Shown here piece after piece: positions 1-64,000 of a stretch of DNA of 64,000 bases. The DNA is from Bacteroidota bacterium. GTDB taxonomy: Bacteria > Bacteroidota > Bacteroidia > AKYH767-A > 2013-40CM-41-45. The stretch covers positions 182,383-246,382 of the forward strand of contig JADKKE010000032.1 of NCBI GenBank assembly GCA_016720655.1, in the 5' to 3' direction. Under the pieces are notes generated by a model. It ran no database searches, was not told the origin of the DNA, and saw nothing but the letters and a program-made list of their open reading frames with translations. The position numbers and the translations under genes are program-made. Positions within the stretch are counted from its first letter, which is position 1. Every line of letters begins with the position of its first letter.

Positions 1-1
1 G

Positions 2-763
2 CCTACCATATTCGATAAACTCAATGAAGCAGGGAAATCCAGGACTGATCTGGCACTTTGCATTATTGTTCAAACGCGTGGCTCTACTCCCCGGGAGACC
101 GGAGCCAAAATGCTTGTTTATACTGATGGAAGTATTTCAGGAAGCATTGGAGGCGGAGAACTGGAAAAAAGTGTGATTACACAAGCTCTTGGTGTTTTGA
201 AAACCGCTAAGGCTGCAATTTTCCGTCACGATCTCTTGCATCAGCACAACATGTGTTGCGGAGGAAGTGTGGATGTATACATCGAACCTGTTATGAAAAA
301 GAAACGTCTGTATATTTTTGGTGCCGGACATACCGGTCATGCACTGGCGAAACTAGCTATCGAATTGGATTTTGAAATTTACATCATTGACGATCGAAAA
401 GATTATCTCGATCCGATTGTTATCGATGGAGTTAGCAAAATGCATTTGCATTATGCACAGGCATTGCCACTTTTGCCCTTCGACGATCAAACATACATCA
501 CCATCATGACTTACAGTCATCCCTACGATCGCGACATCCTTGCGTTCTGTTTAAAGAAATCACATGCTTATCTTGGAATGATCGGCAGTCAGCGCAAAGT
601 GGAGATGACAAAAAAAATGTTTGAAGAAGGAAAAATTGCATCTGCATCCGAACTCGATGCAGTAGATATGCCGATGGGAATTCAAATAGGAGCAGAGACG
701 CCGGAGGAAATTGCAGTGAGTATACTTGCGAAATTGATTTCAGTCAAGAATCAGTGGTTGTGA
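2..763 (+). CDS. xdhC: Xanthine dehydrogenase accessory factor, XdhC/CoxI family (5' partial; N-terminus lies upstream of the window)
   Basis: The reading frame is open from base 2: ...VQTRGSTPRETGAKMLVYTDGSISGSIGGGELE, then GGSVDVYIEP and a Rossmann-like IFGAGHTGHALAKLA motif, both typical of XdhC. No start codon is present inside the window, and the rest of the purine cluster lies nearby. Confidence 0.75.
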   Translation, partial: PTIFDKLNEAGKSRTDLALCIIVQTRGSTPRETGAKMLVYTDGSISGSIGGGELEKSVITQALGVLKTAKAAIFRHDLLHQHNMCCGGSVDVYIEPVMKKKRLYIFGAGHTGHALAKLAIELDFEIYIIDDRKDYLDPIVIDGVSKMHLHYAQALPLLPFDDQTYITIMTYSHPYDRDILAFCLKKSHAYLGMIGSQRKVEMTKKMFEEGKIASASELDAVDMPMGIQIGAETPEEIAVSILAKLISVKNQWL

Positions 764-773
764 TTAACTGAAA

Positions 774-974
774 TTTGGTTATTTGGTTATTTGGTTATTA
801 TGTTATTAAGTTATTGAGTTATTTAGACATTCCTTAGAATGGATATTGAGTTTATTAATTAACAGATTCTCTTGCCTAATAACCTAATAACAAAATAGCT
901 CCATAGCTCAATAACTTAATATTGAAAACAATTGCTCTTCCAACCCAAGCCGCCAGTCCAATAACCTAATAATG
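774..974. repeat. Intergenic heptamer tandem-repeat arrays. GGTTATT/AGTTATT run on the left (774-826) and the inverse complement AATAACC/AATAACT on the right (876-974), forming an imperfect long inverted repeat between the convergent xdhC and esterase genes
   Basis: Direct reading: ttggttatttggttatttggttattatgttattaagttattgagttatt, then cctaataacctaataac ... tcaataacttaat ... ccaataacctaataatg. Confidence 0.85.
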
Positions 975-1020
975 TTGTGGCAATGCGGTATTATCGGCTG
1001 CCCTTTTGTTTTTCAAAGTA

Positions 1021-2319
1021 TTATTTTTTAATTACTGGAATTGCTCTTTGAGTAATATTTACAAAAATTATTGCATCAAAATTATCTTTTGGTCTGATAC
1101 CCGATAGATGTTTTGGTTTTGTTAAAAAAACAGCACCGTACTCGTACATTTTTTGGAATCTTTTGTAAATTGGATTGGAAGAATTTCGTAAGTCAACAAA
1201 AAAAGAACTGAAATTAGTTTTAAAAAAATCGTCAGCAAGTTTGTGTTTTCGGTTAGCATCAACATGAAATTCTTGTAGTTTGTTGTCTTTAATAGCTTGA
1301 AAATTCCCTTCTTTAAAAACGAAACCGATGTTGTAATAATCCATATCAAAAAAACCATACAGGTATTCTCCCATACTTTTATAAACAGGAATTTTCATCG
1401 TTCTTAAATATGGAACTTTCGCAATATGTCCATTGTGTGCCCACACAAAAACCTTTGTATTTTCAAGTTCGGAAATCCATTTTATATTTTGAGCCATACA
1501 ACTGTCTCTAATATTTGGATTCGGGTTTTGAGTCATTGAAATTTGAAATAACAATAAAGTCTGTTTTAGGTTTTCAATGTTGTATTTTGCAATTAGATAT
1601 TTTTGCTTTCCACTTTTTTCGATATACAAATGTTCATTCTCTGTAAACCATGTGTCTAGAAAAGTAATTGATTGATTTATTTCTAAATCTATTTTCGAAT
1701 TTTCGCCAACCTTATCAATATTTGAAAAGTAGCTAGCAGTGCTATCATTGAGAATAGAAATTCCTTTTTTAAAGATATTGATGTTTACGCTGTCAACAGC
1801 AGTAACATAATCAGTTAAAGAATTACTCGCGCCCTTGAATGACTGGCAATCGAAGCCATAAAACTTTAATTTGTCGTTTTCAGCTTTTTGTGTATTGTAT
1901 TGTTTTATCCATTCAATAAGATCTCTTAATTCTTCTGTGTCCCAAGTCCAGAATTCCATTCCTTTCATTGCGCTTAAAACATCACCCTTACCATACAATA
2001 CATAGTCGTTTATTTTCAATGTCCCACCATAAGTCGCTTCTATGGAAAAGACTTTGTAACCACAATAGGTTGCAAGGAATTTAAACATTTTAGCTTTCAT
2101 GTTAAAAAACTCCTTTGTACCGTGTGTTGCTTCGCCCATTCCAATAACTTTTTTCTCCTTGAAGAATTTTTCAAGTGGAATTAATTCATCGATGTTTTGA
2201 GTTTCATTTGGATGAAGTGAATAGATTGTATCGCTGTGCCCTTTGATTTGAACTACAACTTGTGAAAAGCATTGACAAGAAATAAAAGCAAGAAATAAAA
2301 TGAAGAATAAAAATTTCAT
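1021..2319 (-). CDS. Erythromycin esterase (Ere/ChaN-like) family protein with signal peptide
   Basis: GMGEATHGTKEFF motif of PF05139-type esterases. The N-terminus is hydrophobic (MKFLFFILFLAFISCQ). The ORF extends to 2388, but the likely start is the internal Met at 2319. Confidence 0.55.
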   Translation of the reverse strand: MKFLFFILFLAFISCQCFSQVVVQIKGHSDTIYSLHPNETQNIDELIPLEKFFKEKKVIGMGEATHGTKEFFNMKAKMFKFLATYCGYKVFSIEATYGGTLKINDYVLYGKGDVLSAMKGMEFWTWDTEELRDLIEWIKQYNTQKAENDKLKFYGFDCQSFKGASNSLTDYVTAVDSVNINIFKKGISILNDSTASYFSNIDKVGENSKIDLEINQSITFLDTWFTENEHLYIEKSGKQKYLIAKYNIENLKQTLLLFQISMTQNPNPNIRDSCMAQNIKWISELENTKVFVWAHNGHIAKVPYLRTMKIPVYKSMGEYLYGFFDMDYYNIGFVFKEGNFQAIKDNKLQEFHVDANRKHKLADDFFKTNFSSFFVDLRNSSNPIYKRFQKMYEYGAVFLTKPKHLSGIRPKDNFDAIIFVNITQRAIPVIKK

Positions 2320-2385
2320 TAGTTGAATTTCTTTCTTTAAGATAATTGAATAAATAGAATGAAAGTGAATAGCGATAAAGGTACC

Positions 2386-2434
2386 CAATAACCTAATAAC
2401 TCAATAACTCAATAACTCAATAACCTAATAACTA
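2386..2434. repeat. AATAACY heptamer tandem array (about 7 copies), upstream of the esterase-like gene
   Basis: cccaataacctaataactcaataactcaataactcaataacctaataact. This is the same unit as at 876-974 in the same orientation, and the complement of the array at 774-826. Confidence 0.85.
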
Positions 2435-3859
2435 TTTCCTCCGTCCTTTAAGGATTCGATAAAACGACCTACTCTGAATTTCTTCCAGAGTCAGTCCGGT
2501 TACAAGTGCTTCTTCTTCCGTTATTGCTCCTGAATTCATGGCACGAAGGAAATAATTTAAAAGTCCTTGTCCGGTTGCGGCATCGTCGAAAATATCTCCG
2601 GAGAGAGTGGCTTGTGCCGCTTTGTTCACGAAATGGAAAAGTCGTGCCGCTGCATCTTCATAACTTTCGAGAAAGAAAGTATAGACAGCAGCGTAACGCA
2701 TCGGTAACTGCGCAGGATTAAGATCCCATCCCTGGTAAAAACCGTTGCGTAAAGAATGCATGGAATGTCCATAGCAGAGTTTCCATGCACGGTGAACGAT
2801 CATTTCATTTTCCTCTTGTTGTGCTAGCGTGAGCGCATCACCTTTGTGTGGACCGATCGGCATTACATTCGTTGCTCCGTCACTCAGAAAAATTCCTGTT
2901 CCTGCAAGCGCAACTTTCGTCATGTGATGAGCGAAATCACAAACCGGATGATCCATGGTTTGATATTTTGCAGTGATATTACAGGATGCTGTATAATCAT
3001 AAGTCCCAAAATGTGCAGCAACACAACGACCATTTCCAGCCATGATCAGGGAACGAAGTGGATTGATACCATCTTTGTCCATGATGGCTTGGGTTGCTTC
3101 CACCATCATTTCCATTTTCAAAATGCCGGGTGCAAGATTAAATTCTTGCTCAATAATTTCAAAAAGAGAAACAAGCGCCTGCATTTGTTCAGGGATAGTT
3201 ACTTTAGGTAACATCACCACGAAGTTCTCAGGTATTTTCCCTCCGGTTTGCTCCAATAATGTACTGAGAAAAATGTCCAGAGTTCGAATCCCTCTTTGTT
3301 TCAAATCTTCTGTGAAGGGCTTAATACGAATTCCAATGAAAGGAGAAATGGTTTTTTCTTTCATTCCTTTTGCGAGTTCCATAGCAGCAGTGACAGCTGT
3401 TGCATCTTCCTCTTCATCGGGACGATTCCCAAATCCATCTTCAAAATCAATACGAAAATCTTCAACAGCTTCGCGTTCAAGTTTTGCAATAATTTTTTTG
3501 TAAACAGTATAGGACAGCCAGGCCGGATGTTTTTTTCTTTCAGCTTCGCTCATTTTATCCAAAGTCGCAGTCAAAGCAGAAATTTTTACAGCTTCTGTTG
3601 GTAAAGTTTCATAACCTGTCAGTTCAAGCACGCGTGCAAGTACAGTAAAATCCGGAGCATAAGACTTCAAACTGCGCAAAGCAATATCTCCCATTCTTTT
3701 GGTCGAATCGGACTTAAAAAGATTCGCTCCGCCATAGACCGTGTGCACAGGTTGTCTGTCAGGTCGATCACCGGGATATGTTTTTTGAAAAACTAAATTC
3801 GCTGCCTGAAGATCGTTGAGTATTTTTTCTTTGGCTGTATTCGGGATGGAGGTTTTCAT
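2432..3859 (-). CDS. HpcH/HpaI-CitE (citrate-lyase beta / malyl-CoA lyase-like) TIM-barrel family protein, function unknown
   Basis: A D-x-E-D metal-binding-like motif (RIDFEDGFG) and an MEMMVEATQAIMDKDGINPL...AGNGRCVAAHFGTYDYTAS stretch resemble the HpcH/CitE fold. The assignment is by motif only. Confidence 0.3.
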   Translation of the reverse strand: MKTSIPNTAKEKILNDLQAANLVFQKTYPGDRPDRQPVHTVYGGANLFKSDSTKRMGDIALRSLKSYAPDFTVLARVLELTGYETLPTEAVKISALTATLDKMSEAERKKHPAWLSYTVYKKIIAKLEREAVEDFRIDFEDGFGNRPDEEEDATAVTAAMELAKGMKEKTISPFIGIRIKPFTEDLKQRGIRTLDIFLSTLLEQTGGKIPENFVVMLPKVTIPEQMQALVSLFEIIEQEFNLAPGILKMEMMVEATQAIMDKDGINPLRSLIMAGNGRCVAAHFGTYDYTASCNITAKYQTMDHPVCDFAHHMTKVALAGTGIFLSDGATNVMPIGPHKGDALTLAQQEENEMIVHRAWKLCYGHSMHSLRNGFYQGWDLNPAQLPMRYAAVYTFFLESYEDAAARLFHFVNKAAQATLSGDIFDDAATGQGLLNYFLRAMNSGAITEEEALVTGLTLEEIQSRSFYRILKGRRK

Positions 3860-3890
3860 TGAGGATGTTTAAAATCTTGTAGTAATCTTG

Positions 3891-3950
3891 CCTGGTACTT
3901 GGTACCTAAGACCTGGTACCAAGTATTAGGTATCAAGTACCAGGTGTCAA
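3891..3950. repeat. Palindromic low-complexity intergenic repeat (ggtacc / gtattaggtat / aagtaccaggt motifs)
   Basis: cctggtacttggtacctaagacctggtaccaagtattaggtatcaagtaccaggtgtc. It shares the gtattaggtatNaagtaccaggt core with the 176-bp repeats at 42685-43240. Confidence 0.8.
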
Positions 3951-3967
3951 ATCTAAGCAAATAGTTA

Positions 3968-4678
3968 TTATCTGATTAAAGAATATCCTTTCAGAAAATC
4001 CAAAAAGGCTTGACTATTTAATAACTTATAATCCTGTTCCATTCCGGGATGGGTCATGAGTTCGATGGAGTCTCCGTTGATTGTTGGATTTACAACCATA
4101 AATTTTTCCAGTCGGGCGAAATTTGGAATGTGGTTCAGTGGATTACTATGTTTTTTGAAATAGTTATTTAGTAAAGAGCGATACACTTGTTTGTGAAAAG
4201 CACTGGGATAAAGCACATTTCCCGCGACACGGATGCGAACTCCACCGAATTTTTTGGCGAGGCGCACAACAATTTTTGCAACGGGCCAATTGGTATGTTT
4301 GTGATGATGTAAATCGATGTGATGCAAAGCAATTCCGGAATTGATCAGTTTTTGAATTTGTGCATCCAGTTCTTGTTCGAGAATTTCGAGATATTTTTTA
4401 TCTGCTGTTAATCGTCCGCCGGGATAGAAAAGTTTTTTATCGCCATAAGCAGTGCGAAATGCATCCGAAACTGGTTTCCCACCATCGAGGTCAAGATGTA
4501 TTCCAAGTTTTGGTTCCAGACTTTGTCTTTTATACCATTGAACAGCTTCTTCAAAACCCGGCATTGTCACCATGACAGAAGTAGAGGAGATCAGTCCTTT
4601 TTCATAACAATCCGTGATCCTCTCGTTGGTGAGTGAATCTATTCCAAGATCGTCGGCGATGATGAGAATTTTTGTCAT
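3968..4678 (-). CDS. ChbG/HpnK (YdjC) family carbohydrate deacetylase
   Basis: N-terminal IIADDLGIDSLTNERI, an HLDLDGG motif and a paired-His motif match the YdjC-like fold. A 4-bp overlap (ATGA) with the upstream DltD-like gene suggests co-transcription. Confidence 0.55.
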   Translation of the reverse strand: MTKILIIADDLGIDSLTNERITDCYEKGLISSTSVMVTMPGFEEAVQWYKRQSLEPKLGIHLDLDGGKPVSDAFRTAYGDKKLFYPGGRLTADKKYLEILEQELDAQIQKLINSGIALHHIDLHHHKHTNWPVAKIVVRLAKKFGGVRIRVAGNVLYPSAFHKQVYRSLLNNYFKKHSNPLNHIPNFARLEKFMVVNPTINGDSIELMTHPGMEQDYKLLNSQAFLDFLKGYSLIR

Positions 4679-5763
4679 GGCTTATTGACGTCCGGCCGGG
4701 AATTACTTAGAACAAGTTTATTAAATTCTCTCGCAAGATATTTTGTATACAAAACAGCACCTTGTTCATTGAGATGTGTTTCATCGGAAGCATTTTCTAC
4801 TGCATACAAATCCGGATATTTCCTGGAATCAGCGATTTCAATTCTGTAGCGTGGATCGATATTATAGAAGACGGTTAGAATTTCTTTGTACTGCCGTGGA
4901 TCAGCCCTTGGATTCATTACGAATACAGGATAAATTCCGTTGGCAAGCAGATTCTGAATGGTAGAATTGATCTGATCAAGATAAACATGATTGTAATTCC
5001 GAATGAGCTCCGGATTTTTCTCCAGTTCTTCAAATGCTTGAGCTGAATTTATTTTCCGTGTTGTCAAACCACTCGTGTCATTCAGGAAATGAGCAAGTCC
5101 GGCATCTTCATGGGCTTCTTTCCCACTGTAACCAGCATATGTGTTGTCCATTCTAGCGATGGAATCTGTTACCATTGTTTGCCTTTTGTGATAATCATTG
5201 CGGTCGCTGATGGATCCTGCATTGAGTAAATGATCGATGTAACCAATAGTATGCGAAGAAAGAGCAGCGACTTTTACAGTTGGGGGAGAAGGGGAAGAAA
5301 GAATAGAAGCGATTGTGAATTTGAAATCGGACCAATTGTACCAATAGATCGCCCGTGCTGTATGCATGTTCTGGTAATCGATGATTTTTATTTTCGAGAG
5401 TTCGATGAAAATGTAACGTGTACCTTCTGTGTTTTCTTTGAGCACATGATCGAGCATGTAATACACTTCCGGGAAACCCATCCAATCAACACCGTAATTG
5501 AATGAATGAATGGCTAAAGTCGAATCTGTGTTCTCATTGAATACCTGAGGAACAAATCCCCGGCGCGTTGAACTGGATCCAATGAAGAGCAAATTGAATT
5601 GTGCCGGATGGGTTCGTAAATATTCCCGCTTCAAATGCAATGCATCAAAGCTATAGGACCAGGGCATTTCTCTTTCCGGTGAACGCAGGATTTTTCTCAC
5701 CGGGATGCTGAGTGCCAGTGCAAGTAGTGCAAAAAGAAATAATTTCAGGATCAGCTTTGCCAT
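4675..5763 (-). CDS. DltD/AlgX-like SGNH-fold protein with signal or anchor peptide, partner of the MBOAT
   Basis: N-terminal hydrophobic segment, LLFIGSSSTRRG (block-I-like Ser) and C-terminal DETHLNEQGA (DxxH block). It lies immediately downstream of the MBOAT, as dltD does in dlt operons. Confidence 0.45.
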   Translation of the reverse strand: MAKLILKLFLFALLALALSIPVRKILRSPEREMPWSYSFDALHLKREYLRTHPAQFNLLFIGSSSTRRGFVPQVFNENTDSTLAIHSFNYGVDWMGFPEVYYMLDHVLKENTEGTRYIFIELSKIKIIDYQNMHTARAIYWYNWSDFKFTIASILSSPSPPTVKVAALSSHTIGYIDHLLNAGSISDRNDYHKRQTMVTDSIARMDNTYAGYSGKEAHEDAGLAHFLNDTSGLTTRKINSAQAFEELEKNPELIRNYNHVYLDQINSTIQNLLANGIYPVFVMNPRADPRQYKEILTVFYNIDPRYRIEIADSRKYPDLYAVENASDETHLNEQGAVLYTKYLAREFNKLVLSNSRPDVNKP

Positions 5764-5766
5764 CGT

Positions 5767-7194
5767 CTAAAATTGAGCATAGATAAATCCTTTTCCTCCG
5801 AGGATGCCGAGGTTGAGAATGACGAGTGCAATGATTCCATAAACAGACCAGCGAATAAATGCGGGCTTACTTGTTAGTGCCTGACTGAAATTAATTTTTG
5901 GTTGATAGAATTGTAAAATTAAAAGCAACAACACGCCGCAACATGCCAGTATAAATTCAAATGGATCCAAACCAAGACTATAAAAAGAGACTAGTTTGGA
6001 TTGGTCAAGGAGATGTGTGATCACATACCAGCCTTCGCTTACTGTATTTGCTCTAACAAATGTGAAGCTTAGCAGTGTGAAAATGAACGTGATCGTCATG
6101 GTCAGGTATTTCGCTGAAAGCGGAGACATTTTCTTGAAAAATTTCTTTCTCCACTTTGCAGTTCTCAATTCATAACCCATGGCCAGACCATTAATTAAAC
6201 CCCAGGTCATAAATGTCCAGCCGACTCCGTGCCATAAGCCACTGAGGAAAAATGTAATGAAGATTGCGAAGACCATTCCCCAGTTTCCAAGATTCCTCCA
6301 TTGCAATGAAATGGGATTGTAAACATATTCATACAGCCAGGTAGACAATGAAATATGCCAGCGTTTCCAGAAGTCAGTTACCGAAGTTGCTGCAAATGGA
6401 CGATTGAAATTCTGCATGATTTCAATTCCAAGGATTTGTGAAACACCCAATGCGATGTCCATATATCCTGAAAAATCAGCATAGAGTTGCACCATGTAAA
6501 ACAAACCGGCGACCAGGAGAATGATTCCACTGTATTGTCCTGTATGATCATACACCTGACTTACGACAATTGAAAGCCTGTCGGCAATCACCAGTTTTTT
6601 AATTAATCCCCATGCAATTAATTTCAATCCGGAAACAACTCTATTGTAGTCAAACTTTTTACTCTCATACAATTGAGGAAAAATATTTCTTGGTCGGTCA
6701 ACCGGTCCCTGGATGAGTTTTGGGAAATACAGAAAATAGGTTGTGAAGACGAGAAAGTTTTTTTCTGCAGGTTCCATTTCTCGTTGGATATCTACGTTGT
6801 ATCCTATCGCCTGAAGAATGAAATAAGACAAACCAACAGGGACTAACAAATGAAGCACCGGAAGCGGATTGTGAATCCCTATACCGTTTAGAAATGAAGA
6901 AAATTCAAGGTTAAAGAAGTTGTAATATTTGAAAATAAACAATGCTCCGAGGTTGACAAGACAGCTCAGCAACAACACTGCATTTTTTCTAAGTGTTTTT
7001 TCAATCCAGATTCCGGTAAAGTAATTGCAGATGATCAGCGCAGAAAGAATTCCCAGCCCTTTAAGACTGTAAAAAGCACAAAAGACAATGGAACCAAGGA
7101 GTAACCACCAAAGCTGCAATTTTCCTTTCATCCTGAAATAAACGAGAGCAAAAAGTGTGAAGAAAACCAGAAATGTAAAGGAATTGAATACCAT
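5767..7194 (-). CDS. MBOAT family O-acyltransferase (DltB/AlgI-like)
   Basis: Multi-pass membrane protein carrying the conserved FWRRWHISLSTWL...YNP motif with the catalytic His of DltB/AlgI. Confidence 0.8.
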   Translation of the reverse strand: MVFNSFTFLVFFTLFALVYFRMKGKLQLWWLLLGSIVFCAFYSLKGLGILSALIICNYFTGIWIEKTLRKNAVLLLSCLVNLGALFIFKYYNFFNLEFSSFLNGIGIHNPLPVLHLLVPVGLSYFILQAIGYNVDIQREMEPAEKNFLVFTTYFLYFPKLIQGPVDRPRNIFPQLYESKKFDYNRVVSGLKLIAWGLIKKLVIADRLSIVVSQVYDHTGQYSGIILLVAGLFYMVQLYADFSGYMDIALGVSQILGIEIMQNFNRPFAATSVTDFWKRWHISLSTWLYEYVYNPISLQWRNLGNWGMVFAIFITFFLSGLWHGVGWTFMTWGLINGLAMGYELRTAKWRKKFFKKMSPLSAKYLTMTITFIFTLLSFTFVRANTVSEGWYVITHLLDQSKLVSFYSLGLDPFEFILACCGVLLLLILQFYQPKINFSQALTSKPAFIRWSVYGIIALVILNLGILGGKGFIYAQF

Positions 7195-7205
7195 TCTGAG
7201 ATTTA

Positions 7206-7454
7206 CTAAACCGAATGAAGTTTAGAGTGAATCATGTTAACCATGTCGCCGACATTTTTGAAACTCAAGACTTCTTTCAGTTTAAATTTTACATTGAAAT
7301 GTTTTTCCACTTCCACGATCATGGATGTATGCGTAAGCGAATCCCATCCATCAACATCGTTGGCAGTTGTATCCATTTGCAATATCACCGCATCATTCTC
7401 AAATATTTTTTTAAAAATAATAGTCAACTGATTCAAAATTTCGTTCTTATCCAT
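7206..7454 (-). CDS. Acyl/D-alanyl carrier protein (DltC-like, 82 aa)
   Basis: Small acidic protein with a DGWDSLTHTSMIVEVE phosphopantetheine-attachment motif (DSL). It sits between the adenylating enzyme and the MBOAT. Confidence 0.65.
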   Translation of the reverse strand: MDKNEILNQLTIIFKKIFENDAVILQMDTTANDVDGWDSLTHTSMIVEVEKHFNVKFKLKEVLSFKNVGDMVNMIHSKLHSV

Positions 7455-7456
7455 TT

Positions 7457-7492
7457 CTAATTTCTAATTTATAACTCATAACTCATAACTCA
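7457..7492. repeat. ATAACTC heptamer tandem repeat in the dltC-dltA intergenic spacer
   Basis: tttctaatttataactcataactcataactcactt. Confidence 0.8.
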
Positions 7493-7493
7493 C

Positions 7494-8987
7494 TTACAAA
7501 CCCGCTTGCTGCATCAACACTTTCCGATCTGTTTTTCCATTTGAATTCAAAGGGAAAACTCCAGTTCCAATAATTTTGGCAGGCAACATATAACCCGGAA
7601 TCGTGTCTTTCAGATGTTGCATCAAAGCACTGGTATTTTCTGAATAATTTTCAATAAACAAATAAATCTGCCACACGGTAGCTTCATTTTGTTTTGCAAT
7701 GGCGACGACTGCATGTGTTTTTACAAATTCTCTTGCATGCATTTCGATTTCACCAAGTTCAACACGAAACCCCTGGATCTTCACTTGAAAATCAATCCGT
7801 CCACTATAACTGATATCTCCATCTTTATCCGCAAAACAAAGATCACCTGTTCGGTAATACCGTTTCGAGCGATAGATGAAGAATGCTTCTTTATTTTTTT
7901 GTTCGTTTTTCCAATATCCCGGAGTCACTTGTCTGCCATGCAAACAAAGTTCGCCTTTTTCCATTGCATCAGCGGGTTTTCCTTCATCATTAAAAATTTC
8001 CGCTTTCATATGATTCATCTCTTGTCCAATGCAAAGAATTCCGTTCAGAGATTTATTTCCACCTTCCCGATTGATGGGATATGTTGTGCAAAATATTGTT
8101 GCTTCTGTTGGTCCGTACACGTTCAGTAATTCAGCATTTGGAATACACTTTGCCCATTCCAATGTGACATCTTCATACAACGCTTCTCCACAGAACAAAG
8201 AGTATTTCATTTTCTCCAAATGAATTTCTCCGAAGTAAGGACGCAAATGCGTAATGATGGATGGAACAAGCAGAGCAAAAGTAATTTCATGTTCTTCCAT
8301 CAGCTGATAAACCTGCATGTATTTTATTCCCTCAAAAGGAACTGTATATACACAAGCACCAATACACAGAGGAGCCATATAACTCATGATCGACAAATCA
8401 AATGTCATGTCGAACATTTGAATGAATCGATCACCTGATTCGATATCAAAACCCAAATCAAAGAATGCACTAAGGAAGGATTCAAGATTTTCAATAGTCA
8501 ATGGCACACCTTTGGGTACGCCGGTGCTTCCGGAAGTAAATAATATGTAAGCATTACGATCCGGCTCCTGTTCAATAAATGCAGGAACGGAACTTGTATC
8601 TGCAGGCAGATTCGTTTTTATCACCATTGTTGACGTGGAGGAAAAAGCATCCGCTTCTTCTTCCATTTTGCTGCTCAACAACACACGAATTTCCGCTTGT
8701 TCAAGGATGGATTCATTCCTGGATTTCGGATGCAATGGATTTATCGGAACGAATGTGTGTCCACTAAAAAGGATTGCAAACACTGAAGCATACGTTTGCA
8801 AGTCATCGTATGTCAAAATTCCGATGTTGCAATTTCCTTCAAGGCCTTTGGATTGAATCTGCTGTTGGATGTTGGCAATACAAGCTCCCAATTCTGCATA
8901 CGAATAATGAGTTCCGGCAATGCAAAAAGCCGGCTTCTCCCGTTCAACCAAAATGTTACGCAGGATTTCCTCCAGAGGATGATTCAT
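7494..8987 (-). CDS. AMP-binding adenylation enzyme (DltA-like carrier-protein ligase)
   Basis: LFTSGSTGVPKGV (A3 core), YGPTE, YRTGD and C-terminal GKTDRKVL motifs. At 497 aa it is stand-alone adenylation-domain size. Confidence 0.8.
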   Translation of the reverse strand: MNHPLEEILRNILVEREKPAFCIAGTHYSYAELGACIANIQQQIQSKGLEGNCNIGILTYDDLQTYASVFAILFSGHTFVPINPLHPKSRNESILEQAEIRVLLSSKMEEEADAFSSTSTMVIKTNLPADTSSVPAFIEQEPDRNAYILFTSGSTGVPKGVPLTIENLESFLSAFFDLGFDIESGDRFIQMFDMTFDLSIMSYMAPLCIGACVYTVPFEGIKYMQVYQLMEEHEITFALLVPSIITHLRPYFGEIHLEKMKYSLFCGEALYEDVTLEWAKCIPNAELLNVYGPTEATIFCTTYPINREGGNKSLNGILCIGQEMNHMKAEIFNDEGKPADAMEKGELCLHGRQVTPGYWKNEQKNKEAFFIYRSKRYYRTGDLCFADKDGDISYSGRIDFQVKIQGFRVELGEIEMHAREFVKTHAVVAIAKQNEATVWQIYLFIENYSENTSALMQHLKDTIPGYMLPAKIIGTGVFPLNSNGKTDRKVLMQQAGL

Positions 8988-9136
8988 ATCCCTGCAATAC
9001 GTTCAAAAAAGGGCATTGTTTCGCAGGAAAGGAAGAAAATAGCAGGAAAATTGACTTAAAAGATGCTGGATTCAGAGCTTAAGGGAAGAAAGACTCGATT
9101 TGGCTCCAAATCTATTTCTATTCTGAATGAAACCAA

Positions 9137-9478
9137 TCAACTTCCCCGATACGTTGTAAATCCATATGGACTCAGCAACAGTGGAATGTGATAATGTTTG
9201 CCATCAGAAATTTCAAAAACCAATTGAACATATGGGTAAAACCCTTTCAGTTTTTGTCGGGAAAAATAGTCGGCTGTCTCAAAAGTCATTCGGTAAATTC
9301 CGGGTGAAAGGATCACATCTGTTTTGAGTAAATCAGAAACGCGACCGTCCGCATTTGTAACTCCATTGCCTAGTGCAATCCATTCATTCAACCCCGAAAT
9401 GGTTTCAAATGTAACTTTGATTCCTTGTGCCGGACTTCCTTTTGAAGTGTCCAATACATGTGTAGTAATCTGACTCAT
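9137..9478 (-). CDS. uraH: 5-hydroxyisourate hydrolase (transthyretin-like)
   Basis: 113 aa with the HVLD... motif and the C-terminal YRGS signature. Located within the purine-catabolic cluster. Confidence 0.9.
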   Translation of the reverse strand: MSQITTHVLDTSKGSPAQGIKVTFETISGLNEWIALGNGVTNADGRVSDLLKTDVILSPGIYRMTFETADYFSRQKLKGFYPYVQLVFEISDGKHYHIPLLLSPYGFTTYRGS

Positions 9479-9978
9479 GAAAGTAATTTTTCTAAACGTA
9501 ATCGTGTTATTTTGCCTTGTTCAATGGCAGCAATTTGCAATTCTGTTTCCCGTGTATTGTGAATGCGTGCATTCAGAAGTTCGAGCATTTCTTCAGCACT
9601 TTTCCCTGTTGCACAAACGATGAAAATAAATCCAAATTTTTGCTCGTATGCTTCATTGCCACCGGCAAGCTGTTCGAGCGTTTTTTGAGAAGCGGAATTT
9701 ACTGCTGCTTGTTCATTTCCGGCTAGTTTACTGGTACTGGCAAATTTTTGTTCCAGACTTTTCAAATCGCCGATTTTAGGATGATGAGAAAATGCCTCGA
9801 ACCAATCCAGTTCAGTGGTCTCAGACCAGATTGTATCTGCTTTTTGAAATAAATCAGCCGAGCTTTTGAAGGGTGCTGATGCAAGCATTTTATCCACCCA
9901 TGCTGAGGAGCCACAGCATTTCATTAATTCTTCTTTTAACTGATCTTGTGCTAAATAATTGAGTTCTTGTAAATTCAT
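9475..9978 (-). CDS. uraD: OHCU decarboxylase (2-oxo-4-hydroxy-4-carboxy-5-ureidoimidazoline decarboxylase)
   Basis: Conserved CCGSSAW, HP(K)IG and ...LNARIHNTRETELQIAAIEQ motifs. The ORF extends to 10032, but the likely start is the MNLQELN Met at 9978. Confidence 0.85.
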   Translation of the reverse strand: MNLQELNYLAQDQLKEELMKCCGSSAWVDKMLASAPFKSSADLFQKADTIWSETTELDWFEAFSHHPKIGDLKSLEQKFASTSKLAGNEQAAVNSASQKTLEQLAGGNEAYEQKFGFIFIVCATGKSAEEMLELLNARIHNTRETELQIAAIEQGKITRLRLEKLLS

Positions 9979-9988
9979 AATGAGAAAA

Positions 9989-10999
9989 TCAGCGAATTGT
10001 TCCGAATAATCGTAAGCGACTGATACCACCATCCGGATACATGAACAATCGGATGTGTGTTATCCCATCATGGGGTAAAATTTCTTTTTCAAAAATATGT
10101 TCGTGATCCGCAGAAAGTTTTTGCCTGGGAAGAAGTTCGTTCCATGCGAATTTCCCTGACAAAATATTTTTCTCTTCGGCTTTGTAAATCGTGCAGGCTT
10201 CGATCGAACAGGAGTCAGGATAATTTCCTTTGAAATGGCAAGTGTCAACAAGGATTTTTGAAAGAGTCCCGGCATGTGCCAGACGAATAATTACCCAGTC
10301 TTTGTTGTTTGGAGTCCGGTTACGTTTTGTTTCCCAGCCATCACCCATATTTACTCCTCTTCCGGGCATCAGAAGATTGTCCATGTGTGAGAAAAACATA
10401 TCGTTGCATAAAATTGCTTTGGCTCCATTCACTGCCGAAGCAAGGTCAAGGACTTCATCTTTCTTCACAAGCGACCAGTCTTTGTGTACTTCACCATAAA
10501 CTTTTAGTCGTGCAACTCCACCATCGGGATAGATGTGTAGCTTGATGTGAGTAAAAATATCTTCTGAAGAACAAGCATAAAAATTCTGACTTCCGGGATT
10601 CAAAGGAGATTTCACGAGAATTTCTTTCCAGGAAATTTCGGATGCATCAGGATCTTTTCCTGAAGGGATGTTACATGCTTCTATGCTTGCAAAAGGAGGA
10701 TGATTCCCGAGAAAAAAATTCGTGTCGATATCGAATCCACGGATGAGTCCGGGAGTACCCAATTGTATAATACACCAGTCGTGACCTTCTATCCGTTTTC
10801 TTCTGGATTCCCATCCATCCATCCATTTGCCGCGGTCTGTGTATTTATCAGCAATGAAAATTCCTCTACCGGGTTTTATAAGATTTTCTTTTTCCGCGAA
10901 AAAATCATCGGTGCATGCTATAGCTTTTGCGCCAAGTTTCTCGGCCGCTAGATTTATAAGCTGCGTAAATGCAGGAGCATTTAGAATTTCGTTCGTCAT
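9989..10999 (-). CDS. alc: Allantoicase
   Basis: Two allantoicase repeats (DGWESRRKR... and GDGWETKRNR...) in 336 aa. Confidence 0.9.
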   Translation of the reverse strand: MTNEILNAPAFTQLINLAAEKLGAKAIACTDDFFAEKENLIKPGRGIFIADKYTDRGKWMDGWESRRKRIEGHDWCIIQLGTPGLIRGFDIDTNFFLGNHPPFASIEACNIPSGKDPDASEISWKEILVKSPLNPGSQNFYACSSEDIFTHIKLHIYPDGGVARLKVYGEVHKDWSLVKKDEVLDLASAVNGAKAILCNDMFFSHMDNLLMPGRGVNMGDGWETKRNRTPNNKDWVIIRLAHAGTLSKILVDTCHFKGNYPDSCSIEACTIYKAEEKNILSGKFAWNELLPRQKLSADHEHIFEKEILPHDGITHIRLFMYPDGGISRLRLFGTIR

Positions 11000-12351
11000 A
11001 ATTTATTTAAAATCACTTGTCCTGTCGGCGAAGATACTAAGGATCCTTTATCGTACACTTTGATTCCGCGAACAAAAGTTTGTTCGACCAGTCCGCTGAG
11101 CATTTGCCCTTCGTAAGGAGTAATCGGATGGCGGAAACGAATATTGCTTCGTGAAACTTTTAGTTTTTTCTCCGGACTCCAGATCACGACATCCCCATCT
11201 GCACCAATTTCAAAACGTCCTTTGTTTTTTAATCCTAAAAAGTCGGCGACATTCCGACTCATCCAGTTGGATACATCTGCAATTGGAGTTTTATCACGCA
11301 AAGCGACTGTCCAGACGACGGGTAATGAAAATTGAATGGAAGAAATTCCTCCCCAGGCTTCTTTCAAATTCCCGGATTCAATTTCTTTGATTTCCGGAGG
11401 CGCAGGAGAATGATCCGTGACAACAAAATCCAACACGCCATTTTTCAATGCCTGCCATAATTTTGCATTGTTTTCTTTTTCACGAATGGGAGGAGTGCAT
11501 TTGTAACGGGTATCGCCATCGGGAATTGATTCTGCATCAAAGAATAAGTAATGCGGACAAGTTTCTACAGTGAACGGAAGTCCTTTTGTACGTGCGGCTG
11601 CTATCTGTGCAATCGAATCTGAAGAAGAAAGATGAACTACATGCACACGAACTTTTGTTTTCTCACACAATGCAATCAATTCTTTCACAGCCTCATCTTC
11701 CCAAGTACGCGGACGAGAGGCAAGAAAGGCTTTGTACGATTCAGGATCTTCATCAAATGCTTTCAGCCCATTGTGTTTAGTGTCGAGCTCTGCATGAGCA
11801 AGCAAGGGTAGATTGAATTTTTTTAGAATGGCAGCGGATTTTTCAAGATCCTTCAAACTGGTATTCGGAAAATCCTCAATACCGGAATGGGTGAGAAATG
11901 CTTTGAAACCCATGACACCGGCATTTATCAAAGGCTCGAGATTGCTTGTGTCGCCGGAAACAATTCCTCCCCAGAAACCACAATCGACATACAATTTACC
12001 TGCAGCAGCATCGAGTTTTGCTTTCAGGTTTTTCACTGTTGTGGTCACAGGAGTTGAATTGAGAGGCATATCCACTAATGTGGTAATTCCTCCGGAAGCT
12101 GCGGCACGTGTTGCTGTTTCAAATCCTTCCCATTCGGTACGACCGGGCTCGTTGATATGTACATGTGAATCGACAAGTCCGGGCATTACGACCGAGTCTT
12201 TAACTTCTTCAAAAGATAGCGCAGATTTCAGATCTCCTTTTCCTTCTTTTATTTCTACTATTTTTCCTTCGTGGATGTACAATGTTGCATCTTTCATTTC
12301 TCCGTTGAGAAGAATTCTTTTACTATGTATTGCCAGATCTGGAAGTGACAT
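10996..12351 (-). CDS. allB: Allantoinase (cyclic amidohydrolase superfamily)
   Basis: DSHVHINEPGRTEWEGFETATRAAASGGITTLVDMPLNS metal-binding motifs. 451 aa, with a 4-bp overlap onto alc. Confidence 0.85.
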   Translation of the reverse strand: MSLPDLAIHSKRILLNGEMKDATLYIHEGKIVEIKEGKGDLKSALSFEEVKDSVVMPGLVDSHVHINEPGRTEWEGFETATRAAASGGITTLVDMPLNSTPVTTTVKNLKAKLDAAAGKLYVDCGFWGGIVSGDTSNLEPLINAGVMGFKAFLTHSGIEDFPNTSLKDLEKSAAILKKFNLPLLAHAELDTKHNGLKAFDEDPESYKAFLASRPRTWEDEAVKELIALCEKTKVRVHVVHLSSSDSIAQIAAARTKGLPFTVETCPHYLFFDAESIPDGDTRYKCTPPIREKENNAKLWQALKNGVLDFVVTDHSPAPPEIKEIESGNLKEAWGGISSIQFSLPVVWTVALRDKTPIADVSNWMSRNVADFLGLKNKGRFEIGADGDVVIWSPEKKLKVSRSNIRFRHPITPYEGQMLSGLVEQTFVRGIKVYDKGSLVSSPTGQVILNKL

Positions 12352-12425
12352 CGTTGGTTTTCCTTAAAAATTAGAATGATAAAAAAATCAGTAAATCAAA
12401 AATACGGAATTACAGAAAATTAATA

Positions 12426-13745
12426 TTAGTCAGTAATCTTTGCACCCTGATCAATCCAATGACCAATCAGTTCGCGTTCCGGATCAGTTATTCCTGTTTT
12501 ATTTCCCTGAGGCATTGTCTTCGTTTGAACAGCTCTCACCAAAATTCGTTGGGCCATTTTCTGAATTTGTTCAGGTGTATCAAAGACGACACCACCAGGC
12601 GCAATTTTCTGCAAATCATCAGTAGGGCTTGACGAATGACAGCTTATGCAACGGCTCTTAAAGATAGGCTGAACCTCCTTAAAAGAAACCGTCTTGTTGT
12701 ATTTGCTATTCGTTGATACAGGTGCAGTTACGATGATCAAGGCCAGTAAAGCAATCACAGCGAAGGGGATAATCCACGCTGCATGCTGACCTTTTTCATG
12801 CAAATTGATGTAGTGACGAACGGCAACACTTCCAAGTGTCAGCCCGGCAAGTACGGCCCAGTTGAAAGTATTTCCAAATGTTGCCGGGAAATGATTGCTG
12901 ATCATCACGAAGATGACAGGTAATGTCATGTAATTGTTGTGCAGCGAGCGCAGACCTGCATATTTACCCAGGTTTGGATCGAGTGGTTTTCCAAGTTTGG
13001 CTGCTTTCACCATTGCTTTTTGTGCGGGGATGATCACGAAGAAAACATTCCCGGCCATGATTGTCCCAATCAATGCGCCGATATGAATGAATGCAGCACG
13101 GCCACTAAATACATGGCTGAGAAAAAATGAAATCAATGTAAGGATGAAAAATCCAACAAGAGCAAATGTTTTCTTTTTCTGAATCAGTGATGTCCGGCAT
13201 AAAATATCATAGAGAAACCAGCCTCCAATAAGAGTTCCGGATCCGATACAGATGGCTGCTGCTGATGAAATATTCGCTATGGCAGGATCAATAAGGAATG
13301 TTTTCGCATTGAAATAATACACCAGCATTAATAAAATGATTCCAGTAAGCCAGGTAAAATAAGCCTCGTATTTAAACCAATGCAGTTTCTTAGGCAATTC
13401 ACCGGGAGCAATTTTGTATTTCTCAATGTAGTAGAATCCGCCACCATGAATAGCCCATAAATTTCCTGCAAGTTCATCGCGCAGATTTTCTGTCCGGTTC
13501 AAACTGTTTTCCAGAAAAATAAAATAGAAGGAAGCACCGATCCAGGAAATTCCGAGAACAACATGTGCCCAGCGGAAAACAAGATGAATCCAATCCATGA
13601 CATGTGACCCCATGCCATAATAGTTCACCAGAAAATAAATTCCGTATCCGAAAATGATGGTAATCAATACCCAGGCGATGACTCTTCTGAAAAGGGAAAT
13701 TTCCTCGATAGTTTCTTTTATTTCGTCCAGGTCAGATTGATTCAT
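12426..13745 (-). CDS. puuD: Membrane urate hydroxylase PuuD-like (polytopic membrane domain plus C-terminal cytochrome c)
   Basis: About 9 TM segments and a single C-terminal CISCH heme-binding motif. Its position between xdhB and allantoinase fills the urate-oxidation step that is otherwise missing. Confidence 0.55.
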   Translation of the reverse strand: MNQSDLDEIKETIEEISLFRRVIAWVLITIIFGYGIYFLVNYYGMGSHVMDWIHLVFRWAHVVLGISWIGASFYFIFLENSLNRTENLRDELAGNLWAIHGGGFYYIEKYKIAPGELPKKLHWFKYEAYFTWLTGIILLMLVYYFNAKTFLIDPAIANISSAAAICIGSGTLIGGWFLYDILCRTSLIQKKKTFALVGFFILTLISFFLSHVFSGRAAFIHIGALIGTIMAGNVFFVIIPAQKAMVKAAKLGKPLDPNLGKYAGLRSLHNNYMTLPVIFVMISNHFPATFGNTFNWAVLAGLTLGSVAVRHYINLHEKGQHAAWIIPFAVIALLALIIVTAPVSTNSKYNKTVSFKEVQPIFKSRCISCHSSSPTDDLQKIAPGGVVFDTPEQIQKMAQRILVRAVQTKTMPQGNKTGITDPERELIGHWIDQGAKITD

Positions 13746-13778
13746 TGAAGAGAGAAAGGAATGATATTTTTGTCAAAA

Positions 13779-16123
13779 TCAAGATATATTTTGTTTTTTC
13801 CGGATGTCTTCGATGGAAAGAAGAATCACTTCGTTGGTTGCAGGCAAACTAAAATGTGGTTCATATTCGTGGTTTCCTACAGCCGAAATTGCGTCCTTAA
13901 TGGCAAGCCATGAGCTGAAAGCCAGCATCAGTGGCGGCTCCGCAACGGCCTTGCTTTTCCGGATTGCATTCGGGTTCGGTGCATTTTGCAACAACTGAAC
14001 TCTGAAATCTTCCGGGATGTCCTGAACAGAAGGTATTTTGTATGTATCCGGAGAATGATTCAGTAAATTACCTTTTGCATCCCATTTGATTTCTTCTGTC
14101 GTACACCAGCCCAAGCCCTGAATAAAACCACCTTCAACCTGACCAATATCAATTCCGACATTGATCGAATCACCAACATCGTGTAATATGTCTGTGCGAA
14201 GATTTTTTACATAACCGGTAAGCGTATCCACCAGCACTTCACTCACAGCCATTCCAAAGGAGTAATAATTAAATGGTTTTCCCCAGCCTTTTGTTTGTCC
14301 CAACCGATGTTCGGTGTCGCATAGAAACCGGTTGCGCTCAGACTCACTTGTTTTAAATTAGCGAGTAACATTGCTTCAGCAAAATGCATGTTCCGATCGG
14401 GAAAACTGAGATCTGTAATAATGTCATTCTCAATCACGATATCTATTTCCCTCGAAGGAAAGTCAGGATCGATTTTGCTAAATTCATCGCACATGAGTTT
14501 CACAATGCGTTCGCGAAGCTTATCGATCGCATTTTTCACAGCCATTCCGTTCAAATCTGTACCTGCGGATGCTGCTGTAGCAGAAGTGTTCGGAACTTTC
14601 GAAGTATTGGTTGCATTGACTTTAATCCTGTCAAGGCTAACACCCAATTCAGCTGCAGCAATCTGAGCGATTTTGGTGTTCAATCCCTGACCCATTTCCG
14701 TACCGCCGTGATTTACGAGAATGGTTCCGTCTTTATAAATATTAACCAGAGCACCAGCCTGGTTGAGAAAGGTTGTAGTAAAGGAAATTCCAAATTTTAC
14801 AGGCGTAAATGCAAGACCTTTTTTGTAAAACTCATTCTTTGCGTTGAATGTATTGACTTCAGTTCTGCGTTTTGAATATTCAGAAGAAGCAGAAAGTTGA
14901 TCATACAAAACATGCAACCTGTTCAGTTCGACTTCCTGTCCGTAATGGGTGATGTTGTCTTTATCAATTCCGTAAAAATTGGTTTTGCGTACCAATGCAG
15001 CATCAATTTTTAAAAAACGTGCAATCCTGTCGATCACAGCTTCCATTCCGGCCATTCCCTGTGGTCCGCCAAAACCTCTGAAAGCCGTATTGGACGGGAG
15101 ATTGGTACGATAGGCTTTGCCAATCACCTGCATGTTGGGAATGAAATAAGAATTGTCGGCATGCAACATGGCTCGCTCAAGGATTGCCATGCTTAGATCC
15201 GTTGCACATCCGGCATCTGCATTTTGTTCAAACTTCAGTGCTACTATTTTTCCCGATGCATCAAAACCCGCTTCGTATTTGATCAGATAGCGGTGACGTT
15301 TCCCTGTGATTTTCTGGTCATCATCACGAAACAATCGAATGCGTACCGGACGACCTGTTGCATTGGCAAGCAGTGCGGTCCATGCAGCAGTATGATTGGC
15401 TTGTGTTTCTTTTCCACCGAAAGCACCGCCCATGCGACGAATTTCCACAACGACTTCGTTTTTTGGAATACCGAGAACTTCTGCAACAATCGCCTGGGTT
15501 TCGGATGGATGCTGAGTAGATGAATAAATATTCATTTCACGGCCTTCACCGGGTACAGCCAGACAGGATTGTGTTTCAAGGTACCAGTGTTCCTGCGCTC
15601 CTGTTTCCAGTTCGCCCTTGATGGTGTGCGGAGAAGTAGCAAGCGCTGCGTCAGCATCCCCTCTTTGCATCGCGCGGGGAGGAGCAAGCAGTGTTCCTTT
15701 TTCTATAGCAGTGCGAATGTCAAGCACAGGTTCGAGTATTTCGTATTCGATGACAACAAGTCTTGCGGCAGCTCTTGCCAGTTCTTCGTTTTCTGCAGCG
15801 ATCAGTACAATTGCATGACCTACACAGAGCACTTCTTTTTCAGCCAGACAAGGTTCATCGTGAATCACCGGGCCCATTTGATTGTGACCGGGAATGTCTT
15901 TGGCTGTAATCACAGCATATACACCGGGAAGCTTTTTTGCTGCAGAAGTATCAATCGATTTGATGCGTGCATGCGCATGCGGACTATATAAAATATGTCC
16001 ATGCAGGAGTTGCTCATTCACGAGCATATCGTCGATGTATACCGACTCGCCACTTACATGTTTACTTGCGCTATCGTGAGGAATATTTGTCATGAAAGGT
16101 TTAGTACCCAAATGGGCGATCAA
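13779..16123 (-). pseudogene. xdhB: Xanthine dehydrogenase molybdopterin-binding subunit XdhB, interrupted by a 1-nt frameshift in a poly-A run (may be a homopolymer sequencing error)
   Basis: ORFs 14243-16123 (626 aa) and 13779-14303 (174 aa) are consecutive parts of one about 800-aa Mo-cofactor subunit. Adding one A at 14289-14292 yields ...NIGWDKQKGWGKPFNYYSFGMAVSEV, as in intact XdhB. Confidence 0.8.
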
Positions 16124-17562
16124 TGTTGATGGGTTTCATCCCAGAATTTCAATACAAGGTTTCTTGCTGCCAGTCTGCGGAACTCCGCGCCGGATCGGGC
16201 ATCTGAGAGAGGAGTGTATTCTGAATAGACAAACTCACCAGCTTTTTCAGCATTTTCTCTTGTCCATTTTTTACCGATCAGAAATGACTCCGCAGATGTA
16301 GCTCTTTTTGTCTTCTCGGCCATACCACCATAAGCAAGAATGGCCTCTGAGATTTCATCGTTTTTAAATTTCAAACTAAATCCACTGCTGACTGTGGAAA
16401 TATCCAGGTCTTTGCGTTTGGAAACTTTATAAGATGATATTATTGAATCTTTATTCATTTTAGGAATAATGACAGCTGAAATAATTTCATTCCCTTGTTT
16501 CTGTGTCTTTCGGTAACCGATCACAAATTCGTTCATCCGAATTTCTCTTTTGCCACTAAGGCTCTGAAGTTCGATGCGGGCATTGAGCGCCATCAGTACC
16601 GGGAGTGTATCTCCAATTGGAGAAGCGCTACCCAGATTTCCTCCTAATGTGGCCAGCGAACGGATCTGACGGGAGCCAAAAACTGCTAGCATTTTATACA
16701 ATGCAGGAAAAGTGTGCTCAGTATTTTCTTTCACTGCTTCCAGACTCATACCGGAACCGAACACCATTTCATTGCTCTTATCTTGTAATGTTTTCAGTCC
16801 GCTTACTGCCGACAAATCCAAAATTTTCGGCAAGACTTCATGTTTCTTGGTTACGCGTAAAGCCACATCTGTAGCACCTTGTATCAGCAATGCATCCGGA
16901 TGCTCAGAGAGTAATTTCAAAGCTTCCTGTATTGATGTTGGTTGAAAATAGCTTTGCTCAGAGGAAGTATGGGAGAGCGCATTATTTTCCGAATGTATTA
17001 GTTTCAGTTTCTGAATCACCTCATATTCCATTTTTGAAAAATGATCAGTGTTTCCCTGAGCGCAGGCAGAGGAGGCCGCTTCGATGATGGGTCTATAACC
17101 TGTACAACGGCAAAGGTTCCCGGTGAGGGCATCACGGATGTCGTCCTGACTTGCCTGTTTATTTTCTTTAAAGAGCGCAAACAGTGACATCACAAAACCG
17201 GGAGTACAGTAACCGCACTGACTGCCATTTTTATCAACCATTTCCTGCTGAACCGGGTGGAGTTTCTCATCAGCTTTCAGGTTTTCCACTGTGAGCAGTT
17301 GTTTCCCATGCAACATAGGCATGAATACCAAACAGGAATCGATAGCGGTGTATTTCAGTTTGTTTGTTTCCGCGATTTCAGCAATCACAACCGTACAAGC
17401 TCCACAGTCTCCTTCGGCGCAACCTTCCTTGGTTCCTTTGTGATCTGATGAATTCCGGAGATAATTCAACACAGTGGTAGTAGGGTGAATCCCATTTGTG
17501 CCAATGGAAACCCGTTTGATTTCGCCGTCCTGTATAAATACGATTTCTGAGTTTTCCTTCAT
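16120..17562 (-). CDS. xdhA: Xanthine dehydrogenase small subunit (2Fe-2S ferredoxin plus FAD-binding domains)
   Basis: GCAEGDCGACTV, CGYCTPGFVMS and NLCRCTGYRPI iron-sulfur motifs, then an FAD-binding domain (ATLGGNLGSASPIGD). 4-bp overlap with xdhB. Confidence 0.85.
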   Translation of the reverse strand: MKENSEIVFIQDGEIKRVSIGTNGIHPTTTVLNYLRNSSDHKGTKEGCAEGDCGACTVVIAEIAETNKLKYTAIDSCLVFMPMLHGKQLLTVENLKADEKLHPVQQEMVDKNGSQCGYCTPGFVMSLFALFKENKQASQDDIRDALTGNLCRCTGYRPIIEAASSACAQGNTDHFSKMEYEVIQKLKLIHSENNALSHTSSEQSYFQPTSIQEALKLLSEHPDALLIQGATDVALRVTKKHEVLPKILDLSAVSGLKTLQDKSNEMVFGSGMSLEAVKENTEHTFPALYKMLAVFGSRQIRSLATLGGNLGSASPIGDTLPVLMALNARIELQSLSGKREIRMNEFVIGYRKTQKQGNEIISAVIIPKMNKDSIISSYKVSKRKDLDISTVSSGFSLKFKNDEISEAILAYGGMAEKTKRATSAESFLIGKKWTRENAEKAGEFVYSEYTPLSDARSGAEFRRLAARNLVLKFWDETHQH

Positions 17563-17807
17563 AGTTTGGATTGCTTCAAATTTAAGGAAAGAAATGAGAA
17601 CAAATTGATTACAGAAGCGAATCTTTAAAACAAGGTATACATTTATGCTTTACCTTTATTGTATGTTAGCGGTAAGTCAAATTATACATTGCCATATTTT
17701 TAATTTTTGAATTTGTTTTTTCAAACAATGGATTCTCCCAGGCATCAGCCGGATTCAAAGCAGGTGGTGGCTTATTCAATATCAATTCCGCCTTAAAAAG
17801 TGAAGCA

Positions 17808-18260
17808 TTGCCTTCCTGGGAAGCAGGATTTTTTTCGGTGGCGGATATATCGGAACATGTTATTCTTCAACCGGAGATTGACTATTCTGACAAAGGAGGA
17901 AAGGTAACATTTGAAGACACTGTTTGTAATGTCCATCTTCAAAGTGCAAATGTTCGGATACTTGTTTCCTACCTTTTCAACGACAGATTTTCACTCGGTG
18001 CCGGTCCGTATTTTTCATACATGTTCAAAGCCAGTCAGAGTAAAGTGATTGTTCCTAAATCCTGGTATTCTCCTTTTGGAGTTGGTTTCAATGCCGCTGC
18101 ATCCGTCAACGCCGGACTCTGGATTTTTTCTGTTCGTTACGATCAAAGTCTGACACTCCTTACCCGCGACGGGGACGTAGAAATTTCAAAAAGTATTAAT
18201 CCTTTGAAATCCTCACATGTAAGTGGGTTCTCTTTGGTAGTGTGTGTGGGATTTGATTAA
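17808..18260 (+). CDS. Outer-membrane beta-barrel (OMP_b-brl-like) protein fragment. It begins at TTG with no signal peptide and is possibly 5'-truncated
   Basis: Alternating beta-strand pattern with aromatic-rich C-terminal strands. The same frame is open upstream (…AGFKAGGGLFNINSALK) but contains no Met or signal sequence. Confidence 0.3.
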   Translation: MPSWEAGFFSVADISEHVILQPEIDYSDKGGKVTFEDTVCNVHLQSANVRILVSYLFNDRFSLGAGPYFSYMFKASQSKVIVPKSWYSPFGVGFNAAASVNAGLWIFSVRYDQSLTLLTRDGDVEISKSINPLKSSHVSGFSLVVCVGFD

Positions 18261-18261
18261 A

Positions 18262-18390
18262 GGGGGGACGAGGGACGATGGGACGGGGGACGTTAGGCGA
18301 GAGCAATTGGCGGGATTCGAACATTGAACACGGAACCTTGAACACGGAACCCGGAACAACATTAAACCTTGAACTTTGAACCTTGAACTA
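18262..18390. repeat. Low-complexity intergenic repeat block: gggacg four times, gaacacggaac twice, ccttgaac three times
   Basis: gggggacgagggacgatgggacgggggacg...gaacattgaacacggaaccttgaacacggaacccggaac...aaccttgaactttgaaccttgaac. Confidence 0.8.
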
Positions 18391-18453
18391 TTTTTTCAAT
18401 CCATGAACATTATTTCAAAGTAGCATAGGGGTAAATCGTTTCTCAGTTGTCAT

Positions 18454-19071
18454 TTGAATACTAATGCTTTCGTAACTTGGCCCCGGAAAAGTAAAACGGT
18501 GGTCAACGAAGACACAAATATCTTACAGGCCTTAAAAAAAGGAGATGGAAAAGCCTATGAATCCTTATTCAGAAGCTATTACCAGCGACTTTGCAGCTAT
18601 GCCAATACATTATTGAATGACCCCGATGAATCCGAAGAAGTTGTACAACAGGTTTTTATTCAGGTTTGGGAAAGGAGGGAGGCGATGGAAATAAACATTT
18701 CTATTCAGGCCTACCTTTTTAAAGCTGTCCGAAATTCCTGTTTGAATAAATTGAAACACGGAAAAGTGCGGCAAATTTATGCGGAAGAAGTCACAGCTCT
18801 TGCCGGACAATCAGAACCTGCCAGTCAAATTACTTTGCAAAATGAATTGCAGGAACAAATCCATCGCGCCATTGAAAGTCTGCCTGAACAATGCCGGATC
18901 ATTTTCAAATTGAGTCGATTTGATGAACTAAAATACGCAGAGATTGCAGAACACCTTGGCATCTCAATTAAAACAGTAGAAAACCAAATGGGTAAAGCCT
19001 TGAAAGTAATGCGGGAGAAATTGAAGGACTATTTACCCTTACTCATATTTTTAATTTCATCATGCCTCTGA
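18454..19071 (+). CDS. RNA polymerase sigma-70 factor, ECF subfamily
   Basis: Region 2 (VQQVFIQVWERREAM) and region 4 HTH (ISIKTVENQMGKALKVMREKL). The next gene is FecR-like. Confidence 0.85.
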   Translation: MNTNAFVTWPRKSKTVVNEDTNILQALKKGDGKAYESLFRSYYQRLCSYANTLLNDPDESEEVVQQVFIQVWERREAMEINISIQAYLFKAVRNSCLNKLKHGKVRQIYAEEVTALAGQSEPASQITLQNELQEQIHRAIESLPEQCRIIFKLSRFDELKYAEIAEHLGISIKTVENQMGKALKVMREKLKDYLPLLIFLISSCL

Positions 19072-19075
19072 TCGC

Positions 19076-20081
19076 TTGAAAAACAAATTCGAAAATATCG
19101 AAGACCTGATAGCTAAATTCCTTGCAGGAGAAGCTAGTTCTGAGGAAATCCATATCCTTGAGGAGTGGAAGAATCTGCATGCCGATAATCTTCGGGAGTT
19201 TAATCAAATGAAGATGTTATTTACAGAAAGCGCGACATTGAAGCCCTTGCTTTCTGTGAATAGCGACAAAGCCTGGCTTGCAATTCAGCAAGCAATTCAA
19301 CTTGAGAAAGGAAGAGTGGTTCAGCTTCACAAACGAAGCAATTTGCAAACGGCACTAAGAATCGCAGCGATTTTCATTTTTATGGCAATGATTGGTGCGG
19401 TGATATATTTTATGACGAGTCCACTTGCCGGATCGGAACATGAAATTGCAACGGGTGATAGTATACAAAAAAAGTATGTTGCCGGATGGCAGCGAAATTA
19501 CATTTAATAAACACAGTTCAATTCAATATGCTTCAAATGCATATTCAAAAAAACGTGTTGTGAAATTAAAAGGCGAGGCTTTTTTTGACGTGAAACACAA
19601 TGAAACGGTTCCATTTATTGTTGAAGCAGGCGCACTTCAGATTCAGGATATCGGAACAGCTTTCAATGTGAAAGCACAGCAAAATTCCGGAATCATATTT
19701 GTTTCGGTTGTGTCCGGTGAGGTAAAAATAATAACTGCGGAAGATAAATCAATTCTACTTTCTGCCGGAGAAGCAGCATCCTATAATAGCGCAACCATGG
19801 AATTGAAAAAATCCGAAGAGATTGATAGAAACGCCTCTGCTTACAAGGATAAGATATTTATTTTTGAAAATGCAGAGTTAATCCACGTACTGAAAACCCT
19901 GAATGATATTTATTACTCAGACCTTCGAATAGGAGATGATAAAATTAGTTCATGTCGGATAACTGTTTCATTCAACAATGAGAAAATTGAAGATATCGCA
20001 GATGTCATTGCACTGACTTTAGGTCTCTCACTTCAAAAAAGTAATGGAACTATAACTTTTCATGGAGATGCATGCAAGTAA
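19076..20081 (+). pseudogene. FecR-family anti-sigma factor, split by a 1-nt frameshift in an A7 run
   Basis: ORFs 19076-19507 (N-terminal cytoplasmic part plus TM) and 19425-20081 (FecR domain LPDGSEITFNKHSSIQY...LKGEAFFDV...IGTAFNV). Adding one A at 19467-19473 gives ...GDSIQKKSMLPDGSEITF. Confidence 0.75.
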
Positions 20082-21883
20082 ATGTTCTTTGTATTTTCTG
20101 ATTCTTGCCCTGTTTTTGTTTTCCAATGAAATAAAAGCACAGATTCCTTTTCTGGAAAAGAAAATATCTGTGCAGGTCAGGAATTTACCTGTAGACGAAC
20201 TGTTGAAAATTATCTCTCAAAAAGGAGAGTTTACATTTTCTTATAGCACTCAATTAATACCGGAGTCAAAAACAGTTTCTGTACAAGTTCAAAATAAAAG
20301 TGTGCGTGAAATATTGGACCTTGTTTTTGAAGGAAAAGTGGCTTACAAGGAGAGAGGTAAACACATCATTCTACAAAAAGCTGAACTCTCAGCTCTTGGT
20401 AAGGAGCCTGAATACATCATTGTAAGCGGATATGTAAAGGATGCAACAAACGGCACCGAGGTTTCTCAGGTTAGTATTTTTGATAAACTCAGCAGGGTTT
20501 CAGCACTGAGTGATCAGTACGGATTTTTTACACTTAAAATAAAAATAAAGGATAAGTTCAGAGATGTGACCTTGTTTGTAAACAAAGAAAATTATCAGGA
20601 TACAATTGTGTATATTAATCAGAGCGGGCACTCTGTTCTTAATATAACAATGTATCCGGACGAGAAGATTGTGACCTACGTGGATTCATCTGCTATCCGG
20701 GATAGTATTTTTACAGTTAATCGACTGGCACTGGTGAACATGATATTAAGTGAGCAGGAGCAGGCCAATACGCGAAATATCAAAGATACATTGTATCGGA
20801 AGTTCCAGGTTTCATTCCTTCCCTATCTTGGTTCTAACCTGAAGTTGAGCGGAAATACTGTGAATGATTATTCATTGAATATTTTAGCGGGTTATTCAAT
20901 GGGAACAAAAAAACTGGAAATCGGAGGGCTGCTTAATCTTGATCGTGATTCAGTAAAGGTTGCGCAGATCGCCGGACTGATAAATATCACCGGAGGTCCT
21001 GTGCAAGGCGCTCAGGTTGCCGGTTTGATAAATTACAATCTGCGGCCTGTAAAATGTGTGCAGGTAGCCGGATTGGTCAATACGAATATGGATTCGGCCC
21101 GGGCGGTTTCCATAGCAGGATTACTCAATGTAAATCTCTCTCCCGCCAAAGGATTTCAAGTCGCAGGTCTTATGAATTTTAATCTGAAAACATCAAAAGT
21201 TGCGCAAGTAGCAGGCTTGATAAATGTCACCGCAAAGGGAATTCAGGGAGTACAGATTGCGGGTTTGATGAATGTTTGTCTGGATACGATTAAAGGCGGA
21301 CAAGTGGCCGGATTGTTAAACATTTCCAAAACAGTGATCGGATCCCAAGTTGGCTTTCTGAATATTTCAGATACATGTTCGGGAATTCCTGTCGGCTTTC
21401 TAAGTTTTGTCCGAAAAGGTCTGCATCAGTTGGAGATTTCTTCCAATGAGGTTTATCCACTCAACGTTTCTTTCCGTACCGGTGTACGACAATTCTACAA
21501 CATTTTCGAAGCGGGAATGCAATTCAAAACTCCGGAAGACCATACCTGGTATTTGGGTTATGGTGTGGGTACTGCCTTGTCGCTTAGTAATAATTGGCAA
21601 CTGGATTTTGATTTCACAATGAATCAACCGATCCGGGGCAATCGTTTCAATGAGTTTAATTCGTTAACAAAAATTAACATTGCAGCAGAGGAAAAAAATT
21701 GGGAAAGGATTTTCTATCGCTGCTGGACCAACATTAAATATATTATACGCAAATACTTCTGATCCTGACTACGAAGGCTATCTGAATCGTATTTCACCCG
21801 GAAGCTTTTCAAGTTCAAGTATTTCCGGGGATTACAAGCGAAGCATTTGGTTAGGTGCTAAAATAGGTTTGAGATTTTTCTAA
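20062..21883 (+). pseudogene. STN-domain outer-membrane protein with a CarboxypepD_reg-like domain, about 9 tandem approximately 20-aa AGL(I/M)N repeats and a C-terminal beta-barrel-type ending. It is split by a 1-nt indel in an A7 run
   Basis: Signal peptide, STN motif (ISVQVRNLPVDELLKIISQKGEFTFSY) and repeats VAQIAGLINITGGPVQGAQVAGLINYNL... The C-terminal piece (21680-21883) ends ...KIGLRFF. One fewer A at 21692-21698 gives ...AAEEKIGKGFSIAAGP. Confidence 0.5.
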
Positions 21884-21961
21884 AAAAATACTTCTTCACA
21901 TAGGGGTGATGCTGGTTTTGGTTGTCTTGAGTATATACAATAAAAGACAAATACCAACCCC

Positions 21962-22678
21962 ATGAAAACAATTAAAAATTCTTTCATCTTCGCAGCGGTA
22001 CTTCTACTTGTTGGAACATCCTGTAAAAAAGATTGGAATGGCGTTCGCGGTACTGGCGCTATCATTATTGAAAATCGTCCACTCTCCGGTTTTACAGGTG
22101 TGGATTATCACCTCGACGGTCGCGTGAACATTGTTCATGATTCAGCTTTCTATGTACTGGTTATTACGTATGCAAATTATCAACCCCTGATACATTTGCA
22201 TGTCGAGAATGGTAAATTGATTGTGGATTCCTATAAATCTTTGCGTGACGATGAAATCACATTAGAAATTCACATGCCTGTTCTGGAGTCAATGTATATG
22301 GCGGGATCTGGACGCATGTATACTTCCGGAATTTTTTCAAATGTAAGTTTAGTTGCACAAATGAGTGGCTCTGGTTCGATTGATTATTTTGGAAATGTTC
22401 AATCTGTCAACGCAAAGATCTCCGGTTCCGGAAATATCACCTTGAATGGTTCTGCACAGTCAGCAAAAATGACAATAAGTGGATCCGGAGACATTCATGC
22501 ATATGGAATGACGTGCGAAAGTAACGAGGCGACGATCAGTGGATCAGGGACGATTGAAACGACGACCAATATCTCTTTAACAGGAACTATTTCAGGAATC
22601 GGAACCATTCGTTACCGTGGTACCCCTACGGTTACTTCTCACATATCGGGTTCAGGACATATCGTACATCAGAACTGA
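21962..22678 (+). CDS. DUF2807 (GIN-domain, putative auto-transporter-adhesin-head-like) lipoprotein
   Basis: Lipoprotein signal (LLLVGTSC) followed by reiterated ISGSG(D/N/T)I beta-helical repeats, characteristic of DUF2807. Confidence 0.55.
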   Translation: MKTIKNSFIFAAVLLLVGTSCKKDWNGVRGTGAIIIENRPLSGFTGVDYHLDGRVNIVHDSAFYVLVITYANYQPLIHLHVENGKLIVDSYKSLRDDEITLEIHMPVLESMYMAGSGRMYTSGIFSNVSLVAQMSGSGSIDYFGNVQSVNAKISGSGNITLNGSAQSAKMTISGSGDIHAYGMTCESNEATISGSGTIETTTNISLTGTISGIGTIRYRGTPTVTSHISGSGHIVHQN

Positions 22679-22799
22679 ATCGAAAACATCCGTTTGCTTC
22701 CGTAGAAAAAAATCACGGTTGAATTAATCGCAAAAATAAAATCAAAAAACATTCACCAAGGGAAATCTCTTGCATGGTTTACCATTTTAAAACACTCAA

Positions 22800-25166
22800 A
22801 TGAAACTTCGCCCATCTCTCTTCCTATTTATATTTCTTTATCTGACAAATGTTCTCGCACTAAAAAGTCAATCACTCACGCAAACAGTTCGTGGAACCGT
22901 AGTTGATCAAATTTCACAGTCTCCACTTCCTGGCGCAAATGTTATTTTGCTGAATTCTGATCCTTTCAATGGAACAGCAACAGATATGGATGGCAATTTT
23001 AAACTGCAGAATATTCCTGTAGGTAAACAACATTTCAAAATTACTTTTCTAGGATACAAAGAATTCATTCTTCCAAATGTTACAGTGACTTCCGGGAAAG
23101 AAGAAGTCTTGACAATTTCACTGGAAGAAAATGTGATCCTTGGAAAAGAGGTAACCATTACTGATAAAATTGAAAAAAACAAACCCTTGAATGAATACAG
23201 CGCAGTGAGTGCTCGTACATTTTCGGTTGAAGAGACACAAAAATATGCAGCTGCAGTGAACGATCCCGCGCGTATGTCGACATCGTATGCCGGTGTTGTA
23301 TCGACAGATGATGGTAATAATGCAATTACGATCAGGGGCAATTCACCGAATGGTTTGTTGTGGAGAATGGAAGGCGTTGAAATTCCTAATCCGAATCACT
23401 TTAGTAATGTCGGCACAGCAGGAGGAGGAATTTCGATTCTGAGTTCGCAAGTTCTCACCAATTCCGATTTCATGACAGGAGCATTTCCTGCAGAGTATGG
23501 CAATGCACTTTCCGGAGTCTTTGATTTGAAGTTACGTCGGGGGAATAATCAGAAAAGCGAACAGACTATACAGGTTGGATTCCTTGGAACTGATCTCGCT
23601 GTGGAAGGCCCGTTTAAAAAAGGATACGATGGTTCCTATTTGGTGAATTACAGGTACTCAACACTTTCGATTCTTGGTAAACTCGGTGTGAATATCGGTA
23701 CAGCAACTACCAATTTTCAGGATCTCTCTTATAATTTCTACTTGCCTACTAAAAAATCAGGAACATTTACTTTATTCGGATTCGGCGGACTCAGTTCGCA
23801 GTTTGCCGATGCGGATAAAGACTCAACGAAATGGAACAGTTTCTATGATAAGTTCAATTGGGACTTTACATCCAATACAGGAGCCGCCGGACTGACCCAT
23901 TTTATTCAACTGAACAACAGGACATATTTGAAAACATCCCTTGTCGCATCCGGAACCGGTAAAACCTATAGTGAAGAGGAGCTGGATACAAACTATGAAG
24001 GCATTCCTCAAGGCGAGTTGAATTATGGTGAGAAAAAAGTAGCCTTGAATTCTATTCTTACGAGAAAGATTAATTCCAGGCATAGTTATAAAGCAGGAAT
24101 TATTGCTACAGAAATTTTCTATAATCTCTTAAACACAGAATTGGTAAAGGAAAGTGGTAGTATTGAAACCCGGATAAATGAAAAAGGTGAAACAATGACC
24201 CTTCAGTCATTTGCACAATGGAATTTCCGAGCAAGTGATAATGTAACGTTCAACGCCGGTTTGCATTACCTGGTTCTTACTTACAATAAAACGTTTTCTC
24301 TCGAGCCACGGGCTTCCATTAAGATTGAATTGAGTCCGAAGCAGTCGATTAGTTTAGGCTATGGATTGCATAGTCAGCTGCAACCGATTGGTGTGTATTT
24401 TGCAAAAAATAGAAATCCCGATGGATCAATCTTTCAACCAAACAAAGAGCTGGGACTTACAAAGGCGAACCACTATGTGCTGAGCTATGATCATTCCCTT
24501 TCGGATTTTTTACATTTTAAACTTGAAACATATTACCAGCAATTGTTTAATGTACCGGTGAGCATGGATCCAACGAGTACTTTTTCAATCCTGAATAGTG
24601 AAGGCGGATATACGAATGAAGCACTTGACAATAATGGTAAGGGTCGAAACTATGGAGTGGAATTAACATTCGAACAATTCCTGCATCATGATTTCTATTT
24701 TCTGCTCTCTTCTTCTGTTTTTGATTCAAAATATCGGGCAACAAATGGAAATTGGTACAATACACGTTTCAATGGAAATTTTGCAACGACATTTACTGCT
24801 GGAAAAGAAATTAAAACCGGACCAGGGTTTAAAAACCGTATTGTAGGAGTGAATATTAAAACGATTTATGCAGGTGGATTGAGAAATACTCCAATTGACC
24901 TGAATGAATCCAAACTTCAAGGGGAAACAGTTTACCAGGATGATGAAGCCTATTCACTGAAAGCGAAGGATTATTTCCGCACAGATGTGAAATTCAGTTT
25001 GCGCAGGAACAGACCTAAAAGTACTGTCACTTGGAGTATTGATATCCAGAATGTAAGTAATACAAAAAATATTTTCGGAGATTATTTTGATCCACTATCC
25101 GGTACAACGAAAACAAGCTATCAGGCTCCATTAATACCTATACTCAGTTACAAAATGGATTTTTAA
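22800..25166 (+). CDS. TonB-dependent receptor with N-terminal CarboxypepD_reg domain; no STN domain
   Basis: Signal peptide, TVRGTVVDQISQSPLPGANV carboxypeptidase-regulatory-like domain, plug motifs (ITIRGNSPNG...EGVE), a 788-aa barrel and a C-terminal aromatic residue (…YKMDF). Confidence 0.85.
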   Translation: MKLRPSLFLFIFLYLTNVLALKSQSLTQTVRGTVVDQISQSPLPGANVILLNSDPFNGTATDMDGNFKLQNIPVGKQHFKITFLGYKEFILPNVTVTSGKEEVLTISLEENVILGKEVTITDKIEKNKPLNEYSAVSARTFSVEETQKYAAAVNDPARMSTSYAGVVSTDDGNNAITIRGNSPNGLLWRMEGVEIPNPNHFSNVGTAGGGISILSSQVLTNSDFMTGAFPAEYGNALSGVFDLKLRRGNNQKSEQTIQVGFLGTDLAVEGPFKKGYDGSYLVNYRYSTLSILGKLGVNIGTATTNFQDLSYNFYLPTKKSGTFTLFGFGGLSSQFADADKDSTKWNSFYDKFNWDFTSNTGAAGLTHFIQLNNRTYLKTSLVASGTGKTYSEEELDTNYEGIPQGELNYGEKKVALNSILTRKINSRHSYKAGIIATEIFYNLLNTELVKESGSIETRINEKGETMTLQSFAQWNFRASDNVTFNAGLHYLVLTYNKTFSLEPRASIKIELSPKQSISLGYGLHSQLQPIGVYFAKNRNPDGSIFQPNKELGLTKANHYVLSYDHSLSDFLHFKLETYYQQLFNVPVSMDPTSTFSILNSEGGYTNEALDNNGKGRNYGVELTFEQFLHHDFYFLLSSSVFDSKYRATNGNWYNTRFNGNFATTFTAGKEIKTGPGFKNRIVGVNIKTIYAGGLRNTPIDLNESKLQGETVYQDDEAYSLKAKDYFRTDVKFSLRRNRPKSTVTWSIDIQNVSNTKNIFGDYFDPLSGTTKTSYQAPLIPILSYKMDF

Positions 25167-25169
25167 TAT

Positions 25170-25228
25170 TCACCTAATTTGGAGTAGGTGAATGTCGACC
25201 CTCTGCTGAAATTTGGCAGGGGGTTTTT
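25170..25228. terminator. Bidirectional rho-independent terminator pair between convergent genes
   Basis: Hairpins tcacctaatttggagtaggtga and ccctctgctgaaatttggcaggggg, followed by ttttt. Confidence 0.5.
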
Positions 25229-25254
25229 AGTGTCTTGATGAAAAAACATGCAAA

Positions 25255-26460
25255 CTATATTTTTACATTAAGGTGTTCAGATGCATTGTAACGGACCATA
25301 TCGTAAACAATTTTTACCCAAATCATTACGCATGGCAAAGCTTTTAGAGCATAGGGTTTCACATAAGTGACTCGTATGAATTTAGGGAAGAGATCGGTTG
25401 CTGAAAGCGAGGTCAGGATGAAAGCAAAAAGGAATAGGGCAAGATTGGTCCTTGAAAATGGAGAAGCAAAATACCAGATACAAATTCCAATCATTGCCAC
25501 AATAAAAGTTGGAGATTCGGCTTTGTGATTAAAAATAATAATCCAAATCAACACCGATGCGAGAGCAAAAATCCGAAACGTGAGTTCACGATAGTTTTTT
25601 CGAAACAAAAATGGCACAAGAAACAGTAAACATCCAGGTATTAGAACAAGGTTTTTATTGATATCAAGGTTGAACCAGGTATTGATAATGCCCACAACGG
25701 ATAAACTATAAGCGCTTTGATAATCGTTAGCTAACATATTCCCCCAGCTCTGATAGAGAAAAACCAGCTGTTGGAAACTAATGATCAGCAGTGGCAGACA
25801 GAAAAACACCATCATCCACAAGAATGAATAAAACACAGCTTTCATTTTATTCGGATAAAACAGGAATAACGCAATTCCTACGATTCCAAAAATTTTAATA
25901 TATACAGAAGCTATTATGCAAAAAGTTGCCAACAGCAGTTTGTCTTTTTCCATGAATGCAAAACTCAGAATCAGCAGTCCGGCCATCAGCGCGTTAGACT
26001 GAGAATTTTGCATCGATGTCATCAATTCAAAAATGCAAATCAATAGTGTGAGTCCTTTTTGTTTTAGATTTAGTTTTGGAAGAGAATAAACTGCAATACA
26101 CAGGATTAATGCATTGAGCAAATTCCACAAGGCTAACCCTATTGCATCCGGGAAGAATGCAAAAAAGCCCATAGCGAAAGAAAATGTAGGGCTGTATTTA
26201 TACAGGTCCCAATGTTCTTCCGGGTAGGATTTATAGATATCTTTATTAGAAGAAAGATGTTCAAATGAGTTTTTAAAAATGATGTAATTATTATAATGGG
26301 TGTACGTTTTTTGAACCTCAGGATAATACTCGCTCTTTTTGAGAATTGATTGTACTCCGGCACCGATTGCAAAGAATGAAAGGAGGAGTCCGACTAAAAA
26401 TGGTTTTGAAATGAATTTCTCGACTAAAAGATTCCAGCTGTTGGCAAAAGTGGCAGACAT
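25255..26460 (-). CDS. Polytopic membrane protein, DUF2029/GT87-like (putative lipid-linked glycosyltransferase)
   Basis: About 11 predicted TM helices over 401 aa. The fold assignment is by general similarity only. Confidence 0.35.
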   Translation of the reverse strand: MSATFANSWNLLVEKFISKPFLVGLLLSFFAIGAGVQSILKKSEYYPEVQKTYTHYNNYIIFKNSFEHLSSNKDIYKSYPEEHWDLYKYSPTFSFAMGFFAFFPDAIGLALWNLLNALILCIAVYSLPKLNLKQKGLTLLICIFELMTSMQNSQSNALMAGLLILSFAFMEKDKLLLATFCIIASVYIKIFGIVGIALFLFYPNKMKAVFYSFLWMMVFFCLPLLIISFQQLVFLYQSWGNMLANDYQSAYSLSVVGIINTWFNLDINKNLVLIPGCLLFLVPFLFRKNYRELTFRIFALASVLIWIIIFNHKAESPTFIVAMIGICIWYFASPFSRTNLALFLFAFILTSLSATDLFPKFIRVTYVKPYALKALPCVMIWVKIVYDMVRYNASEHLNVKI

Positions 26461-26627
26461 TTTCAGAAATTGACAGATAAGTGGGAAATTGATTGCTAAA
26501 AGTAGAAAATTACGGGGATTAAAGAAACCTTTACACTTTCGCTATTTATTTTGTGTTTAATGTTCCAAAATTAAAAAAGGGTTGTCTGAACATCAGACAA
26601 CCCTTTTGAATTAAAATAAGTTGATTT

Positions 26628-29600
26628 TTATTCTCGAATTAAAGTCAATCTTCCGGTTTCGATTGCATCACCACAAATAATTTTGAAGAGATATACACCA
26701 TCTGCATTTTCTTTTGCGTCCCATTTCACCAGATAAGTTTTGTCTTTTTCCATGGTTCCATCAAACAAGACTGCAACTTTCCTTCCATCCAGAGAGTAGA
26801 TTTCAATTCTGCCATTCTCAGAATCAAAATTATTTCGGAATTCAATTGTTGTGGTACTACTGAGTGGATTCGGGTAAGCAGTGACTACAAGTGCAGGCAA
26901 TGTTACTTTGTAAGTCTCACGAATGATTGTCCCTTCAGCATCTGTGATTTCAACTTCATATACACCTGGTGATGTTACATCAACCTCAGACGAAGTTTGT
27001 GAAGGGTCATTATTCCAAACGAAGGAATATGGAGCAATTCCTCCATCCACTTCTGCTGTGAGTGTCCGATCCTTTGGATTCAGTATCATCCTGCAATTTG
27101 ATCTGCATCTTGTTACTTGAACACAAGAAGTACTTGATCCGCATCCATTCGTGACTGTAACTGAATAGGAACCAGAGCAATTGACACTAATGCATCTATT
27201 GTGTGAACCATTACTCCATGTATATGAATAATTCGTACCGAGAGGAGCACACAGGGTGGTGGACTGACCAGAATTGTAACAGCGATTACCGGTGATAGTA
27301 CTTGAAGGACGTGAACCAGCTGCGATACAAATTGAAGAAGTGCTGCTGCATCCGCTACTGTTGGTTACAGTAACCGAGTAAGTTCCCGGACCATTGATAT
27401 TCAGGCAACGATTATGTGTTCCATTATTCCAGGTATAGGAATAACCTGTCCCACCGGCAACACATAAGGTTGAGCTTTGACCTGCACAAAGTGAAGCGGG
27501 CCCGGTAATGGTGCTGTTCGGTCTTGGATTGACAATAATCACTTTACTGCAAGTGCTTGAACAACCCGCTGAATTTGTCACGGTAACAGAATACGTTCCT
27601 CCGGTATTCACAGTAAGACAACGACCATGTGTACCATTGTTCCAGGTATAAGAGTAACCTGATCCGGCAGGAGCACACAAAGTAGCTGATTGTCCCTGGC
27701 AAATGGAATTGTTACTTCCGCATCCCGTTACAGATATGTTGCAAGATGGTCCAGCGCTTACATAAATTGTTTTGCTACATGTACTGCTACATCCACCAGC
27801 ATTCGTTACTGTAACACTGTATGTGCCGGCGGAAGTCACGGAAATACATTGTGTGCGCAATCCATTGCTCCACAGATAAGAATAGCCTTGTCCTGATGGT
27901 GCACACAACTGAACCGTTTGTCCCTGACAAATAGTGTTGTTGCTGCCACAACCGGTGGTGGTGATGTTGCAGGAAGGAATGGAACTTACATAAATGGTTT
28001 TGGTACATGTACTGCTGCAGCCACTGCTATTCGTTACTGTCAGCGTGTATGTTCCTGCTGCAGTAACACTGATGCACTGACTGTGCAGTCCGTTGCTCCA
28101 TGAATATGAATATCCATTTCCTGAAGGTCCGCACAACTGTACTGATCTGCCTTGACAAATAGTATTGTTGCTGCCACATCCCGTTGCTGTAATTGTGCAT
28201 GAAGGTGCCTGGCCAACTGAAATTGTTTTACTGCAAGTACTGCTACATCCGGTACCATTTGAAACTGTTACAGTGTAAGTTCCGGCCGTTGTTACGTTAA
28301 TGCATTGAGTATGCAATCCATTGCTCCAGTTATAAGTGTAACCGGAACCGGCAGGTGCACATAACTGAGCAGTTTGTCCCTGACAAATTGAATTATTATT
28401 CCCACAACCAGTAGCAGAAATTGTACAGGAAGGTACTGTCTTGCTACTAACTATTACATCAACCAAACTATCGCAATGCAGTGCAGTTGAATAGTTGTGT
28501 GAATAGGTTCCACCGGATGTGACCACTTGTCCCCATGGAAGAGTATAAGATCCACCCTGACAGAAAGAAGCAGTGCTTGATGTATGATAAGCAGCATTCA
28601 CGGTTATATTAATTGTAACGAGGCTATCACATCCTGCTTGCGAAGAATACGTGTGAGGATACGGGCCTGCACTTGTTGCTGTTCCGCCCCAAGGTAAAGA
28701 GTACGAACCACCCTGACAGATCGCATGTGATTCGGAAGTCGAATACGTTTGGTTTACGGTGATATTAATCGTTACCAAACTATCACATCCTGCCTGCGAA
28801 GAATATGTGTGTGGATACGGACCTGCACTTGTTGCTGTTCCGCCCCATGGCAATGGATACGAACCACCGTCACAAATCGCATGCGTTTCAGAAGTAGAAT
28901 ACGTTTGATTTACGGTGATATTAATCGTTACCAAACTATCACATCCTGCCTGCGAAGAATATGTGTGTGGATACGGACCTGCACTTGTTGCTGTTCCGCC
29001 CCAAGGTAAAGAGTACGAACCACCCTGACAGATCGCATGTGATTCGGAAGTCGAATACGTTTGGTTTACGGTGATATTAATCGTTACCAAACTATCACAT
29101 CCTGCCTGCGAAGAATACGTGTGAGGATACGGACCTGCACTTGTTGCTGTTCCTCCCCATGGCAATGGATACGAACCACCGTCACAAATCGCATGAGTTT
29201 CAGAAGTTCCACCGTCACAGATCGCATGTGTTTCTTAAGTTGAATATGTTTCCTTCACATCGTTATTGATCGCTTCCACACTATCACATCCTGCCTGTGT
29301 ACAGTTCGTGTGAGGATATGGACCGGCACTTGTTGCTGTTCCACCCCAAGGCAATGGATACGATCCACCGTCACAAATCGCATGTGTTTCAGAAGTAGAA
29401 TACGTTTGATTTACGGTGATATTAATCGTTACCAAACTATCACATCCTGCCTGCGAAGAATACGTGTGAGGATATGGACCTGCACTTGTTGCTGTTCCAC
29501 CCCAAGGCAATGGATACGATCCACCGTCACAAATTGCATGCGTTTCAGAAGTTGAATATGTTTGATTTACATCAATATTGATTGTTACCAAACTATCACA

Positions 29601-32600
29601 TCCTGCCTGCGAAGAATATGTGTGAGGATATGGACCTGCACTTGTTGCTGTTCCACCCCAAGGCAATGGATACGAACCACCGTCACAGATCGCATGCGTT
29701 TCTGAAGTTGAATATGTTTGATTTACATCAATATTGATTGTTACCAAACTATCACATCCTGCCTGCGAAGAATATGTGTGTGGATACGGACCTGCACTTG
29801 TTGCTGTTCCGCCCCAAGGCAATGGATACGATCCACCGTCACAAATCGCATGCGTTTCAGAAGTTGAATACGTTTGATTTACATCAATATTGATTGTTAC
29901 CAAACTATCACATCCTGCCTGCGAAGAATACGTGTGGGATATGGACCTGCACTTGTTGCTGTTCCACCCCATGGCAATAGATACGAACCACCCTGACAGA
30001 TCGCATGCGTTTCTGAAGTTGAATACGTTTGATTTACGGTGATATTAATCGTTACCAAACTATCACATCCTGCCTGCGAAGAATACTGTGAGGATATGGA
30101 CCGGCACTTGTTGCTGTTCCACCCCATGGCAATGGATACGAACCACCGTCACAGATCGCATGCGTTTCTGAAGTTGAATATGTTTGATTTACGGTGATAT
30201 TAATCGTTACCAAACTATCACATCCTGCCTGCGAAGAATACGTGTGAGGATACGGACCTGCACTTGTTGCTGTTCCGCCCCAAGGCAATGGATACGATCC
30301 ACCCTGACAGATCGCATGCGTTTCTGAAGTTGAATACGTTTGATTTACGGTGATATTAATCGTTACAAGACTATCACATCCTGCCTGCGAAGAATATGTG
30401 TGAGGATATGGACCGGCACTAGTTGCTGTTCCACCCCAAGGCAATGGATACGAACCACCGTCACAGATCGCATGCGTTTCTGAAGTTGAATATGTTTGAT
30501 TTATGGTGATATTAATCGTTACCAAACTATCACATCCTGCCTGCGAAGAATAAGTGTGAGGATATGGACCTGCACTAGTTGCTGTTCCTCCCCAAGGCAA
30601 TGGATACGATCCACCCTGACAGATCGCATCGTTTCTGAAGTTGAACACGTTGATTTACGGTGATATTAATCGTTAAGACTATCATCCTGCCTCGAATAAT
30701 GGCGGATGGACCGGCACTAGTTGCTGGTCCACCCAAGGCAATGGATACGAACCACCGTCACAGATCGCATGCGTTTCTGAAGTTGAATATGTTTGATTTA
30801 TGGTGATATTAATCGTTACCAAACTATCACATCCTGCCTGCGAAGAATACGTGTGAGGATACGGACCTGCACTTGTTGCTGTTCCTCCCCATGGCAATGG
30901 ATACGATCCACCGTCACAAATCGCATGTGTTTCAAGTAGAATACGTTTGATTTACGGTGATATTGATTGTTACCAAACTATCACATCCTGCCTACGAAGG
31001 ATACGTATGAGGGTATGGACCTGCACTGTGTGCTGTTCCACCCTAAGGCAATGGATACGATCCACCGTCACAAATCGCATGTGTTTCAGAAGTTGAATAT
31101 GTTTGATTTACATCAATATTGATTGTTACCAAACTATCACATCCTGCCTGCGAAGAATATGTGTGAGGATACGGACCGGCACTAGTTGCTGTTCCTCCCC
31201 ATGGCAATGGATACGATCCACCGTCACAAATCGCATGTGTTTCAGAAGTTGAATACGTTTGATTCACTACTAGTTCAGTTGTAATCGTACTGTCACAACC
31301 AGCTTGATTCGGAATATGAGTGACATACGTACCTGCTGTTGTCTGTGCTGTGCCCCCTGGTGGAGTATAACTTTGTCCAAGACAAATTGGAACAGTTGTA
31401 TTGCTGCTGCTGTTCGCGGTTGATAAAGTCACATAAGCGGTATCTCTTCCGATACAACCATTGAGAGGATTCGTTACTGTGAGAACATAGGTTCCGACAG
31501 CATTAACAGTTGGAGTCGCTGAATTTGGATTCAGGGAAATATTTCCATCTGTTGTCGTCCATGCAAATTGTGCATTTGCTGTGGTCGATGAACCATCCAG
31601 AGTTGTACTTCCGGCTACACAAAGGAATTGTTTATCCTGACCTGCATTTGCATTCACAACAGGTGGTTCAGAGATTGTAAAAATATTGCTCGCGGTACAA
31701 TTCCCGTTGTCTGTAACAGTCACTGTATAGGTTCCTGGTGCGAGACCCGATAGAGTTTGAGTATGATCTCCCGTATTCCAGTCATATGTGAATGGAGCAA
31801 CGCCATCTGAATGTGCAGTGATGGATCCATCGTGAGCGCCATTACAGGTAACATTGTTTACATCGGCGGTAACTGTTACAATTCTCACTGTAACCACCTG
31901 GTCAGCGGCACCGGCAAGAATACAGGCATCGCCACCAATGATCCGTCGGAAGAAAGTTTTTACATACAACTGGCCGATTGTGGCACCGGGAAGGTCTTGA
32001 GCATTGGCACCACTGATCGGATCCCAGTTTATACTGTCAGTACTAATCTGCCATTGATAGGTTGTAGCCGAAGGCAATGCAGGATAGGGAGAAGTAACAC
32101 CATGTCGAATAATCGTCGGCAGGACATACGCTGGAATGGAACCCGGTAAATCATCTGGGATAGTTCCCGCACAAATCGTCTGGTTACCCGTAATAGTATT
32201 TCCGAGCAGGTCAGGAGGATTTGCCCAAACAACTAAACCCGGTTCATATGGAGTAGTACTCACGCGAGTCGTATTGAGTGCACCTTGTGTAAGTGGAATG
32301 TTATTCGATTTGGAAGTAACAATTGTATAAATCCTGCAATTGTAAAATTTAATTCCTCTTTCTCCAACAGGATCATAATCATCACCGGCTCCACCATAAT
32401 ACGTACTGAACAAGAGTTCTGATAAGTCTGATTTTAATTTACAAAATATCTTATCATTGTTTCCAAGATTTGTTGTTTGCAATGGAACATTCGGGCTTGT
32501 TGTTACGGGAAAGTTGGTACTGTTGGTATATCCAAAAATATACACATCATTGTTCAAATCAGTATTCAATCCCATCATGTTCACTTCGTTTGCACTTCCT

Positions 32601-34516
32601 CCCAGATAGGTAGAAGAAACAAAGTTTTGATTGGTATCCATGCGACATACAAAAAAGTCATTTGTTCCGGTATTGTAACCGTTGTCATATGTACCGGAAG
32701 CTGAAATATTCGATGCTGCCAGTCCGCCTGTGATTCCACCAAAATACAATTGAGTTTTTAGTGTATTGAATTCCATGCATAGAATAGAAGTTGACTTACC
32801 ATTCGCTGATTGAAAGTAAGAAGACCACACAGTGGAACCTAAAGAATTCAATTTTTGAATAAAACCACTTTGCGTTCCGCCCAGTGTTGCTTGTCTTGGG
32901 GATGTGGTAGGGAAATTTGGTGAATCAGTGTAACCGGCCACGAAAATATCCTGGTTTGAAATATTTTGTAGCATGATTGTCGCCTGATCGGTACCGCTTC
33001 CGCCATAATTTTTCATCCATGAAATAGCGCTGAGATCCTGATTGATTTTGAACACAATCACATCAATTCCTGAATGACCATTACTTGCACCGGTAGATGG
33101 ATAGAGAGTAGAAAGATTTCCACTAGCAGTATTTCCACAAATTACTACATCTCCAGCTTCGTTGATACGTAAATCGAAGGAACCATCATCACCATCGCCA
33201 CCAATAATCGAACTCTTGATGGATTGACCATCCTGAGTGATTTTCATGATAAAAATGTTATCCGTGGCCTGATTGCTTTGATTAATGCTTGATCCGCTGA
33301 ATGCTGATCCGCCGATCAATGGAAAATTGGTGCTTGATGTGTATCCCGTGATGTAAAGATTTCCATCCGGTCCTTGTTCCATTGCATATGGGTTGTCATC
33401 CTGGTTTCCTCCAATATAAGTTTGCCATACGCGAACACCCGGATCACCAATAGTTCCCGGTTCTGTGTATTTCCCAACAATCATTTCAAGATTTCCGTTA
33501 GCGGATACATCAAATGCGCCTACGGTAATCTGATCTGTAGTACCTACAACACGAGCAACCATGTAGATTGCACCGTCATTTGGATCAACCCAGATACAGT
33601 GACCATGGTTGTCTCCACTTGAATTTGTGTTCACCCAGGTAGCCCAACGCAAGGCAATCGGATCGATGATCAGAGGTTGATTTTCATCGTATTCACCCAA
33701 TTGAAATTTTAGTGTATTGTGATTGGATACAACATATTTAGCTACAACTTCTTTTTGAGTTCCATTTATCTTTTGATAGACAACGGGTGAAGGGAAGTCC
33801 ACATCACCAACACTGGTATGCATAATCAAGTGTCCATTTTCCTGAACATCCATCTGTTCAATACCATCAAAACGAATTGCGATTTGTGAATTATCAAATC
33901 CTGGTTTACAAACAATGTCATACTCAAGAGTTCCTTCTGCAGAGGGATAATATCTGACATCTACATTCGGATAAACATTATTGTACCAGATTTCTCCGTA
34001 ACTGTTCACATGTGTGATCGACTGATTTCCTGAAAAGAAATTTGCAGGATCGGAGTGAACATCTTTACTGGTGATTGTCATTGATGTAGAATGATTCAAA
34101 AAATTCATCATCCAGCCATGCCCCTTCAACCCGGTTGTAAGTCTGCGATGAATGCCTGTTTCCTGCATTATTTTTTCGATCTCTATACCTTCAGCTTCCC
34201 GTGCAGCGATCGAAGCAGGATCGTATGTTGCGATCATCATTCCATCCTTTGTTGCCACTGCTTTACCGAGAGGAAAGTCTGCCTTATACAAAGTTGGCTC
34301 AGAAAATTGTCCTTTGTTCTCTGTAAAATAGATTTGCTTTCCATAGTATTTAAGCATGTCCTCGATGGCTTCGCTATGGCCATTTTGTTCCTGACTTCCG
34401 CTTTGTGCAGAAAGCTGGAGGCACTGGAGGACAAGTAAAGTGAATGATGCAAAAAATAGTTTGCAATGCATCTTTACATTCACAACTTTTTGATGAAATG
34501 TAGTTTGTGTTTTCAT
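26628..34516 (-). pseudogene. Giant (about 2600 aa if contiguous) T9SS-secreted cell-surface adhesin-like protein. Domains are signal peptide, SBBP beta-propeller repeats, SprB repeats, 18 copies of a 52-aa tandem repeat, 6 copies of a 75-aa Cys-bracketed Ig-like repeat, and a T9SS C-terminal sorting domain. The reading frame is broken in the repeat array
   Basis: N-terminus at 34516 (MKTQTTF...SFTLLVLQCLQLSAQ). C-terminus ...YPNPLSSTTTIEFRN...DGVYLFKIICGDAIETGRLTLIRE is a Por_Secre_tail. SprB repeat: VTCNGAHDGSITAHSDGVAPFTYDWNTGD...TVTVTDNGNC. The ORF fragments 31043-34516, 30682-30897, 30052-30648, 29897-30127, 29235-29972 and 26628-29165 all encode the same repeat. Confidence 0.7.
28440..31270 (-). 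repeat. Intragenic tandem array of about 18 copies of a 156-bp (52-aa) unit with near-identical DNA. The unit is PWGGTATSAGPYPHTYSSQAGCDSLVTINI(T/D)VNQTYSTSE(T/S)HAIC(D/Q)GGSY(P/S)L
   Basis: Period read directly from the sequence: gatattaatcgttaccaaactatcacatcctgcctgcgaagaata... recurs every 156 bp. The copies at 30600-31040 carry many small indels and substitutions. Confidence 0.85.
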
Positions 34517-35245
34517 GTTAAATTGAATTTACAGATTTGGGGAGTTTACACTATATATTATTGCAAAGCTTGTTCAAGCCACGCATGGGTTTCAAACAGT
34601 TCAGAATTAGTACTTAAAAATGATTATCGTTTTTTCCGGAAAAGATATAAGTGTCAGGCGTCTTTCAAACATATAGTATATATGAATTCCGGCCATTATA
34701 TCCATGTTAATCTTTCTGGAATTTTGACGAATGCATAGTTTTGCTTGGTGAATGAGGCTCTGAAGCCCTGAATTGGCGCGACTTTACAGAATTTCTACAG
34801 AATTATTGATATTTGACGAAGTGTGTAAAAATACCTTTTGGATAAAAAAAATTGCATAATAAAACGTGGTTCTCAAAACTGTAAAGCAGAAAAAACGTAG
34901 AGCTAATTATTTCTGAAATAGGTTTTCGAATTCGGGATCTGAAAATAAAAACCCTGAATCGCTTGATTGGTCGGAGTTTGAGAGAAATAGTTCATTTCAA
35001 CCTATTAATGTTGTGTTCACATTTGAGAAAATGTAATAATGCATTTGTAATACAGGATTTGAGGTTTTTGTGATGTGTAATACTCTGTTTAAATTAATTT
35101 CCTCCAATTAAATCCTTTTGTTGAACTATTCTTGAGTGTCGGAATGGTTTGGTGTGCTTCTTATACGGGACCCTGATTTTTAGGATTTCAATCAAAGGAT
35201 TTAAAGATTTTTGTCATGTCGCAAAGTCTGAAAGCTTACTAATTT

Positions 35246-36796
35246 GTGATCGTTCTAAAACCAGCATTGTTTCCCGCCACCAAAATTCTCTTTTTTACTA
35301 AATTATCGTCTATGCATACGAATGATTTATTACGTTCAAATCTTGACAAACTGAATAACAGAATGCAGGATGTAAGCAACAGCCTTAGTAATGTTTTTGC
35401 TTCAGTTCATCCAGACCAAAGCCTAAGTTGTGAAAACCTGTTGCATTATCTCACGCTCAGAAGTGAAGACATTCGATCCATGCAGGATGAATTACATATT
35501 TTAGGATTATCTTCTCTGACCAGTAGTGAAAGTCATATCAAAAGCCAGGTACAAGCTATTCTGAGACTCCTCGGGAAGGAAATTGATCCTGAACAAATTT
35601 CGAAGTGTGATTATGGTACAGGAAGAAATCTGATTGCCAGCAAATCTGCAAGATTATTTGGTGTAAAGAATGATGCATCAATTCCATTCATTATGGTAAC
35701 GTTCGATACAGATTTTGCAGATAACCATCATCTCATTCGGAAATTACTAAAAAGCGGAATGAATATCGCACGTATCAATTGTGCGCATGATGATCTTGAA
35801 ACGTGGGAGAAAATGATTGGCTTACTAAAAGCATCATCTGATGAGCTTGGCATTCCGTGCAGGATATATATGGATCTGGCCGGGCCAAAACTTCGAACCA
35901 TTATTCGAGGTCGTGGAAAAAAAGAGAATAAGATTATGATTCATGAAGGTGAAATTATCTCCTTTGCTGAAAAGGATGCTGATTTTGACCCGCTTACAAG
36001 TGTGATTGGTTGTTCTGAAATTGGAATACTCCCCCAATTGAAATCAGGCCAAAGAGTGATGTTTGATGATGGATTGATAGCAACGGAAGTATTGTCAGTT
36101 GAAGATGGTATCGCAAGTTTATTGGTTCAGCGCGTTTCAACAAAAAAGTCCACACTGAAGGCAGAAAAGGGAATTAACTTTCCGGATTCTCATCTTCTGC
36201 TTCCTTCTCTAACAAAAAAAGATATTGAAATATTACCTTTTGTTTGTGAACATGCCGACTTGATTGGCTATTCATTCGTCCGGCGAGCTGCTGATATCAA
36301 GCAACTTCAGGATGAAATTGATTTTAATAATGGAAAAGGATCAATTATATTGAAAATCGAAACTCCGGAAGCAGTGGAGAATCTTCCTTCATTATTATTG
36401 CAGGGAATGCAGCGTCCGGCATTTGGTGTAATGATTGCCCGAGGTGATCTTGCTGTTGAAATAGGATTCGAACGCATGAGTGAAATTCAGGAAGAGATTC
36501 TTTGGATCTGTGAATCTGCCCATGTTCCGGTGATATGGGCAACTCAGGTTTTGGATACACTGAATAAATCAGGAATAGCAACCCGTTCAGAAGTAACTGA
36601 TGCTGCTCATGCTGCAATGGCAGAATGTGTAATGGTGAACAAGGGGGAGCATATTATTCAGGTGATAGAAACCTTACGTGATATTTTGCACCGGAGTGGA
36701 GGCCATCATGTAAAAAAGAGATATACTTTTCGTCCCATGCGAATTGCTACACGATTTTTTGACGCAATTCAATTGCCAGAACAATCGGAGGTGTAA
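35246..36796 (+). CDS. Pyruvate-kinase-like protein: A/B barrel domains only, no C-terminal regulatory domain, and an N-terminal extension of roughly 100 aa
   Basis: GMNIARINCAHDD...MDLAGPKLRT, MIARGDLAVEIGFERM, VIWATQVLDTL...ATRSEVTDAAHA. These match PK active-site blocks. The protein ends about 60 aa after the A domain. The start may be the Met at 35312. Confidence 0.5.
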   Translation: MIVLKPALFPATKILFFTKLSSMHTNDLLRSNLDKLNNRMQDVSNSLSNVFASVHPDQSLSCENLLHYLTLRSEDIRSMQDELHILGLSSLTSSESHIKSQVQAILRLLGKEIDPEQISKCDYGTGRNLIASKSARLFGVKNDASIPFIMVTFDTDFADNHHLIRKLLKSGMNIARINCAHDDLETWEKMIGLLKASSDELGIPCRIYMDLAGPKLRTIIRGRGKKENKIMIHEGEIISFAEKDADFDPLTSVIGCSEIGILPQLKSGQRVMFDDGLIATEVLSVEDGIASLLVQRVSTKKSTLKAEKGINFPDSHLLLPSLTKKDIEILPFVCEHADLIGYSFVRRAADIKQLQDEIDFNNGKGSIILKIETPEAVENLPSLLLQGMQRPAFGVMIARGDLAVEIGFERMSEIQEEILWICESAHVPVIWATQVLDTLNKSGIATRSEVTDAAHAAMAECVMVNKGEHIIQVIETLRDILHRSGGHHVKKRYTFRPMRIATRFFDAIQLPEQSEV

Positions 36797-36809
36797 TTTC
36801 TTGCCTTCC

Positions 36810-38813
36810 TTAATTCCTGCTTAATTTCTTAAATGGATTACTAAAGTTTTTGTCAGAAATAAAAACCGAATCACTAAGTGTTTTCAAAAAAGCTATAATA
36901 CTTTGCTGTTCTTCTTTGGAAAGATTTGCTCCATGTTTATTTGCAAATTGCATCTTTGAATCCAAATTCACACAGTTCTTTACACCGGAACTATAGAACT
37001 CAAGAACTTCTTCGAGGGTCTTGAATCGACCATCATGCATGTAGGGTGCTGTGAACAATAGATTGCGTAGAGATGGAATTTTGAATTTTCCGATGTCTTC
37101 TTTTTTTTCTGAAATTCCTCCTCTTCCTTTGTCAGGATAAAACTGAACATCGACAACTGAGTCAAGTCCATTGTTGCTAAAAGTTAATGTTGTTCCTAAA
37201 GCATCTCCGTCAGTGGGATGACAATGCAGACAATCGCCTTTTGTTTGATCGTTCACCAAAACAAAACCTTTGATCTCATTTTCAGTAAAATGATCTTTCC
37301 CTGCAATGACCCTGTCATATTTAGATTGATTGGATAAAAGACTTCGTAGAAATTGTGAAAGAACATTTGAAACTTTTTCGCTGTCAATTTCTCCGGCACC
37401 AAAAATTTCCTGGAACAAAGATTTGTAATAGTTGTTTTCATTAAGTCGATTGCAAAGATCTTCGGGGTGCATATTCATCTCATCCGATGCTGTGATAGGG
37501 TGAAAGACCTGATTTTCGATTCCTGTAGCTTTTCCATCCCAGAAGAATGAAGGATACCAGGCAAGATTGAACAAGGGCAATGTATTTCGCGTCATGAATA
37601 CACTGTTTTTTCCTTTACTGAATTTATTCGGTGCATCACTGAAAGCATACTTCTGCTGATGACAAGATGAACAGGATAGGGTGCTGTCTGAGCTCAGGAT
37701 GGGATCATAAAAAAGTTGTCTGCCCAAATTAATTCCCTCATCCGTGATTGTGTAATGAATTGGCAAAGGCATTTCCGGAAAGAATTTCATTTCCGGAAAT
37801 GCATGCGGACTGAGACCGGATTTAGCTCCAAGGAAAAGGAGTGAAAGTACGATCAATTTCAACCCTGGTTTCGAGAGTTGTTTGATCCTTGTAGAATTCA
37901 TCGTTGAATCAGCAAAGGGAATAGTTTCAGACTGAATATTGGTCTTGACTTTCAGGTAGTACATTCCGTTGGCGAATTTGCCGGTGTCGAACCAGAATTT
38001 AGTAGGAACATTCGTCCATTTTTTTACCAACTCTCCGGTTGAATTGATAAGTTCCATGTCTTCAATGATGTGATAGGCAAGTACTTTTCTTGCTTCAACG
38101 TGCACAATCTCTCTTGCCGGATTCGGATATACGTTTAGATAATTTGCCTGGTCCTTTTCCTTGATCGTGTGAATTAAAGTAATACTCGACCACATGTTGT
38201 CAATGAGCCATCCTTCCTTTTCACTATTGACAGAATCGCTTAATAAACTGAACCGTGCCAGGACGGTGTCAGGAAAAGTACTCATCCACGACAAATCAAA
38301 ACACAGCCAGATGTTTTTCCAACTTGAATCCGTACCACTGAATCCGATTTCTCCGGAAGGAAGTGTGTCAACATTTGCGGTATCAAAACCATAGAAATTG
38401 TAAACGTAAGCATTGTTGAATGCATTCTGCCAACTTAGGCCGTGGTCAATAGAAAATTCAATTGTTCCAAGATCACCACTAGAATCAATATCCAGTTTTT
38501 GTAACCATTGAATCGCCAATATTCCCCACCAGAACTGATTTAAAACATTGAAAGTAAACCTGCTCGTATCATTCACAGGATAATAATTCAAAGTATCTGT
38601 TACAATAGCATTTGGTGCAGTCGCTGCACTGTCAAAGATTATTTTCTGTGGATGTCCGATTTGCCAAACATTTGATACGCTTGTATCGGTTTCGATGAGT
38701 ATTGAGTTCTGTATAGAAGTATCAGCTCCATCAAAATATTGTGTAAAAAATTGAGCAGTTGAAATTTGACACGAGAAAATAAACAAGATGATAAATGTGT
38801 ATAATTTAGCCAT
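36810..38813 (-). CDS. In-frame fusion or read-through. A roughly 300-aa N-terminal module with signal peptide and T9SS C-terminal sorting domain is joined to a di-heme cytochrome c peroxidase (CCP/MauG family) that has its own signal peptide and could start at 37901
   Basis: T9SS tail NYLNVYPNPAREIVHVE...ANGMYYLKVKTNIQSETIPF at aa 225-300. After 4 residues follows MNSTRIKQLSKPGLKLIVLSLLFLGAK (signal peptide), then CSSCH, CLHCH and PSLRNLLFTAPYMHDGRFKTLEEVLEFY. There is no stop codon between the modules. Confidence 0.65.
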   Translation of the reverse strand: MAKLYTFIILFIFSCQISTAQFFTQYFDGADTSIQNSILIETDTSVSNVWQIGHPQKIIFDSAATAPNAIVTDTLNYYPVNDTSRFTFNVLNQFWWGILAIQWLQKLDIDSSGDLGTIEFSIDHGLSWQNAFNNAYVYNFYGFDTANVDTLPSGEIGFSGTDSSWKNIWLCFDLSWMSTFPDTVLARFSLLSDSVNSEKEGWLIDNMWSSITLIHTIKEKDQANYLNVYPNPAREIVHVEARKVLAYHIIEDMELINSTGELVKKWTNVPTKFWFDTGKFANGMYYLKVKTNIQSETIPFADSTMNSTRIKQLSKPGLKLIVLSLLFLGAKSGLSPHAFPEMKFFPEMPLPIHYTITDEGINLGRQLFYDPILSSDSTLSCSSCHQQKYAFSDAPNKFSKGKNSVFMTRNTLPLFNLAWYPSFFWDGKATGIENQVFHPITASDEMNMHPEDLCNRLNENNYYKSLFQEIFGAGEIDSEKVSNVLSQFLRSLLSNQSKYDRVIAGKDHFTENEIKGFVLVNDQTKGDCLHCHPTDGDALGTTLTFSNNGLDSVVDVQFYPDKGRGGISEKKEDIGKFKIPSLRNLLFTAPYMHDGRFKTLEEVLEFYSSGVKNCVNLDSKMQFANKHGANLSKEEQQSIIAFLKTLSDSVFISDKNFSNPFKKLSRN

Positions 38814-39042
38814 AAGCGTTAGTTTGATTATAAAATTATAATAAATATTAAGGCAAGAGCATTTTCCATGATATAAATTGTGAAGTATCGCTTTTTGTTG
38901 GCGAATTATACATTCATGCCATGGTTTGATTTTGTGCCTTAAACCAGGAATTCATCTTTGGCAGAATGAATAAAAATCTATTATCTTACGCTACCGGATG
39001 GATGATTTATTGTAAACTATTGTCCAATCAATAGATATTTTT

Positions 39043-40233
39043 ATGCGCAAAGTGAACCTTTTTATTTTCATTGCATTTTGCCTGACTTCTTGTCTTCAGA
39101 ACACATCGGAAAAAGTAAATACCAAAGCAAGCGCAGTAGAATCAGATGAAATGGTTCTAGCGCCGGGCAAATCCGCTATGCGTTTGCTGACAGATCGTCC
39201 TCCAAATCTGGAAACTCCTTTGCATTACTTTTTAATGGACTATACTCCCAATGATGTTTTCTTCGTGCGCTGGCACATGTCAAATCTTCCTCCTGAAATT
39301 GGAACAGATACATTTCGATTACGGGTCGGAGGACATGTAAAAAATAATGTGGAACTATCGTTAAATGATTTGAAAACGAAATTTACGCCGATCTCAATAA
39401 CTGCTCTTGCGCAATGTGCCGGCAATTCAAGGAGTTTTAATGACCCCCATGTACCGGGTGGACAATGGAAAAACGGTGCGATGGGGAATGCGAAGTGGAC
39501 AGGAGTAAGATTGTCGGACGTACTGAAAATGGCCGGAATTAAAAATGGTGCTGTTGACGTTTCGTTCAATGGCATTGATGATCCGCCATTACCCGGAACT
39601 CCTGATTTTGTAAAATCACTTCGTCTCGAAAAAGCAATGGACGGAGAAACCATGATTGCATATGAAATGAATGGCGAGCCATTGCCATTGCTCAATGGTT
39701 TTCCGTTGAAACTTGTAGTACCGGGTTGGTATGCGACTTACTGGATTGGAATGTTAAATGATATTACTGTCCATGCGGATACATTTGCCGGCTTTTGGAT
39801 GAAAAAGGCATACCTCGTTCCCCAAAATAACCGTGACGGAAATGAAAATCCGGATAGCCTTTCACAGAGCATGGAGCCGATAAACAAAATGAACGTTCGG
39901 AGTATTTTCGTCACTCCTGAGCCGGATAGTTTGATTCAGACCGGAAGTATTTGTGAAATACAAGGACTTGCTTTTGATGGTGGTGATGGGATTCAAAAAG
40001 TTGAATTGTCTGAAGATAATGGGAAGACATGGAAAGAAGTTAATCTTGATGCTGTGCTTGGAAAATATTCCTGGAGAAGATGGCGCTATTCCTGGAAAGC
40101 CAATACGGCAGGAACATATATTTTCAAAATAAAAGCAACAAACACTCTTGGAGAAACACAACCCGAGCATCATTGGAACAGAAGTGGATACATGCGAAAT
40201 GAGATTGAAGTATTAAAGCTGGAGGTAAAGTAA
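39043..40233 (+). CDS. Sulfite-oxidase-family molybdopterin oxidoreductase (SorA-like sulfite dehydrogenase catalytic subunit) with lipoprotein-type signal
   Basis: ALAQCAGNSRSFNDPHVPGGQWKNGAMGNAKWTGVRLSDVL contains the Mo-ligand Cys motif of the SO family. There is a C-terminal Ig-like dimerisation domain. Confidence 0.65.
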   Translation: MRKVNLFIFIAFCLTSCLQNTSEKVNTKASAVESDEMVLAPGKSAMRLLTDRPPNLETPLHYFLMDYTPNDVFFVRWHMSNLPPEIGTDTFRLRVGGHVKNNVELSLNDLKTKFTPISITALAQCAGNSRSFNDPHVPGGQWKNGAMGNAKWTGVRLSDVLKMAGIKNGAVDVSFNGIDDPPLPGTPDFVKSLRLEKAMDGETMIAYEMNGEPLPLLNGFPLKLVVPGWYATYWIGMLNDITVHADTFAGFWMKKAYLVPQNNRDGNENPDSLSQSMEPINKMNVRSIFVTPEPDSLIQTGSICEIQGLAFDGGDGIQKVELSEDNGKTWKEVNLDAVLGKYSWRRWRYSWKANTAGTYIFKIKATNTLGETQPEHHWNRSGYMRNEIEVLKLEVK

Positions 40234-40581
40234 ATGAGTATGAAATATGTCTTATTTATTTTTATTTTCTGGATGATGCAATCGATCTTTTGTTCTTGTT
40301 CAGAACCAACAACAAAAGTTGAGACTACTGACGGACATGATGCTGTGCTTTCTTTGAGTGATGCCGGTTATCATTTGCCCGATCGTCCGGGTTATGATTT
40401 GTTTTTATCCAATTGCGGTGTTTGTCATTCCTACAGATATATCCAGATGCAACCCAATTTCTCACGTAAGACATGGGAGAAAACCGTGGATAAGATGATT
40501 CATACTTTCGCTGCCCCAATACCGGATTCTTCCGTAATTCCTATTGTAGATTACCTCATGGCAGTTCGCGGAAAGAAATAA
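40234..40581 (+). CDS. Monoheme cytochrome c (SorB-like electron-acceptor subunit)
   Basis: Signal peptide and a single CGVCH motif in 115 aa. The start codon abuts the sorA-like stop. Confidence 0.55.
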   Translation: MSMKYVLFIFIFWMMQSIFCSCSEPTTKVETTDGHDAVLSLSDAGYHLPDRPGYDLFLSNCGVCHSYRYIQMQPNFSRKTWEKTVDKMIHTFAAPIPDSSVIPIVDYLMAVRGKK

Positions 40582-40728
40582 ACCAAAGAAAATCATTTCA
40601 CAACACAACCACTGCGATTCCGTTTTATTGAATAAAATGAGTAAAAGTTGTTTTGAAGAGAATACAAAGCATTAAAACTCTCCTATCTACACTCAGCAAA
40701 TATTAAATTCGGATCCATTTGTCTACCC

Positions 40729-40808
40729 CAACTCATAATTCTTAACTCATAATTCTCAACTCATAACTCATAACTCTCAACTCATAATTCTAAATTCATA
40801 ATTTATTT
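40729..40808. repeat. ACTCATAA(T/C)TC heptamer-based tandem repeat in an intergenic spacer
   Basis: aactcataattcttaactcataattctcaactcataactcataactctcaactcataattctaaattcataattt. Confidence 0.8.
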
Positions 40809-40827
40809 CTGCCAAGCAGAACATTGA

Positions 40828-42182
40828 ATGTCTAAAAATACCACTCCTTCCGGACTGAAACGTGAACTATCCCTTGTCCAGGCAACGGCGATTAACATGA
40901 TTGATATGGTTGGAATTGGTCCCTTCATCGTATTGCCCTTGGTGATAAAAATGATAGGAGGGCCTCATTTTATTTTTGCCTGGATTGTTGGTGCAGTGAT
41001 TTCCCTGGTGGATGGAATGGTTTGGGCAGAACTTGGGAGCAGCTTATCCGAAAGCCGGAGGGAGTTATAATTTTTTGAAGGAAGCGTATGGGAGAAAAGG
41101 AGGGAAGGTGCTTTCGTTTTTTATACGTGTGGCAGACACTAATCCAGGCTCCATTAGTTGCAGCAAGCGGAGCGATTGGTTTCGCACAGTACTGCACCTA
41201 TTTGTACCCCTTCACACCTGTTCAGCAAAAAATGGTTTCAGGGAGTATCATCATTTTATTGGTGTTCTTTCTTTACAGGAAAATTGAAACCATTGGAAAA
41301 ATCAGTGTAATGTTATGGGTTGCAGTTCTTGTGACCATTAGTTGGATGATCTTCGGAGGAATCACCTCTCATACGATTTCGAACAATTGGATTCCGGATA
41401 ATCATTCTGATTTGTTCGGCAGTTTGTTTTTCTTTGCGCTCGGACAAGCATCTGTAAAAACTATTTACAGTTATCTTGGGTATTATAATGTTTGCCATCT
41501 TGGCGGAGAGATCCGCAATCCAGGAAAAAATATTCCACGAAGTATTTTCATTTCTGTTTTCGGTATCGCTTTCCTTTATCTCGCCATGAATATCAGTGTT
41601 GTGAGCGTGATTCCATGGCAGGAAGCACAGAATTCTACTTTTATCGTGAGCACCTTCATTGAACGAATTTATGGCCATCAAGCTGCAGTAATAGCTACCG
41701 GTTTGGTACTTATTGTTGCGTTTTCCTCCTTGTTTGCTGTGTTGCTCGGTTATTCCCGCATTCCGTATGCAGCAGCAGTGGATGGACAATTTTTTCCTGC
41801 ATTTGCGAAACTTCACCCAACAAAGAATTTCCCTCATATTTCATTGCTCTTCCTCGGAGGTGCCGCATTTATCTTCAGTCTGCTTTTTAAGTTAAGCGAT
41901 GTAATTAGTGCGATATTGGCCATGAGAATTCTTGTTCAATTTATCGGACAAGCAATTGGTGTTATATTACTGCGAAAGAGAAACGGAACGGCACATCTTC
42001 CGTATAAGATGTTCTTATATCCACTCCCTGTTATCCTTGCGATTTTAATCTGGATTTTTATTTTCGTCTCAACTGGGTGGAAATTCGTACTTTCAGGGCT
42101 TACTGTGATGTCAATAGGGGTAATCGTTTACTTGCTAATGCCTCCTTTTAAGCCGGAAAGCCGGGCTGGTGAGGTAAGATAG
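40828..42182 (+). pseudogene. APC-family amino-acid permease disrupted by two frameshifts
   Basis: Three consecutive ORFs encode one permease: ...MVWAELG / AAYPKAGGSYNFLKEAYGRKGGKVLSF / LYVWQTLIQAPLVAASG.... The first shift is near 41035-41038 (an extra a in ggga). The second is an extra T in the T6 run at 41117-41122. Confidence 0.7.
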
Positions 42183-42228
42183 ATGTATTTGAACGAAGTA
42201 TTATTAGTGATTAAATTAATTTGAAACG

Positions 42229-42684
42229 ATGAATTCGAAGTACAAAATAAAACTGAAAAAATTTGCTGAAGAGATTCTCCAACAAAGAATGGAAACAGCG
42301 CAGCACGCAATGTTGCAAGCTCAGGATGCAGCAAATTCCGAAGATAAAAGTTCAGCCGGTGACAAATATGAAACGGCTCGTGCTATGGGACAGCTCGACA
42401 GGGAGATGAATGCAAAACAGTTCGAAGAAGCAAAGCGCGAACTCGCATTGTTGCAATCACTATACGTTCTTGAATCATCACCTGTTGTTATTCCCGGATC
42501 TTATGTAAAAACAGACAAAGGAGATTTTTTCATTTCCTCCGGCCTCGGAATTCATACTGTTGAAGGTAAAAAAGTTGGCTTCCTCTCCGTGAAATCTCCC
42601 CTCGCAATTCCTTTGTTAGGCAAGTCCAAAGGCGATACTTTTCAATTCAATGGCCAGCCCTGGAAGGTGGAGGAGTTGGTGTAA
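42229..42684 (+). CDS. GreA/GreB-family (Rnk-like) protein, with an N-terminal coiled-coil and a C-terminal FKBP-like Gre domain
   Basis: C-terminus ISSGLGIHTVEGKKVGFLSVKSPLAIPLLGKSKGDTFQF matches the GreA C-terminal domain consensus (SPiarALlGkkvGD). Confidence 0.45.
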   Translation: MNSKYKIKLKKFAEEILQQRMETAQHAMLQAQDAANSEDKSSAGDKYETARAMGQLDREMNAKQFEEAKRELALLQSLYVLESSPVVIPGSYVKTDKGDFFISSGLGIHTVEGKKVGFLSVKSPLAIPLLGKSKGDTFQFNGQPWKVEELV

Positions 42685-43240
42685 GGTGGTATTAGGTATA
42701 AGGTATTAAGTACCAGGTACCAGGTAGGTGGCGTGCTAATTTCTGATGCATTTTTTTTGCAATGAATTTATCTTTGCTGAATCTGCAATTTGTGGACACA
42801 TACCAACCACTAACCACTAACCACCAATTTTTCCCATTGAATTTATTGTTGCTCAATCTGCGAATAGGTATTAGGTATTAAGTACCAGGTACCAGGTAGG
42901 TGGCGTGCTAATTTCTGATGCATTTTTTTGCAATGAATTTATCTTTGCTGAATCTGCAATTTGTGGACGCATACCAACCACTAACCACTAACAACTAATT
43001 TTTCCCCATTGAATTTATTGTTGCCCAATCTGCGAATGGGTATTAGGTATTAAGTACCAGGTACCAGGTAGGTTGTGTGCTAATTTCTGTAGCATTTTTT
43101 TGCAATGAGTTTATTGTTGCTGAATCTGCAATTTGTGGACGCATACCAACCACTACCCACTAACCACCAATTTTGCCCATTGAATTTAACGTTGCTCAAT
43201 CTGCATTTTGTCCACGCATACCAAAATCTAAAATCTATTT
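42685..43240. repeat. Three tandem copies of a roughly 176-bp intergenic unit. Each contains the gtattaggtattaagtaccaggtaccaggt motif plus two internal sub-repeats of about 45 bp (gaatttatYKttgctSaatctgcaWtttgtSSacRcataccaa)
   Basis: The unit boundaries at 42685, 42866 and 43041 all begin (g)ggtattaggtat. Copies are about 90% identical and have no coding potential; the 92-aa ORF across them is low-complexity. Confidence 0.85.
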
Positions 43241-43339
43241 TCTATTTACTATCAGCAAACAATAAATATGTAAGCCCCTCCGTTACTCAGGACAGATGGT
43301 CGAACTATACGCAACCTTTTACACAAAAACAAAAACCGT

Positions 43340-43981
43340 ATGAAACGATCCATCATTCTCATTCCTGTATTGTTATGTGTTAGTATTTCTGTTCAAGCTA
43401 AATTGCTTGATTTTATGAAGCAACCCGGTTCCGGAAATTTCTCATTGGGGACACGGAACACGTTCAGTATGTTCAATGACATTCCTGAGGAAACCCGTGG
43501 ATTGGGTGTTGGCGGACAATACCGCATTCAGTTTGCAGAGCGAATTAATACAGAATGGTATTTTGATTACATCACTTCTTCCATTTTCGACAAGGCTGTT
43601 CGGAATGATTATCATATCGGCTGGTCAGTGATGTATTACCCGGGAAAGACGGTTGATTTTAGTAATCTACTTCAACCTTATTTTATTGTCGGACATTGTT
43701 TCGACTATACCAAAGTTTTCGACAAGGATAATCGCGATTACTATAGTGATCGTGTGAGCCTTGCCACACAAGGTGGTTTGGGCTTACATGTGAACATCAC
43801 GAAAAGCCTGGATATAACTTTGTCAACACAGTATATGATGCACTTTGGAAAAGAAATTGAAGTGTCACAGGAAGAAGGAAATCTTGTACTCGAGAGAAAT
43901 AAATATTCCTCGCCGGATGGACATTTATTGGCAACGGCCAGTGTCAATTTTAAATTTGGAAAATTATGGAATAGATCCTGA
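43340..43981 (+). CDS. Small outer-membrane beta-barrel protein (OmpA-like / porin family)
   Basis: Signal peptide MKRSIILIPVLLCVSISVQA, amphipathic beta-strand pattern, and a Phe three residues from the C-terminus (…NFKFGKLWNRS). Confidence 0.5.
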   Translation: MKRSIILIPVLLCVSISVQAKLLDFMKQPGSGNFSLGTRNTFSMFNDIPEETRGLGVGGQYRIQFAERINTEWYFDYITSSIFDKAVRNDYHIGWSVMYYPGKTVDFSNLLQPYFIVGHCFDYTKVFDKDNRDYYSDRVSLATQGGLGLHVNITKSLDITLSTQYMMHFGKEIEVSQEEGNLVLERNKYSSPDGHLLATASVNFKFGKLWNRS

Positions 43982-44005
43982 GCGTGGTGTAAAGACCTGG
44001 ATGGA

Positions 44006-45016
44006 TCAGATCCTGATGCCTGCAACGAGCACATCGTCTACCTGTTCGTAACGTCCGCGCCAGGATTCAAAATATTCATCCAGTGTTTTTTCTTGTTCTT
44101 TCATTGGAAGCTGATGAATTGATAAAAGGAGTTCTTTGAACTTCTTCGTCATGATCTTCTTCCCCTGTACACCCCCAAACTGATCAGCATATCCATCAGA
44201 ATAGACATAGATAATATCATTGTCCTCGATTTGTAATGTTTGTTGAGTAAACACCCTGTCTTCATCCGGACGAAACCCCCCGATCGGCAGTTTGTCAGGC
44301 TTTAAAGCATCGGCAACATTATTACGTATGTAGTACAGCGGCCTGTTGGCTCCTGCAAACGTTAGCATTTTTGTATTTAGATCAATGTAACAGAGTGTGA
44401 TGTCCATTCCGTCGTGTGAATCACTTTCTTTTTGTTTGAGTGCTTCTACAATTCCATCATTCAGCAATTCAAGAATTTTTGCAGGTTCTACCAAATGTTT
44501 TTGTCCTATAATTTGATGCAACAATGAACTCCCCACCATACTCATGAATGCTCCGGCAACGCCATGTCCGGTGCAATCAGCAATAGCCAGGATGACAGTA
44601 TTATCGATCTTGTCAAAAAAATAGAAATCTCCACTTACAATATCTTTTGGCTTGTATAAGATAAAAGCATCTTTGAAACTTTGAAGAATCGTTTCGGTTT
44701 TTGGAAGAATGGCAGTCTGAATATTTCTCGCATAATGCAAACTGTCAATAATCTCAACATTTTGCTGTGAAACAGTGAGATTTCTTCTCTCCAGTTCCCA
44801 CTTCTGGATCATCACCTGATGCGCTCGTTCGCTAAGTTTATCTGTGAGGTTTTTGTTCTCTTCTCTGAATCTTTTGTTAGCCCAACGGAAATAGAAAACT
44901 CCGCCGATTAAAATAAAGATATTGGAAAAAATCAGGAACCAGGTCAGGTCATCGCTGAAGATCTGTGCATCCGGTCCTTTGGGTACAGAAGTGTAAAGCT
45001 GAAGAAGTATGTGCAC
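44006..45016 (-). CDS. PP2C-family (SpoIIE/RsbU-type) serine phosphatase with N-terminal membrane anchor, a SiaA-like partner
   Basis: DVSGDFYFFDKIDNTVILAIADCTGHGVAGAFMS...VYSDGYADQFGG metal-binding motifs. TM helix FLIFSNIFILIGGVFYF near the N-terminus. Confidence 0.8.
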   Translation of the reverse strand: MHILLQLYTSVPKGPDAQIFSDDLTWFLIFSNIFILIGGVFYFRWANKRFREENKNLTDKLSERAHQVMIQKWELERRNLTVSQQNVEIIDSLHYARNIQTAILPKTETILQSFKDAFILYKPKDIVSGDFYFFDKIDNTVILAIADCTGHGVAGAFMSMVGSSLLHQIIGQKHLVEPAKILELLNDGIVEALKQKESDSHDGMDITLCYIDLNTKMLTFAGANRPLYYIRNNVADALKPDKLPIGGFRPDEDRVFTQQTLQIEDNDIIYVYSDGYADQFGGVQGKKIMTKKFKELLLSIHQLPMKEQEKTLDEYFESWRGRYEQVDDVLVAGIRI

Positions 45017-45139
45017 CTGAATAATAAATATTTTAGATTTGAATCATCGAACGAATCACGGAGCTGCAAAATAGTCAAGAGATTCAATATATGATACTGA
45101 TGAGAAGAAATCTTATTGGATTTGAAAAGAAGCCAATTC

Positions 45140-45200
45140 GGTGTGAGTTTGAGTGTGGGTATGGGTTTGAGTGTGAGTTTGAGTGTGAGTGTGTGGAGAG
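45140..45200. repeat. GT-rich simple repeat (gtgtgagtttgagtgtg-type) in a divergent intergenic region
   Basis: ggtgtgagtttgagtgtgggtatgggtttgagtgtgagtttgagtgtgagtgtgtggagag. Confidence 0.8.
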
Positions 45201-45422
45201 TCAGACAATTAGTTAGATACCTCTTTTAATTGCCAGTTCACAGCAGGTAAAAGCTACCCTGAAGTATTGATTTCTATGCCACCCCGTACCAACAACTAAG
45301 CACTAACAAAAACTTCGAAAGTACCCACATCCCATAGTCCTTTGAATTCACCTCCTTATAAAAAATCCATGACCCTCTTGCGAATCCTGCTTCAATCCTC
45401 TACATTTGGTTTTTGACCGTTT

Positions 45423-45977
45423 ATGGCCGATCTGAATATTTATGAACTCTTTCGGAAGATGGAGGAGGACGATATTATATTGTCTTTCAAGGGTGATATC
45501 ACCCAGGATCTGCTTGCATCTGTTTATCAGATCATGGAAGCCCGACTTGAGAGCGAAAAAGAAGAGCCTAAGCGGAAGAAAAAATTCTATCATATTTTGG
45601 TAGAATGCCTTCAGAATGTATACCACCACATGGTTGATCTGAAAGAAGAACACGGACCCGATGCGATGGAGAGTACAGCTATTTTCATGATTGGCTATGG
45701 ACCTGAAAACAGTTATCGAATCGTTACAGGGAATTTCATTTCAGTGGAATATGTGGACGGATTGAAAACAAAGCTCGAACGCATCAATAAATTATCGCCG
45801 GAAGAATTGCGTGAAGAATACCTTCAGCAATTGAGCACAACTGAACTTTCTGAAAAAGGTGGCGCTGGTCTGGGTCTAATCGACATGGCCAGGAAATCCG
45901 GACAGAAATTGGAATACAGCTTTTATCCTGTTTCTGCTTCACACTCTTTCTTCAGCCTCGGTGTTACTGTTCATTAA
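45423..45977 (+). CDS. SiaB-like small GHKL-fold protein kinase (anti-sigma-factor-kinase-like)
   Basis: 184 aa with a GGAGLGLIDMARKSG ATP-lid (G2-box-like) motif. It lies next to the DUF1987 and PP2C genes. Confidence 0.45.
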   Translation: MADLNIYELFRKMEEDDIILSFKGDITQDLLASVYQIMEARLESEKEEPKRKKKFYHILVECLQNVYHHMVDLKEEHGPDAMESTAIFMIGYGPENSYRIVTGNFISVEYVDGLKTKLERINKLSPEELREEYLQQLSTTELSEKGGAGLGLIDMARKSGQKLEYSFYPVSASHSFFSLGVTVH

Positions 45978-45997
45978 AATAAAAAATTATTTACAAC

Positions 45998-46375
45998 ATG
46001 GATCCCCTCATTATCGAAGAAAGTATTAAGACACCTTCCATTACATTTAATCCAAATACCGGTGTATTGGAGATAAAAGGAAAGTCTATCCCGGAAAACT
46101 CTCTTGAATTTTATAAGCCAATTTTTGAATGGCTGGAAGTGTATTCCAAAACTCCTGCGGCGAACACCGAAGTTCATGTTCGCCTGGATTACTTCAATAC
46201 GAGTTCATCCAAATGTCTGCTCGATATTTTTCGTCGCCTCGAACCTGCAAATAGCGGAGGAGCAAGTTCGGTGAAAGTGCATTGGTTTTACGAAAGTGAT
46301 GACGAAGACATGATGGAAGCCGGAGATGATTATCAGGCGCTCGTAAAGCTTCCTTTTACGTTGATAAAAGTGTAA
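45998..46375 (+). CDS. DUF1987-family (SiaC-like) small regulatory phosphoprotein
   Basis: 125 aa. The size, the acidic C-terminus and the position immediately after the SiaB-like kinase match the SiaC/DUF1987 arrangement. Confidence 0.45.
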   Translation: MDPLIIEESIKTPSITFNPNTGVLEIKGKSIPENSLEFYKPIFEWLEVYSKTPAANTEVHVRLDYFNTSSSKCLLDIFRRLEPANSGGASSVKVHWFYESDDEDMMEAGDDYQALVKLPFTLIKV

Positions 46376-46572
46376 AAGGATTTATTGCATTCCTGCGCAT
46401 ATTCCTTCTTTCGAACTTTTCCTCATTTCTATTTCACATTGGTTTTTGGACTAGTACATAGTCTCTTTGCATACAATTCTGTGAGTTCCTTGTAAAACCT
46501 TTGTGTGCTCTGTGTTATCAGATTGTTTTTAATAAGTTTTTCGAAAATTGAAATAATCATTTCTTTGAAAAA

Positions 46573-49500
46573 CTATTTCCTGCTGAACCTCTTCCCAACC
46601 GACAACACTTTTCTGAACCAGTCAAAGCTCAAGGCGAAATAAAGAAACAAAGTCATCGACCAGATAACCATGAGGTTGACCCAATAGGTATCACACGCTT
46701 TGCCAAAAACATTTTTTACAGGAGAGAAAAACTGGCTACGTAGAATTTTCTTGTTCGGCTCGAGAATGAAAACAGGTTCGTATCGTTGTATGACATGGTT
46801 GTTGTAAACAGCAACACGCTCTGTTGAACGACTGTTTCTCACCACTTCATCAAGCTCTTCATTCCTGTAGTTCTTTTTTAACAACTGGTAAGCCTGATTT
46901 TTTTCTTCCGTATTTGTCATCACGCCTACCAATTCCTCTTTTCGTTCATTGACTTCATTGAATTCATCGATCAGCTGATCATGAAGAGTATTCAAAAATG
47001 TTCGGGTTTCGCGAATGAGGTCAGGTGTAATTGATTCTCCATTTAATTTTTGCAAAGAAGGAAACCTTCTGGCCGGATGACTTTCGCCGTATTCAGTCAG
47101 TTCGTTTTTTACCAGTCGAATGCCGGCATCCAGTTCGTCTTTACTTTTTCCTGCAGTGAGTAAGCGTTCTGTTTTGTCCACACTTTTACGCAATTCCGAA
47201 ATCCAGTAATCTTTCCGGATTGTAGCCTGACTCATCGCTGCTTCCAGCTCGAAGAAATTCTTCTCAAACTCATTGTTTCGGAACTGATTCACAGCAAGTG
47301 CTTCAAAGGCCCAACGCGAAGCCATTATGTCACCAACGATGGGTACTTCTTTTTGCGTAGTGATCACCGGGTTTAATTTCTCAAAACGAACAATCACACC
47401 ACTCAATAGAATTTGCGGAATAATCAAAAATGGAATCAGGATGTAAATTGTAACGACAGAATCCAGAGCTGAAGAAATATTTAAGCCCAATAAATTTGCA
47501 AAACAAGAAGTTGTAAACAGGACAAGAAAATAGTCTCCCCACATTCCATGAATTCCAAGAATCAGATTTCCAATGATGAGAAAAGAAATCGATTGAATGG
47601 CAGAAAGAATAAACAACAAGGTTATTTTGGAAAATAAATAACTCTGCTTAGAAAGATTTAGGAATTTTTCACGCTGCAGGATTTTCCGGTCACGAATAAT
47701 TTCTTCAGCGCTTACTGACAGTCCAAGAAAAAGTGAAATGATCACACCGATGAAGAGATAAGCAGGTATATTCGGATTGTCGGCAAAAAAGTAATCTGAC
47801 TCCGGACGAGTGTATCGAAGAATAAAACCAAGAATAATTGCCAGAAGCGGTGCTTCGAGCAAATTGATCATCAGGTATTGTGTATTGCTCAGCTTGGAGA
47901 GAAAATCTCGCGTAAAGAATATTCCCAGCTGTTGAAATTTACTTGCTTTTTTGTTTGTTTGCGCCGGAAGAGCAGGGACTTCTTCTGTAAACGAACTTGT
48001 ATTTCCTTTTTCCTTGTACAGTTCATTCCATTCGCCCGGTGTTACTTTTCTGTTTCTTGTCTGATTTCCAAATTCATCAAGTTCCTTTAACTCCACAATA
48101 TTGAAGAGTTGTTCAGGATTGATATTTCCACACGTCGGACATTCACCTTCTTCTGCATCTGCAAGATTTGCCTGACGTTTGAAATAAATGAGTGAGTCTG
48201 ATGGATTACCAAAAAAGATAGGAAATCCACCCAGGTCCAGGAGTAACAATTTGTCGAACATTCTGAAGATGTCCGAACTGGGTTGATGGATTACCACAAA
48301 GACCAGTTTTCCGGTAAGTGCAAGTTGCTTGAGCAAATCCATCACATTCTCGGCATCCCGTGAAGACAATCCGGATGTAGGTTCATCCACAAAAAGAATT
48401 CCCGGTTCGCGCACCAGTTCCAGTGCAATATTCAATCGCTTCCGTTGTCCTCCACTGATTGTTTTGTTCAGTGGATTCCCAACTTTCAGGTCTTTAATTT
48501 CTGCCAGTCCGAGAGACTCCAGAGTGGTCATTACTTTCTGACTAATCTCAGGGTCTGATAAATCTCCGTAGACAAGTTTTGTGTTGTAAAAGAGATTCTG
48601 ATAAACACTCAGTTCTTCTATCAATAAATCATCCTGCGGAATATTTCCAATCACTCCTTCCAAATGCTCAGGATCAATATATACATCGGATCCATTGATC
48701 ATCAATGCTCCGCCGGACGGTCTTGCTGTACCATTCAATACGCTAAGCAGCGTAGATTTTCCGGCACCGCTTCCACCCATAACCCCAACGAGCTGTCCGG
48801 ATTGTGCCGTGAAATTCAAAGAGTGCAATCCTTTTTGTCCGCTCTTGAATGTATATTCAAGGTCCTTTGCCTGCATAACAAGCCGACTTTCTTCCTTGGT
48901 TTCGAGAAATGGACGGAGAACATCACTGTAATAGAGCGGTTGAATTTTTTGTCCGCGCAAAACAGCTCCTTGTGTAAAGGCAGAAACACGTTGAGTATCT
49001 ACCGGCTGACCATTGACAGTGAGCGCATCTTTTCCGGAATAGCGGAGAATAAAAATACCGGCACGTCGCAAATGTAGGAACCACAATGAACCATCAAGAT
49101 CGTGGTGATGCAATTGCAGGCAATGATGAACATCCTTGTTTTTTTCATGTTGAACCAGTAATATCTGATGTGCATCCAATTTATTCATGGAAGGCATCGG
49201 CTCAGTGATGGCCATACAATAGGCATGATCATCAGGTTCTATAGTAAAGACAGTCGCTACCGTTTCGAGAAACTCGCGTTCCGGTTCGGTAATTTGTTCG
49301 GGTGAACTATAGATAAATTCAGCGAGACGGATGAAGACAATGTATTTCTGACGGGTATTGAGCTCCTTGTTTATTTCCGTGCAAATCCGAAGGGCTTTCA
49401 CAGAACTCACTGCCAGCTTCTTCTTTACCTTGGTAGGATCAGCGACGCCTTCGAGCAGGTGCAATTGCTCATCAAACAGGGTGAGGTATTCCGGGATTCT

Positions 49501-49623
49501 TTGCAGACTGATCTGTTGCCTTAAAAAAGATTCAACGACAGAACGACTTTGTTGTGTCAATCTTTCCAGGCTGGCTCCAATTGCAAAAAGTTGCATCAGT
49601 GCGCGGAGTATTCGTTCGGACAT
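46573..49623 (-). CDS. Multidomain ABC transporter (1016 aa): N-terminal TerB-like domain, FHA-like domain, ABC ATPase, and ABC-2/ABCG-type six-TM permease
   Basis: Walker A GVMGGSGAGKSTLLSVLNG, signature LSGGQRKRLNIALELV, Walker B ILFVDEPTSGLS, then a hydrophobic permease with a long C-terminal cytoplasmic tail. N-terminus …LRRAGIFILRYSGKDALTVNGQPVD resembles an FHA domain. Confidence 0.75.
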   Translation of the reverse strand: MSERILRALMQLFAIGASLERLTQQSRSVVESFLRQQISLQRIPEYLTLFDEQLHLLEGVADPTKVKKKLAVSSVKALRICTEINKELNTRQKYIVFIRLAEFIYSSPEQITEPEREFLETVATVFTIEPDDHAYCMAITEPMPSMNKLDAHQILLVQHEKNKDVHHCLQLHHHDLDGSLWFLHLRRAGIFILRYSGKDALTVNGQPVDTQRVSAFTQGAVLRGQKIQPLYYSDVLRPFLETKEESRLVMQAKDLEYTFKSGQKGLHSLNFTAQSGQLVGVMGGSGAGKSTLLSVLNGTARPSGGALMINGSDVYIDPEHLEGVIGNIPQDDLLIEELSVYQNLFYNTKLVYGDLSDPEISQKVMTTLESLGLAEIKDLKVGNPLNKTISGGQRKRLNIALELVREPGILFVDEPTSGLSSRDAENVMDLLKQLALTGKLVFVVIHQPSSDIFRMFDKLLLLDLGGFPIFFGNPSDSLIYFKRQANLADAEEGECPTCGNINPEQLFNIVELKELDEFGNQTRNRKVTPGEWNELYKEKGNTSSFTEEVPALPAQTNKKASKFQQLGIFFTRDFLSKLSNTQYLMINLLEAPLLAIILGFILRYTRPESDYFFADNPNIPAYLFIGVIISLFLGLSVSAEEIIRDRKILQREKFLNLSKQSYLFSKITLLFILSAIQSISFLIIGNLILGIHGMWGDYFLVLFTTSCFANLLGLNISSALDSVVTIYILIPFLIIPQILLSGVIVRFEKLNPVITTQKEVPIVGDIMASRWAFEALAVNQFRNNEFEKNFFELEAAMSQATIRKDYWISELRKSVDKTERLLTAGKSKDELDAGIRLVKNELTEYGESHPARRFPSLQKLNGESITPDLIRETRTFLNTLHDQLIDEFNEVNERKEELVGVMTNTEEKNQAYQLLKKNYRNEELDEVVRNSRSTERVAVYNNHVIQRYEPVFILEPNKKILRSQFFSPVKNVFGKACDTYWVNLMVIWSMTLFLYFALSFDWFRKVLSVGKRFSRK

Positions 49624-49741
49624 AAAATGATAAAAATGAAATAAGTTTCAACTGGATAGATCGGAAGCGGCCTGGCAAATCCTTCCGGATCGTTGGTCAA
49701 TTCTTCAGCGTTGAAAGTAAAAATAATAATTAAGAAGACAT

Positions 49742-49777
49742 AAAAAAACCATGAACGAGCAGTTCATGGTTTTTTAT
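49742..49777 (-). terminator. Rho-independent terminator after the lipoprotein gene (perfect 9-bp stem, T-run)
   Basis: aaaaaaaccatgaacgagcagttcatggtttttt: accatgaac and gttcatggt are perfect inverted repeats flanked by A and T runs. Confidence 0.55.
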
Positions 49778-49794
49778 AATGGTTAAATTTTCTC

Positions 49795-50655
49795 TTACTG
49801 AATCATTTCAGCTCGTACCTTGGCAACGGCAGTGGAAAGTCCGGCCATCGTTGCTTTGTTCAAATCGGCAGGAGATTTCACGGCATCAAAAGATTTTTTC
49901 AATTCTATCAATTGAGTTTGCAGTGTTTTCGAGCTTTGGTATTTTTTCAATTCATCAAACAAACTGATCAGGTTTTCGAGATACAGTTTCTGATTATAAA
50001 TTTTTTCAAAGATGGCAGCATTCGCTTTAGTCGGATTCTCGTTTTTCATCAGTTCAATACTTAGGAACTGAACTTCCATAATGCTTCCTGCAAGCACGTG
50101 TGCAGCTACTTCAAGACGGTGGTTGCTTCGCAAATAGGAATCTGTTTCAGCATATGCGCGATCGATCATGGAAACCAGAGAATCTTTGTTATCCGCATTT
50201 TCACGAAAGCGTTGTGTAAATGTGTCAAAGGTTTCCTGCACATTCAATTTCTCAGACAGTTTTCGAGTAGTTGAGTAATATTCGAGCAAGTCCTGATTTT
50301 GTCCATAAAAGGCTGCATAGGCCATGTCAATTCCGTAAATTCCATAATTGACAGCTTTCTTATAGGCAGTATTGTATTTTTCTTCATTGCTCGGTGAATT
50401 CAGCATTTCCTTATTAAAAGGAACCTCATTCTGATAGATCGCATTGATCATTTCCATTGGAGAAGGTAAATTCGCAATGGTGTAAAAGAATTTGAAATCC
50501 AGAATTTCTTTCGCCTTTTTCGTCGCGGAATCTTCCACCAATACAGTTGAATCAGGCATCTGGTTGCTTTCCGATTCAGCCTGTTTATTATCACTGCTGC
50601 AGGAAGAAAAGAATAACAAGCCTGTGAGGGCAATCGGGAAGAGTACCTTTTTCAT
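49795..50655 (-). CDS. Hypothetical lipoprotein
   Basis: Lipobox MKKVLFPIALTGLLFFSSCSS, then a mainly helical acidic protein with no recognisable catalytic motif. The ORF extends to 50700, but the likely start is the Met at 50655. Confidence 0.4.
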   Translation of the reverse strand: MKKVLFPIALTGLLFFSSCSSDNKQAESESNQMPDSTVLVEDSATKKAKEILDFKFFYTIANLPSPMEMINAIYQNEVPFNKEMLNSPSNEEKYNTAYKKAVNYGIYGIDMAYAAFYGQNQDLLEYYSTTRKLSEKLNVQETFDTFTQRFRENADNKDSLVSMIDRAYAETDSYLRSNHRLEVAAHVLAGSIMEVQFLSIELMKNENPTKANAAIFEKIYNQKLYLENLISLFDELKKYQSSKTLQTQLIELKKSFDAVKSPADLNKATMAGLSTAVAKVRAEMIQ

Positions 50656-50946
50656 GGATAGAGATTTGATGCAAAAATAATAATGATAGCCATATTTCAA
50701 AGTTTTTGCTTGATCTGGAATTCTTCTGTTTGGTGTCTTAAATGGTCAGGCTCAAGGTATTCCATTAAAATGGACTTGTTCTTCAATTTATTTTACCGAA
50801 TGGATTGACAAGCCACTGACAATCACGGCATAATTCCGCTCTTTTACGGCTGATTATCCCACCCGGGTTCTTAGTGAAACCAGGCGATGTTGTTCATCCG
50901 CAAGATCATTTCTTTCGGCTTTCTTGTATCTTTGCAGATCAAAATT

Positions 50947-51414
50947 ATGCATAGCCCAAGCTTCGATGAAATTTATATGGGTCTCGCCAAAAACCTGGCG
51001 AACAAATCTCATTGTGTAAAGATTAAAGTAGGAGCAGTCCTGACCAAAGACACACGAATCGTTTCCCTCGGATACAATGGTCCACCCGCAGGGACACACA
51101 ATTGTGATCAGGAGTGGCCCGAAACCGGTTGTCCGCGCGACAGCAAAGGCAGTTGCTCCCTCGCTCTGCATGCCGAACAGAATGCCATTTTGTATGCTTC
51201 AAAAAATGGAGTTCCGATGGATGGCTCGACACTCTATGTGACCCTTTCTCCATGTCTTGCATGTGCAAGAATAATCTATACCATGGGCATTAAAAAAGTC
51301 CTTTATCTCGAATCGTACGCTTCCTACAAAGGTATAAAGAGCGATGAGGGTGTCGATTTTCTCAAAAGATTCGGAGTGGAAGTGATGCATTATTCCCTGC
51401 CGGAAGTGGTATAA
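50947..51414 (+). CDS. dCMP deaminase (CMP/dCMP deaminase zinc-binding family)
   Basis: HAEQNAI(L) and SPCLACA zinc-ligand motifs. A possible -7 box TATCTTTG lies at 50927-50934. Confidence 0.85.
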   Translation: MHSPSFDEIYMGLAKNLANKSHCVKIKVGAVLTKDTRIVSLGYNGPPAGTHNCDQEWPETGCPRDSKGSCSLALHAEQNAILYASKNGVPMDGSTLYVTLSPCLACARIIYTMGIKKVLYLESYASYKGIKSDEGVDFLKRFGVEVMHYSLPEVV

Positions 51415-51546
51415 GCTCTCTTTTGTCTTTCCATCCGTTAATAATTCTTAAATCAACGAGAATAGAGTCGCCCGGAGACAACAATTTATTGAAAATGGAG
51501 TTTAAACATCAGACTCTTCAGAAATTTACTTAAGAAATCCGAAACC

Positions 51547-53172
51547 GTGAATAAATTCAAACTCTGGCTTCCTCTTATTTTTGCAGCACTTTTGGCTGCC
51601 GGGATTTATGTTGGAATGCGACTCAATGAACCATTCAAAAACAATCGTTCATTTTTTTCTTTTCGTACCGGGCAATTCAACAAGCTCAACGACGTCATCA
51701 ATTACATCAACAATGAATATGTAGATACCGTGAATCAGAAAAAACTGGTGGAATCTACTATTGAAGATATGCTCCATCAACTGGATCCCCATTCGGCATA
51801 CATACCTTCCGATGAGCTTCAGGCTATGAACGAACCACTGGAAGGGAATTTTGATGGTATTGGTGTCGAATTTCATATTCAGGAAGATACAATCATGGTT
51901 GTTTCTGCTGTAACTGGAGGTCCATCGGAGCTCTTGGGTATTCAGGCGGGCGACCGGATTATCAAAGTAGACGATAAAAATGTAGCACATATTAATATCT
52001 CCAGTTCCCAGGTAATGCAGGCTTTACGCGGGCCCAGCGGAACCAAGGTGAAAGTCACAATATTCCGCAAAACGAATGGTCAGACGAGAGATTACCAGAT
52101 TGTTCGCGGTAAAATTCCGATTTACAGCGTTGATGTTGCATACATGCTTAATAAAGAGACCGGTTATATTAAAGTAAGTCATTTCGCAGAGAGGACCTAC
52201 GAAGAATACCTCGATGGTTTTATGAAGCTGAAAGAAAAGGGAATGAAAAATCTTGTTCTCGATCTGCGCGGAAACCCGGGTGGATATTTGAAAACAGCAA
52301 TTCAGATTGCTGATGAATTTCTTCCGGATAAAAAACTTGTTGTTTATACCCAGGGAAGGTCTCGTTCAAAGGAATCATTCTATGCCAGTGAAAGAGGCTT
52401 CTTTGAAACCGGAGCACTTGTTGTAATGGTGGATGAAGGCAGTGCTTCCGCAAGCGAAATTGTAGCGGGTGCACTCCAGGATTGGGATCGTGCAACAGTT
52501 GTTGGTCGAAGATCTTTCGGTAAAGGTTTGGTGCAGGAACAAAGTGAATTTCCCGATGGTTCAGCAATTCGCCTGACCATCGCCAGGTATTATACACCAA
52601 CCGGGCGTTGCATCCAGAAATCGTACGAAGGTGGGTATGAGAATTACGAAAATGAATTGTATGAACGATTGAAAAAAGGCGAGTTGTTGTCGTCCGACAG
52701 TATTCATTTTGCTGATTCACTAAAATTCAAAACTCCGGGAGGAAAAATTGTATACGGCGGCGGAGGAATTATGCCGGATGAATTCGTTGCGATGGATACT
52801 ACAGGGAGTTCTGTGTATTATGGAGATGTAAACAGCAGAGGACTAATCAATCAGTTTGCATACAACTACCTCGATAAAAACAGATCGGCATTCGAGAAAT
52901 TCAAAACCTTTGATGAATTCAACAGTCAGTTTACTACCAATGATCAGATCTTCGATCAGTTTTTGTCTTTTGCCGGAAAGAATGGTGTGCCCTTGGATGA
53001 TAAAGGAGCAAACATTTCCGGTGCAATTATTCGTGTTCAAATCAAAGCACTGATCGCAAGACAGATCTGGAAAAATGATGGATTCTATCCTGTGGTACAC
53101 ACACTTGATGTTGCATTGCGAAAAGCTTTGAACATGGTTGAGATGAAGCAGGTAGCCGTGAAAGGGAATTGA
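51547..53172 (+). CDS. Carboxyl-terminal processing protease (S41 family, Ctp)
   Basis: N-terminal anchor, PDZ (LGIQAGDRIIKVD), catalytic LVLDLRGNPGGYL Ser and downstream Lys (…RRSFGKGLVQE). Confidence 0.85.
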   Translation: MNKFKLWLPLIFAALLAAGIYVGMRLNEPFKNNRSFFSFRTGQFNKLNDVINYINNEYVDTVNQKKLVESTIEDMLHQLDPHSAYIPSDELQAMNEPLEGNFDGIGVEFHIQEDTIMVVSAVTGGPSELLGIQAGDRIIKVDDKNVAHINISSSQVMQALRGPSGTKVKVTIFRKTNGQTRDYQIVRGKIPIYSVDVAYMLNKETGYIKVSHFAERTYEEYLDGFMKLKEKGMKNLVLDLRGNPGGYLKTAIQIADEFLPDKKLVVYTQGRSRSKESFYASERGFFETGALVVMVDEGSASASEIVAGALQDWDRATVVGRRSFGKGLVQEQSEFPDGSAIRLTIARYYTPTGRCIQKSYEGGYENYENELYERLKKGELLSSDSIHFADSLKFKTPGGKIVYGGGGIMPDEFVAMDTTGSSVYYGDVNSRGLINQFAYNYLDKNRSAFEKFKTFDEFNSQFTTNDQIFDQFLSFAGKNGVPLDDKGANISGAIIRVQIKALIARQIWKNDGFYPVVHTLDVALRKALNMVEMKQVAVKGN

Positions 53173-53209
53173 TTTTTCTGAATGAATTCCGGTATGTAAA
53201 GGCATTTGG

Positions 53210-53938
53210 ATGAAGTTTGTTATTCCCTTCCTCTATCTCTTACTATTTTTTCGTGCTCTGCCACAAGGGCTGGCACAAACTCCTTTCCAGGTTCGAACAC
53301 CACAAGAGTATTTCATTGGTGGCGGATTGCTGGGGTTAAATTTTGGTGGCAATGCATTGTATCGTCACAAGCAAGGATTGTCGGAGGAAACAATTGCTTC
53401 CTTGAATCACAATTCAATAAACAAATTCGATCGCAGCGCCACACATCAGTATTCTGTTTCTGCAGCGCATTGGAGTGATCGCTTCCTCTTAACCTCTTTA
53501 TTTCTTCCTGCGGCATTGATGGCAGGAACAGAATTCCGGAAAGATTCTCTGGTGGTTCCTGTAATGGCAATTGAATCGATCCTCCTGACTGCTGCAGAAG
53601 TGCAACTGGTCAAAGGACTGGTAAAACGAATCCGGCCCTTTGCTTATAATTCACGTGCACCTTTGTCGGCAAAAAAAGAAGCGGACGCGACGGCATCTTT
53701 TTTCTCAGGACATACTGCATTGACAGCAACAACTGCCATGTTTACCGCAGCAGTTTACACGCAAACTCACCCAAACCGCACGCGTGATCCCTGGATTTGG
53801 GCAGGAGCTGCGGCATTGCCTCTGACTACGGGATATTTGCGGTATCGTGCAGGAAAGCACTTTCCCAGCGACATCCTGGCCGGACTGATCATCGGTAGTT
53901 TGAATGGTCTGCTCATTCCATACATCCATAAACGATAA
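53210..53938 (+). CDS. PAP2-superfamily phosphatase
   Basis: KRIRPF (KxxxxxxRP), FSGH (PSGH-like) and RYRAGKHFPSD (SRxxxxxHxxxD-like) motifs. Membrane protein. Confidence 0.75.
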   Translation: MKFVIPFLYLLLFFRALPQGLAQTPFQVRTPQEYFIGGGLLGLNFGGNALYRHKQGLSEETIASLNHNSINKFDRSATHQYSVSAAHWSDRFLLTSLFLPAALMAGTEFRKDSLVVPVMAIESILLTAAEVQLVKGLVKRIRPFAYNSRAPLSAKKEADATASFFSGHTALTATTAMFTAAVYTQTHPNRTRDPWIWAGAAALPLTTGYLRYRAGKHFPSDILAGLIIGSLNGLLIPYIHKR

Positions 53939-53963
53939 AATTTTTATCCGGTCGAATGGAAAT

Positions 53964-53990
53964 TTGTGACTGAATAAAACCCTAACTTTG
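53964..53990 (+). promoter_or_regulatory. Candidate Bacteroidetes sigma-A promoter for the SOD gene (TTG 17 nt from a TAACTTTG -7 box)
   Basis: ttgtgactgaataaaaccctaactttg ends about 30 nt upstream of ATG 54020. The -7 consensus is TAnnTTTG. Confidence 0.3.
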
Positions 53991-54019
53991 CTTTTGTTTA
54001 ATTTTAAAATCTATAGACC

Positions 54020-54631
54020 ATGTCATTTGAACTCCCAAAACTCAGCTATGCATACGATGCTCTTGAGCCACATATCGATGCACGCACGATGGAAATCCAT
54101 CACACCAAACATCACCAGGCATATGTCACAAATCTGAACAATGCAATTGCAGGCACTGATGCCGATAAATTGAGCATTGAAGAGATTTGTAAAAATATTT
54201 CCAAATACCCGATGCCGGTGCGTAACAATGGTGGCGGTCACTACAACCATAGTCTTTTCTGGACATTAATGAAAAAAGGCGGCGGTGGTACACCTTCAGG
54301 TGCTTTGGCCGATGCAATCAACACTGCCTTTGGAACTTTCGATGAACTCAAAACGAAATTCAATGCTGCCGGTGCTACACGATTTGGCAGCGGTTGGGCA
54401 TGGCTTACTGTTGGTTCTGATAAAAAACTTGTAATCAGTTCGACTCCGAATCAGGACAATCCACTCATGGATATCGTCGATGTGAAAGGTGCTCCGATTC
54501 TTGCTCTGGATGTCTGGGAACATGCTTATTACCTCAACTACCAAAACCGTCGCCCGGATTACATGACTGCCTGGTGGAATGTTGTCAATTGGGAGGAAGT
54601 GGCCCGCTTGTATTCAATCGCTTCGAAGTAA
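54020..54631 (+). CDS. sod: Fe/Mn superoxide dismutase
   Basis: [32 protein letters not shown] ... [18 protein letters not shown]: full set of metal ligands (H, H, D, H). Confidence 0.95.
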
Positions 54632-54648
54632 CCGAAAAGCAATATTGA

Positions 54649-54702
54649 CGCTTTAATCCGCCGGAAGAAATGATTTTTATCCGACGGATTAAAGCGTTTT
54701 TT
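54649..54702 (+). terminator. Rho-independent terminator downstream of the SOD gene
   Basis: cgctttaatccgccgg ... ccgacggattaaagcg (16-bp stem, 1 mismatch) followed by tttttt. Confidence 0.6.
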
Positions 54703-54743
54703 CTGAATTGCCAGAACACATTCCGCTTCGTATCTTGCCCCTC

Positions 54744-55523
54744 ATGGAAGCATCAGGAACGGAAAATATCAGCCTGCATCCGAATTTATATTACCTGCGA
54801 ACCTATAATTTCGCAGTGGTGATTCCTATGGCCAATGAAGAGCCTGATTTTTTCCCATTCGTTGAAGCACTTACGCAGGTTCTCGATTTTTTGCAATCCG
54901 GTAAAGTATATTTTGTCGTGGACAATGTGTCGAAGGACAAAACCAGAGATTTGTGTACTACTTTATCCAGTAATGATCCTCGTTTTGTAACTGTCTGGGC
55001 TCCTGAAAATAAAAATGTGGTTGACGCTTACATGCGTGGTTACCGGGAAGCTTTTCCACATCACGATTTCATCATTGAAATGGATGCGGGCTTATCCCAT
55101 GATCCCCGCGCTATTCCAATGTTTCTCCGGGTACTGAATGAAGGAAATGAGTGTGCTTTTGGTAGCCGTTTCATGAATGGTGGTTCGATCTGGCAATCTT
55201 CATTCAAACGGATATTTCTTTCGCGAATCGGTACTGTACTTTCAAATATTCTGCTTGGGTCACGACTGAAAGACATGACTTCAGGATTTCAGGGTTTTCA
55301 CAACACTGTGGTAAAGGAACTTCTGGATTATCATCTGTTATCCCAGGCACATTTTTATCAAACGGAAGTTCGCTATCTCCTGAGGAAAAAAAGGTACATC
55401 GAAGTTCCTATCCATTACCGGGCTCCTTCCCCAAGTGTTTCCGGCAAAGCGATTCGGAATTCGATTTCTGTTTTGCTTCATTATTTTATCCAACGCCTGA
55501 TCTTTCAGGCAAAATCTCTGTAG
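54744..55523 (+). CDS. Family 2 glycosyltransferase (dolichyl/polyprenyl-phosphate sugar synthase-like)
   Basis: FAVVIPMANEE at the N-terminus, a DxD-like (V)VDNVSKD motif, FGSRF and membrane-free GT-A features. The ORF call starts at TTG 54708; ATG 54744 is more likely. Confidence 0.6.
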   Translation: MEASGTENISLHPNLYYLRTYNFAVVIPMANEEPDFFPFVEALTQVLDFLQSGKVYFVVDNVSKDKTRDLCTTLSSNDPRFVTVWAPENKNVVDAYMRGYREAFPHHDFIIEMDAGLSHDPRAIPMFLRVLNEGNECAFGSRFMNGGSIWQSSFKRIFLSRIGTVLSNILLGSRLKDMTSGFQGFHNTVVKELLDYHLLSQAHFYQTEVRYLLRKKRYIEVPIHYRAPSPSVSGKAIRNSISVLLHYFIQRLIFQAKSL

Positions 55524-55529
55524 GTAATT

Positions 55530-56528
55530 ATGCAAACGGCTCTTGTCATTACATCCATTGCAGCATCGAATCATCCGGTTCTGAATTCATATGCTTCGCA
55601 TTGCAAAAAAGAAGGCATCCCTTTTTACATGATTGGTGACAAATCCTCACCGGCAGAATTTGAACTCGAAGGTTGTGATTATTACAGTCTGCAGCGCCAA
55701 AGAGAACTGGATCTTTCAATTGTGAAATCGCTTCCGGAAAAACATTATGGCCGGAAAAATATCGGATATCTTCTAGCCATCCGGAATGGTGCAGATCAAA
55801 TTCTGGAAACGGATGATGATAATTATGCGCATCCTGAATTTTGGTTGGAACGAAAAAGAAAAGTCGCTGCAAATCATATCAAAGAAAAAGGATGGGTAAA
55901 TGTTTATGAATACTATACAAAGGCCCGCATCTGGCCAAGAGGATTTGCACTCGAAAAATTGCAGGATCCCTTGCCTCCGCTGAACGATTTTCCAATTCAG
56001 GATTGCGATTGCCCAATCCAGCAGGGATTAGCAAATGAAAATCCGGATGTTGATGCGATTTACCGGCTGATTCTTCCTTTGCCTTTGGATTTTGAAGGGG
56101 ATTCGAAAATTGCCCTCGGAAATAATACCTGGTGTCCTTTTAACAGCCAGAATACTACATGGTTTAAAGACGCATTCCCATTAATGTATCTTCCTTCGTA
56201 TTGCAGTTTCCGGATGACTGACATCTGGAGAAGCTTTATTGCACAGCGAATCGCATGGGAAAACAACTGGAATATACTTTTTCATTCCGCAACTGTTTGG
56301 CAGGAAAGGAATATGCACAACCTGATGCGGGATTTTTCTGATGAAATATCAGGATACATGAATAACCTCAAAATCGCTCAAACCCTGGAAGGATTGGATC
56401 TTCGCTCAGGATTGAGTCATTTGGGAACGAATTTGCTCCGTTGTTATGAAGCCATGGTCAATCTGAACCTGGTGGATGCAAAGGAAATTCCATTGGTAGA
56501 AGCCTGGTTAAGGGATCAGGGCAAATAG
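55530..56528 (+). CDS. Hypothetical protein, possibly a glycosyltransferase-associated or DUF288-like enzyme
   Basis: ETDDDNY acidic (DxD-like) motif. It abuts the GT2 gene (6-bp gap), suggesting a shared operon. No confident family assignment. Confidence 0.3.
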   Translation: MQTALVITSIAASNHPVLNSYASHCKKEGIPFYMIGDKSSPAEFELEGCDYYSLQRQRELDLSIVKSLPEKHYGRKNIGYLLAIRNGADQILETDDDNYAHPEFWLERKRKVAANHIKEKGWVNVYEYYTKARIWPRGFALEKLQDPLPPLNDFPIQDCDCPIQQGLANENPDVDAIYRLILPLPLDFEGDSKIALGNNTWCPFNSQNTTWFKDAFPLMYLPSYCSFRMTDIWRSFIAQRIAWENNWNILFHSATVWQERNMHNLMRDFSDEISGYMNNLKIAQTLEGLDLRSGLSHLGTNLLRCYEAMVNLNLVDAKEIPLVEAWLRDQGK

Positions 56529-56753
56529 ATTTTCCCCTCTGTGATGGAAAGGAAATTTATTTTAAATTTTCCGGAACCAGATTTTTTTTTCTGCGTAAGG
56601 GATTGGATTTTCATTTTTCTTCGGAACCGGTTCGTGAAAACAATCCTTGAGATCAGCAACATATCATTTCTTGCTGCGTAAATACAAGCTCGAAGAATAA
56701 ACCTTGTGGAATTTACGGCTTTGCAAGGTTTCGGTCTTTAGAAATTTCTTCCT

Positions 56754-59330
56754 GTGATGGAAGGCAATAAATTGAAAGACTCTCCCGTTAAACAAAAGAT
56801 GTCATCCCGAATTAAAAACGCGGCCCTGTTTTTTCTAAAACTAACAGGAATTGTTTTGGGTGGATTCGTCTCCCTCGGACTGATCATTGGTTTTTTCTAT
56901 GGCGGTGAAATCAAACGCATGATGCTGGAACAACTCAATCAGCATCTTGCTACAGAAATTAAAGTAAAAGAATTTCACTTCTCAGTATTAAAACATTTTC
57001 CTTACGCTTCCTTCGATATGGAAGAAGTAATGGCCCAGGAAGTGTGCGACAAGAAAGAGAAAGACACTTTGTTGTACGCGAAAAATATTTCTTTCTTATT
57101 CAATATCATGGCAGTGTTTGACAAAAACATTGCAGTGAAGAAAGTACTTGTAAAAGACGGGTCTGTAAATATTCACATTGATAAGAACGGCAAGAACAAT
57201 TATCATTTCTGGAAAAGTACAGGCGATTCAACAGGGAGTTCTTCTTCTGTGGATGTGCAACAAATTACCCTGAAGAACATCCGGATTCGATATTTCAATG
57301 AACACGATTCTCAGGATTATCTTTTTGTATCAAAAGAATCTTCTTTGAATGGAAAATTTTCGGAAGATCAGTTTACCCTGAATACAGATGCAAATCTGTT
57401 CGTGAATCATTTTTATGTCAACAAGATAAATTATGTCATTGAAAAGCCGGTCATCATTCATTCAGGATTAGCTGTGGACACACGTACAGGGGCGTATAAT
57501 TTTGGGAAAAGCTCGGTTCGGATCGCAGAGTTTCTTTTCGATATTGAAGGTTCAGTTTTGAGTAGCAAAGAAAAGACTAATCTGAACCTCGCGATCACTT
57601 CTCATGAAGCCGACCTGGAAGCATTTATAAGCATGTTGCCTCCGGTATATGTGAAGTATTTCGATGCATACAAGAGCAAAGGAAAATTTGTATTCAAGTC
57701 AGGCATCCATGGCGATGTGAGTCACACCCGGAATCCGGAATTGGCTGTTGCCTTTTCAATTCGCGATGGATCAGTTGCGTCAAAAGACAATGATATTTCT
57801 TTGCAGCAATTAAATCTTACGGGGACTTACCTGAATCATTCCGTGAACGGAAAGGATGAATTGGTGATTCCATCACTCACTGCATTGCTCGGCGGTCATG
57901 CAATAAAAGCAGATTTGCGCCTTGCAGACTTGTCCAACCCATTTCTCACCTTGCACGCTGCTGCAGACCTTGATCTCTCGCAATTGCAGCATTTTATCAA
58001 AAAAGATACACTCGAATCCTTGTCAGGAGAAATGGGATTAAAGATTGCTTTCGCCGGGAAAGTGAAAGACCTGCCGAGTCTGAGTTCAGGACAACAATAC
58101 CAGGTAAAAGCTTCGGGGACTATTGACCTTAGAAACGTAGCATTTCAATTGAAAAGAAATCCCCTGGTCTTTAAAAACATCAATGGCAGTTTCACTCTGC
58201 AGGATAATGATATTGCAGTGAATACACTTACAGGCAATATCTCTTCCAGTGATCTTAAACTCAGTGGCAGGTTCAATAATTTTGTCAATTTTATCCTTAT
58301 TCCTAATCAGCCGGCATTGTTTAATGCGAAGCTCACAAGCACATTGCTCGATCTGGATGAGCTGATGGCGAACAAAGCAACGACCACAACAGGTGATACT
58401 TCTTATATTCTGAAGTTCAATCCACGGCTGGTCAGTGATCTTGATGTGTCTGTTGGAAACATTCGTTTCCGCCAATTCAGAGCCACACGAATGAATGGCA
58501 GCATTCATCTCGATCACCAGGTAATTACCGGCAAAGGATTGACCTTTGCCGCTATGGATGGAATGGTATACATGGATGCTACCATCAATGCTTCCAGGAA
58601 GGATAGTGTATTTATGAATTTCGATTCGAAGATTGCCAGGTTGGATGTCACCAAATTATTTATCCAAATGGAAAATTTTGGTCAATCAACAATGACCGAC
58701 CAAAATGTCAAAGGAGTGGTAAGTGCAGATGTGCAATTCAAATCAGCATGGTCAGTGGATTTGAATATCGATTCTCGCAAAGTAAGGTCTGTCTGTGACA
58801 TCACAATTGAAAATGGTGAGCTCCATAATTTCACTCCAATTCTCGCGCTTTCAAAATACCTGAAAGTTCCGGATCTCAACCACATCCGTTTCTCAACCCT
58901 GAAGAATCAGATCTCCATTTCCAACCAGGTTATTTCGATTCCAAGCATGGTAATCAACTCTTCCGCAATGAACATCACAGCTAGCGGAACACATAATTTC
59001 GATAACATCGTTGATTATCGTTTGCGTTTATTGCTGACAGATGTTCTGGGTAAGAAAGTACAATCCAATTCTGAGTTCGGAGAAATTGAAGACGATGGTC
59101 TTGGCAGGACTCAACTTTTGATAAGCATGAAAGGACCTGTTGACAATCCGCATTTTGGATATGACAAGAAAGGTGTCAAAGAGAAAATCAAGACAGATAT
59201 TGTTCAGGAAAAGAAAAACCTGAAAAAAATCCTGAAGGAAGAATTTGGTATGTTTAAGAAAGATACGAGCCGGGTAGAATCGAGAAAGAAGCGGGAGGAG
59301 CTGCAAATTGACTGGACCAGTAGCGAGTAA
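56754..59330 (+). CDS. AsmA-family protein (outer-membrane assembly / TamB-like)
   Basis: A single N-terminal TM anchor and then about 800 aa of beta-rich repetitive sequence with a charged C-terminal tail. This is the typical AsmA architecture. Confidence 0.6.
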   Translation: MMEGNKLKDSPVKQKMSSRIKNAALFFLKLTGIVLGGFVSLGLIIGFFYGGEIKRMMLEQLNQHLATEIKVKEFHFSVLKHFPYASFDMEEVMAQEVCDKKEKDTLLYAKNISFLFNIMAVFDKNIAVKKVLVKDGSVNIHIDKNGKNNYHFWKSTGDSTGSSSSVDVQQITLKNIRIRYFNEHDSQDYLFVSKESSLNGKFSEDQFTLNTDANLFVNHFYVNKINYVIEKPVIIHSGLAVDTRTGAYNFGKSSVRIAEFLFDIEGSVLSSKEKTNLNLAITSHEADLEAFISMLPPVYVKYFDAYKSKGKFVFKSGIHGDVSHTRNPELAVAFSIRDGSVASKDNDISLQQLNLTGTYLNHSVNGKDELVIPSLTALLGGHAIKADLRLADLSNPFLTLHAAADLDLSQLQHFIKKDTLESLSGEMGLKIAFAGKVKDLPSLSSGQQYQVKASGTIDLRNVAFQLKRNPLVFKNINGSFTLQDNDIAVNTLTGNISSSDLKLSGRFNNFVNFILIPNQPALFNAKLTSTLLDLDELMANKATTTTGDTSYILKFNPRLVSDLDVSVGNIRFRQFRATRMNGSIHLDHQVITGKGLTFAAMDGMVYMDATINASRKDSVFMNFDSKIARLDVTKLFIQMENFGQSTMTDQNVKGVVSADVQFKSAWSVDLNIDSRKVRSVCDITIENGELHNFTPILALSKYLKVPDLNHIRFSTLKNQISISNQVISIPSMVINSSAMNITASGTHNFDNIVDYRLRLLLTDVLGKKVQSNSEFGEIEDDGLGRTQLLISMKGPVDNPHFGYDKKGVKEKIKTDIVQEKKNLKKILKEEFGMFKKDTSRVESRKKREELQIDWTSSE

Positions 59331-59568
59331 GAAGTCTAAGCTGTCTATTTTGATCGAGAGCGAATTTTTAAATGGCTGATTTACATTTATTTACATAAAA
59401 ATAAATCCAGGAATGAGAATACGTCCGGCGGTAAAAAATTAATCGTCAGCTTTTTTAATTTAGTATTGATTCTCATTTCCCATTTCAAGGAAATCTTTCA
59501 TCTTTGTACTCATCTACGCAGGAAATTTCATCGAAATCCTGCGTTTTTCTTAAAACACGCAACCTGAC

Positions 59569-60717
59569 GTGAACATTTATACCCAAAAACAACGCTGGAA
59601 ACTACTGCTCTTGATTGCAGCATTGCTTATTGGGGCTGCCTCCCTCTGGTATACCAACAAACTCGTCAACAAGTTAGCCAACGAAGAACACAAGAAGATT
59701 GAACTCTGGGCGAAAGCAACCAAAAGACTGGCGGATGTTTCAGAAGTAAATACAGATATCAATTTTCTTTCGAGTGTCATCAGTAATAACAACACCATTC
59801 CTGTTATCTGGGCAGATGAAAATTTCAAAGTAATCTCGTATCGGAATCTGGATTCACTGCGTGCTCTTGATACACTTTTTCTGAAAAAGCAAGTCGTCAT
59901 CATGCGTGAACAACATGAGCCGATTGAAATAAAGATTGCACAAAATTTTAAGCAATACATTCTGTACAAAGACTCTGATTTGCTTATTCGTCTTCGGTAC
60001 TATCCCTATTTCCAACTCGCAGTAATCGCATTGTTTTTATTCGTCTCCTATCTTGCATTCAGTACGAGTCGAAAGGCTGAACAGAATCAGGTATGGGTGG
60101 GAATGGCCAAGGAGACCGCACACCAATTGGGAACTCCATTGTCATCATTACTTGCCTGGCTGGAATTATTGAAAATGAAAGGCACAAGTCCCGAGTATAC
60201 AAATGAAATTGAGAAAGATTTACAAAGGCTGCAGACAATTACCGATCGTTTTTCCAAGATAGGTGCTGCGCCTGCTCTTAAAAAAGAAGATGTGTATGAT
60301 GTACTTCGGCATTCCGTTGACTACATCCGCAACCGGACCTCTGATCAGGTGAGTTTTCACATAGACAAACCCAATCATGAGCTTTTTGCACCAATGAATG
60401 TTCCTTTGTTCGAATGGGTAATCGAGAATATCCTGAAAAATGCCTTGGATGCAATGAGCGGAGCCGGGAAGATCACGATTTTGATCACGGATCAACAGCA
60501 ATTTGTGTACATGGACATTAGCGATAACGGTAAAGGGATCCCCAAATCATCGTATAAAACCATCTTCAAACCGGGCTATACCACCAAAAGCCGGGGATGG
60601 GGACTTGGATTGTCATTGAGTAAAAGAATAATAGAAGACTACCACGACGGACAAATATTTGTAAAAAGCTCAGAAATGGGCAAAGGAACCACATTCCGCA
60701 TCGTACTGAAAAAATAA
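59569..60717 (+). CDS. Sensor histidine kinase (HisKA + HATPase_c), orphan
   Basis: H-box ETAHQLGTPLSS, N-box ENILKNALDAM, G1 DNGKGIP, G2 GWGLGLSLSKRI. Two N-terminal TM segments. No adjacent response regulator. Confidence 0.85.
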   Translation: MNIYTQKQRWKLLLLIAALLIGAASLWYTNKLVNKLANEEHKKIELWAKATKRLADVSEVNTDINFLSSVISNNNTIPVIWADENFKVISYRNLDSLRALDTLFLKKQVVIMREQHEPIEIKIAQNFKQYILYKDSDLLIRLRYYPYFQLAVIALFLFVSYLAFSTSRKAEQNQVWVGMAKETAHQLGTPLSSLLAWLELLKMKGTSPEYTNEIEKDLQRLQTITDRFSKIGAAPALKKEDVYDVLRHSVDYIRNRTSDQVSFHIDKPNHELFAPMNVPLFEWVIENILKNALDAMSGAGKITILITDQQQFVYMDISDNGKGIPKSSYKTIFKPGYTTKSRGWGLGLSLSKRIIEDYHDGQIFVKSSEMGKGTTFRIVLKK

Positions 60718-60864
60718 ACAGGCATCCCCGGCCTGTTTCACCATATTCAAATGTGGGAGCTCCCTCTGGTTCCCGAATGCGCTTTTCCCATTTATTCATC
60801 TGCGAAATGTGGGATAAATATTATCTTTATTGCTCAACAGTAAACCTGCGAGAAACTCTGCACC

Positions 60865-61989
60865 ATGCCCGGTCTCTATCTTCACATTCCCTTTTGCAAG
60901 CAAGCTTGTAATTATTGCGATTTTCATTTCTCGACAACCCACAATACCAAATCTGCTATGTTGGAAGCAATGCGGAAGGAAATTGGTTTAAGAAGTGATT
61001 ATCTCGGCACAAATCAACTGAACACAATTTATTTTGGTGGTGGCACACCATCACTTCTTACAGGAGATGAGTTAAAGGGAATATTCGAAACCATTCATAG
61101 AAATTTTTCTGTTGATCCGGATGCTGAAATTACACTGGAAGCAAATCCCGATGACATCACCGCTGAGCGTCTCGATGAATTCAGAATTGCCGGTATAAAC
61201 CGATTAAGCATTGGAATACAAAGTTTCTCTGATGAAGATCTCAAATACCTAAATCGTGTTCACTCGGCACAACAGGCAATTGATGCAGTGAAACTGGCAC
61301 AAGCGCATGGATTTAATAATATCAGTATTGATTTGATTTATGGGATCCCAACACTTTCCGAAGAGCAATGGGAACAGAATATGGAAACTGCATTCTCCTT
61401 GAATGTAAATCATCTTTCCTGCTATTCACTTACAGTGGAACCACGCACTGCTTTGGCCAAGCTCATCAAAGACAGAAAAGTAACTGAAGTGGACGATGAA
61501 ATGTCAGCCATTCATTTCGCAATGCTGATGGACCGCGCATCGTGGGCCGGATACGAACATTATGAGATTTCCAATTTTGCAAAACCCGGACATTACAGTC
61601 GGCACAACACTTCGTATTGGAATGGTGAACCGTATCTTGGAATAGGCCCTTCTGCACATTCTTATAATAAAGTAAGCAGACAATGGAATATCTCTAACAA
61701 TCCTCAATACATCCGTTCTATTGACGAAAGCATAGTTCCTTTTGAAAGAGAAGAGTTGACTGACACAGAAAAATTCAATGAGTATATTCTTACTTCACTT
61801 CGAACAATTTGGGGGATTAGTCTGAGAAAACTTTTTCTTGAGTTTGGTGAAAAATCTGCAATGGAATTTCAACGGAACATTATCCCTTTGCTGGATGATG
61901 AACAAATAGAATTGCAGGGAGAAAACCTGGTGTTGACACGGAGAGGAAAATTCTTTGCTGATCGGATTGCAGCAGACTTGTTTCAGTGA
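60865..61989 (+). CDS. hemW: Radical-SAM heme chaperone HemW (coproporphyrinogen-III-oxidase-like)
   Basis: CNYCDF (CxxxCxxC) at the N-terminus with LYLHIPFC. 374 aa with a HemN_C-like tail. Confidence 0.85.
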   Translation: MPGLYLHIPFCKQACNYCDFHFSTTHNTKSAMLEAMRKEIGLRSDYLGTNQLNTIYFGGGTPSLLTGDELKGIFETIHRNFSVDPDAEITLEANPDDITAERLDEFRIAGINRLSIGIQSFSDEDLKYLNRVHSAQQAIDAVKLAQAHGFNNISIDLIYGIPTLSEEQWEQNMETAFSLNVNHLSCYSLTVEPRTALAKLIKDRKVTEVDDEMSAIHFAMLMDRASWAGYEHYEISNFAKPGHYSRHNTSYWNGEPYLGIGPSAHSYNKVSRQWNISNNPQYIRSIDESIVPFEREELTDTEKFNEYILTSLRTIWGISLRKLFLEFGEKSAMEFQRNIIPLLDDEQIELQGENLVLTRRGKFFADRIAADLFQ

Positions 61990-62034
61990 TCGATTTCCGA
62001 CTCTCCGCGAATACGAAAAAACACTTTTTCCGGT

Positions 62035-63265
62035 TTAATTAAAAATCGAAATTTTTGCTGTTGAGTGAAAATTATCAGCTTCAATTTCCAGTGCATAAAT
62101 TCCTTGTGGAAATTGCCATGTAGAAATAACCAATTCTTTTTCCTGAATTGATTCCGAATGGTAAATCGTTCTGCCTTGTAAATCGATTAAACGTATGAAG
62201 GTATGATTACCGGGTTGCTCCCTGAAAAGTATTGTGATCGTTTTTGAATCGGGGAGATAATTCCAGGATAAAACTGTAGTGTTGTTCTTCCTGCAGGCAA
62301 GTGTCTTGCTGTGAATTTACAGTGCCGTCAAAATCTGTTTGGGATAAGCGATAATACGTAATTCCATTCTCAGGAAATGGATCTGAATAAGAATATTCCC
62401 TCAGTGAAGAACTGTTTCCGGCACCTTCCACCTGAGCGATTTTCTGAAAATCATTTTCATCCTTTCCGCGTTCAAGCGTAAAGTAATCGTTATTTATTTC
62501 TGTTTCAGTGACCCAACGCAATATTGTTTCGTTTTCGTGTACATCTGCTGTGAACGATAATAATTCAACCAACCAAACTATTCCTGGAGTAATTGAAACA
62601 TCATCGATGTAATAATAGGATCCGGTTGTTCCGCTGCCAAGAAGACTGATACTTGTAGCCGCATTGGTTCTGAAATTTCCAATCGTGATGTATTGGTCTG
62701 CTGATGTAGGAGTATACAAAAAGCTAAGTTTTTGCCATGTTGTCGAAAATAAAATAGCGGAAGATTCCAGTTGTGGAACATAAGAAATGGGTGTGCCTCC
62801 ACTTTGTGTCAAAGGCACAGCTGAAAAAGCTATTCCGAAATTATTGCAACCGTAACCATGGATAGTACTTACTCCATTTGTATACCACAATGAAACTGTG
62901 TACACCTGACCGATTGTGAGCGGAGTACTTAATTGTCGGGCGATATATTCTCTGTAATTTCCGGAATACCAGGCTGCAAATCCTTCCATTCCTGCTCCAC
63001 TATGCGGCGTAACTGTTGCCCACCAGGTTGTCGGAGGTTTACATCCACCGGTTCCACCGGTATTGTAATAATCAGGACTGCCTGTACCTACAATCAAAGC
63101 ACATGCTCCGCTTGGACTGGACCAACCGTTTGCATAACAAACCTGAGCGTAATTATTTGGAAGTGTAGTATATGTATCGAAATCTCCGTTGGTACATAAA
63201 TTCTGTCCAACCAGCGTTCCGGAAATTAGCAACAGAATAATCAGTTGCCCCGCAATAAATTTCAT
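62035..63265 (-). pseudogene. T9SS-secreted hypothetical protein (signal peptide plus T9SS C-terminal sorting domain), frameshifted near 62281-62292
   Basis: ORF 62207-63265 ends ...NDHNTFQGATR. The +1 frame continues ...NNTTVLSWNYLPDSKTITILFREQPGNHTFIRLIDLQGRTIYHSE...QGIYALEIEADNFHSTAKISIFN, a Por_Secre_tail, to the stop at 62035. Confidence 0.55.
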
Positions 63266-63344
63266 GGCCCCGTAATGAACCTCTAATATAACCTTTGATC
63301 TTGTAAATATTCTGAAGAATGGCTCTTTTCGGGAAAAGAAAAAT

Positions 63345-64000
63345 TTATTCCTCTTCGTCTTCTACTTTGGAAGAACCACTTCCGGCAACAACGATCACAA
63401 TTTCGCCTTTGATAGTTTTTGCTGAAAAATGCGTAAAACATTCCCGAAGTGTGCCGTGAAAATTTTCTTCGTGGAATTTACTCAGCTCACGCGAAACACT
63501 GGCAGGACGGGAAGGATCGAAATATTCACAAAACTGATCCAGAGTTTTTACCAATCGGAAAGGGGATTCGTAAAAAATCATAGTCCTTTCTTCTTCTTTC
63601 AATTTCGTTAATCGGGTATGTCGGCCTTTTTTTTGTGGTAAAAATCCCTCGAAGCAAAAACGATCGCAAGGAAGCCCGGAATTGACCAGCGCAGGAATCA
63701 AGGCCGTAGGCCCTGGCAATGTTTCGATGGGCACATTTTGTTTCACACATTCACGCACAATTAAAAAACCGGGATCCGAAATTCCCGGCGTGCCGGCATC
63801 CGTAATCAATGCGATTTTTTCTCCCGCTGCAATACGGGATACAATGTCTTCGACTACTTTATGTTCGTTGTGCGCATGATAGGATTGCATGCGTTTTTCT
63901 ATTCCCAGATGTTTCAGCAGAAATCCACTGGTGCGGGTATCTTCTGCAAGAATCAGATCCACCTCCTTGAGTATCCGGATCGCACGCAATGTGATATCTT
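63345..64000 (-). CDS. rsmI: 16S rRNA (cytidine1402-2'-O)-methyltransferase RsmI (5' partial; N-terminus lies beyond the window end)
   Basis: …DITLRAIRILKEVDLILAEDTRTSG, ITDAGTPGISDPG and FEGFLP motifs. The reading frame is open to base 64000. Confidence 0.85.
   Translation of the reverse strand, partial: DITLRAIRILKEVDLILAEDTRTSGFLLKHLGIEKRMQSYHAHNEHKVVEDIVSRIAAGEKIALITDAGTPGISDPGFLIVRECVKQNVPIETLPGPTALIPALVNSGLPCDRFCFEGFLPQKKGRHTRLTKLKEEERTMIFYESPFRLVKTLDQFCEYFDPSRPASVSRELSKFHEENFHGTLRECFTHFSAKTIKGEIVIVVAGSGSSKVEDEEE

Follow-up and report, generated by a model that had tools for sequence, protein, structure and literature searches.

The window, the whole 64,000-nucleotide stretch of DNA analysed here, comes from a member of the Bacteroidota in wastewater that has not been cultured, and carries on its minus strand a large gene of ordinary type for a secreted surface protein (Table 1). 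As assembled, the gene is divided into open reading frames (ORFs) at 26628-29165, 29235-29972, 29897-30127, 30052-30648, 30682-30897 and 31043-34516. Every break in its frame lies within a central tandem array, and the break coordinates given in the preliminary description are reproduced. The N-terminal ORF (1157 aa) and the C-terminal frame (868 aa) are free of lesions, and five local repairs within the array restore a single ORF. Together with the domain matches described below, this bears out the proposal of one gene with a T9SS adhesin-like architecture. The corresponding NCBI proteins are IPQ03_14125 and IPQ03_14135, located on a 1.05-Mb contig of an activated-sludge MAG deposited as ‘Bacteroidetes bacterium’. 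Neighboring genes encode a GT87 glycosyltransferase (downstream), a 788-aa protein with a CarboxypepD_reg domain and pyruvate kinase. The glycosyltransferase was considered as a conserved partner and dropped, because conspecific assemblies have it but it is absent beside a more distant ortholog (contig L005). A second protein encoded within the window also ends in a T9SS tail.

Table 1. Features of the surface-protein gene, in window coordinates
Feature	Coordinates	Strand	Remarks
Whole gene, predicted T9SS-secreted surface protein	26628..34516	-	7,889 nt assembled; 2,635 aa with the five repairs made
N-terminal leader with hydrophobic core (MKTQ...KLFFASFTLLVLQCLQLSAQS), putative Sec signal peptide	34403..34516	-	assigned by eye only
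DUF7948 domain, aa 64-287	33656..34327	-	PF25778, E 1e-54, 186 bits
SBBP-type beta-propeller head, ~aa 290-766	32219..33649	-	PF06739, 44 bits
SprB repeat, aa 883-917, single	31766..31870	-	PF13573
Tandem array, 19 units of 156 bp (52 aa), U00-U18	28407..31384	-	consensus CDGGSYPLPWGGTATSAGPYPHTYSSQAGCDSLVTINI(T/D)VNQTYSTSETHAI
U02, noisy patch	30919..31072	-	~8 private substitutions
U04, garbled patch of 141 bp	30622..30762	-	~10 small deletions (15 nt total) plus substitutions
U08, 1-bp deletion near 30086	29999..30153	-	L093 intact there
U09, 1-bp deletion near 29936	29844..29998	-	L093 intact there
U13, aberrant unit of 189 bp	29187..29375	-	~17 substitutions, mostly non-synonymous
Six 76-aa Cys-rich PKD/Ig-like repeats	27099..28433	-	weak Pfam PKD match, 24.5 bits
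T9SS type A C-terminal sorting domain	26646..26876	-	PF18962, E 4e-9; TIGR04183

The DUF7948 and SBBP matches (PF25778 and PF06739) both exceed their family thresholds. The AlphaFold2 model of the head (pLDDT 87) predicts a propeller fold; among solved structures, the beta-propeller enzyme CylK matches it best (E 5e-21). At the other end of the protein, the sorting domain occupies the extreme C-terminus (aa 787-863 of the 868-aa frame), with a TIGR04183 score of 47 bits against a cut-off of 23.

Tandem Repeats Finder reports the array with a period of 156 bp and 17.0 copies at 28596-31264 (score 3065, 81% matches, 5% indels), along with higher-order periods of 312 and 466 bp. Dissection of the array in register, from the start of U00 at 31384 to the end of U18 at 28407, yields 19 units, which consist of 17 close units and two divergent ones (U00 and U18), with U17 diverging in its last third. 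The earlier count of 18 near-identical repeats is thus revised in number and in degree of likeness, as the close intact units share 85-98% pairwise identity and no two are identical. Differences between intact units are overwhelmingly synonymous (pN/pS 0.09, pS 0.26), and 20 of the 25 variable codons vary in a purely synonymous manner, which marks strong purifying selection on these units. This selection maintains amino-acid identity while synonymous sites have diverged by ~26%, and recent expansion or gene conversion, which had been suggested, is not supported as the reason for the likeness of the units. Only a few blocks look recent, such as U14 and U16, which are 98% identical.

No model in Pfam or NCBIfam matches the 52-aa unit consistently. 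Matches to Glyco_hyd_101C, DUF4761, ZT_dimer and EF-hand_10 (Pfam) and to NuoB (NCBIfam) are rejected as repeat-driven noise because no stretch passes on its own and the matches vary from protein to protein. Sequence searches of the PDB with the repeat segment, both protein ends, a family profile and a single-unit profile find nothing relevant, returning only sorting domains and chance NuoB-like matches. The sole link to PKD domains is a remote profile-profile match between the unit and the adjacent PKD-like repeats (93.7% probability). At 52 aa, the unit differs from PKD and bacterial Ig-like repeats (PF00801, PF18911) in being ~24 residues short of a full domain. Its predicted fold is nevertheless Ig-like, with a pLDDT of 86.5 for an AlphaFold2 model of five units. 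The unit therefore lacks a database model, as its supposed novelty would require, but the remote PKD-like link and the predicted fold place it near known domains. On these predictions it is an Ig/PKD-like stalk module, and a very common one. The family comprises 16,001 cluster representatives at E <= 1e-3 and includes proteins of up to ~6,300 aa. Among 64 unit-bearing proteins, 14 have CHU_C, which is another kind of T9SS sorting domain, and 12 end in Por_Secre_tail. Every unit of the array contains an invariant D-S-[I/L/V/T], which matches the Bacteroidota O-glycosylation motif.

Related assemblies allow the array to be compared among strains. The window is 97-98% identical to contig L093 (JADKEM), and the larger sister contigs come from a MAG classified in the order AKYH767-A. 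Another sister, L001, is an 8.9-kb contig that has been placed in a Candidatus Brachybacter algidus MAG. These assemblies represent different strains (~98% identity), and the order of their units differs from that of the window. The ends of the array agree exactly between the window, L093 and the Illumina-derived contig L013. The latter aligns to window positions 28832-24276 without any gap (99.54% identity) and stops within the array, and the short-read MAG contigs L002 and L007 likewise end there. The sister MAG JADJDN contributes two contigs that contain the array and its flanks, with ~15 and 10 units. Close-unit counts across conspecific assemblies, which are error-prone, are 10, 12, 13, ~15 and 17, and the L005 ortholog has the same architecture with five units in an uninterrupted 1,725-aa ORF. 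Within the limits of such assemblies, the anticipated variation in array length is therefore seen.

All frame breaks trace to five units (U02, U04, U08, U09 and U13). In U02, stop codons arise from TGG>TAG at 31045-31043 and CAG>TAG at 30994-30992, and 2 bp are deleted near 30933; L001, L011, L012 and L093 all carry the TGG, the CAG and the missing TC. The deletions in U04 are packed into ~100 bp between clean adjoining units, and a normal unit is found at this position in L093 and L001. The single-base losses in U08 and U09 occur in non-repetitive context. In U13, the codon at 29237-29235 is an in-frame TAA, and a 33-bp ‘mini-unit’ at 29219-29187 joins the opening 14 nt of a unit to the final 19 nt. 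This aberrant unit is not found in L001, L011 or L012, nor in the L093-encoded protein P0134; L093 instead has a normal unit before its U14-type unit, within an uninterrupted 1,080-aa C-terminal ORF. The sister assemblies have lesions of their own, which are private, deletion-rich and at positions other than those in the window. L093 shows one garbled patch, in the unit next to U04, where the window is intact, and L001, L011 and L012 contain frameshifts within the array as well as beyond it. No lesion common to the window and any of four conspecific assemblies was found.

Frame discrepancies also occur in other genes of the window when it is compared with L093. A FecR gene is split near 19467 (T7 versus T6), an STN-domain gene changes frame near 21690 and a 1-bp difference in a T-run at 37914 fuses two genes. 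All three are probably homopolymer frameshifts. Confinement of the breaks to the array thus holds within this gene but not for the window, whose other genes are also frameshifted relative to a conspecific assembly.

Very probably, the locus is one intact gene and its apparent frame breaks are Nanopore R9.4.1 consensus errors with no biological basis. This reading rests on comparisons between assemblies, not on raw reads, and it favors the assembly artefact that had been listed as one option for the repeats, since the lesions are private and conspecific assemblies are intact at the same places while carrying lesions of their own. The sister MAGs JADJDN and JADJUM, which contain the locus, are listed in the table of 1083 HQ MAGs of Singleton et al. 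(2021); the IPQ03 MAG and JADKEM are not among the entries in the portion of that table available to us. The pipeline of that study assembles Nanopore reads with CANU and polishes them with Racon (--include-unpolished), two rounds of medaka with the r941 model and one round of Racon with Illumina reads (Singleton et al., 2021; PMC8012365). From its locus-tag and accession series and the identity to L093, we infer that the window’s own MAG comes from the same study. Short reads that could not be placed uniquely within the array would have left consensus errors there after polishing, and co-existing strains with different numbers and orders of units probably caused long reads to misalign.

The pattern resembles R9.4.1 errors in hybrid-polished MAGs in its deletion-biased, assembly-private lesions, in the probable homopolymer frameshifts elsewhere in the window and in the clean state of unique sequence wherever the Illumina contig covers it. 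It differs in that substitutions account for three of the breaks and abound in one unit, which is not classic homopolymer error. The three stop codons created by substitution, and a U13 that is rich in substitutions and not in deletions, are less typical of Nanopore consensus error. In addition, the intact state of the sister assemblies is no proof for the strain in the window because they are different strains with a different unit order, and a single real nonsense mutation would be sufficient to make this copy a pseudogene.

An extension of the consensus-error reading holds that the assembled array is a chimera or collapse of co-existing strain variants, so that its copy number (19), unit order and frame are all unreliable. 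It refines the favored reading instead of competing with it, and we judge it a serious prospect that falls somewhat short of even odds. The two flank-bearing array contigs of JADJDN speak for such a mixture, the unit order of the window departs from that of L093, and garbled patches occur at a like depth (4-5 units in) in both the window and L093. The 33-bp mini-unit, moreover, resembles a junction artefact. However, all units are distinguishable at 85-98% identity, and long reads could in principle resolve them. The exact agreement of the array ends with L093 and L013 also speaks against a chimera.

A genuine pseudogene, decaying after real nonsense and frameshift mutations inactivated the gene in this strain, is improbable. 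Bacteria commonly lose large surface proteins, and at least five units are disrupted, including the three substitution-type stops and the substitution-rich U13. However, the lesions are confined to five of the 19 units, selection on the remaining units is evident from their pN/pS, and the terminal 1,157 and 868 aa carry none. A cluster of ~10 micro-deletions within one 156-bp unit, a similar patch one unit further in a sister assembly, and homopolymer frameshifts in unrelated genes of the same assembly are likewise at odds with decay. Decay would be expected to leave lesions that recur within the lineage and a signature of relaxed selection; neither is found among the four conspecific assemblies and the intact units.

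The proposal of a phase-variable antigen, in which slippage or recombination of repeats reversibly toggles the frame between ON and OFF, draws on the surface exposure of the protein, the length of its tandem array and an assembled copy number that varies among relatives, but it is scarcely credible, because a unit of exactly 52 codons keeps the frame whenever copies are gained or lost, the breaks are at least five heterogeneous and unrelated point lesions and not one switch, the break points contain no tract of a single base or of short repeats, and the lesions of sister assemblies fall at non-shared positions.

Read as an intact gene, the locus would encode a T9SS-secreted protein of ~2,635 aa held at the cell surface. 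By analogy with known T9SS cargo, the type A sorting domain would direct export and then be cleaved, with a lipopolysaccharide anchor taking its place. The predicted beta-propeller head (DUF7948 plus SBBP) would sit atop a stalk formed by the 19 units, each with a predicted disulfide, and the six 76-aa domains, and the length of this stalk may set the reach of the head from the cell. As a tentative proposal, which we hold with a little less than even confidence, the ‘GCDS’ unit could be a distinct and very abundant stalk module of Bacteroidota T9SS cargo. In this capacity it would represent an Ig/PKD domain in shortened form, with one conserved cysteine pair and one glycan per unit, whose copy number changes fast among co-existing strains (10-17 here, 5 in a related species) and so tunes the reach of the propeller head.

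The closest structural parallel is GhpA, the grappling-hook protein of Aureispira sp. CCB-QB1, for which structures are available (PDB 9flp and 9flw; bioRxiv 10.1101/2024.01.29.577165). Both proteins combine the character of T9SS cargo, a signal peptide (putative here), an adhesin-like N-terminal head, a long stem of small tandem Ig-like domains with disulfides and, at the C-terminus, a sorting domain. The best solved matches of the five-unit AlphaFold2 model are fragments of the GhpA neck and stem (Foldseek E 7e-10 and 6e-08), and the resemblance, with a TM-score of 0.40 for the better match (9flp_A), is at the level of fold only. PDB searches with the protein, the family profile and the single-unit profile detect no sequence homology to GhpA. 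A GhpA-type gene cluster was also considered and rejected, as no PorP-like or PorE-like genes (ghpB, ghpC) adjoin the locus. A heptameric rigid filament is a further mark of GhpA-type hooks. The SprB repeat, tandem Ig-like repeats and T9SS sorting domain are shared with SprB and other giant T9SS surface proteins. In SprB, however, the sorting domain is of type B (CHU_C-like), and gliding relies on movement of SprB along the cell surface, whereas the present protein combines a type A domain with a propeller head, and no gliding role is implied.

The main value of this analysis is one of caution, in that a gene ‘broken only in repeats’ within a hybrid-polished Nanopore MAG does not equate to phase variation or decay. 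The 52-aa unit defines a very large family without a Pfam or NCBIfam model and is worth curating. Given the O-glycosylation motif in every unit and the glycosylated Ig-like stem of GhpA, the sequence suggests that such arrays may form glycan-coated stalks at the cell surface.

The gene is read by ORF listing as six consecutive fragments on the minus strand (34516-26628), and three-frame translation places its open stretches in three frames. The broken frame noted in the preliminary description is indeed present in the assembled sequence, and every break was traced to five units of the repeat array (U02, U04, U08, U09 and U13, numbered from the 5′ side of the gene). When these five units alone are repaired, a single ORF of 2,635 aa results. 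The domain architecture proposed in the same description matches the Pfam and NCBIfam results, and the gene belongs to an already known kind of protein. The 198-aa and 222-aa fragments are the NCBI proteins IPQ03_14135 and IPQ03_14125, from a 'Bacteroidetes bacterium' MAG (1,052,241-bp contig).

Features of the gene, its lesioned units and other genes in the window
Feature	Position	Strand	Details
Frame 0 open stretch	34516-31046	minus	1,157 aa; three-frame translation
Frame 1 open stretches	30951-30685 and 30654-30055	minus	three-frame translation
Frame 0 second, short stretch	30148-29900	minus	three-frame translation
Frame 2 open stretches	30044-29238 and 29234-26631	minus	second stretch 868 aa; three-frame translation
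DUF7948	aa 64-287	minus	Pfam/NCBIfam search, E 1e-54
SBBP repeats, then one SprB repeat	downstream of DUF7948; SprB aa 883-917		Pfam/NCBIfam search
Six 76-aa Cys-rich repeats	between array and tail		weak PKD match
T9SS type A sorting domain	extreme C-terminus		TIGR04183 score 47 bits (cut-off 23)
U02	31072-30919	minus	TGG>TAG, CAG>TAG, 2-bp deletion, ~8 private substitutions
U04	30762-30622	minus	141 bp; ~10 separate small deletions, several substitutions
U08, U09		minus	one base missing in each
U13	29375-29187	minus	~17 substitutions, TAA stop, 33-bp 'mini-unit' (first 14 nt and last 19 nt of a unit)
FecR anti-sigma gene	19076-20081	plus	split over two frames at a T7 run (19467-19471)
STN-domain gene	20062-21880	plus	frame change near 21690, close to the 3′ end, relative to contig L093 (604 aa)
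667-aa ORF	36810-38813	minus	T9SS sorting domain mid-protein (aa 228-295), then MauG-like di-haem peroxidase
GT87-family membrane glycosyltransferase	25255-26460	minus	same strand, 168 bp downstream of the gene

Tandem Repeats Finder detects 17 copies of a 156-bp period (28596-31264), along with 312-bp and 466-bp higher-order periods, and in-register alignment gives 19 units (U00-U18, 31384-28407), with U00, U18 and the last third of U17 divergent. Identity among the close intact units ranges from 85 to 98%, and no two have the same sequence. Across 11 lesion-free units there are 25 variable codons, 20 of which vary synonymously only (pS 0.26, pN 0.023, ratio 0.09). Because the changes are mostly synonymous, the near-identity of the unit peptides is maintained by purifying selection and not simply by very recent expansion. 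The recent expansion or gene conversion suggested earlier is not supported as the general cause of the likeness, though some blocks, such as U14 and U16 (98% identity), do look recent.

The locus is also carried by contigs L093 (JADKEM010000001.1, 1.93 Mb; 97-98% identity to the window), L001 (JADJUM010000026.1, 8,866 bp; 93-96% identity) and the pair L011 and L012 (JADJDN, GCA_016702675.1), from MAG Aved_18-Q3-R54-62_MAXAC.153 of order AKYH767-A, family 2013-40CM-41-45. L001 is binned with a Candidatus Brachybacter algidus (Saprospiraceae) MAG, the related locus otherwise lying on large AKYH767-A MAG contigs, and is probably mis-binned. With units paired by position, starting at the array's 5′ side, all four contigs have TGG, CAG and the missing TC at the two stops and the 2-bp deletion of U02, and L093 is intact at all U04 deletions and at those of U08 and U09. 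The aberrant U13 sequence was not found in L001, L011 or L012, and L093, with a C-terminal ORF of 1,080 aa that spans 8.5 clean units, has a normal unit ahead of its U14-type unit. These relatives carry lesions of their own: L093 has one garbled patch of ~20 micro-deletions in the unit right after U04 (window 30637-30527, a stretch that is clean in the window itself), its remaining 12 units being exactly 156 bp each, and L001, L011 and L012 have indel-laden units together with frameshifts beyond the array. L013, a metagenome contig built from Illumina data, aligns to window 28832-24276 without gaps (99.54% identity) and terminates within the array; two short-read MAG contigs (L002 and L007) likewise terminate at it. 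The more distant ortholog on contig L005 (68% identity) is an unbroken 1,725-aa ORF of the same architecture with five units, four of them close.

Probable errors relative to L093 are also found elsewhere in the window. L093 has T6 in place of T7 in the FecR gene and encodes an intact 334-aa protein, and for the STN-domain gene, which may encode a TonB-dependent receptor, the last 70 aa are still encoded in the window in a different frame. The L093 counterpart of the 667-aa ORF is two genes, of 304 aa (C-terminal T9SS tail) and 363 aa (MauG-like, with its own signal peptide); a 1-bp T-run difference at 37914 is probably an indel error in the window that fuses them. JADJDN and JADJUM both appear among the 1083 HQ MAGs tabulated by Singleton et al. 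2021, and from the locus-tag series and these relatives we infer that the window's MAG comes from that study. The methods portion of that article (PMC8012365) describes CANU assembly of Nanopore reads followed by polishing with Racon (--include-unpolished), two rounds of medaka (r941 model) and one of Illumina Racon. The improvement from R9.4.1 to R10.4 is attributed, in published work, mostly to better homopolymer calling.

Because the sister assemblies, the Illumina contig, the errors elsewhere and the L005 ortholog combine, the best explanation of the frame breaks, which we hold with good confidence, is consensus error in a repeat beyond the reach of short-read polishing, as the artefact option of the preliminary description had it; strain heterogeneity would probably worsen such error. 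Set beside the intact sequence in relatives at the lesioned sites, a genuine pseudogene in the window's particular strain is improbable. The phase-variable antigen proposed earlier is rejected as extremely unlikely, since the unit is 52 codons long, so that its gain or loss preserves the frame, and the frame is broken by several point lesions unrelated to one another, none at a simple-sequence tract.

Length variation fares better. The window has 17 close units, against 13 for L093, 12 for L001 and roughly 15 and 10 for the two JADJDN contigs, all counted in error-prone assemblies. In GCA_016702675.1 the array and flanking SprB region occur on both L011 (9817-12269, ~15 units) and L012 (1276-2779, ~10), which points to strain variants assembled together or to duplication of a contig end. 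The window (28407-31384) and L093 (9161-11620) do not share one order of unit variants: L093 units 1 and 3, for example, are both closest to U11. At the ends of the array the two match at 99-100%. Recombination inside the array, or a mosaic assembly, is consistent with this pattern. Differing copy numbers, with only five units in L005, and differing order are together consistent with rapid unequal recombination and with the length-variable antigen of the earlier account, but the counts may carry errors of their assemblies.

The head (aa 40-780) has a predicted structure with pLDDT 87, and among solved structures its best match is CylK, a beta-propeller enzyme (E 5e-21, TM ~0.5, 17% identity); the resemblance is one of fold alone. 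The same head occurs in more than 1,200 proteins; many are annotated 'partial', probably where contigs break in the downstream repeats, and complete relatives (~1,143 aa, 40% identity) also have a T9SS tail. By analogy, the array probably acts like the Ig-like stem of GhpA, the grappling-hook protein of Aureispira sp. CCB-QB1. Unlike GhpA, the gene has no PorP or PorE genes among its neighbours in the window, and sequence and profile searches found no similarity of its product to GhpA; it is therefore called stem-like in its array and not ghpA. The downstream GT87 glycosyltransferase is kept in conspecific assemblies and absent beside the L005 ortholog.

No Pfam or NCBIfam model matches the 52-aa unit. 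At a threshold of E <= 1e-3 its family numbers 16,001 cluster representatives, of which 3,845 remain at E <= 1e-30; they occur in proteins that reach ~6,300 aa and frequently have CHU_C or Por_Secre_tail tails. Since the unit profile matches the adjoining 76-aa PKD-like repeats over their C-terminal two-thirds (probability 93.7%, E 1.8e-7), the unit has the look of an Ig/PKD derivative that has been shortened. G-C-D-S is invariant in the window array and in homologs P0002-P0273, and the next residue is A/I/L/V/M/T in 97.7% of 342 units (I/L/V/T in ~97%). D-S and this residue fit the Bacteroidota O-glycosylation motif D(S/T)(A/I/L/V/M/T) (PMC8550257), and we hypothesize that each unit may bear one glycan. 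The hydrophobic residue begins a beta strand, and it could be conserved as such without any glycan. While the most exciting interpretations of the locus are not supported, its points of note are an uncurated repeat family and a possible role as a glycosylated stalk.

Follow-up and report, generated by a model that had tools for sequence, protein, structure and literature searches.

An apparent fusion of a T9SS cargo module and a MauG-type di-heme enzyme, most probably two overlapping genes merged by one extra T

How does a T9SS sorting domain, normally the last element of a protein, come to be followed by a complete di-heme enzyme in a single reading frame? The locus that raises this question lies in a 64-kb stretch of DNA (the window, meaning the whole stretch that was analysed) and consists of a stop-free 667-aa ORF on the minus strand. 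The ORF list confirmed its presence, and inspection confirmed both the hydrophobic signal-like segment at its N-terminus and an internal ATG at 37901, corresponding to residue 305, which opens a second signal-like segment. The first-pass annotation had left three explanations standing, namely a lost stop codon, a sequencing error and a genuine fusion. We conclude, with a probability of about 0.93, that the ORF joins, on paper only, two neighboring genes that overlap in translation, and that a single extra T is the cause. The features on which the argument turns are as follows.

36810..38813, minus strand: 667-aa ORF of the ORF list, an apparent two-gene fusion probably made by a +1-nt frameshift
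37898..38813, minus strand: the probable true upstream gene (gene 1, the module), 304 codons plus TGA after removal of the extra T, with signal peptide, MAM-like jelly-roll and T9SS CTD
38754..38813, minus strand: signal-peptide-like N-terminus of the module, MAKLYTFIILFIFSCQISTA, by inspection
37901..38132 (extra base included), minus strand: T9SS type A C-terminal sorting domain, residues 228-304 of the repaired protein
37914..37916, minus strand: frameshift site, TTT with one extra T (AAA on the plus strand), directly after CCC at 37917-37919
37898..37901, minus strand: ATGA overlap, in which the module TGA (37898-37900) overlaps the enzyme ATG (37899-37901)
Junction peptide of the assembled fused frame: ...ETIPFADSTMNSTR
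36810..37901, minus strand: di-heme MauG-type enzyme of the MbnH-like branch (gene 2), 363 aa with its own signal peptide (PF03150, 1.3e-48)
37821..37901, minus strand: signal-peptide-like N-terminus of the enzyme, MNSTRIKQLSKPGLKLIVLSLLFLGAK, by inspection

In exact look-ups, no record matched the 667-aa ORF, the 363-aa enzyme or a neighbouring 396-aa protein.

Reading frames at the junction

Pfam placed Por_Secre_tail (PF18962) at residues 228-295 and CCP_MauG (PF03150) at residues 359-507 of the 667-aa ORF, and the NCBIfam model TIGR04183 covered residues 228-297. As assembled, the ORF carries a recognizable sorting domain with 368 residues C-terminal to it. The T9SS domain had been described as complete; its identity is borne out by both models, but in the assembled frame the match breaks off at profile position 66 of 72 (TIGR04183) or 68 of 75 (Pfam). 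The missing end is present in the DNA. The junction reads ...GAA ACT ATT CCC TTT GCT GAT TCA ACG ATG AAT..., and its +1 frame translates as ...L K L F P L L I Q R *, ending in a TGA that shares bases with the ATG. Deletion of one base from the CCC·TTT run (37914-37919) yields a 304-aa protein ending ...ETIPLLIQR*, such that the +1 frame, not the assembled one, supplies the final beta-strand of the sorting domain (LLIQR). The supposition of a lost stop codon was consequently wrong in mechanism, as the TGA is retained at 37898-37900 and has been put out of frame by a 1-nt insertion 14-16 nt upstream of it. The true sequence at 37914-37916 would then be TT rather than TTT. The extra T would make gene 1 continue in the reading frame of gene 2 from five codons before its own stop, so that FADST replaces LLIQR and translation reads through into gene 2.

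Profile comparisons favored the repaired version. TIGR04183 matched it over positions 1-72 of 72 with 36.5 bits, versus positions 1-66 and 34.8 bits for the assembled version, while PF18962 gave 34.7 and 34.4 bits, respectively. Repaired or assembled, the module exceeds the curated cutoffs of both models (23 bits for TIGR04183, 27 bits for PF18962). A family-specific HMM, built from 80 homologues with the window sequence excluded, scored the repaired protein at 459.1 bits; the assembled protein reached 455.1 bits, and truncation at residue 299 gave 453.9. Random five-residue tails scored 455.1 ± 1.2 bits on the same HMM, one of 200 equalling the repaired score, and the last profile position was aligned by the repaired version only.

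These details bear on the proposal of a genuine, selected fusion, in which an internal sorting domain would leave the module tethered to its modifying enzyme. Fusions of a partner to its enzyme do occur in this enzyme family: P0006 and P0009 each join an MbnP domain to a di-heme enzyme in 587 aa. However, neither of these has an internal signal peptide or an out-of-frame ATGA stop at the join, whereas at the window junction a second signal peptide is present in full and the out-of-frame stop within ATGA is intact, and the fused frame destroys the last CTD strand. Together with the comparative evidence below, this makes a selected fusion very improbable.

Homologous loci and a near-identical contig

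In the closest relatives returned by the first protein search, the two halves are separate proteins, encoded on contigs by adjacent or overlapping genes. A scan of one genome per species recovered the module at 80 Bacteroidota loci, with identities of 40-68%, and the pair was found in 78 of 80 genomes sampled, across many Bacteroidota lineages. The module ends in a stop at the family C-terminus in all 81 distinct homologous loci, none of which is fused, and a di-heme gene lies downstream in 79 of them, mostly at -4 to +12 nt from the module stop. The check for a stop codon between the modules in orthologues, suggested at the outset, thus came out the same way at every locus. Four of the 79 paired loci (L003, L039, L078 and L082) share the ATGA overlap. 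Among these, L003 is the closest genome relative (68% identity); its module ends IESETIPLLIAR followed by TGA within the overlap, and the stretch from GAA to TGA measures 30 nt there versus 31 nt in the window. A search with the module only returned 406 homologues, of which the best 120 are proteins of 302-373 aa carrying PF18962 only. No fusion was present among the 81 loci or these best 120 of 406 homologues.

Metagenome contigs were then scanned with a pattern that bracketed the homopolymer and allowed either run length. One contig was returned, Ga0138256_10200085 (L083), which aligns to window positions 37521-39308 (~1.8 kb); the two sequences are 96.8% identical and have 52 mismatches. 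The alignment has two gaps only, one base at 37914 and four intergenic bases at 39009-39012, so that CCCTTG in L083 versus CCCTTTG in the window is the sole indel within the two genes. L083 reads ATT CCC TTG CTG ATT CAA CGA TGA, and its 304-aa ORF ends ETIPLLIQR*, which is the protein predicted by the one-base deletion. The enzyme ATG lies within an ATGA overlap in L083 too; with the same ATG and the same overlap in L003, this upholds the earlier proposal that the enzyme starts at 37901. The sorting domain stands at the extreme C-terminus after removal of one T, in L083 and in 81 of 81 homologous loci; in this genome it would do so if the extra T is an error. An uninterrupted junction, the mark of a genuine fusion, was seen in none of the 81 loci and none of the 120 best homologues, and the 96.8%-identical contig has two genes.

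The same comparisons argue against programmed +1 ribosomal frameshifting at CCC_UUU_G, in which the 304-aa module and a fusion product would arise from one gene. A +1 shift at a Pro codon ahead of a U-run does resemble a slippage-prone sequence. Yet no shift is needed to reach the module C-terminus in any of the 81 homologous loci or in L083, the site differs from its relative in run length only, and it has neither a stop or rare codon in the A site nor a stimulator. We regard this explanation as even less credible than a selected fusion. L083 is decisive evidence for the two-gene reading.

Assembly error or mutation

The locus comprises two genes rather than an evolved fusion whether the extra T is an assembly error or a real mutation, and behind the apparent fusion lies an artefact or, failing that, a trivial frameshift confined to this strain. 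L083 belongs to a different strain (3.2% divergence) and therefore reports the ancestral state, not the true sequence of this genome. Evidence on the origin of the extra base came from the rest of the window, where four further frame disruptions, all at homopolymers, were found in three conserved genes.

~14265-14290: frameshift in an XDH-type molybdopterin subunit, split between ...GWDKQK and GWGKPFNYY..., within CAAAAGGCTGGGGAAAACC
near 19466-19472: frameshift in a FecR-type anti-sigma factor, split at an A7 run
~41035-41040: first frameshift in an amino-acid permease, GGG in place of GG
near 41120: second frameshift in the same permease, at a T6 run

When the frames were stitched together, full-length Pfam matches emerged: MoCoBD_2 over 2-283 of 283 (312.7 bits), AA_permease_2 over 1-409 of 427 and FecR over 2-97 of 97. 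A SusC-like ORF at 20062..21762 was considered as a truncated gene and rejected, as it ends in a typical ...LRFF* barrel terminus; it was not counted as a frameshift. Including the junction, there are five frame disruptions in 64 kb, or ~1 homopolymer indel per 13 kb. Five homopolymer indels among otherwise intact genes form the pattern that marks an assembly prone to indels.

In view of the four further homopolymer frameshifts in the window, the extra T is most likely an indel introduced by sequencing or assembly, in which case the organism itself would have two normal genes. All five disruptions fall in otherwise well-conserved genes, two of them in one gene; on both sides of each, the frame stays open and matches its family; the LLIQR* tail is perfectly kept in the +1 frame; and the extra base is absent from the near-identical contig. 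A genome rich in recent pseudogenes would look alike, however, and errors are less typical of a 3-nt run than of runs such as the A7 and T6 found at two other sites. One of the permease shifts, GGG for GG, is likewise at a 3-nt run. Of the three options first put forward, sequencing error is therefore the best supported, by the extra base in a homopolymer and by the four other disruptions of this kind.

Our second choice, distinctly less probable, is that the extra T is a real, recent and strain-specific frameshift mutation. The base is present in the sequence as given, slippage mutations occur in short runs, and the other frameshifts in the window could be real as well if the lineage accumulates pseudogenes. 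Against this, five homopolymer indels would have to have disabled four of about 55 genes in a window that shows no other sign of decay. Furthermore, the module differs from that of L083 at 26 synonymous and 10 non-synonymous codons; as this divergence is mostly synonymous, neither copy is decaying. Were the mutation real, the module would lack the last strand of its sorting domain, bear a 368-aa extension and fail to be sorted by the T9SS, while production of the enzyme could continue from its own ATG, though uncoupled from termination and reinitiation. Truncation studies of RgpB have reportedly shown that export requires the residues at the very end of the CTD. We still favor an assembly or sequencing indel as the origin of the extra T, and odd ORF architectures elsewhere in this assembly deserve distrust.

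The gene pair and its relation to known systems

With the frame repaired, the product of gene 1 is a Trp-rich MAM-like jelly-roll protein that carries a T9SS type A sorting domain; among its Trp residues, W50, W103, W165, W169 and W202 are invariant. Its N-terminus, MAKLYTFIILFIFSCQISTA-Q, is by inspection a predicted Sec signal peptide, residues 2-18 being modelled as one helix, and the sorting domain shares the Ig-like beta-sandwich fold of known T9SS substrates. No likeness to MbnP was detected: the module has no PF20243/TIGR04052 match, hhalign against the MbnP domain of P0006 gave a probability of 0.2%, and no MbnP structure was among the fold matches listed for it. The window also encodes a SprB-repeat protein at 31043..34516. 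This protein and the Bacteroidota relatives are consistent with, and in a 64-kb window no proof of, a T9SS-encoding host.

Gene 2 had been called a typical di-heme CCP. The CCP_MauG domain and the CSSCH, CLHCH and PYMHDG motifs were all confirmed; the enzyme is nevertheless of MauG type and not a typical canonical peroxidase. Its diagnostic residues are listed here.

37659..37673, minus strand: first heme-binding motif CSSCH, enzyme residues 77-81 (C, C and H invariant in 74 paired enzymes)
37539..37541, minus strand: inter-heme Trp121 in FWDG (W in 66 of 74 paired enzymes)
37218..37232, minus strand: second heme-binding motif CLHCH, residues 224-228 (invariant in 74 paired enzymes)
36993..36995, minus strand: Tyr303, predicted axial ligand of the six-coordinate (E) heme and MauG-type signature (74 of 74 paired enzymes)

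Trp121 aligns with FWDGRA of the canonical enzymes 3O5C and 6QKN. In an ungapped alignment Tyr303 falls on MauG Tyr294, opposite the Met ligand of the Nitrosomonas europaea enzyme 1IQC. PYMHDG is invariant in the 74 paired enzymes, as are Tyr303 and both CxxCH motifs, and hydrophobic N-termini equivalent to MNSTRIKQLSKPGLKLIVLSLLFLGAK occur in the paired enzyme genes with an assignable ATG start (72 of 79). The best solved relative was PDB 6E1C ("Di-heme enzyme"; E 1.2e-46, full length), which we take to be MbnH, an assignment supported by the MbnH family being the top NCBIfam model; solved canonical peroxidases matched at ~1e-30 and MauG at ~1e-23. That model, TIGR04039, scored 216.4 bits, below its cutoff of 362.85, and the MauG model TIGR03791 scored 173 bits, below its cutoff of 444. 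With a sub-cutoff TIGR04039 score and an adjacent gene that is not MbnP, the enzyme falls outside the MbnH family proper. [quoted passage not shown]

A sigma-70/terminator scan, weak for Bacteroidota, found neither a promoter nor a terminator between module and enzyme, so the promoter sought upstream of 37901 did not materialize. The best site, TTGCCT-18-TATAAT at 38856-38827, lies upstream of the module ATG, a position consistent with co-transcription of the pair, although the 8 sites detected do not exceed the 8.9 expected from shuffled sequence. Genes 1 and 2 would be co-transcribed, with translation of the enzyme probably coupled to termination of the module. Sec would export both products, and the enzyme would receive its hemes in the periplasm. 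There it would use H2O2 to oxidise a residue of the module, as MbnH does MbnP, after which the T9SS would export the modified module with loss of its CTD. MauG-type enzymes oxidise protein substrates with H2O2, and formation of a bis-Fe(IV) state with H2O2 is a further biochemical property of the class. MbnH installs kynurenine in MbnP from a Trp (PMC11951088, PMC11892367). From conserved adjacency and the analogy to MbnH/MbnP we infer a functional link between enzyme and module. We tentatively suggest, while thinking it somewhat improbable, that the pair is a maturation system in which the di-heme enzyme installs a protein-derived cofactor in the cargo before T9SS export; candidates are a kynurenine or quinone derived from Trp, which might form a metal site. 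A literature search found no paper on the pairing of a T9SS cargo with a MauG-type enzyme. The fusion is not novel; the underlying gene pair may be. As a by-product, the analysis defines a widespread, uncharacterised Bacteroidota operon, T9SS cargo then MauG-type enzyme, which is a modest lead but a testable candidate for a new protein-derived-cofactor system.

Compared with known cases, the junction is identical to an ordinary ATGA overlap in a co-translated operon combined with a homopolymer indel error; nothing differs. From T9SS type A CTD cargo, such as RemA, NucA and RemZ of Flavobacterium or mirolase, the assembled protein departs in having an internal domain with the last strand missing, which is the artefact. 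The enzyme resembles MauG, which acts on pre-methylamine dehydrogenase, in its tyrosine (Tyr303/Tyr294), its PYMH(D/N)G motif and its di-heme architecture. MauG also acts on a protein substrate encoded nearby, as we propose for the window enzyme. Similarity to MauG is lower, however (E 1e-23), and neither a mau operon nor a TTQ-type substrate is present here. The closest parallel is MbnH/MbnP (PDB 6E1C, 7L6G), with which the pair shares the His/Tyr-type E-heme position, the inter-heme Trp, two CxxCH motifs and the tight coupling of the enzyme gene to a gene for a Trp-rich, signal-peptide-bearing protein. The gene order differs, being partner then enzyme in the window, and the partner is not MbnP but a MAM-like jelly-roll with a T9SS sorting domain; it is therefore predicted to be exported out of the periplasm, unlike MbnP. 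If the proposal is true, the logic of MbnH/MbnP would be applied to an unrelated substrate fold with an extracellular destination.

The gene pair and its distribution

The gene pair consists of a gene for a Trp-rich, T9SS CTD-bearing protein with a MAM-like jelly-roll and, directly after it, one for a MauG-type di-heme enzyme; it is kept in 78 of the 80 Bacteroidota genomes (L003-L082) with homologues of the first gene. The loci covered comprise this set together with L001, L002 and the metagenome contig L083. Spacing between the two genes is mostly -4 to +12 nt, and conservation does not extend to the surrounding genes. No description of the pair was found in the literature searched.

Among homologues recovered by protein search, P0006 and P0009 (587 aa, ENA metagenomes) are true fusions: a single chain carries an MbnP domain (PF20243) at its N-terminus, joined to an MbnH-like di-heme enzyme, the latter portion being 41-42% identical to the window enzyme; an internal signal peptide is absent at the join. 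P0002 is a 373-aa called product (L001 3284-4405, JAYSYX010000040.1). Its called start appears to lie ~66 codons too early. Homologues all start at the Met of MKNLYALTLL...; from that Met, the protein would be ~307 aa.

Split genes and other features of the window

Three further genes of the window are interrupted by frameshifts, and a large SprB-repeat protein is also encoded.

Features of the window, with neighbors of the split genes
13779-16123, minus strand: xanthine-dehydrogenase-type molybdopterin subunit, two overlapping ORFs (14243..16123 and 13779..14303)
9475..10032, minus strand: OHCU decarboxylase, purine/urate cluster
9989..10999, minus strand: allantoicase, purine/urate cluster
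19076-20081, plus strand: FecR-type anti-sigma factor, split (19076..19507 and 19425..20081)
18454..19071: ECF sigma factor, flanking the FecR-type gene on one side
20062..21762: STN/CarboxypepD_reg outer-membrane protein, flanking it on the other
40828-42182, plus strand: amino-acid permease, two frameshifts ~85 nt apart
31043-34516, minus strand: 1157-aa protein; domains DUF7948, SBBP beta-propeller repeats, a SprB repeat

The frameshift in the xanthine-dehydrogenase-type subunit lies at ~14265-14290, inside CAAAAGGCTGGGGAAAACC, and stitching of the frames gave a single 781-aa protein with a MoCoBD_2 match of 2-283 of 283. Window 9137-16123 (minus strand) is a cluster for purine or urate catabolism that includes this subunit, with gene overlaps of 4 nt and 44 nt. 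The FecR-type gene is broken at an A7 run near 19466-19472 and yielded 334 aa when stitched (FecR match 2-97 of 97). In the permease, GGG replaces GG near 41038 and the second frameshift, near 41123, falls in a T6 run; joining the frames gave 451 aa (AA_permease_2 match 1-409 of 427). The 1157-aa protein is probably another large T9SS-type protein, surface or gliding-related.

The divergent molybdoenzyme genes

39043-40581, plus strand: sulfite-oxidase-type molybdoenzyme (396 aa; Oxidored_molyb plus Mo-co_dimer) and a 115-aa protein

The divergent intergenic region separating the T9SS-CTD protein gene from the molybdoenzyme gene contains a 4-nt indel (window 39009-39012 versus L083 1488), with ATTG present in the window; this is the sole other gap between the window and L083, which are 96.8% identical. 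The 115-aa protein carries a CGVCH heme motif, and its ATG at 40234 abuts the molybdoenzyme stop at 40233. Together the two resemble a SorAB pair, and they run divergently from the operon of the T9SS-CTD protein and di-heme enzyme.

Follow-up and report, generated by a model that had tools for sequence, protein, structure and literature searches.

A SiaABC-type threonine phospho-switch in Bacteroidota with an ABC exporter, and not a diguanylate cyclase, as its possible output

The locus and its three switch proteins

In this Bacteroidota bacterium, a phosphatase, a kinase and a small phosphoprotein resembling SiaABC of Pseudomonas are encoded together, at a locus that contains no cyclic-di-GMP enzyme. 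The three open reading frames lie where a sequence-only reading of the window (the whole 64-kb stretch of DNA that was analysed) had placed them. The next gene after the siaC-like gene encodes a fused ABC transporter and is convergent with it. The switch genes and the elements between and beyond them are as follows.

44006 to 45016, minus strand: short, membrane-anchored PP2C phosphatase ("mini-SiaA"), 336 aa, GTG start (Pfam SpoIIE, E = 2.3e-21)
44885 to 44947, minus strand: single predicted transmembrane helix of the phosphatase, residues ~24-44, N-out/C-in (Kyte-Doolittle window peak)
45017 to 45422, no strand: spacer of 406 bp separating the divergent phosphatase and siaB-like genes (open reading frame borders)
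45141 to 45193, plus strand: GT-rich simple repeat, GTGTGA x 8.8 or an 18-mer x 2.8 (period 6 or 18; TRF)
45401 to 45408, plus strand: TACATTTG, 14 nt ahead of the siaB-like ATG, in agreement with TAnnTTTG, the -7 promoter consensus of Bacteroidetes (consensus match)
45423 to 45977, plus strand: SiaB-family protein kinase, 184 aa (Pfam DUF6272, E = 1e-39)
45998 to 46375, plus strand: SiaC-family (DUF1987) phosphoprotein, 125 aa (Pfam SiaC, PF09345, formerly DUF1987, E = 7.7e-42)
46199 to 46201, plus strand: codon of Thr68, the predicted phospho-acceptor (Y65-F-N-T68-S-S, motif YFNTSS; alignment with P. aeruginosa SiaC T68)
46351 to 46380, plus strand: hairpin over the siaC-like stop codon, followed by TTTATT, a possible terminator in the convergent gap (12 pairs, 3 G-C)

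The nearest solved structure to the phosphatase is the PP2C domain of SiaA (6K4E, E = 4.8e-31). The PP2C metal-binding motifs (D130 in SGDFY, D147-C-x-G-H-G152, D274-G275 and D327-D328) are invariant in 19 homologs. The protein aligns with the C-terminal half of SiaA only, covering positions 382-656 of the 658 in the NCBIfam SiaA model. The description of the protein as a membrane-anchored counterpart of SiaA holds for its one hydrophobic segment and its SiaA-like catalytic half; the N-terminal, sensor half of SiaA is missing. Instead of the two transmembrane helices and sensing region of the SiaA type, there is one helix with ~23 residues ahead of it. This helix is flanked by one K/R and three D/E on its N-terminal side and by five K/R on its C-terminal side, and the N-out/C-in topology is predicted from the positive-inside rule.

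The kinase belongs to the SiaB_fam_kinase subfamily of NCBIfam (NF038262, 157.5 bits against a cutoff of 85). It matches the SiaB structure 6KKO_A with E = 1.3e-13, or E = 1e-26 when the family profile is used. In family alignments, E61, Q64, N65, H68, H69 and K145-G-G-x-G-L-G151 are invariant, so that ATP-binding-type motifs are present and conserved, as assessed from alignments to 6KKO_A only. The protein had been called GHKL-like, a label that describes no more than a motif resemblance. The N-box-like and G-box-like motifs are invariant, but there is no Pfam HATPase_c match, and the family profile finds only the G-box of VanS among GHKL structures, at a non-significant E = 1.3.

The siaC-like gene begins 20 nt past the siaB-like stop codon; across 71 loci the median gap between the two genes is 19 nt. 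Its product scores 142 bits against PF09345 (cutoff 24.5) and matches the structures 6KKO_C and 6K4F with E = 9e-16. The phospho-acceptor of P. aeruginosa SiaC is T68, in LLYLNTSSIK (PMC7647112). Here Y65, N67, T68 and S69 are retained and Thr68 is invariant in 19 homologs, which makes it the predicted acceptor. The conserved phospho-threonine expected of the 125-aa protein is in place. Many Bacteroidia MAGs carry homologs that are 65-99% identical, and identity within the Bacteroidota branch is 54-99% across orders.

The surface that contacts the SiaD cyclase in Pseudomonas is altered. Of the four SiaC residues with hydrogen bonds to the SiaD stalk, two are charge-reversed in the family (PA D79 to R79 and PA R103 to D104, both replacements invariant) and a third is a leucine. 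SiaC proteins with and without an adjoining ABC gene share 50 positions at 90% identity or higher and differ by a single group-specific position. By these alignments, the SiaC surface is re-specified yet uniform across the Bacteroidota family.

Matches to Pfam, NCBIfam and PDB, together with intact catalytic motifs and an intact phospho-threonine, bear out the assignment of a SiaA/SiaB/SiaC-like triad. Because the scores fall below every NCBIfam equivalog cutoff for SiaA (NF038263, 189.6 against 700), SiaB (NF038264, 91.6 against 225) and SiaC (NF038265, 94.6 against 150), the three proteins are, by profile, members of the Sia families and not orthologues of the Pseudomonas system. Homology shows what the three proteins are, that their catalytic and acceptor residues are intact, that a cyclase is absent and how the domains of the exporter are arranged.

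The statement that no GGDEF gene follows the triad also stands. No open reading frame longer than 150 aa in the window contains a GGDEF, EAL or HD-GYP motif, and no GGDEF motif is found among 870 open reading frames in 1.28 Mb around 80 related SiaB/SiaC pairs from Bacteroidota. A sigma factor, STAS protein or cyclase as local partner was rejected: sigma factor, STAS and GGDEF genes are all missing from the ~18 kb on each side.

The divergent spacer, put at 400 bp in the sequence-only reading, is confirmed at a measured 406 bp. Rfam returned nothing for it at E <= 1. Comparison with L006, a relative with a 92% identical SiaC, shows conservation only in the final ~50 nt ahead of the siaB-like ATG. 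TACATTTG sits within this block and, given the published consensus, is a putative promoter element of the siaB-like gene; the TAnnTTTG motif occurs ~1.1 times per kb in the window. The GT-rich repeat is present as described and is unique within the window. It is identical in the strain-level relatives L166 and L167, missing from L006 and part of no Rfam family, and was rejected as a regulatory or phase-variable element. It is a non-conserved simple sequence. The hairpin over the siaC-like stop codon is weakly indicated as a terminator of the convergent gap, since the search found one site against 1.5 expected from shuffled sequences.

The convergent ABC exporter

The convergent gene and its conserved upstream neighbour have the following features.

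46573 to 49623, minus strand: fused ABC exporter, 1016 aa, its nucleotide-binding domain (NBD) followed by an ABC-2 membrane domain; candidate switch partner, convergent with the siaC-like gene (Pfam)
49204 to 49617, minus strand: TerB-like helical bundle, exporter residues 3-140 (AlphaFold model)
48952 to 49164, minus strand: FHA-like beta-sandwich, exporter residues 154-224, without canonical pThr-binding residues (AlphaFold model)
46624 to 46680, minus strand: extra C-terminal transmembrane helix, exporter residues 982-1000, closing a C-terminal extension of ~230 aa (hydropathy)
49795 to 50655, minus strand: L301, an all-helical lipoprotein encoded upstream of the exporter gene, conserved operon partner

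Pfam assigns ABC_tran to residues 266-417 and ABC2_membrane to residues 564-781. Ahead of the NBD, the exporter has an unannotated N-terminus that a confident AlphaFold model divides into a TerB-like bundle and an FHA-like domain. Pfam TerB (PF05099) has no match in the N-terminal region of this exporter. Residues 154-224 have the FHA beta-sandwich by fold match; Pfam FHA has no match in the N-terminal region at E <= 10, and the exporter family profile finds no FHA chain in the PDB. The conserved residues in this region are G197, NGQ204-206, G219, R223, Y231, S233 and D234. The canonical FHA motifs for pThr binding (Gly-Arg, Ser-x-x-His and Asn) are absent by our own reading of the sequence. 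A role of the FHA-like domain as a canonical phosphothreonine reader of phospho-SiaC is not supported: the fold matches, but the binding residues and a sequence-level signal are absent. On the model, the cytoplasmic N-terminal module looks regulatory, and its appearance suggests protein interaction and not catalysis.

The C-terminal extension has no Pfam match, and analysis of the L301 lipoprotein gave no functional clue. An anti-phage defence system was considered and rejected, with PADLOC returning generic ABC ATPase matches only.

Gene neighbourhood and the partner of the switch

The neighbourhood was compared across ~160 related loci, 80 from genomes and 80 from metagenomes. SiaB apart, the exporter is the neighbour that accompanies SiaB/SiaC most widely in these loci. 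The sequence-only reading had set the ABC transporter aside and named no candidate target. This does not agree with the retention of the transporter family or with its TerB/FHA-like N-terminal module.

The exporter gene is directly downstream of the siaC gene and convergent with it in 33 of 67 evaluable loci, and within four genes in 36 of 67. The convergent gap is short (median 88 nt). The adjacency spans 16 distinct two-sided flank contexts and is present in 9 of the 10 loci of the locus's own clade. The reverse search, from the N-terminal domain of the exporter, gives SiaB/SiaC adjoining in ~13 of 47 loci and nearby in three more; 12 of the 31 exporter-anchored loci of at least 12 kb carry SiaC. 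Adjacency is partial: the forward test finds it in approximately half of the loci, the reverse test in about one third. When neighbours are counted over the 24 SiaC lineages, the ABC exporter and L301 each lie within four genes in 13, the S41 peptidase and the adjacent short phosphatase each in 8 and RlmL in 6. In the loci without an ABC gene, no other recurrent neighbour (sigma factor, STAS, GGDEF or enzyme) is seen beside SiaB/SiaC. S41 was rejected as a further partner; its recurrence near SiaC-anchored loci is probably lineage synteny, because it is present in only 2 of 80 exporter-anchored loci.

Comparative genomics thus marks the convergent ABC exporter as the most likely partner of the switch. 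We infer the coupling of SiaC to the exporter from conserved gene neighbourhood only, and the direction of signalling and the signal itself are also conjectural. We give slightly less than an even chance to the reading that a SiaABC-type threonine phospho-switch is wired to an ABC exporter, and not to a diguanylate cyclase, in Bacteroidota.

In the mechanism that we propose for this coupling, the SiaB-family kinase would phosphorylate Thr68 of the SiaC-like protein. The phosphatase, built from one transmembrane helix, a linker helix and a catalytic domain and without a periplasmic sensor, would respond to a cue from the membrane or envelope by removing the phosphate. Whether SiaC is phosphorylated would then decide its docking on a partner, which would be the 1016-aa exporter with its N-terminal TerB-like and FHA-like module. 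Docking would tune export through the L301-ABC system. Unphosphorylated SiaC would be the likelier binder, by analogy with SiaC-SiaD. The FHA-like domain itself has no phosphothreonine-reading residues. The specific form of this scheme, in which SiaC directly gates a dedicated ABC exporter by Thr68-phosphorylation-dependent docking on the TerB-like and degenerate-FHA module, is more tentative than the general one and is a possibility that we would not call probable.

The partial adjacency also fits a working SiaABC-type switch with an unlinked target, for instance an enzyme or transcription factor, or a sigma factor that the SiaB-like kinase sequesters. On this reading, the ABC gene would recur not for functional reasons but as a remnant of an ancestral Bacteroidota neighbourhood that rearranges slowly. 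Since the housekeeping genes RlmL, S41 and dCMP deaminase also recur near SiaB/SiaC, in 6-8 of 24 lineages, part of the exporter signal may be slow genome rearrangement. RlmL is present again in the rearranged locus L104, in which two genes separate SiaB/SiaC from the exporter. The siaC-like and exporter genes are convergent and hence not co-transcribed, and the uniformity of the SiaC surfaces with or without an adjoining ABC gene would fit any conserved target. Against this, the number of SiaC lineages that keep the ABC exporter and L301 is about double that of the best housekeeping neighbour and no lower than that of the adjacent short phosphatase, and both flanks of the B-C-ABC block vary over the 16 contexts. 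The lack of another recurrent neighbour where the ABC gene is missing also argues against an unlinked target, as does the proximity of the SiaC and exporter modules after rearrangement. Loci with broken adjacency still have both modules in one genome; in L003/L168, the two modules are ~28 kb apart on one contig of the same genome. An unlinked target is possible and, in our view, somewhat doubtful.

Conserved neighbourhood supports a functional link without giving its direction, and the exporter could be the input to the switch instead of its output. Flux sensing in Bce-type transporter and kinase pairs is a model for this arrangement. The TerB/FHA-like module would inform the kinase or phosphatase of transport activity or substrate load, and SiaC would act on another downstream target. 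The phosphatase has only one transmembrane helix and no sensor domain of its own, so it needs an outside input, and the N-terminal module has the look of a protein-interaction module. In the only characterised system, however, SiaC is output-proximal and binds the effector (PMC8457831). Other Bacteroidota SiaB/SiaC pairs have a large Reg_prop/Y_Y_Y sensor phosphatase that supplies the input, and the Bacteroidales loci contain the B-C-ABC block without any adjacent phosphatase. The exporter as input is improbable on this evidence.

Genes for c-di-GMP signalling are sparse in Bacteroidota, which counts against a classical Sia system with SiaC activating a diguanylate cyclase encoded beyond the window. 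Although the cyclase SiaD is the sole experimentally known SiaC target (PMC7278518; PMC8457831) and the window covers part of the genome only, such a system is highly improbable given the lack of GGDEF motifs in the window and around related pairs, the altered SiaD-stalk contacts and the sub-cutoff equivalog scores.

SiaABC is known only as the regulator of one diguanylate cyclase in Pseudomonas, and no second DUF1987 target was found in the literature searched. The locus and its ~160 relatives form a highly conserved Bacteroidota branch without a cyclase and with a recurrent, architecturally unusual ABC exporter alongside. If the coupling is true, partner-switch signalling would extend to direct control of membrane transport, in a phylum with few studies of such signalling. 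The control would be post-translational and widespread, with a partner switch acting on an ABC transporter, and it would be the first non-cyclase output of the SiaABC family. It would also assign a role to the unannotated N-terminal module of many Bacteroidota ABC transporters; the TerB-like and degenerate-FHA module is previously undescribed. If the coupling is false, the locus is an ordinary orphan SiaABC-like module. The switch and the exporter are a concrete pair for experiment.

Comparison with known systems

The closest characterised system is SiaABCD of P. aeruginosa (PA0172-PA0169). Both systems contain a membrane-anchored PP2C phosphatase, a SiaB-family kinase and a DUF1987 phosphoprotein with a conserved YxNTSS motif and Thr68, and in both the kinase and phosphoprotein genes are adjoining and co-directional. 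By analogy, the partner-switch logic would likewise be set by the phosphorylation state of the small protein. Unlike SiaABCD, the locus has no SiaD cyclase, and all three proteins are under the equivalog cutoffs. The phosphatase is 336 aa long rather than ~660 aa, has one transmembrane helix and no periplasmic/HAMP region, and is transcribed divergently. The SiaD-contacting surface of SiaC is altered (D79 to R, R103 to D), and it is an ABC exporter that is conserved alongside. A role of the widespread DUF1987 proteins as modulators of adjacent proteins was put forward with the SiaC-SiaD structure by its authors (PMC8457831) and is a precedent for the proposed coupling.

Other Bacteroidota operons have the order Reg_prop/Y_Y_Y sensor-PP2C, lipoprotein, SiaB, SiaC (c18> c6> B> C>), and no description of them was found in the literature searched. 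Their SiaB and SiaC are indistinguishable from the family of this locus, and the catalytic domain of the phosphatase is related. Their phosphatase differs in its length (~1100 aa) and in having a large beta-propeller sensor in the periplasm; its gene runs in the direction of siaB and siaC and is separated from them by an extra lipoprotein gene. The ABC exporter gene adjoins in only 2 of 15 of these operons, which counts against the proposed coupling.

The STAS-based switches (HsbR/HsbA/HsbD in P. aeruginosa, BgrSTUWV in S. meliloti, and RsbU/V/W or SpoIIE/AA/AB) also combine a PP2C phosphatase, a small kinase and a phosphorylatable antagonist that chooses its partner by phosphorylation state. 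Here the antagonist is DUF1987 (Pfam SiaC) and not Pfam STAS, the kinase is of the DUF6272/SiaB type without a significant HATPase_c match, and neither a sigma factor nor a cyclase is nearby.

Rv1747 of Mycobacterium tuberculosis is an FHA-bearing ABC exporter controlled by Ser/Thr phosphorylation (PMC3138270), a second precedent for the proposed coupling. Like the exporter described here, it is of the ABC-2/ABCG type, has its NBD and TMD fused and carries a cytoplasmic module of the FHA fold at its N-terminus, and it is encoded beside a Ser/Thr phospho-signalling system. Rv1747 has two canonical pThr-binding FHA domains and is phosphorylated directly by a Hanks-type kinase, PknF, from the same operon. 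The exporter described here has one FHA-like domain, without pThr-binding residues, after a TerB-like bundle; its gene is convergent with the siaC-like gene, and in the switch the kinase is of the SiaB type and the predicted substrate is a separate small protein.

Phosphatase, kinase and phosphoprotein

The three open reading frames that the sequence-only reading had assigned to a SiaABC-like triad are all found, and an ABC exporter gene converges on them:

44006-45016, minus strand: PP2C phosphatase, 336 aa (Pfam SpoIIE/PP2C, E=2.3e-21)
45401-45408: putative promoter motif TACATTTG
45423-45977, plus strand: SiaB-family kinase, 184 aa (Pfam DUF6272, E=1e-39)
45998-46375, plus strand: SiaC-like phosphoprotein, 125 aa (Pfam SiaC, formerly DUF1987, E=7.7e-42)
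46573-49623, minus strand: fused ABC exporter, 1016 aa (ABC_tran at aa 266-417, ABC2_membrane at aa 564-781), convergent with the siaC-like gene

The 184-aa protein scores 157.5 bits against the NCBIfam SiaB-family kinase model (curated cutoff 85) and is alignable over its full length with the SiaB of the 6KKO complex. The motifs E61-x2-Q64-N65-x2-H68-H69 and K145-G-G-x-G-L-G151 are invariant in the family and common to P. aeruginosa SiaB, in line with the ATP-binding kinase first proposed. The accompanying label "GHKL-like" holds as motif resemblance, which is its sole basis. Searched against the PDB, the SiaB-family profile has no significant match to GHKL proteins, and the best match is the G-box region of VanS (E=1.3).

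The siaC-like gene begins after a gap of 20 nt. Its product is a DUF1987 protein, as predicted, and matches the solved SiaC structures (E=9e-16). The threonine sought in it as phospho-acceptor is present: Thr68 (Y-F-N-T-S-S) is invariant among homologs and pairs with the P. aeruginosa phospho-acceptor, which lies within LLYLNTSSIK (PMC7647112).

The closest solved structure to the phosphatase is 6K4E, the PP2C domain of SiaA (E=4.8e-31); RssB-type phosphatases are matched much more weakly (about 1e-6). The NCBIfam SiaA model covers the protein at model positions 382-656 of 658 only, with 189.6 bits, far under the equivalog cutoff of 700 bits. The PP2C metal-binding motifs (SGD130FY, D147-C-x-G-H-G, D274-G and D327-D328) are invariant in 19 homologs. 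Hydropathy calculation gives one hydrophobic segment, near aa 24-44. Because its N-flank is acidic and its C-flank basic, the positive-inside rule predicts N-out/C-in topology, which places the catalytic domain in the cytoplasm. Beyond this TM helix there is no sensor domain. In P. aeruginosa SiaA, the N-terminal membrane region is required to sense membrane perturbation (PMC12834913), so by analogy a membrane or envelope cue may reasonably be expected to act on the window phosphatase.

Other Bacteroidota carry a co-directional operon of a sensor-PP2C, a ~270-aa lipoprotein without Pfam match, SiaB and SiaC (L029, L043 (5114-8425), L027, L035, L040, L113 and other loci). The sensor-PP2C, of about 1100 aa, combines a Reg_prop beta-propeller, Y_Y_Y, a TM segment and a SiaA-like PP2C domain. 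The same switch would thus take its input from a large periplasmic sensor there, and in the window from a minimal phosphatase with one TM helix.

The divergent spacer between the phosphatase and siaB-like genes, earlier put at about 400 bp, measures 406 bp and does contain a GT-rich repeat, at 45141-45193. This repeat occurs once in the window and is identical in two strain-level relatives. A relative with 92%-identical SiaC has unrelated sequence in its place, which rules the repeat out as a conserved element. Conservation in the spacer is confined to the ~50 nt directly ahead of the siaB-like start. Within this block, TACATTTG matches the Bacteroidetes -7 promoter consensus and may serve as the promoter. 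The sole spacer difference from the strain-level relatives L166 and L167 (99%-identical SiaC) is an A-tract at 45310-45314, which begins the siaB-like gene's last ~110 nt of leader, with 5 A in the window and 7 A in the relatives; the GT-rich repeat does not vary. An Rfam search of the intergenic region matches no family, and a hairpin across the siaC-like stop codon is weak.

The ABC exporter and its operon

No Pfam family matches aa 1-250 of the exporter; TerB (PF05099) is matched in many homologs of its N-terminus. An AlphaFold model of this N-terminus, from 46 sequences, is confident (pLDDT 89.5, pTM 0.85): aa 3-140 form a helical bundle, aa 154-224 a beta-sandwich. The sandwich lacks the canonical phosphothreonine-binding residues; conserved instead, across 104 homologs, are G197, N204-G-Q, G219, R223 and Y231-x-S-D. 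FHA is detected in the N-terminus neither by Pfam nor by a family profile against PDB sequences. On these grounds the modelled domain is FHA-like in fold alone, as EssC-type domains are likewise described. The exporter also has a C-terminal extension of ~230 aa with an extra TM helix at its end.

The proteins recovered by a search with the N-terminal module (P0121, P0122 and others) are all short, 135-415 aa. Most are on contigs of a few kb and some on very long ones, as with P0121 (269 aa), whose contig is 1.08 Mb long. In some cases the module may be encoded as a gene of its own, or its gene call may be split. The TerB-like ("tellurite resistance") bundle that opens the exporter lies at 49204-49617. 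The P. aeruginosa Sia system is reported to respond to tellurite, SDS and cold (PMC12834913), and this overlap may be coincidence.

The conserved operon partner of the exporter, L301 (49795-50655, minus strand), is a lipoprotein whose predicted structure is all-helical and resembles generic bundles only. In most lineages a secreted ~142-aa protein without Pfam match, cluster c16, separates L301 from the ABC gene (for example L022, L028, L045, L050, L060, L085 and the majority of L086-L165). The window clade is without c16 and has a 171-bp gap at 49624-49794. The operon is L301-c16-ABC in most genomes, whereas it is L301-ABC in the window.

Gene neighbourhood and chromosomal setting

The sequence-only reading was right that a convergent ABC transporter comes next; it left the regulated target unnamed, and the exporter, kept beside SiaC across lineages, is a candidate. 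ORFs were called and clustered in 80 genome loci from Bacteroidota in which SiaC aligns (53 to 92% identity; Flavobacteriales, Bacteroidales, Chitinophagales and other groups). In 67 of these the sequence reaches at least 3.3 kb past SiaC; 33 of the 67 have the exporter family directly downstream and convergent, and 36 have it within four genes. The median stop-codon gap between the two genes is 88 nt. The gene upstream of SiaB is lineage-dependent (short PP2C, RlmL-type methylase, PNPOx-like protein, SAM methyltransferases, S41 peptidase or lipoprotein), and the genes past the ABC gene likewise vary. Taking both flanks into account, the SiaB-SiaC-exporter row is found in 16 different contexts; within the clade to which the window belongs, 9 of 10 loci have it.

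As a control, families within four genes of SiaC were counted over 24 SiaC lineages (75%-identity clusters). SiaB is retained in 19, the exporter and L301 in 13 each, the adjacent short phosphatase and the S41 peptidase in 8 each, and RlmL in 6. Exporter retention is thus about twice that of the widest housekeeping neighbour and at least equal to that of the adjacent short phosphatase, by homology a bona fide switch partner.

In the reverse test, on metagenome contigs anchored on the exporter N-terminal domain, SiaC and SiaB are directly convergent in about 13 of 47 evaluable loci and nearby in 3 more; of the 31 loci that span 12 kb or more, 12 contain SiaC. Both modules persist once adjacency is lost: in the L003 genome the triad and the L301-ABC operon are ~28 kb apart on one 383-kb contig, and in L104 only PriA and RlmL part the two modules.

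An S41 (CtpB-like) C-terminal processing peptidase (51547-53172 in the window) is repeatedly found no more than 10 kb from SiaB/SiaC, to one side or the other (for example L013, L019, L039, L053, L058 and L168). Of 80 loci anchored on the exporter just 2 have it, so lineage synteny, not function, probably explains the recurrence. In the Bacteroidales loci L019, L042, L053, L058, L062 and L080, a ~115-aa STAS protein (Pfam STAS, E=3e-16) lies 3-4 genes past the ABC gene, which places a second, classical antagonist-type protein near the block. It often adjoins a ~118-aa protein that is Hpt-like by eye.

The window is Bacteroidota chromosome of ordinary setting, with ~40% G+C all along. The nearest relatives are MAGs of Bacteroidia and Flavobacteriales, part of them recovered from wastewater. 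Pfam annotation of ~18 kb on each side of the triad gives T9SS-sorted proteins, pyruvate kinase, a molybdoenzyme with cytochrome c, an amino-acid permease, dCMP deaminase, the S41 peptidase, superoxide dismutase, glycosyltransferases and a histidine kinase. The APC-family permease (40828-42182) is seemingly split across three frames (40828-41070, 41012-41287 and 41088-42182), the longest piece beginning at position 74 of the AA_permease_2 profile; either the gene is a pseudogene with a frameshift or the assembly is in error. At 39043-40581, the sulfite-oxidase-type molybdoenzyme (Oxidored_molyb and Mo-co_dimer) is directly followed by a 115-aa CxxCH haem-motif protein, and the two look like a SorAB-like periplasmic oxidoreductase pair. 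Three neighbouring ORFs at 26628-30648 (minus strand; 845, 245 and 198 aa) have short, dispersed Pfam matches only (Glyco_hyd_101C, DUF3612 fragments) of low-complexity or repetitive type. The 845-aa ORF carries PKD and a T9SS sorting domain, and all three probably encode repetitive proteins that are secreted or located at the surface.

Candidate output and relation to SiaABCD

The SiaB-family kinase would phosphorylate Thr68 of the SiaC-like protein, the membrane PP2C would remove the phosphate, and the phosphorylation state would choose the partner. This switch itself is well supported by homology. For the output step, neighbourhood conservation and the regulatory look of its N-terminus suggest the exporter, tentatively, as the partner. 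An ABC exporter bearing FHA and controlled by Ser/Thr phosphorylation has a precedent in Rv1747 (PMC3138270). Against the exporter as output, the gene pair is convergent, adjacency is partial, and housekeeping genes are also kept nearby, which makes the background rate non-zero. A target unlinked to the locus is a lesser possibility.

The SiaC docking surface bears on the partner. In the SiaC-SiaD crystal structure, the helical stalk of the cyclase is held by SiaC helices alpha2 and alpha3 plus N67, T68 and S69, with hydrogen bonds from D79, R103, E110 and D114 (PMC8457831). The window SiaC keeps Y65, N67, T68 and S69. In the alignment D79 becomes Arg79 and R103 becomes Asp104, both invariant across the Bacteroidota family; E110 becomes Asp111 and D114 becomes Leu115. 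The kept core and invariant substitutions point to a surface that is strongly constrained and unlike the Pseudomonas one, which fits another conserved partner. Whether or not an exporter adjoins, the SiaC proteins are indistinguishable (50 positions at least 90% identical in both groups, one group-specific), and the family appears to serve one same partner, encoded next door or not.

That the exporter is instead an input, through flux sensing, is unlikely. An unlinked cyclase as the target is very improbable. The motif scan of window ORFs >150 aa finds no GGDEF, EAL or HD-GYP, in keeping with the earlier remark that no GGDEF gene follows the triad, and Pfam annotation of the genes within ~18 kb on either side gives no sigma factor, STAS protein or cyclase.

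In the literature searches, neither DUF6272 nor TerB/FHA ABC transporters were found described, and the same holds for partner switches in Bacteroidetes that use SpoIIE-type phosphatases. The triad by itself is ordinary; the specific lead, and one open to test, is the unusual exporter with which it is paired across lineages. The locus resembles SiaABCD in that its kinase and phosphoprotein fall in the SiaB and SiaC families, at subfamily and Pfam level. It differs in that its proteins lie under the equivalog cutoffs, the SiaA architecture is unmatched and SiaD is missing, so it is not to be classed as a SiaABCD system. The locus would work as a SiaABC-like partner switch with a different candidate output.
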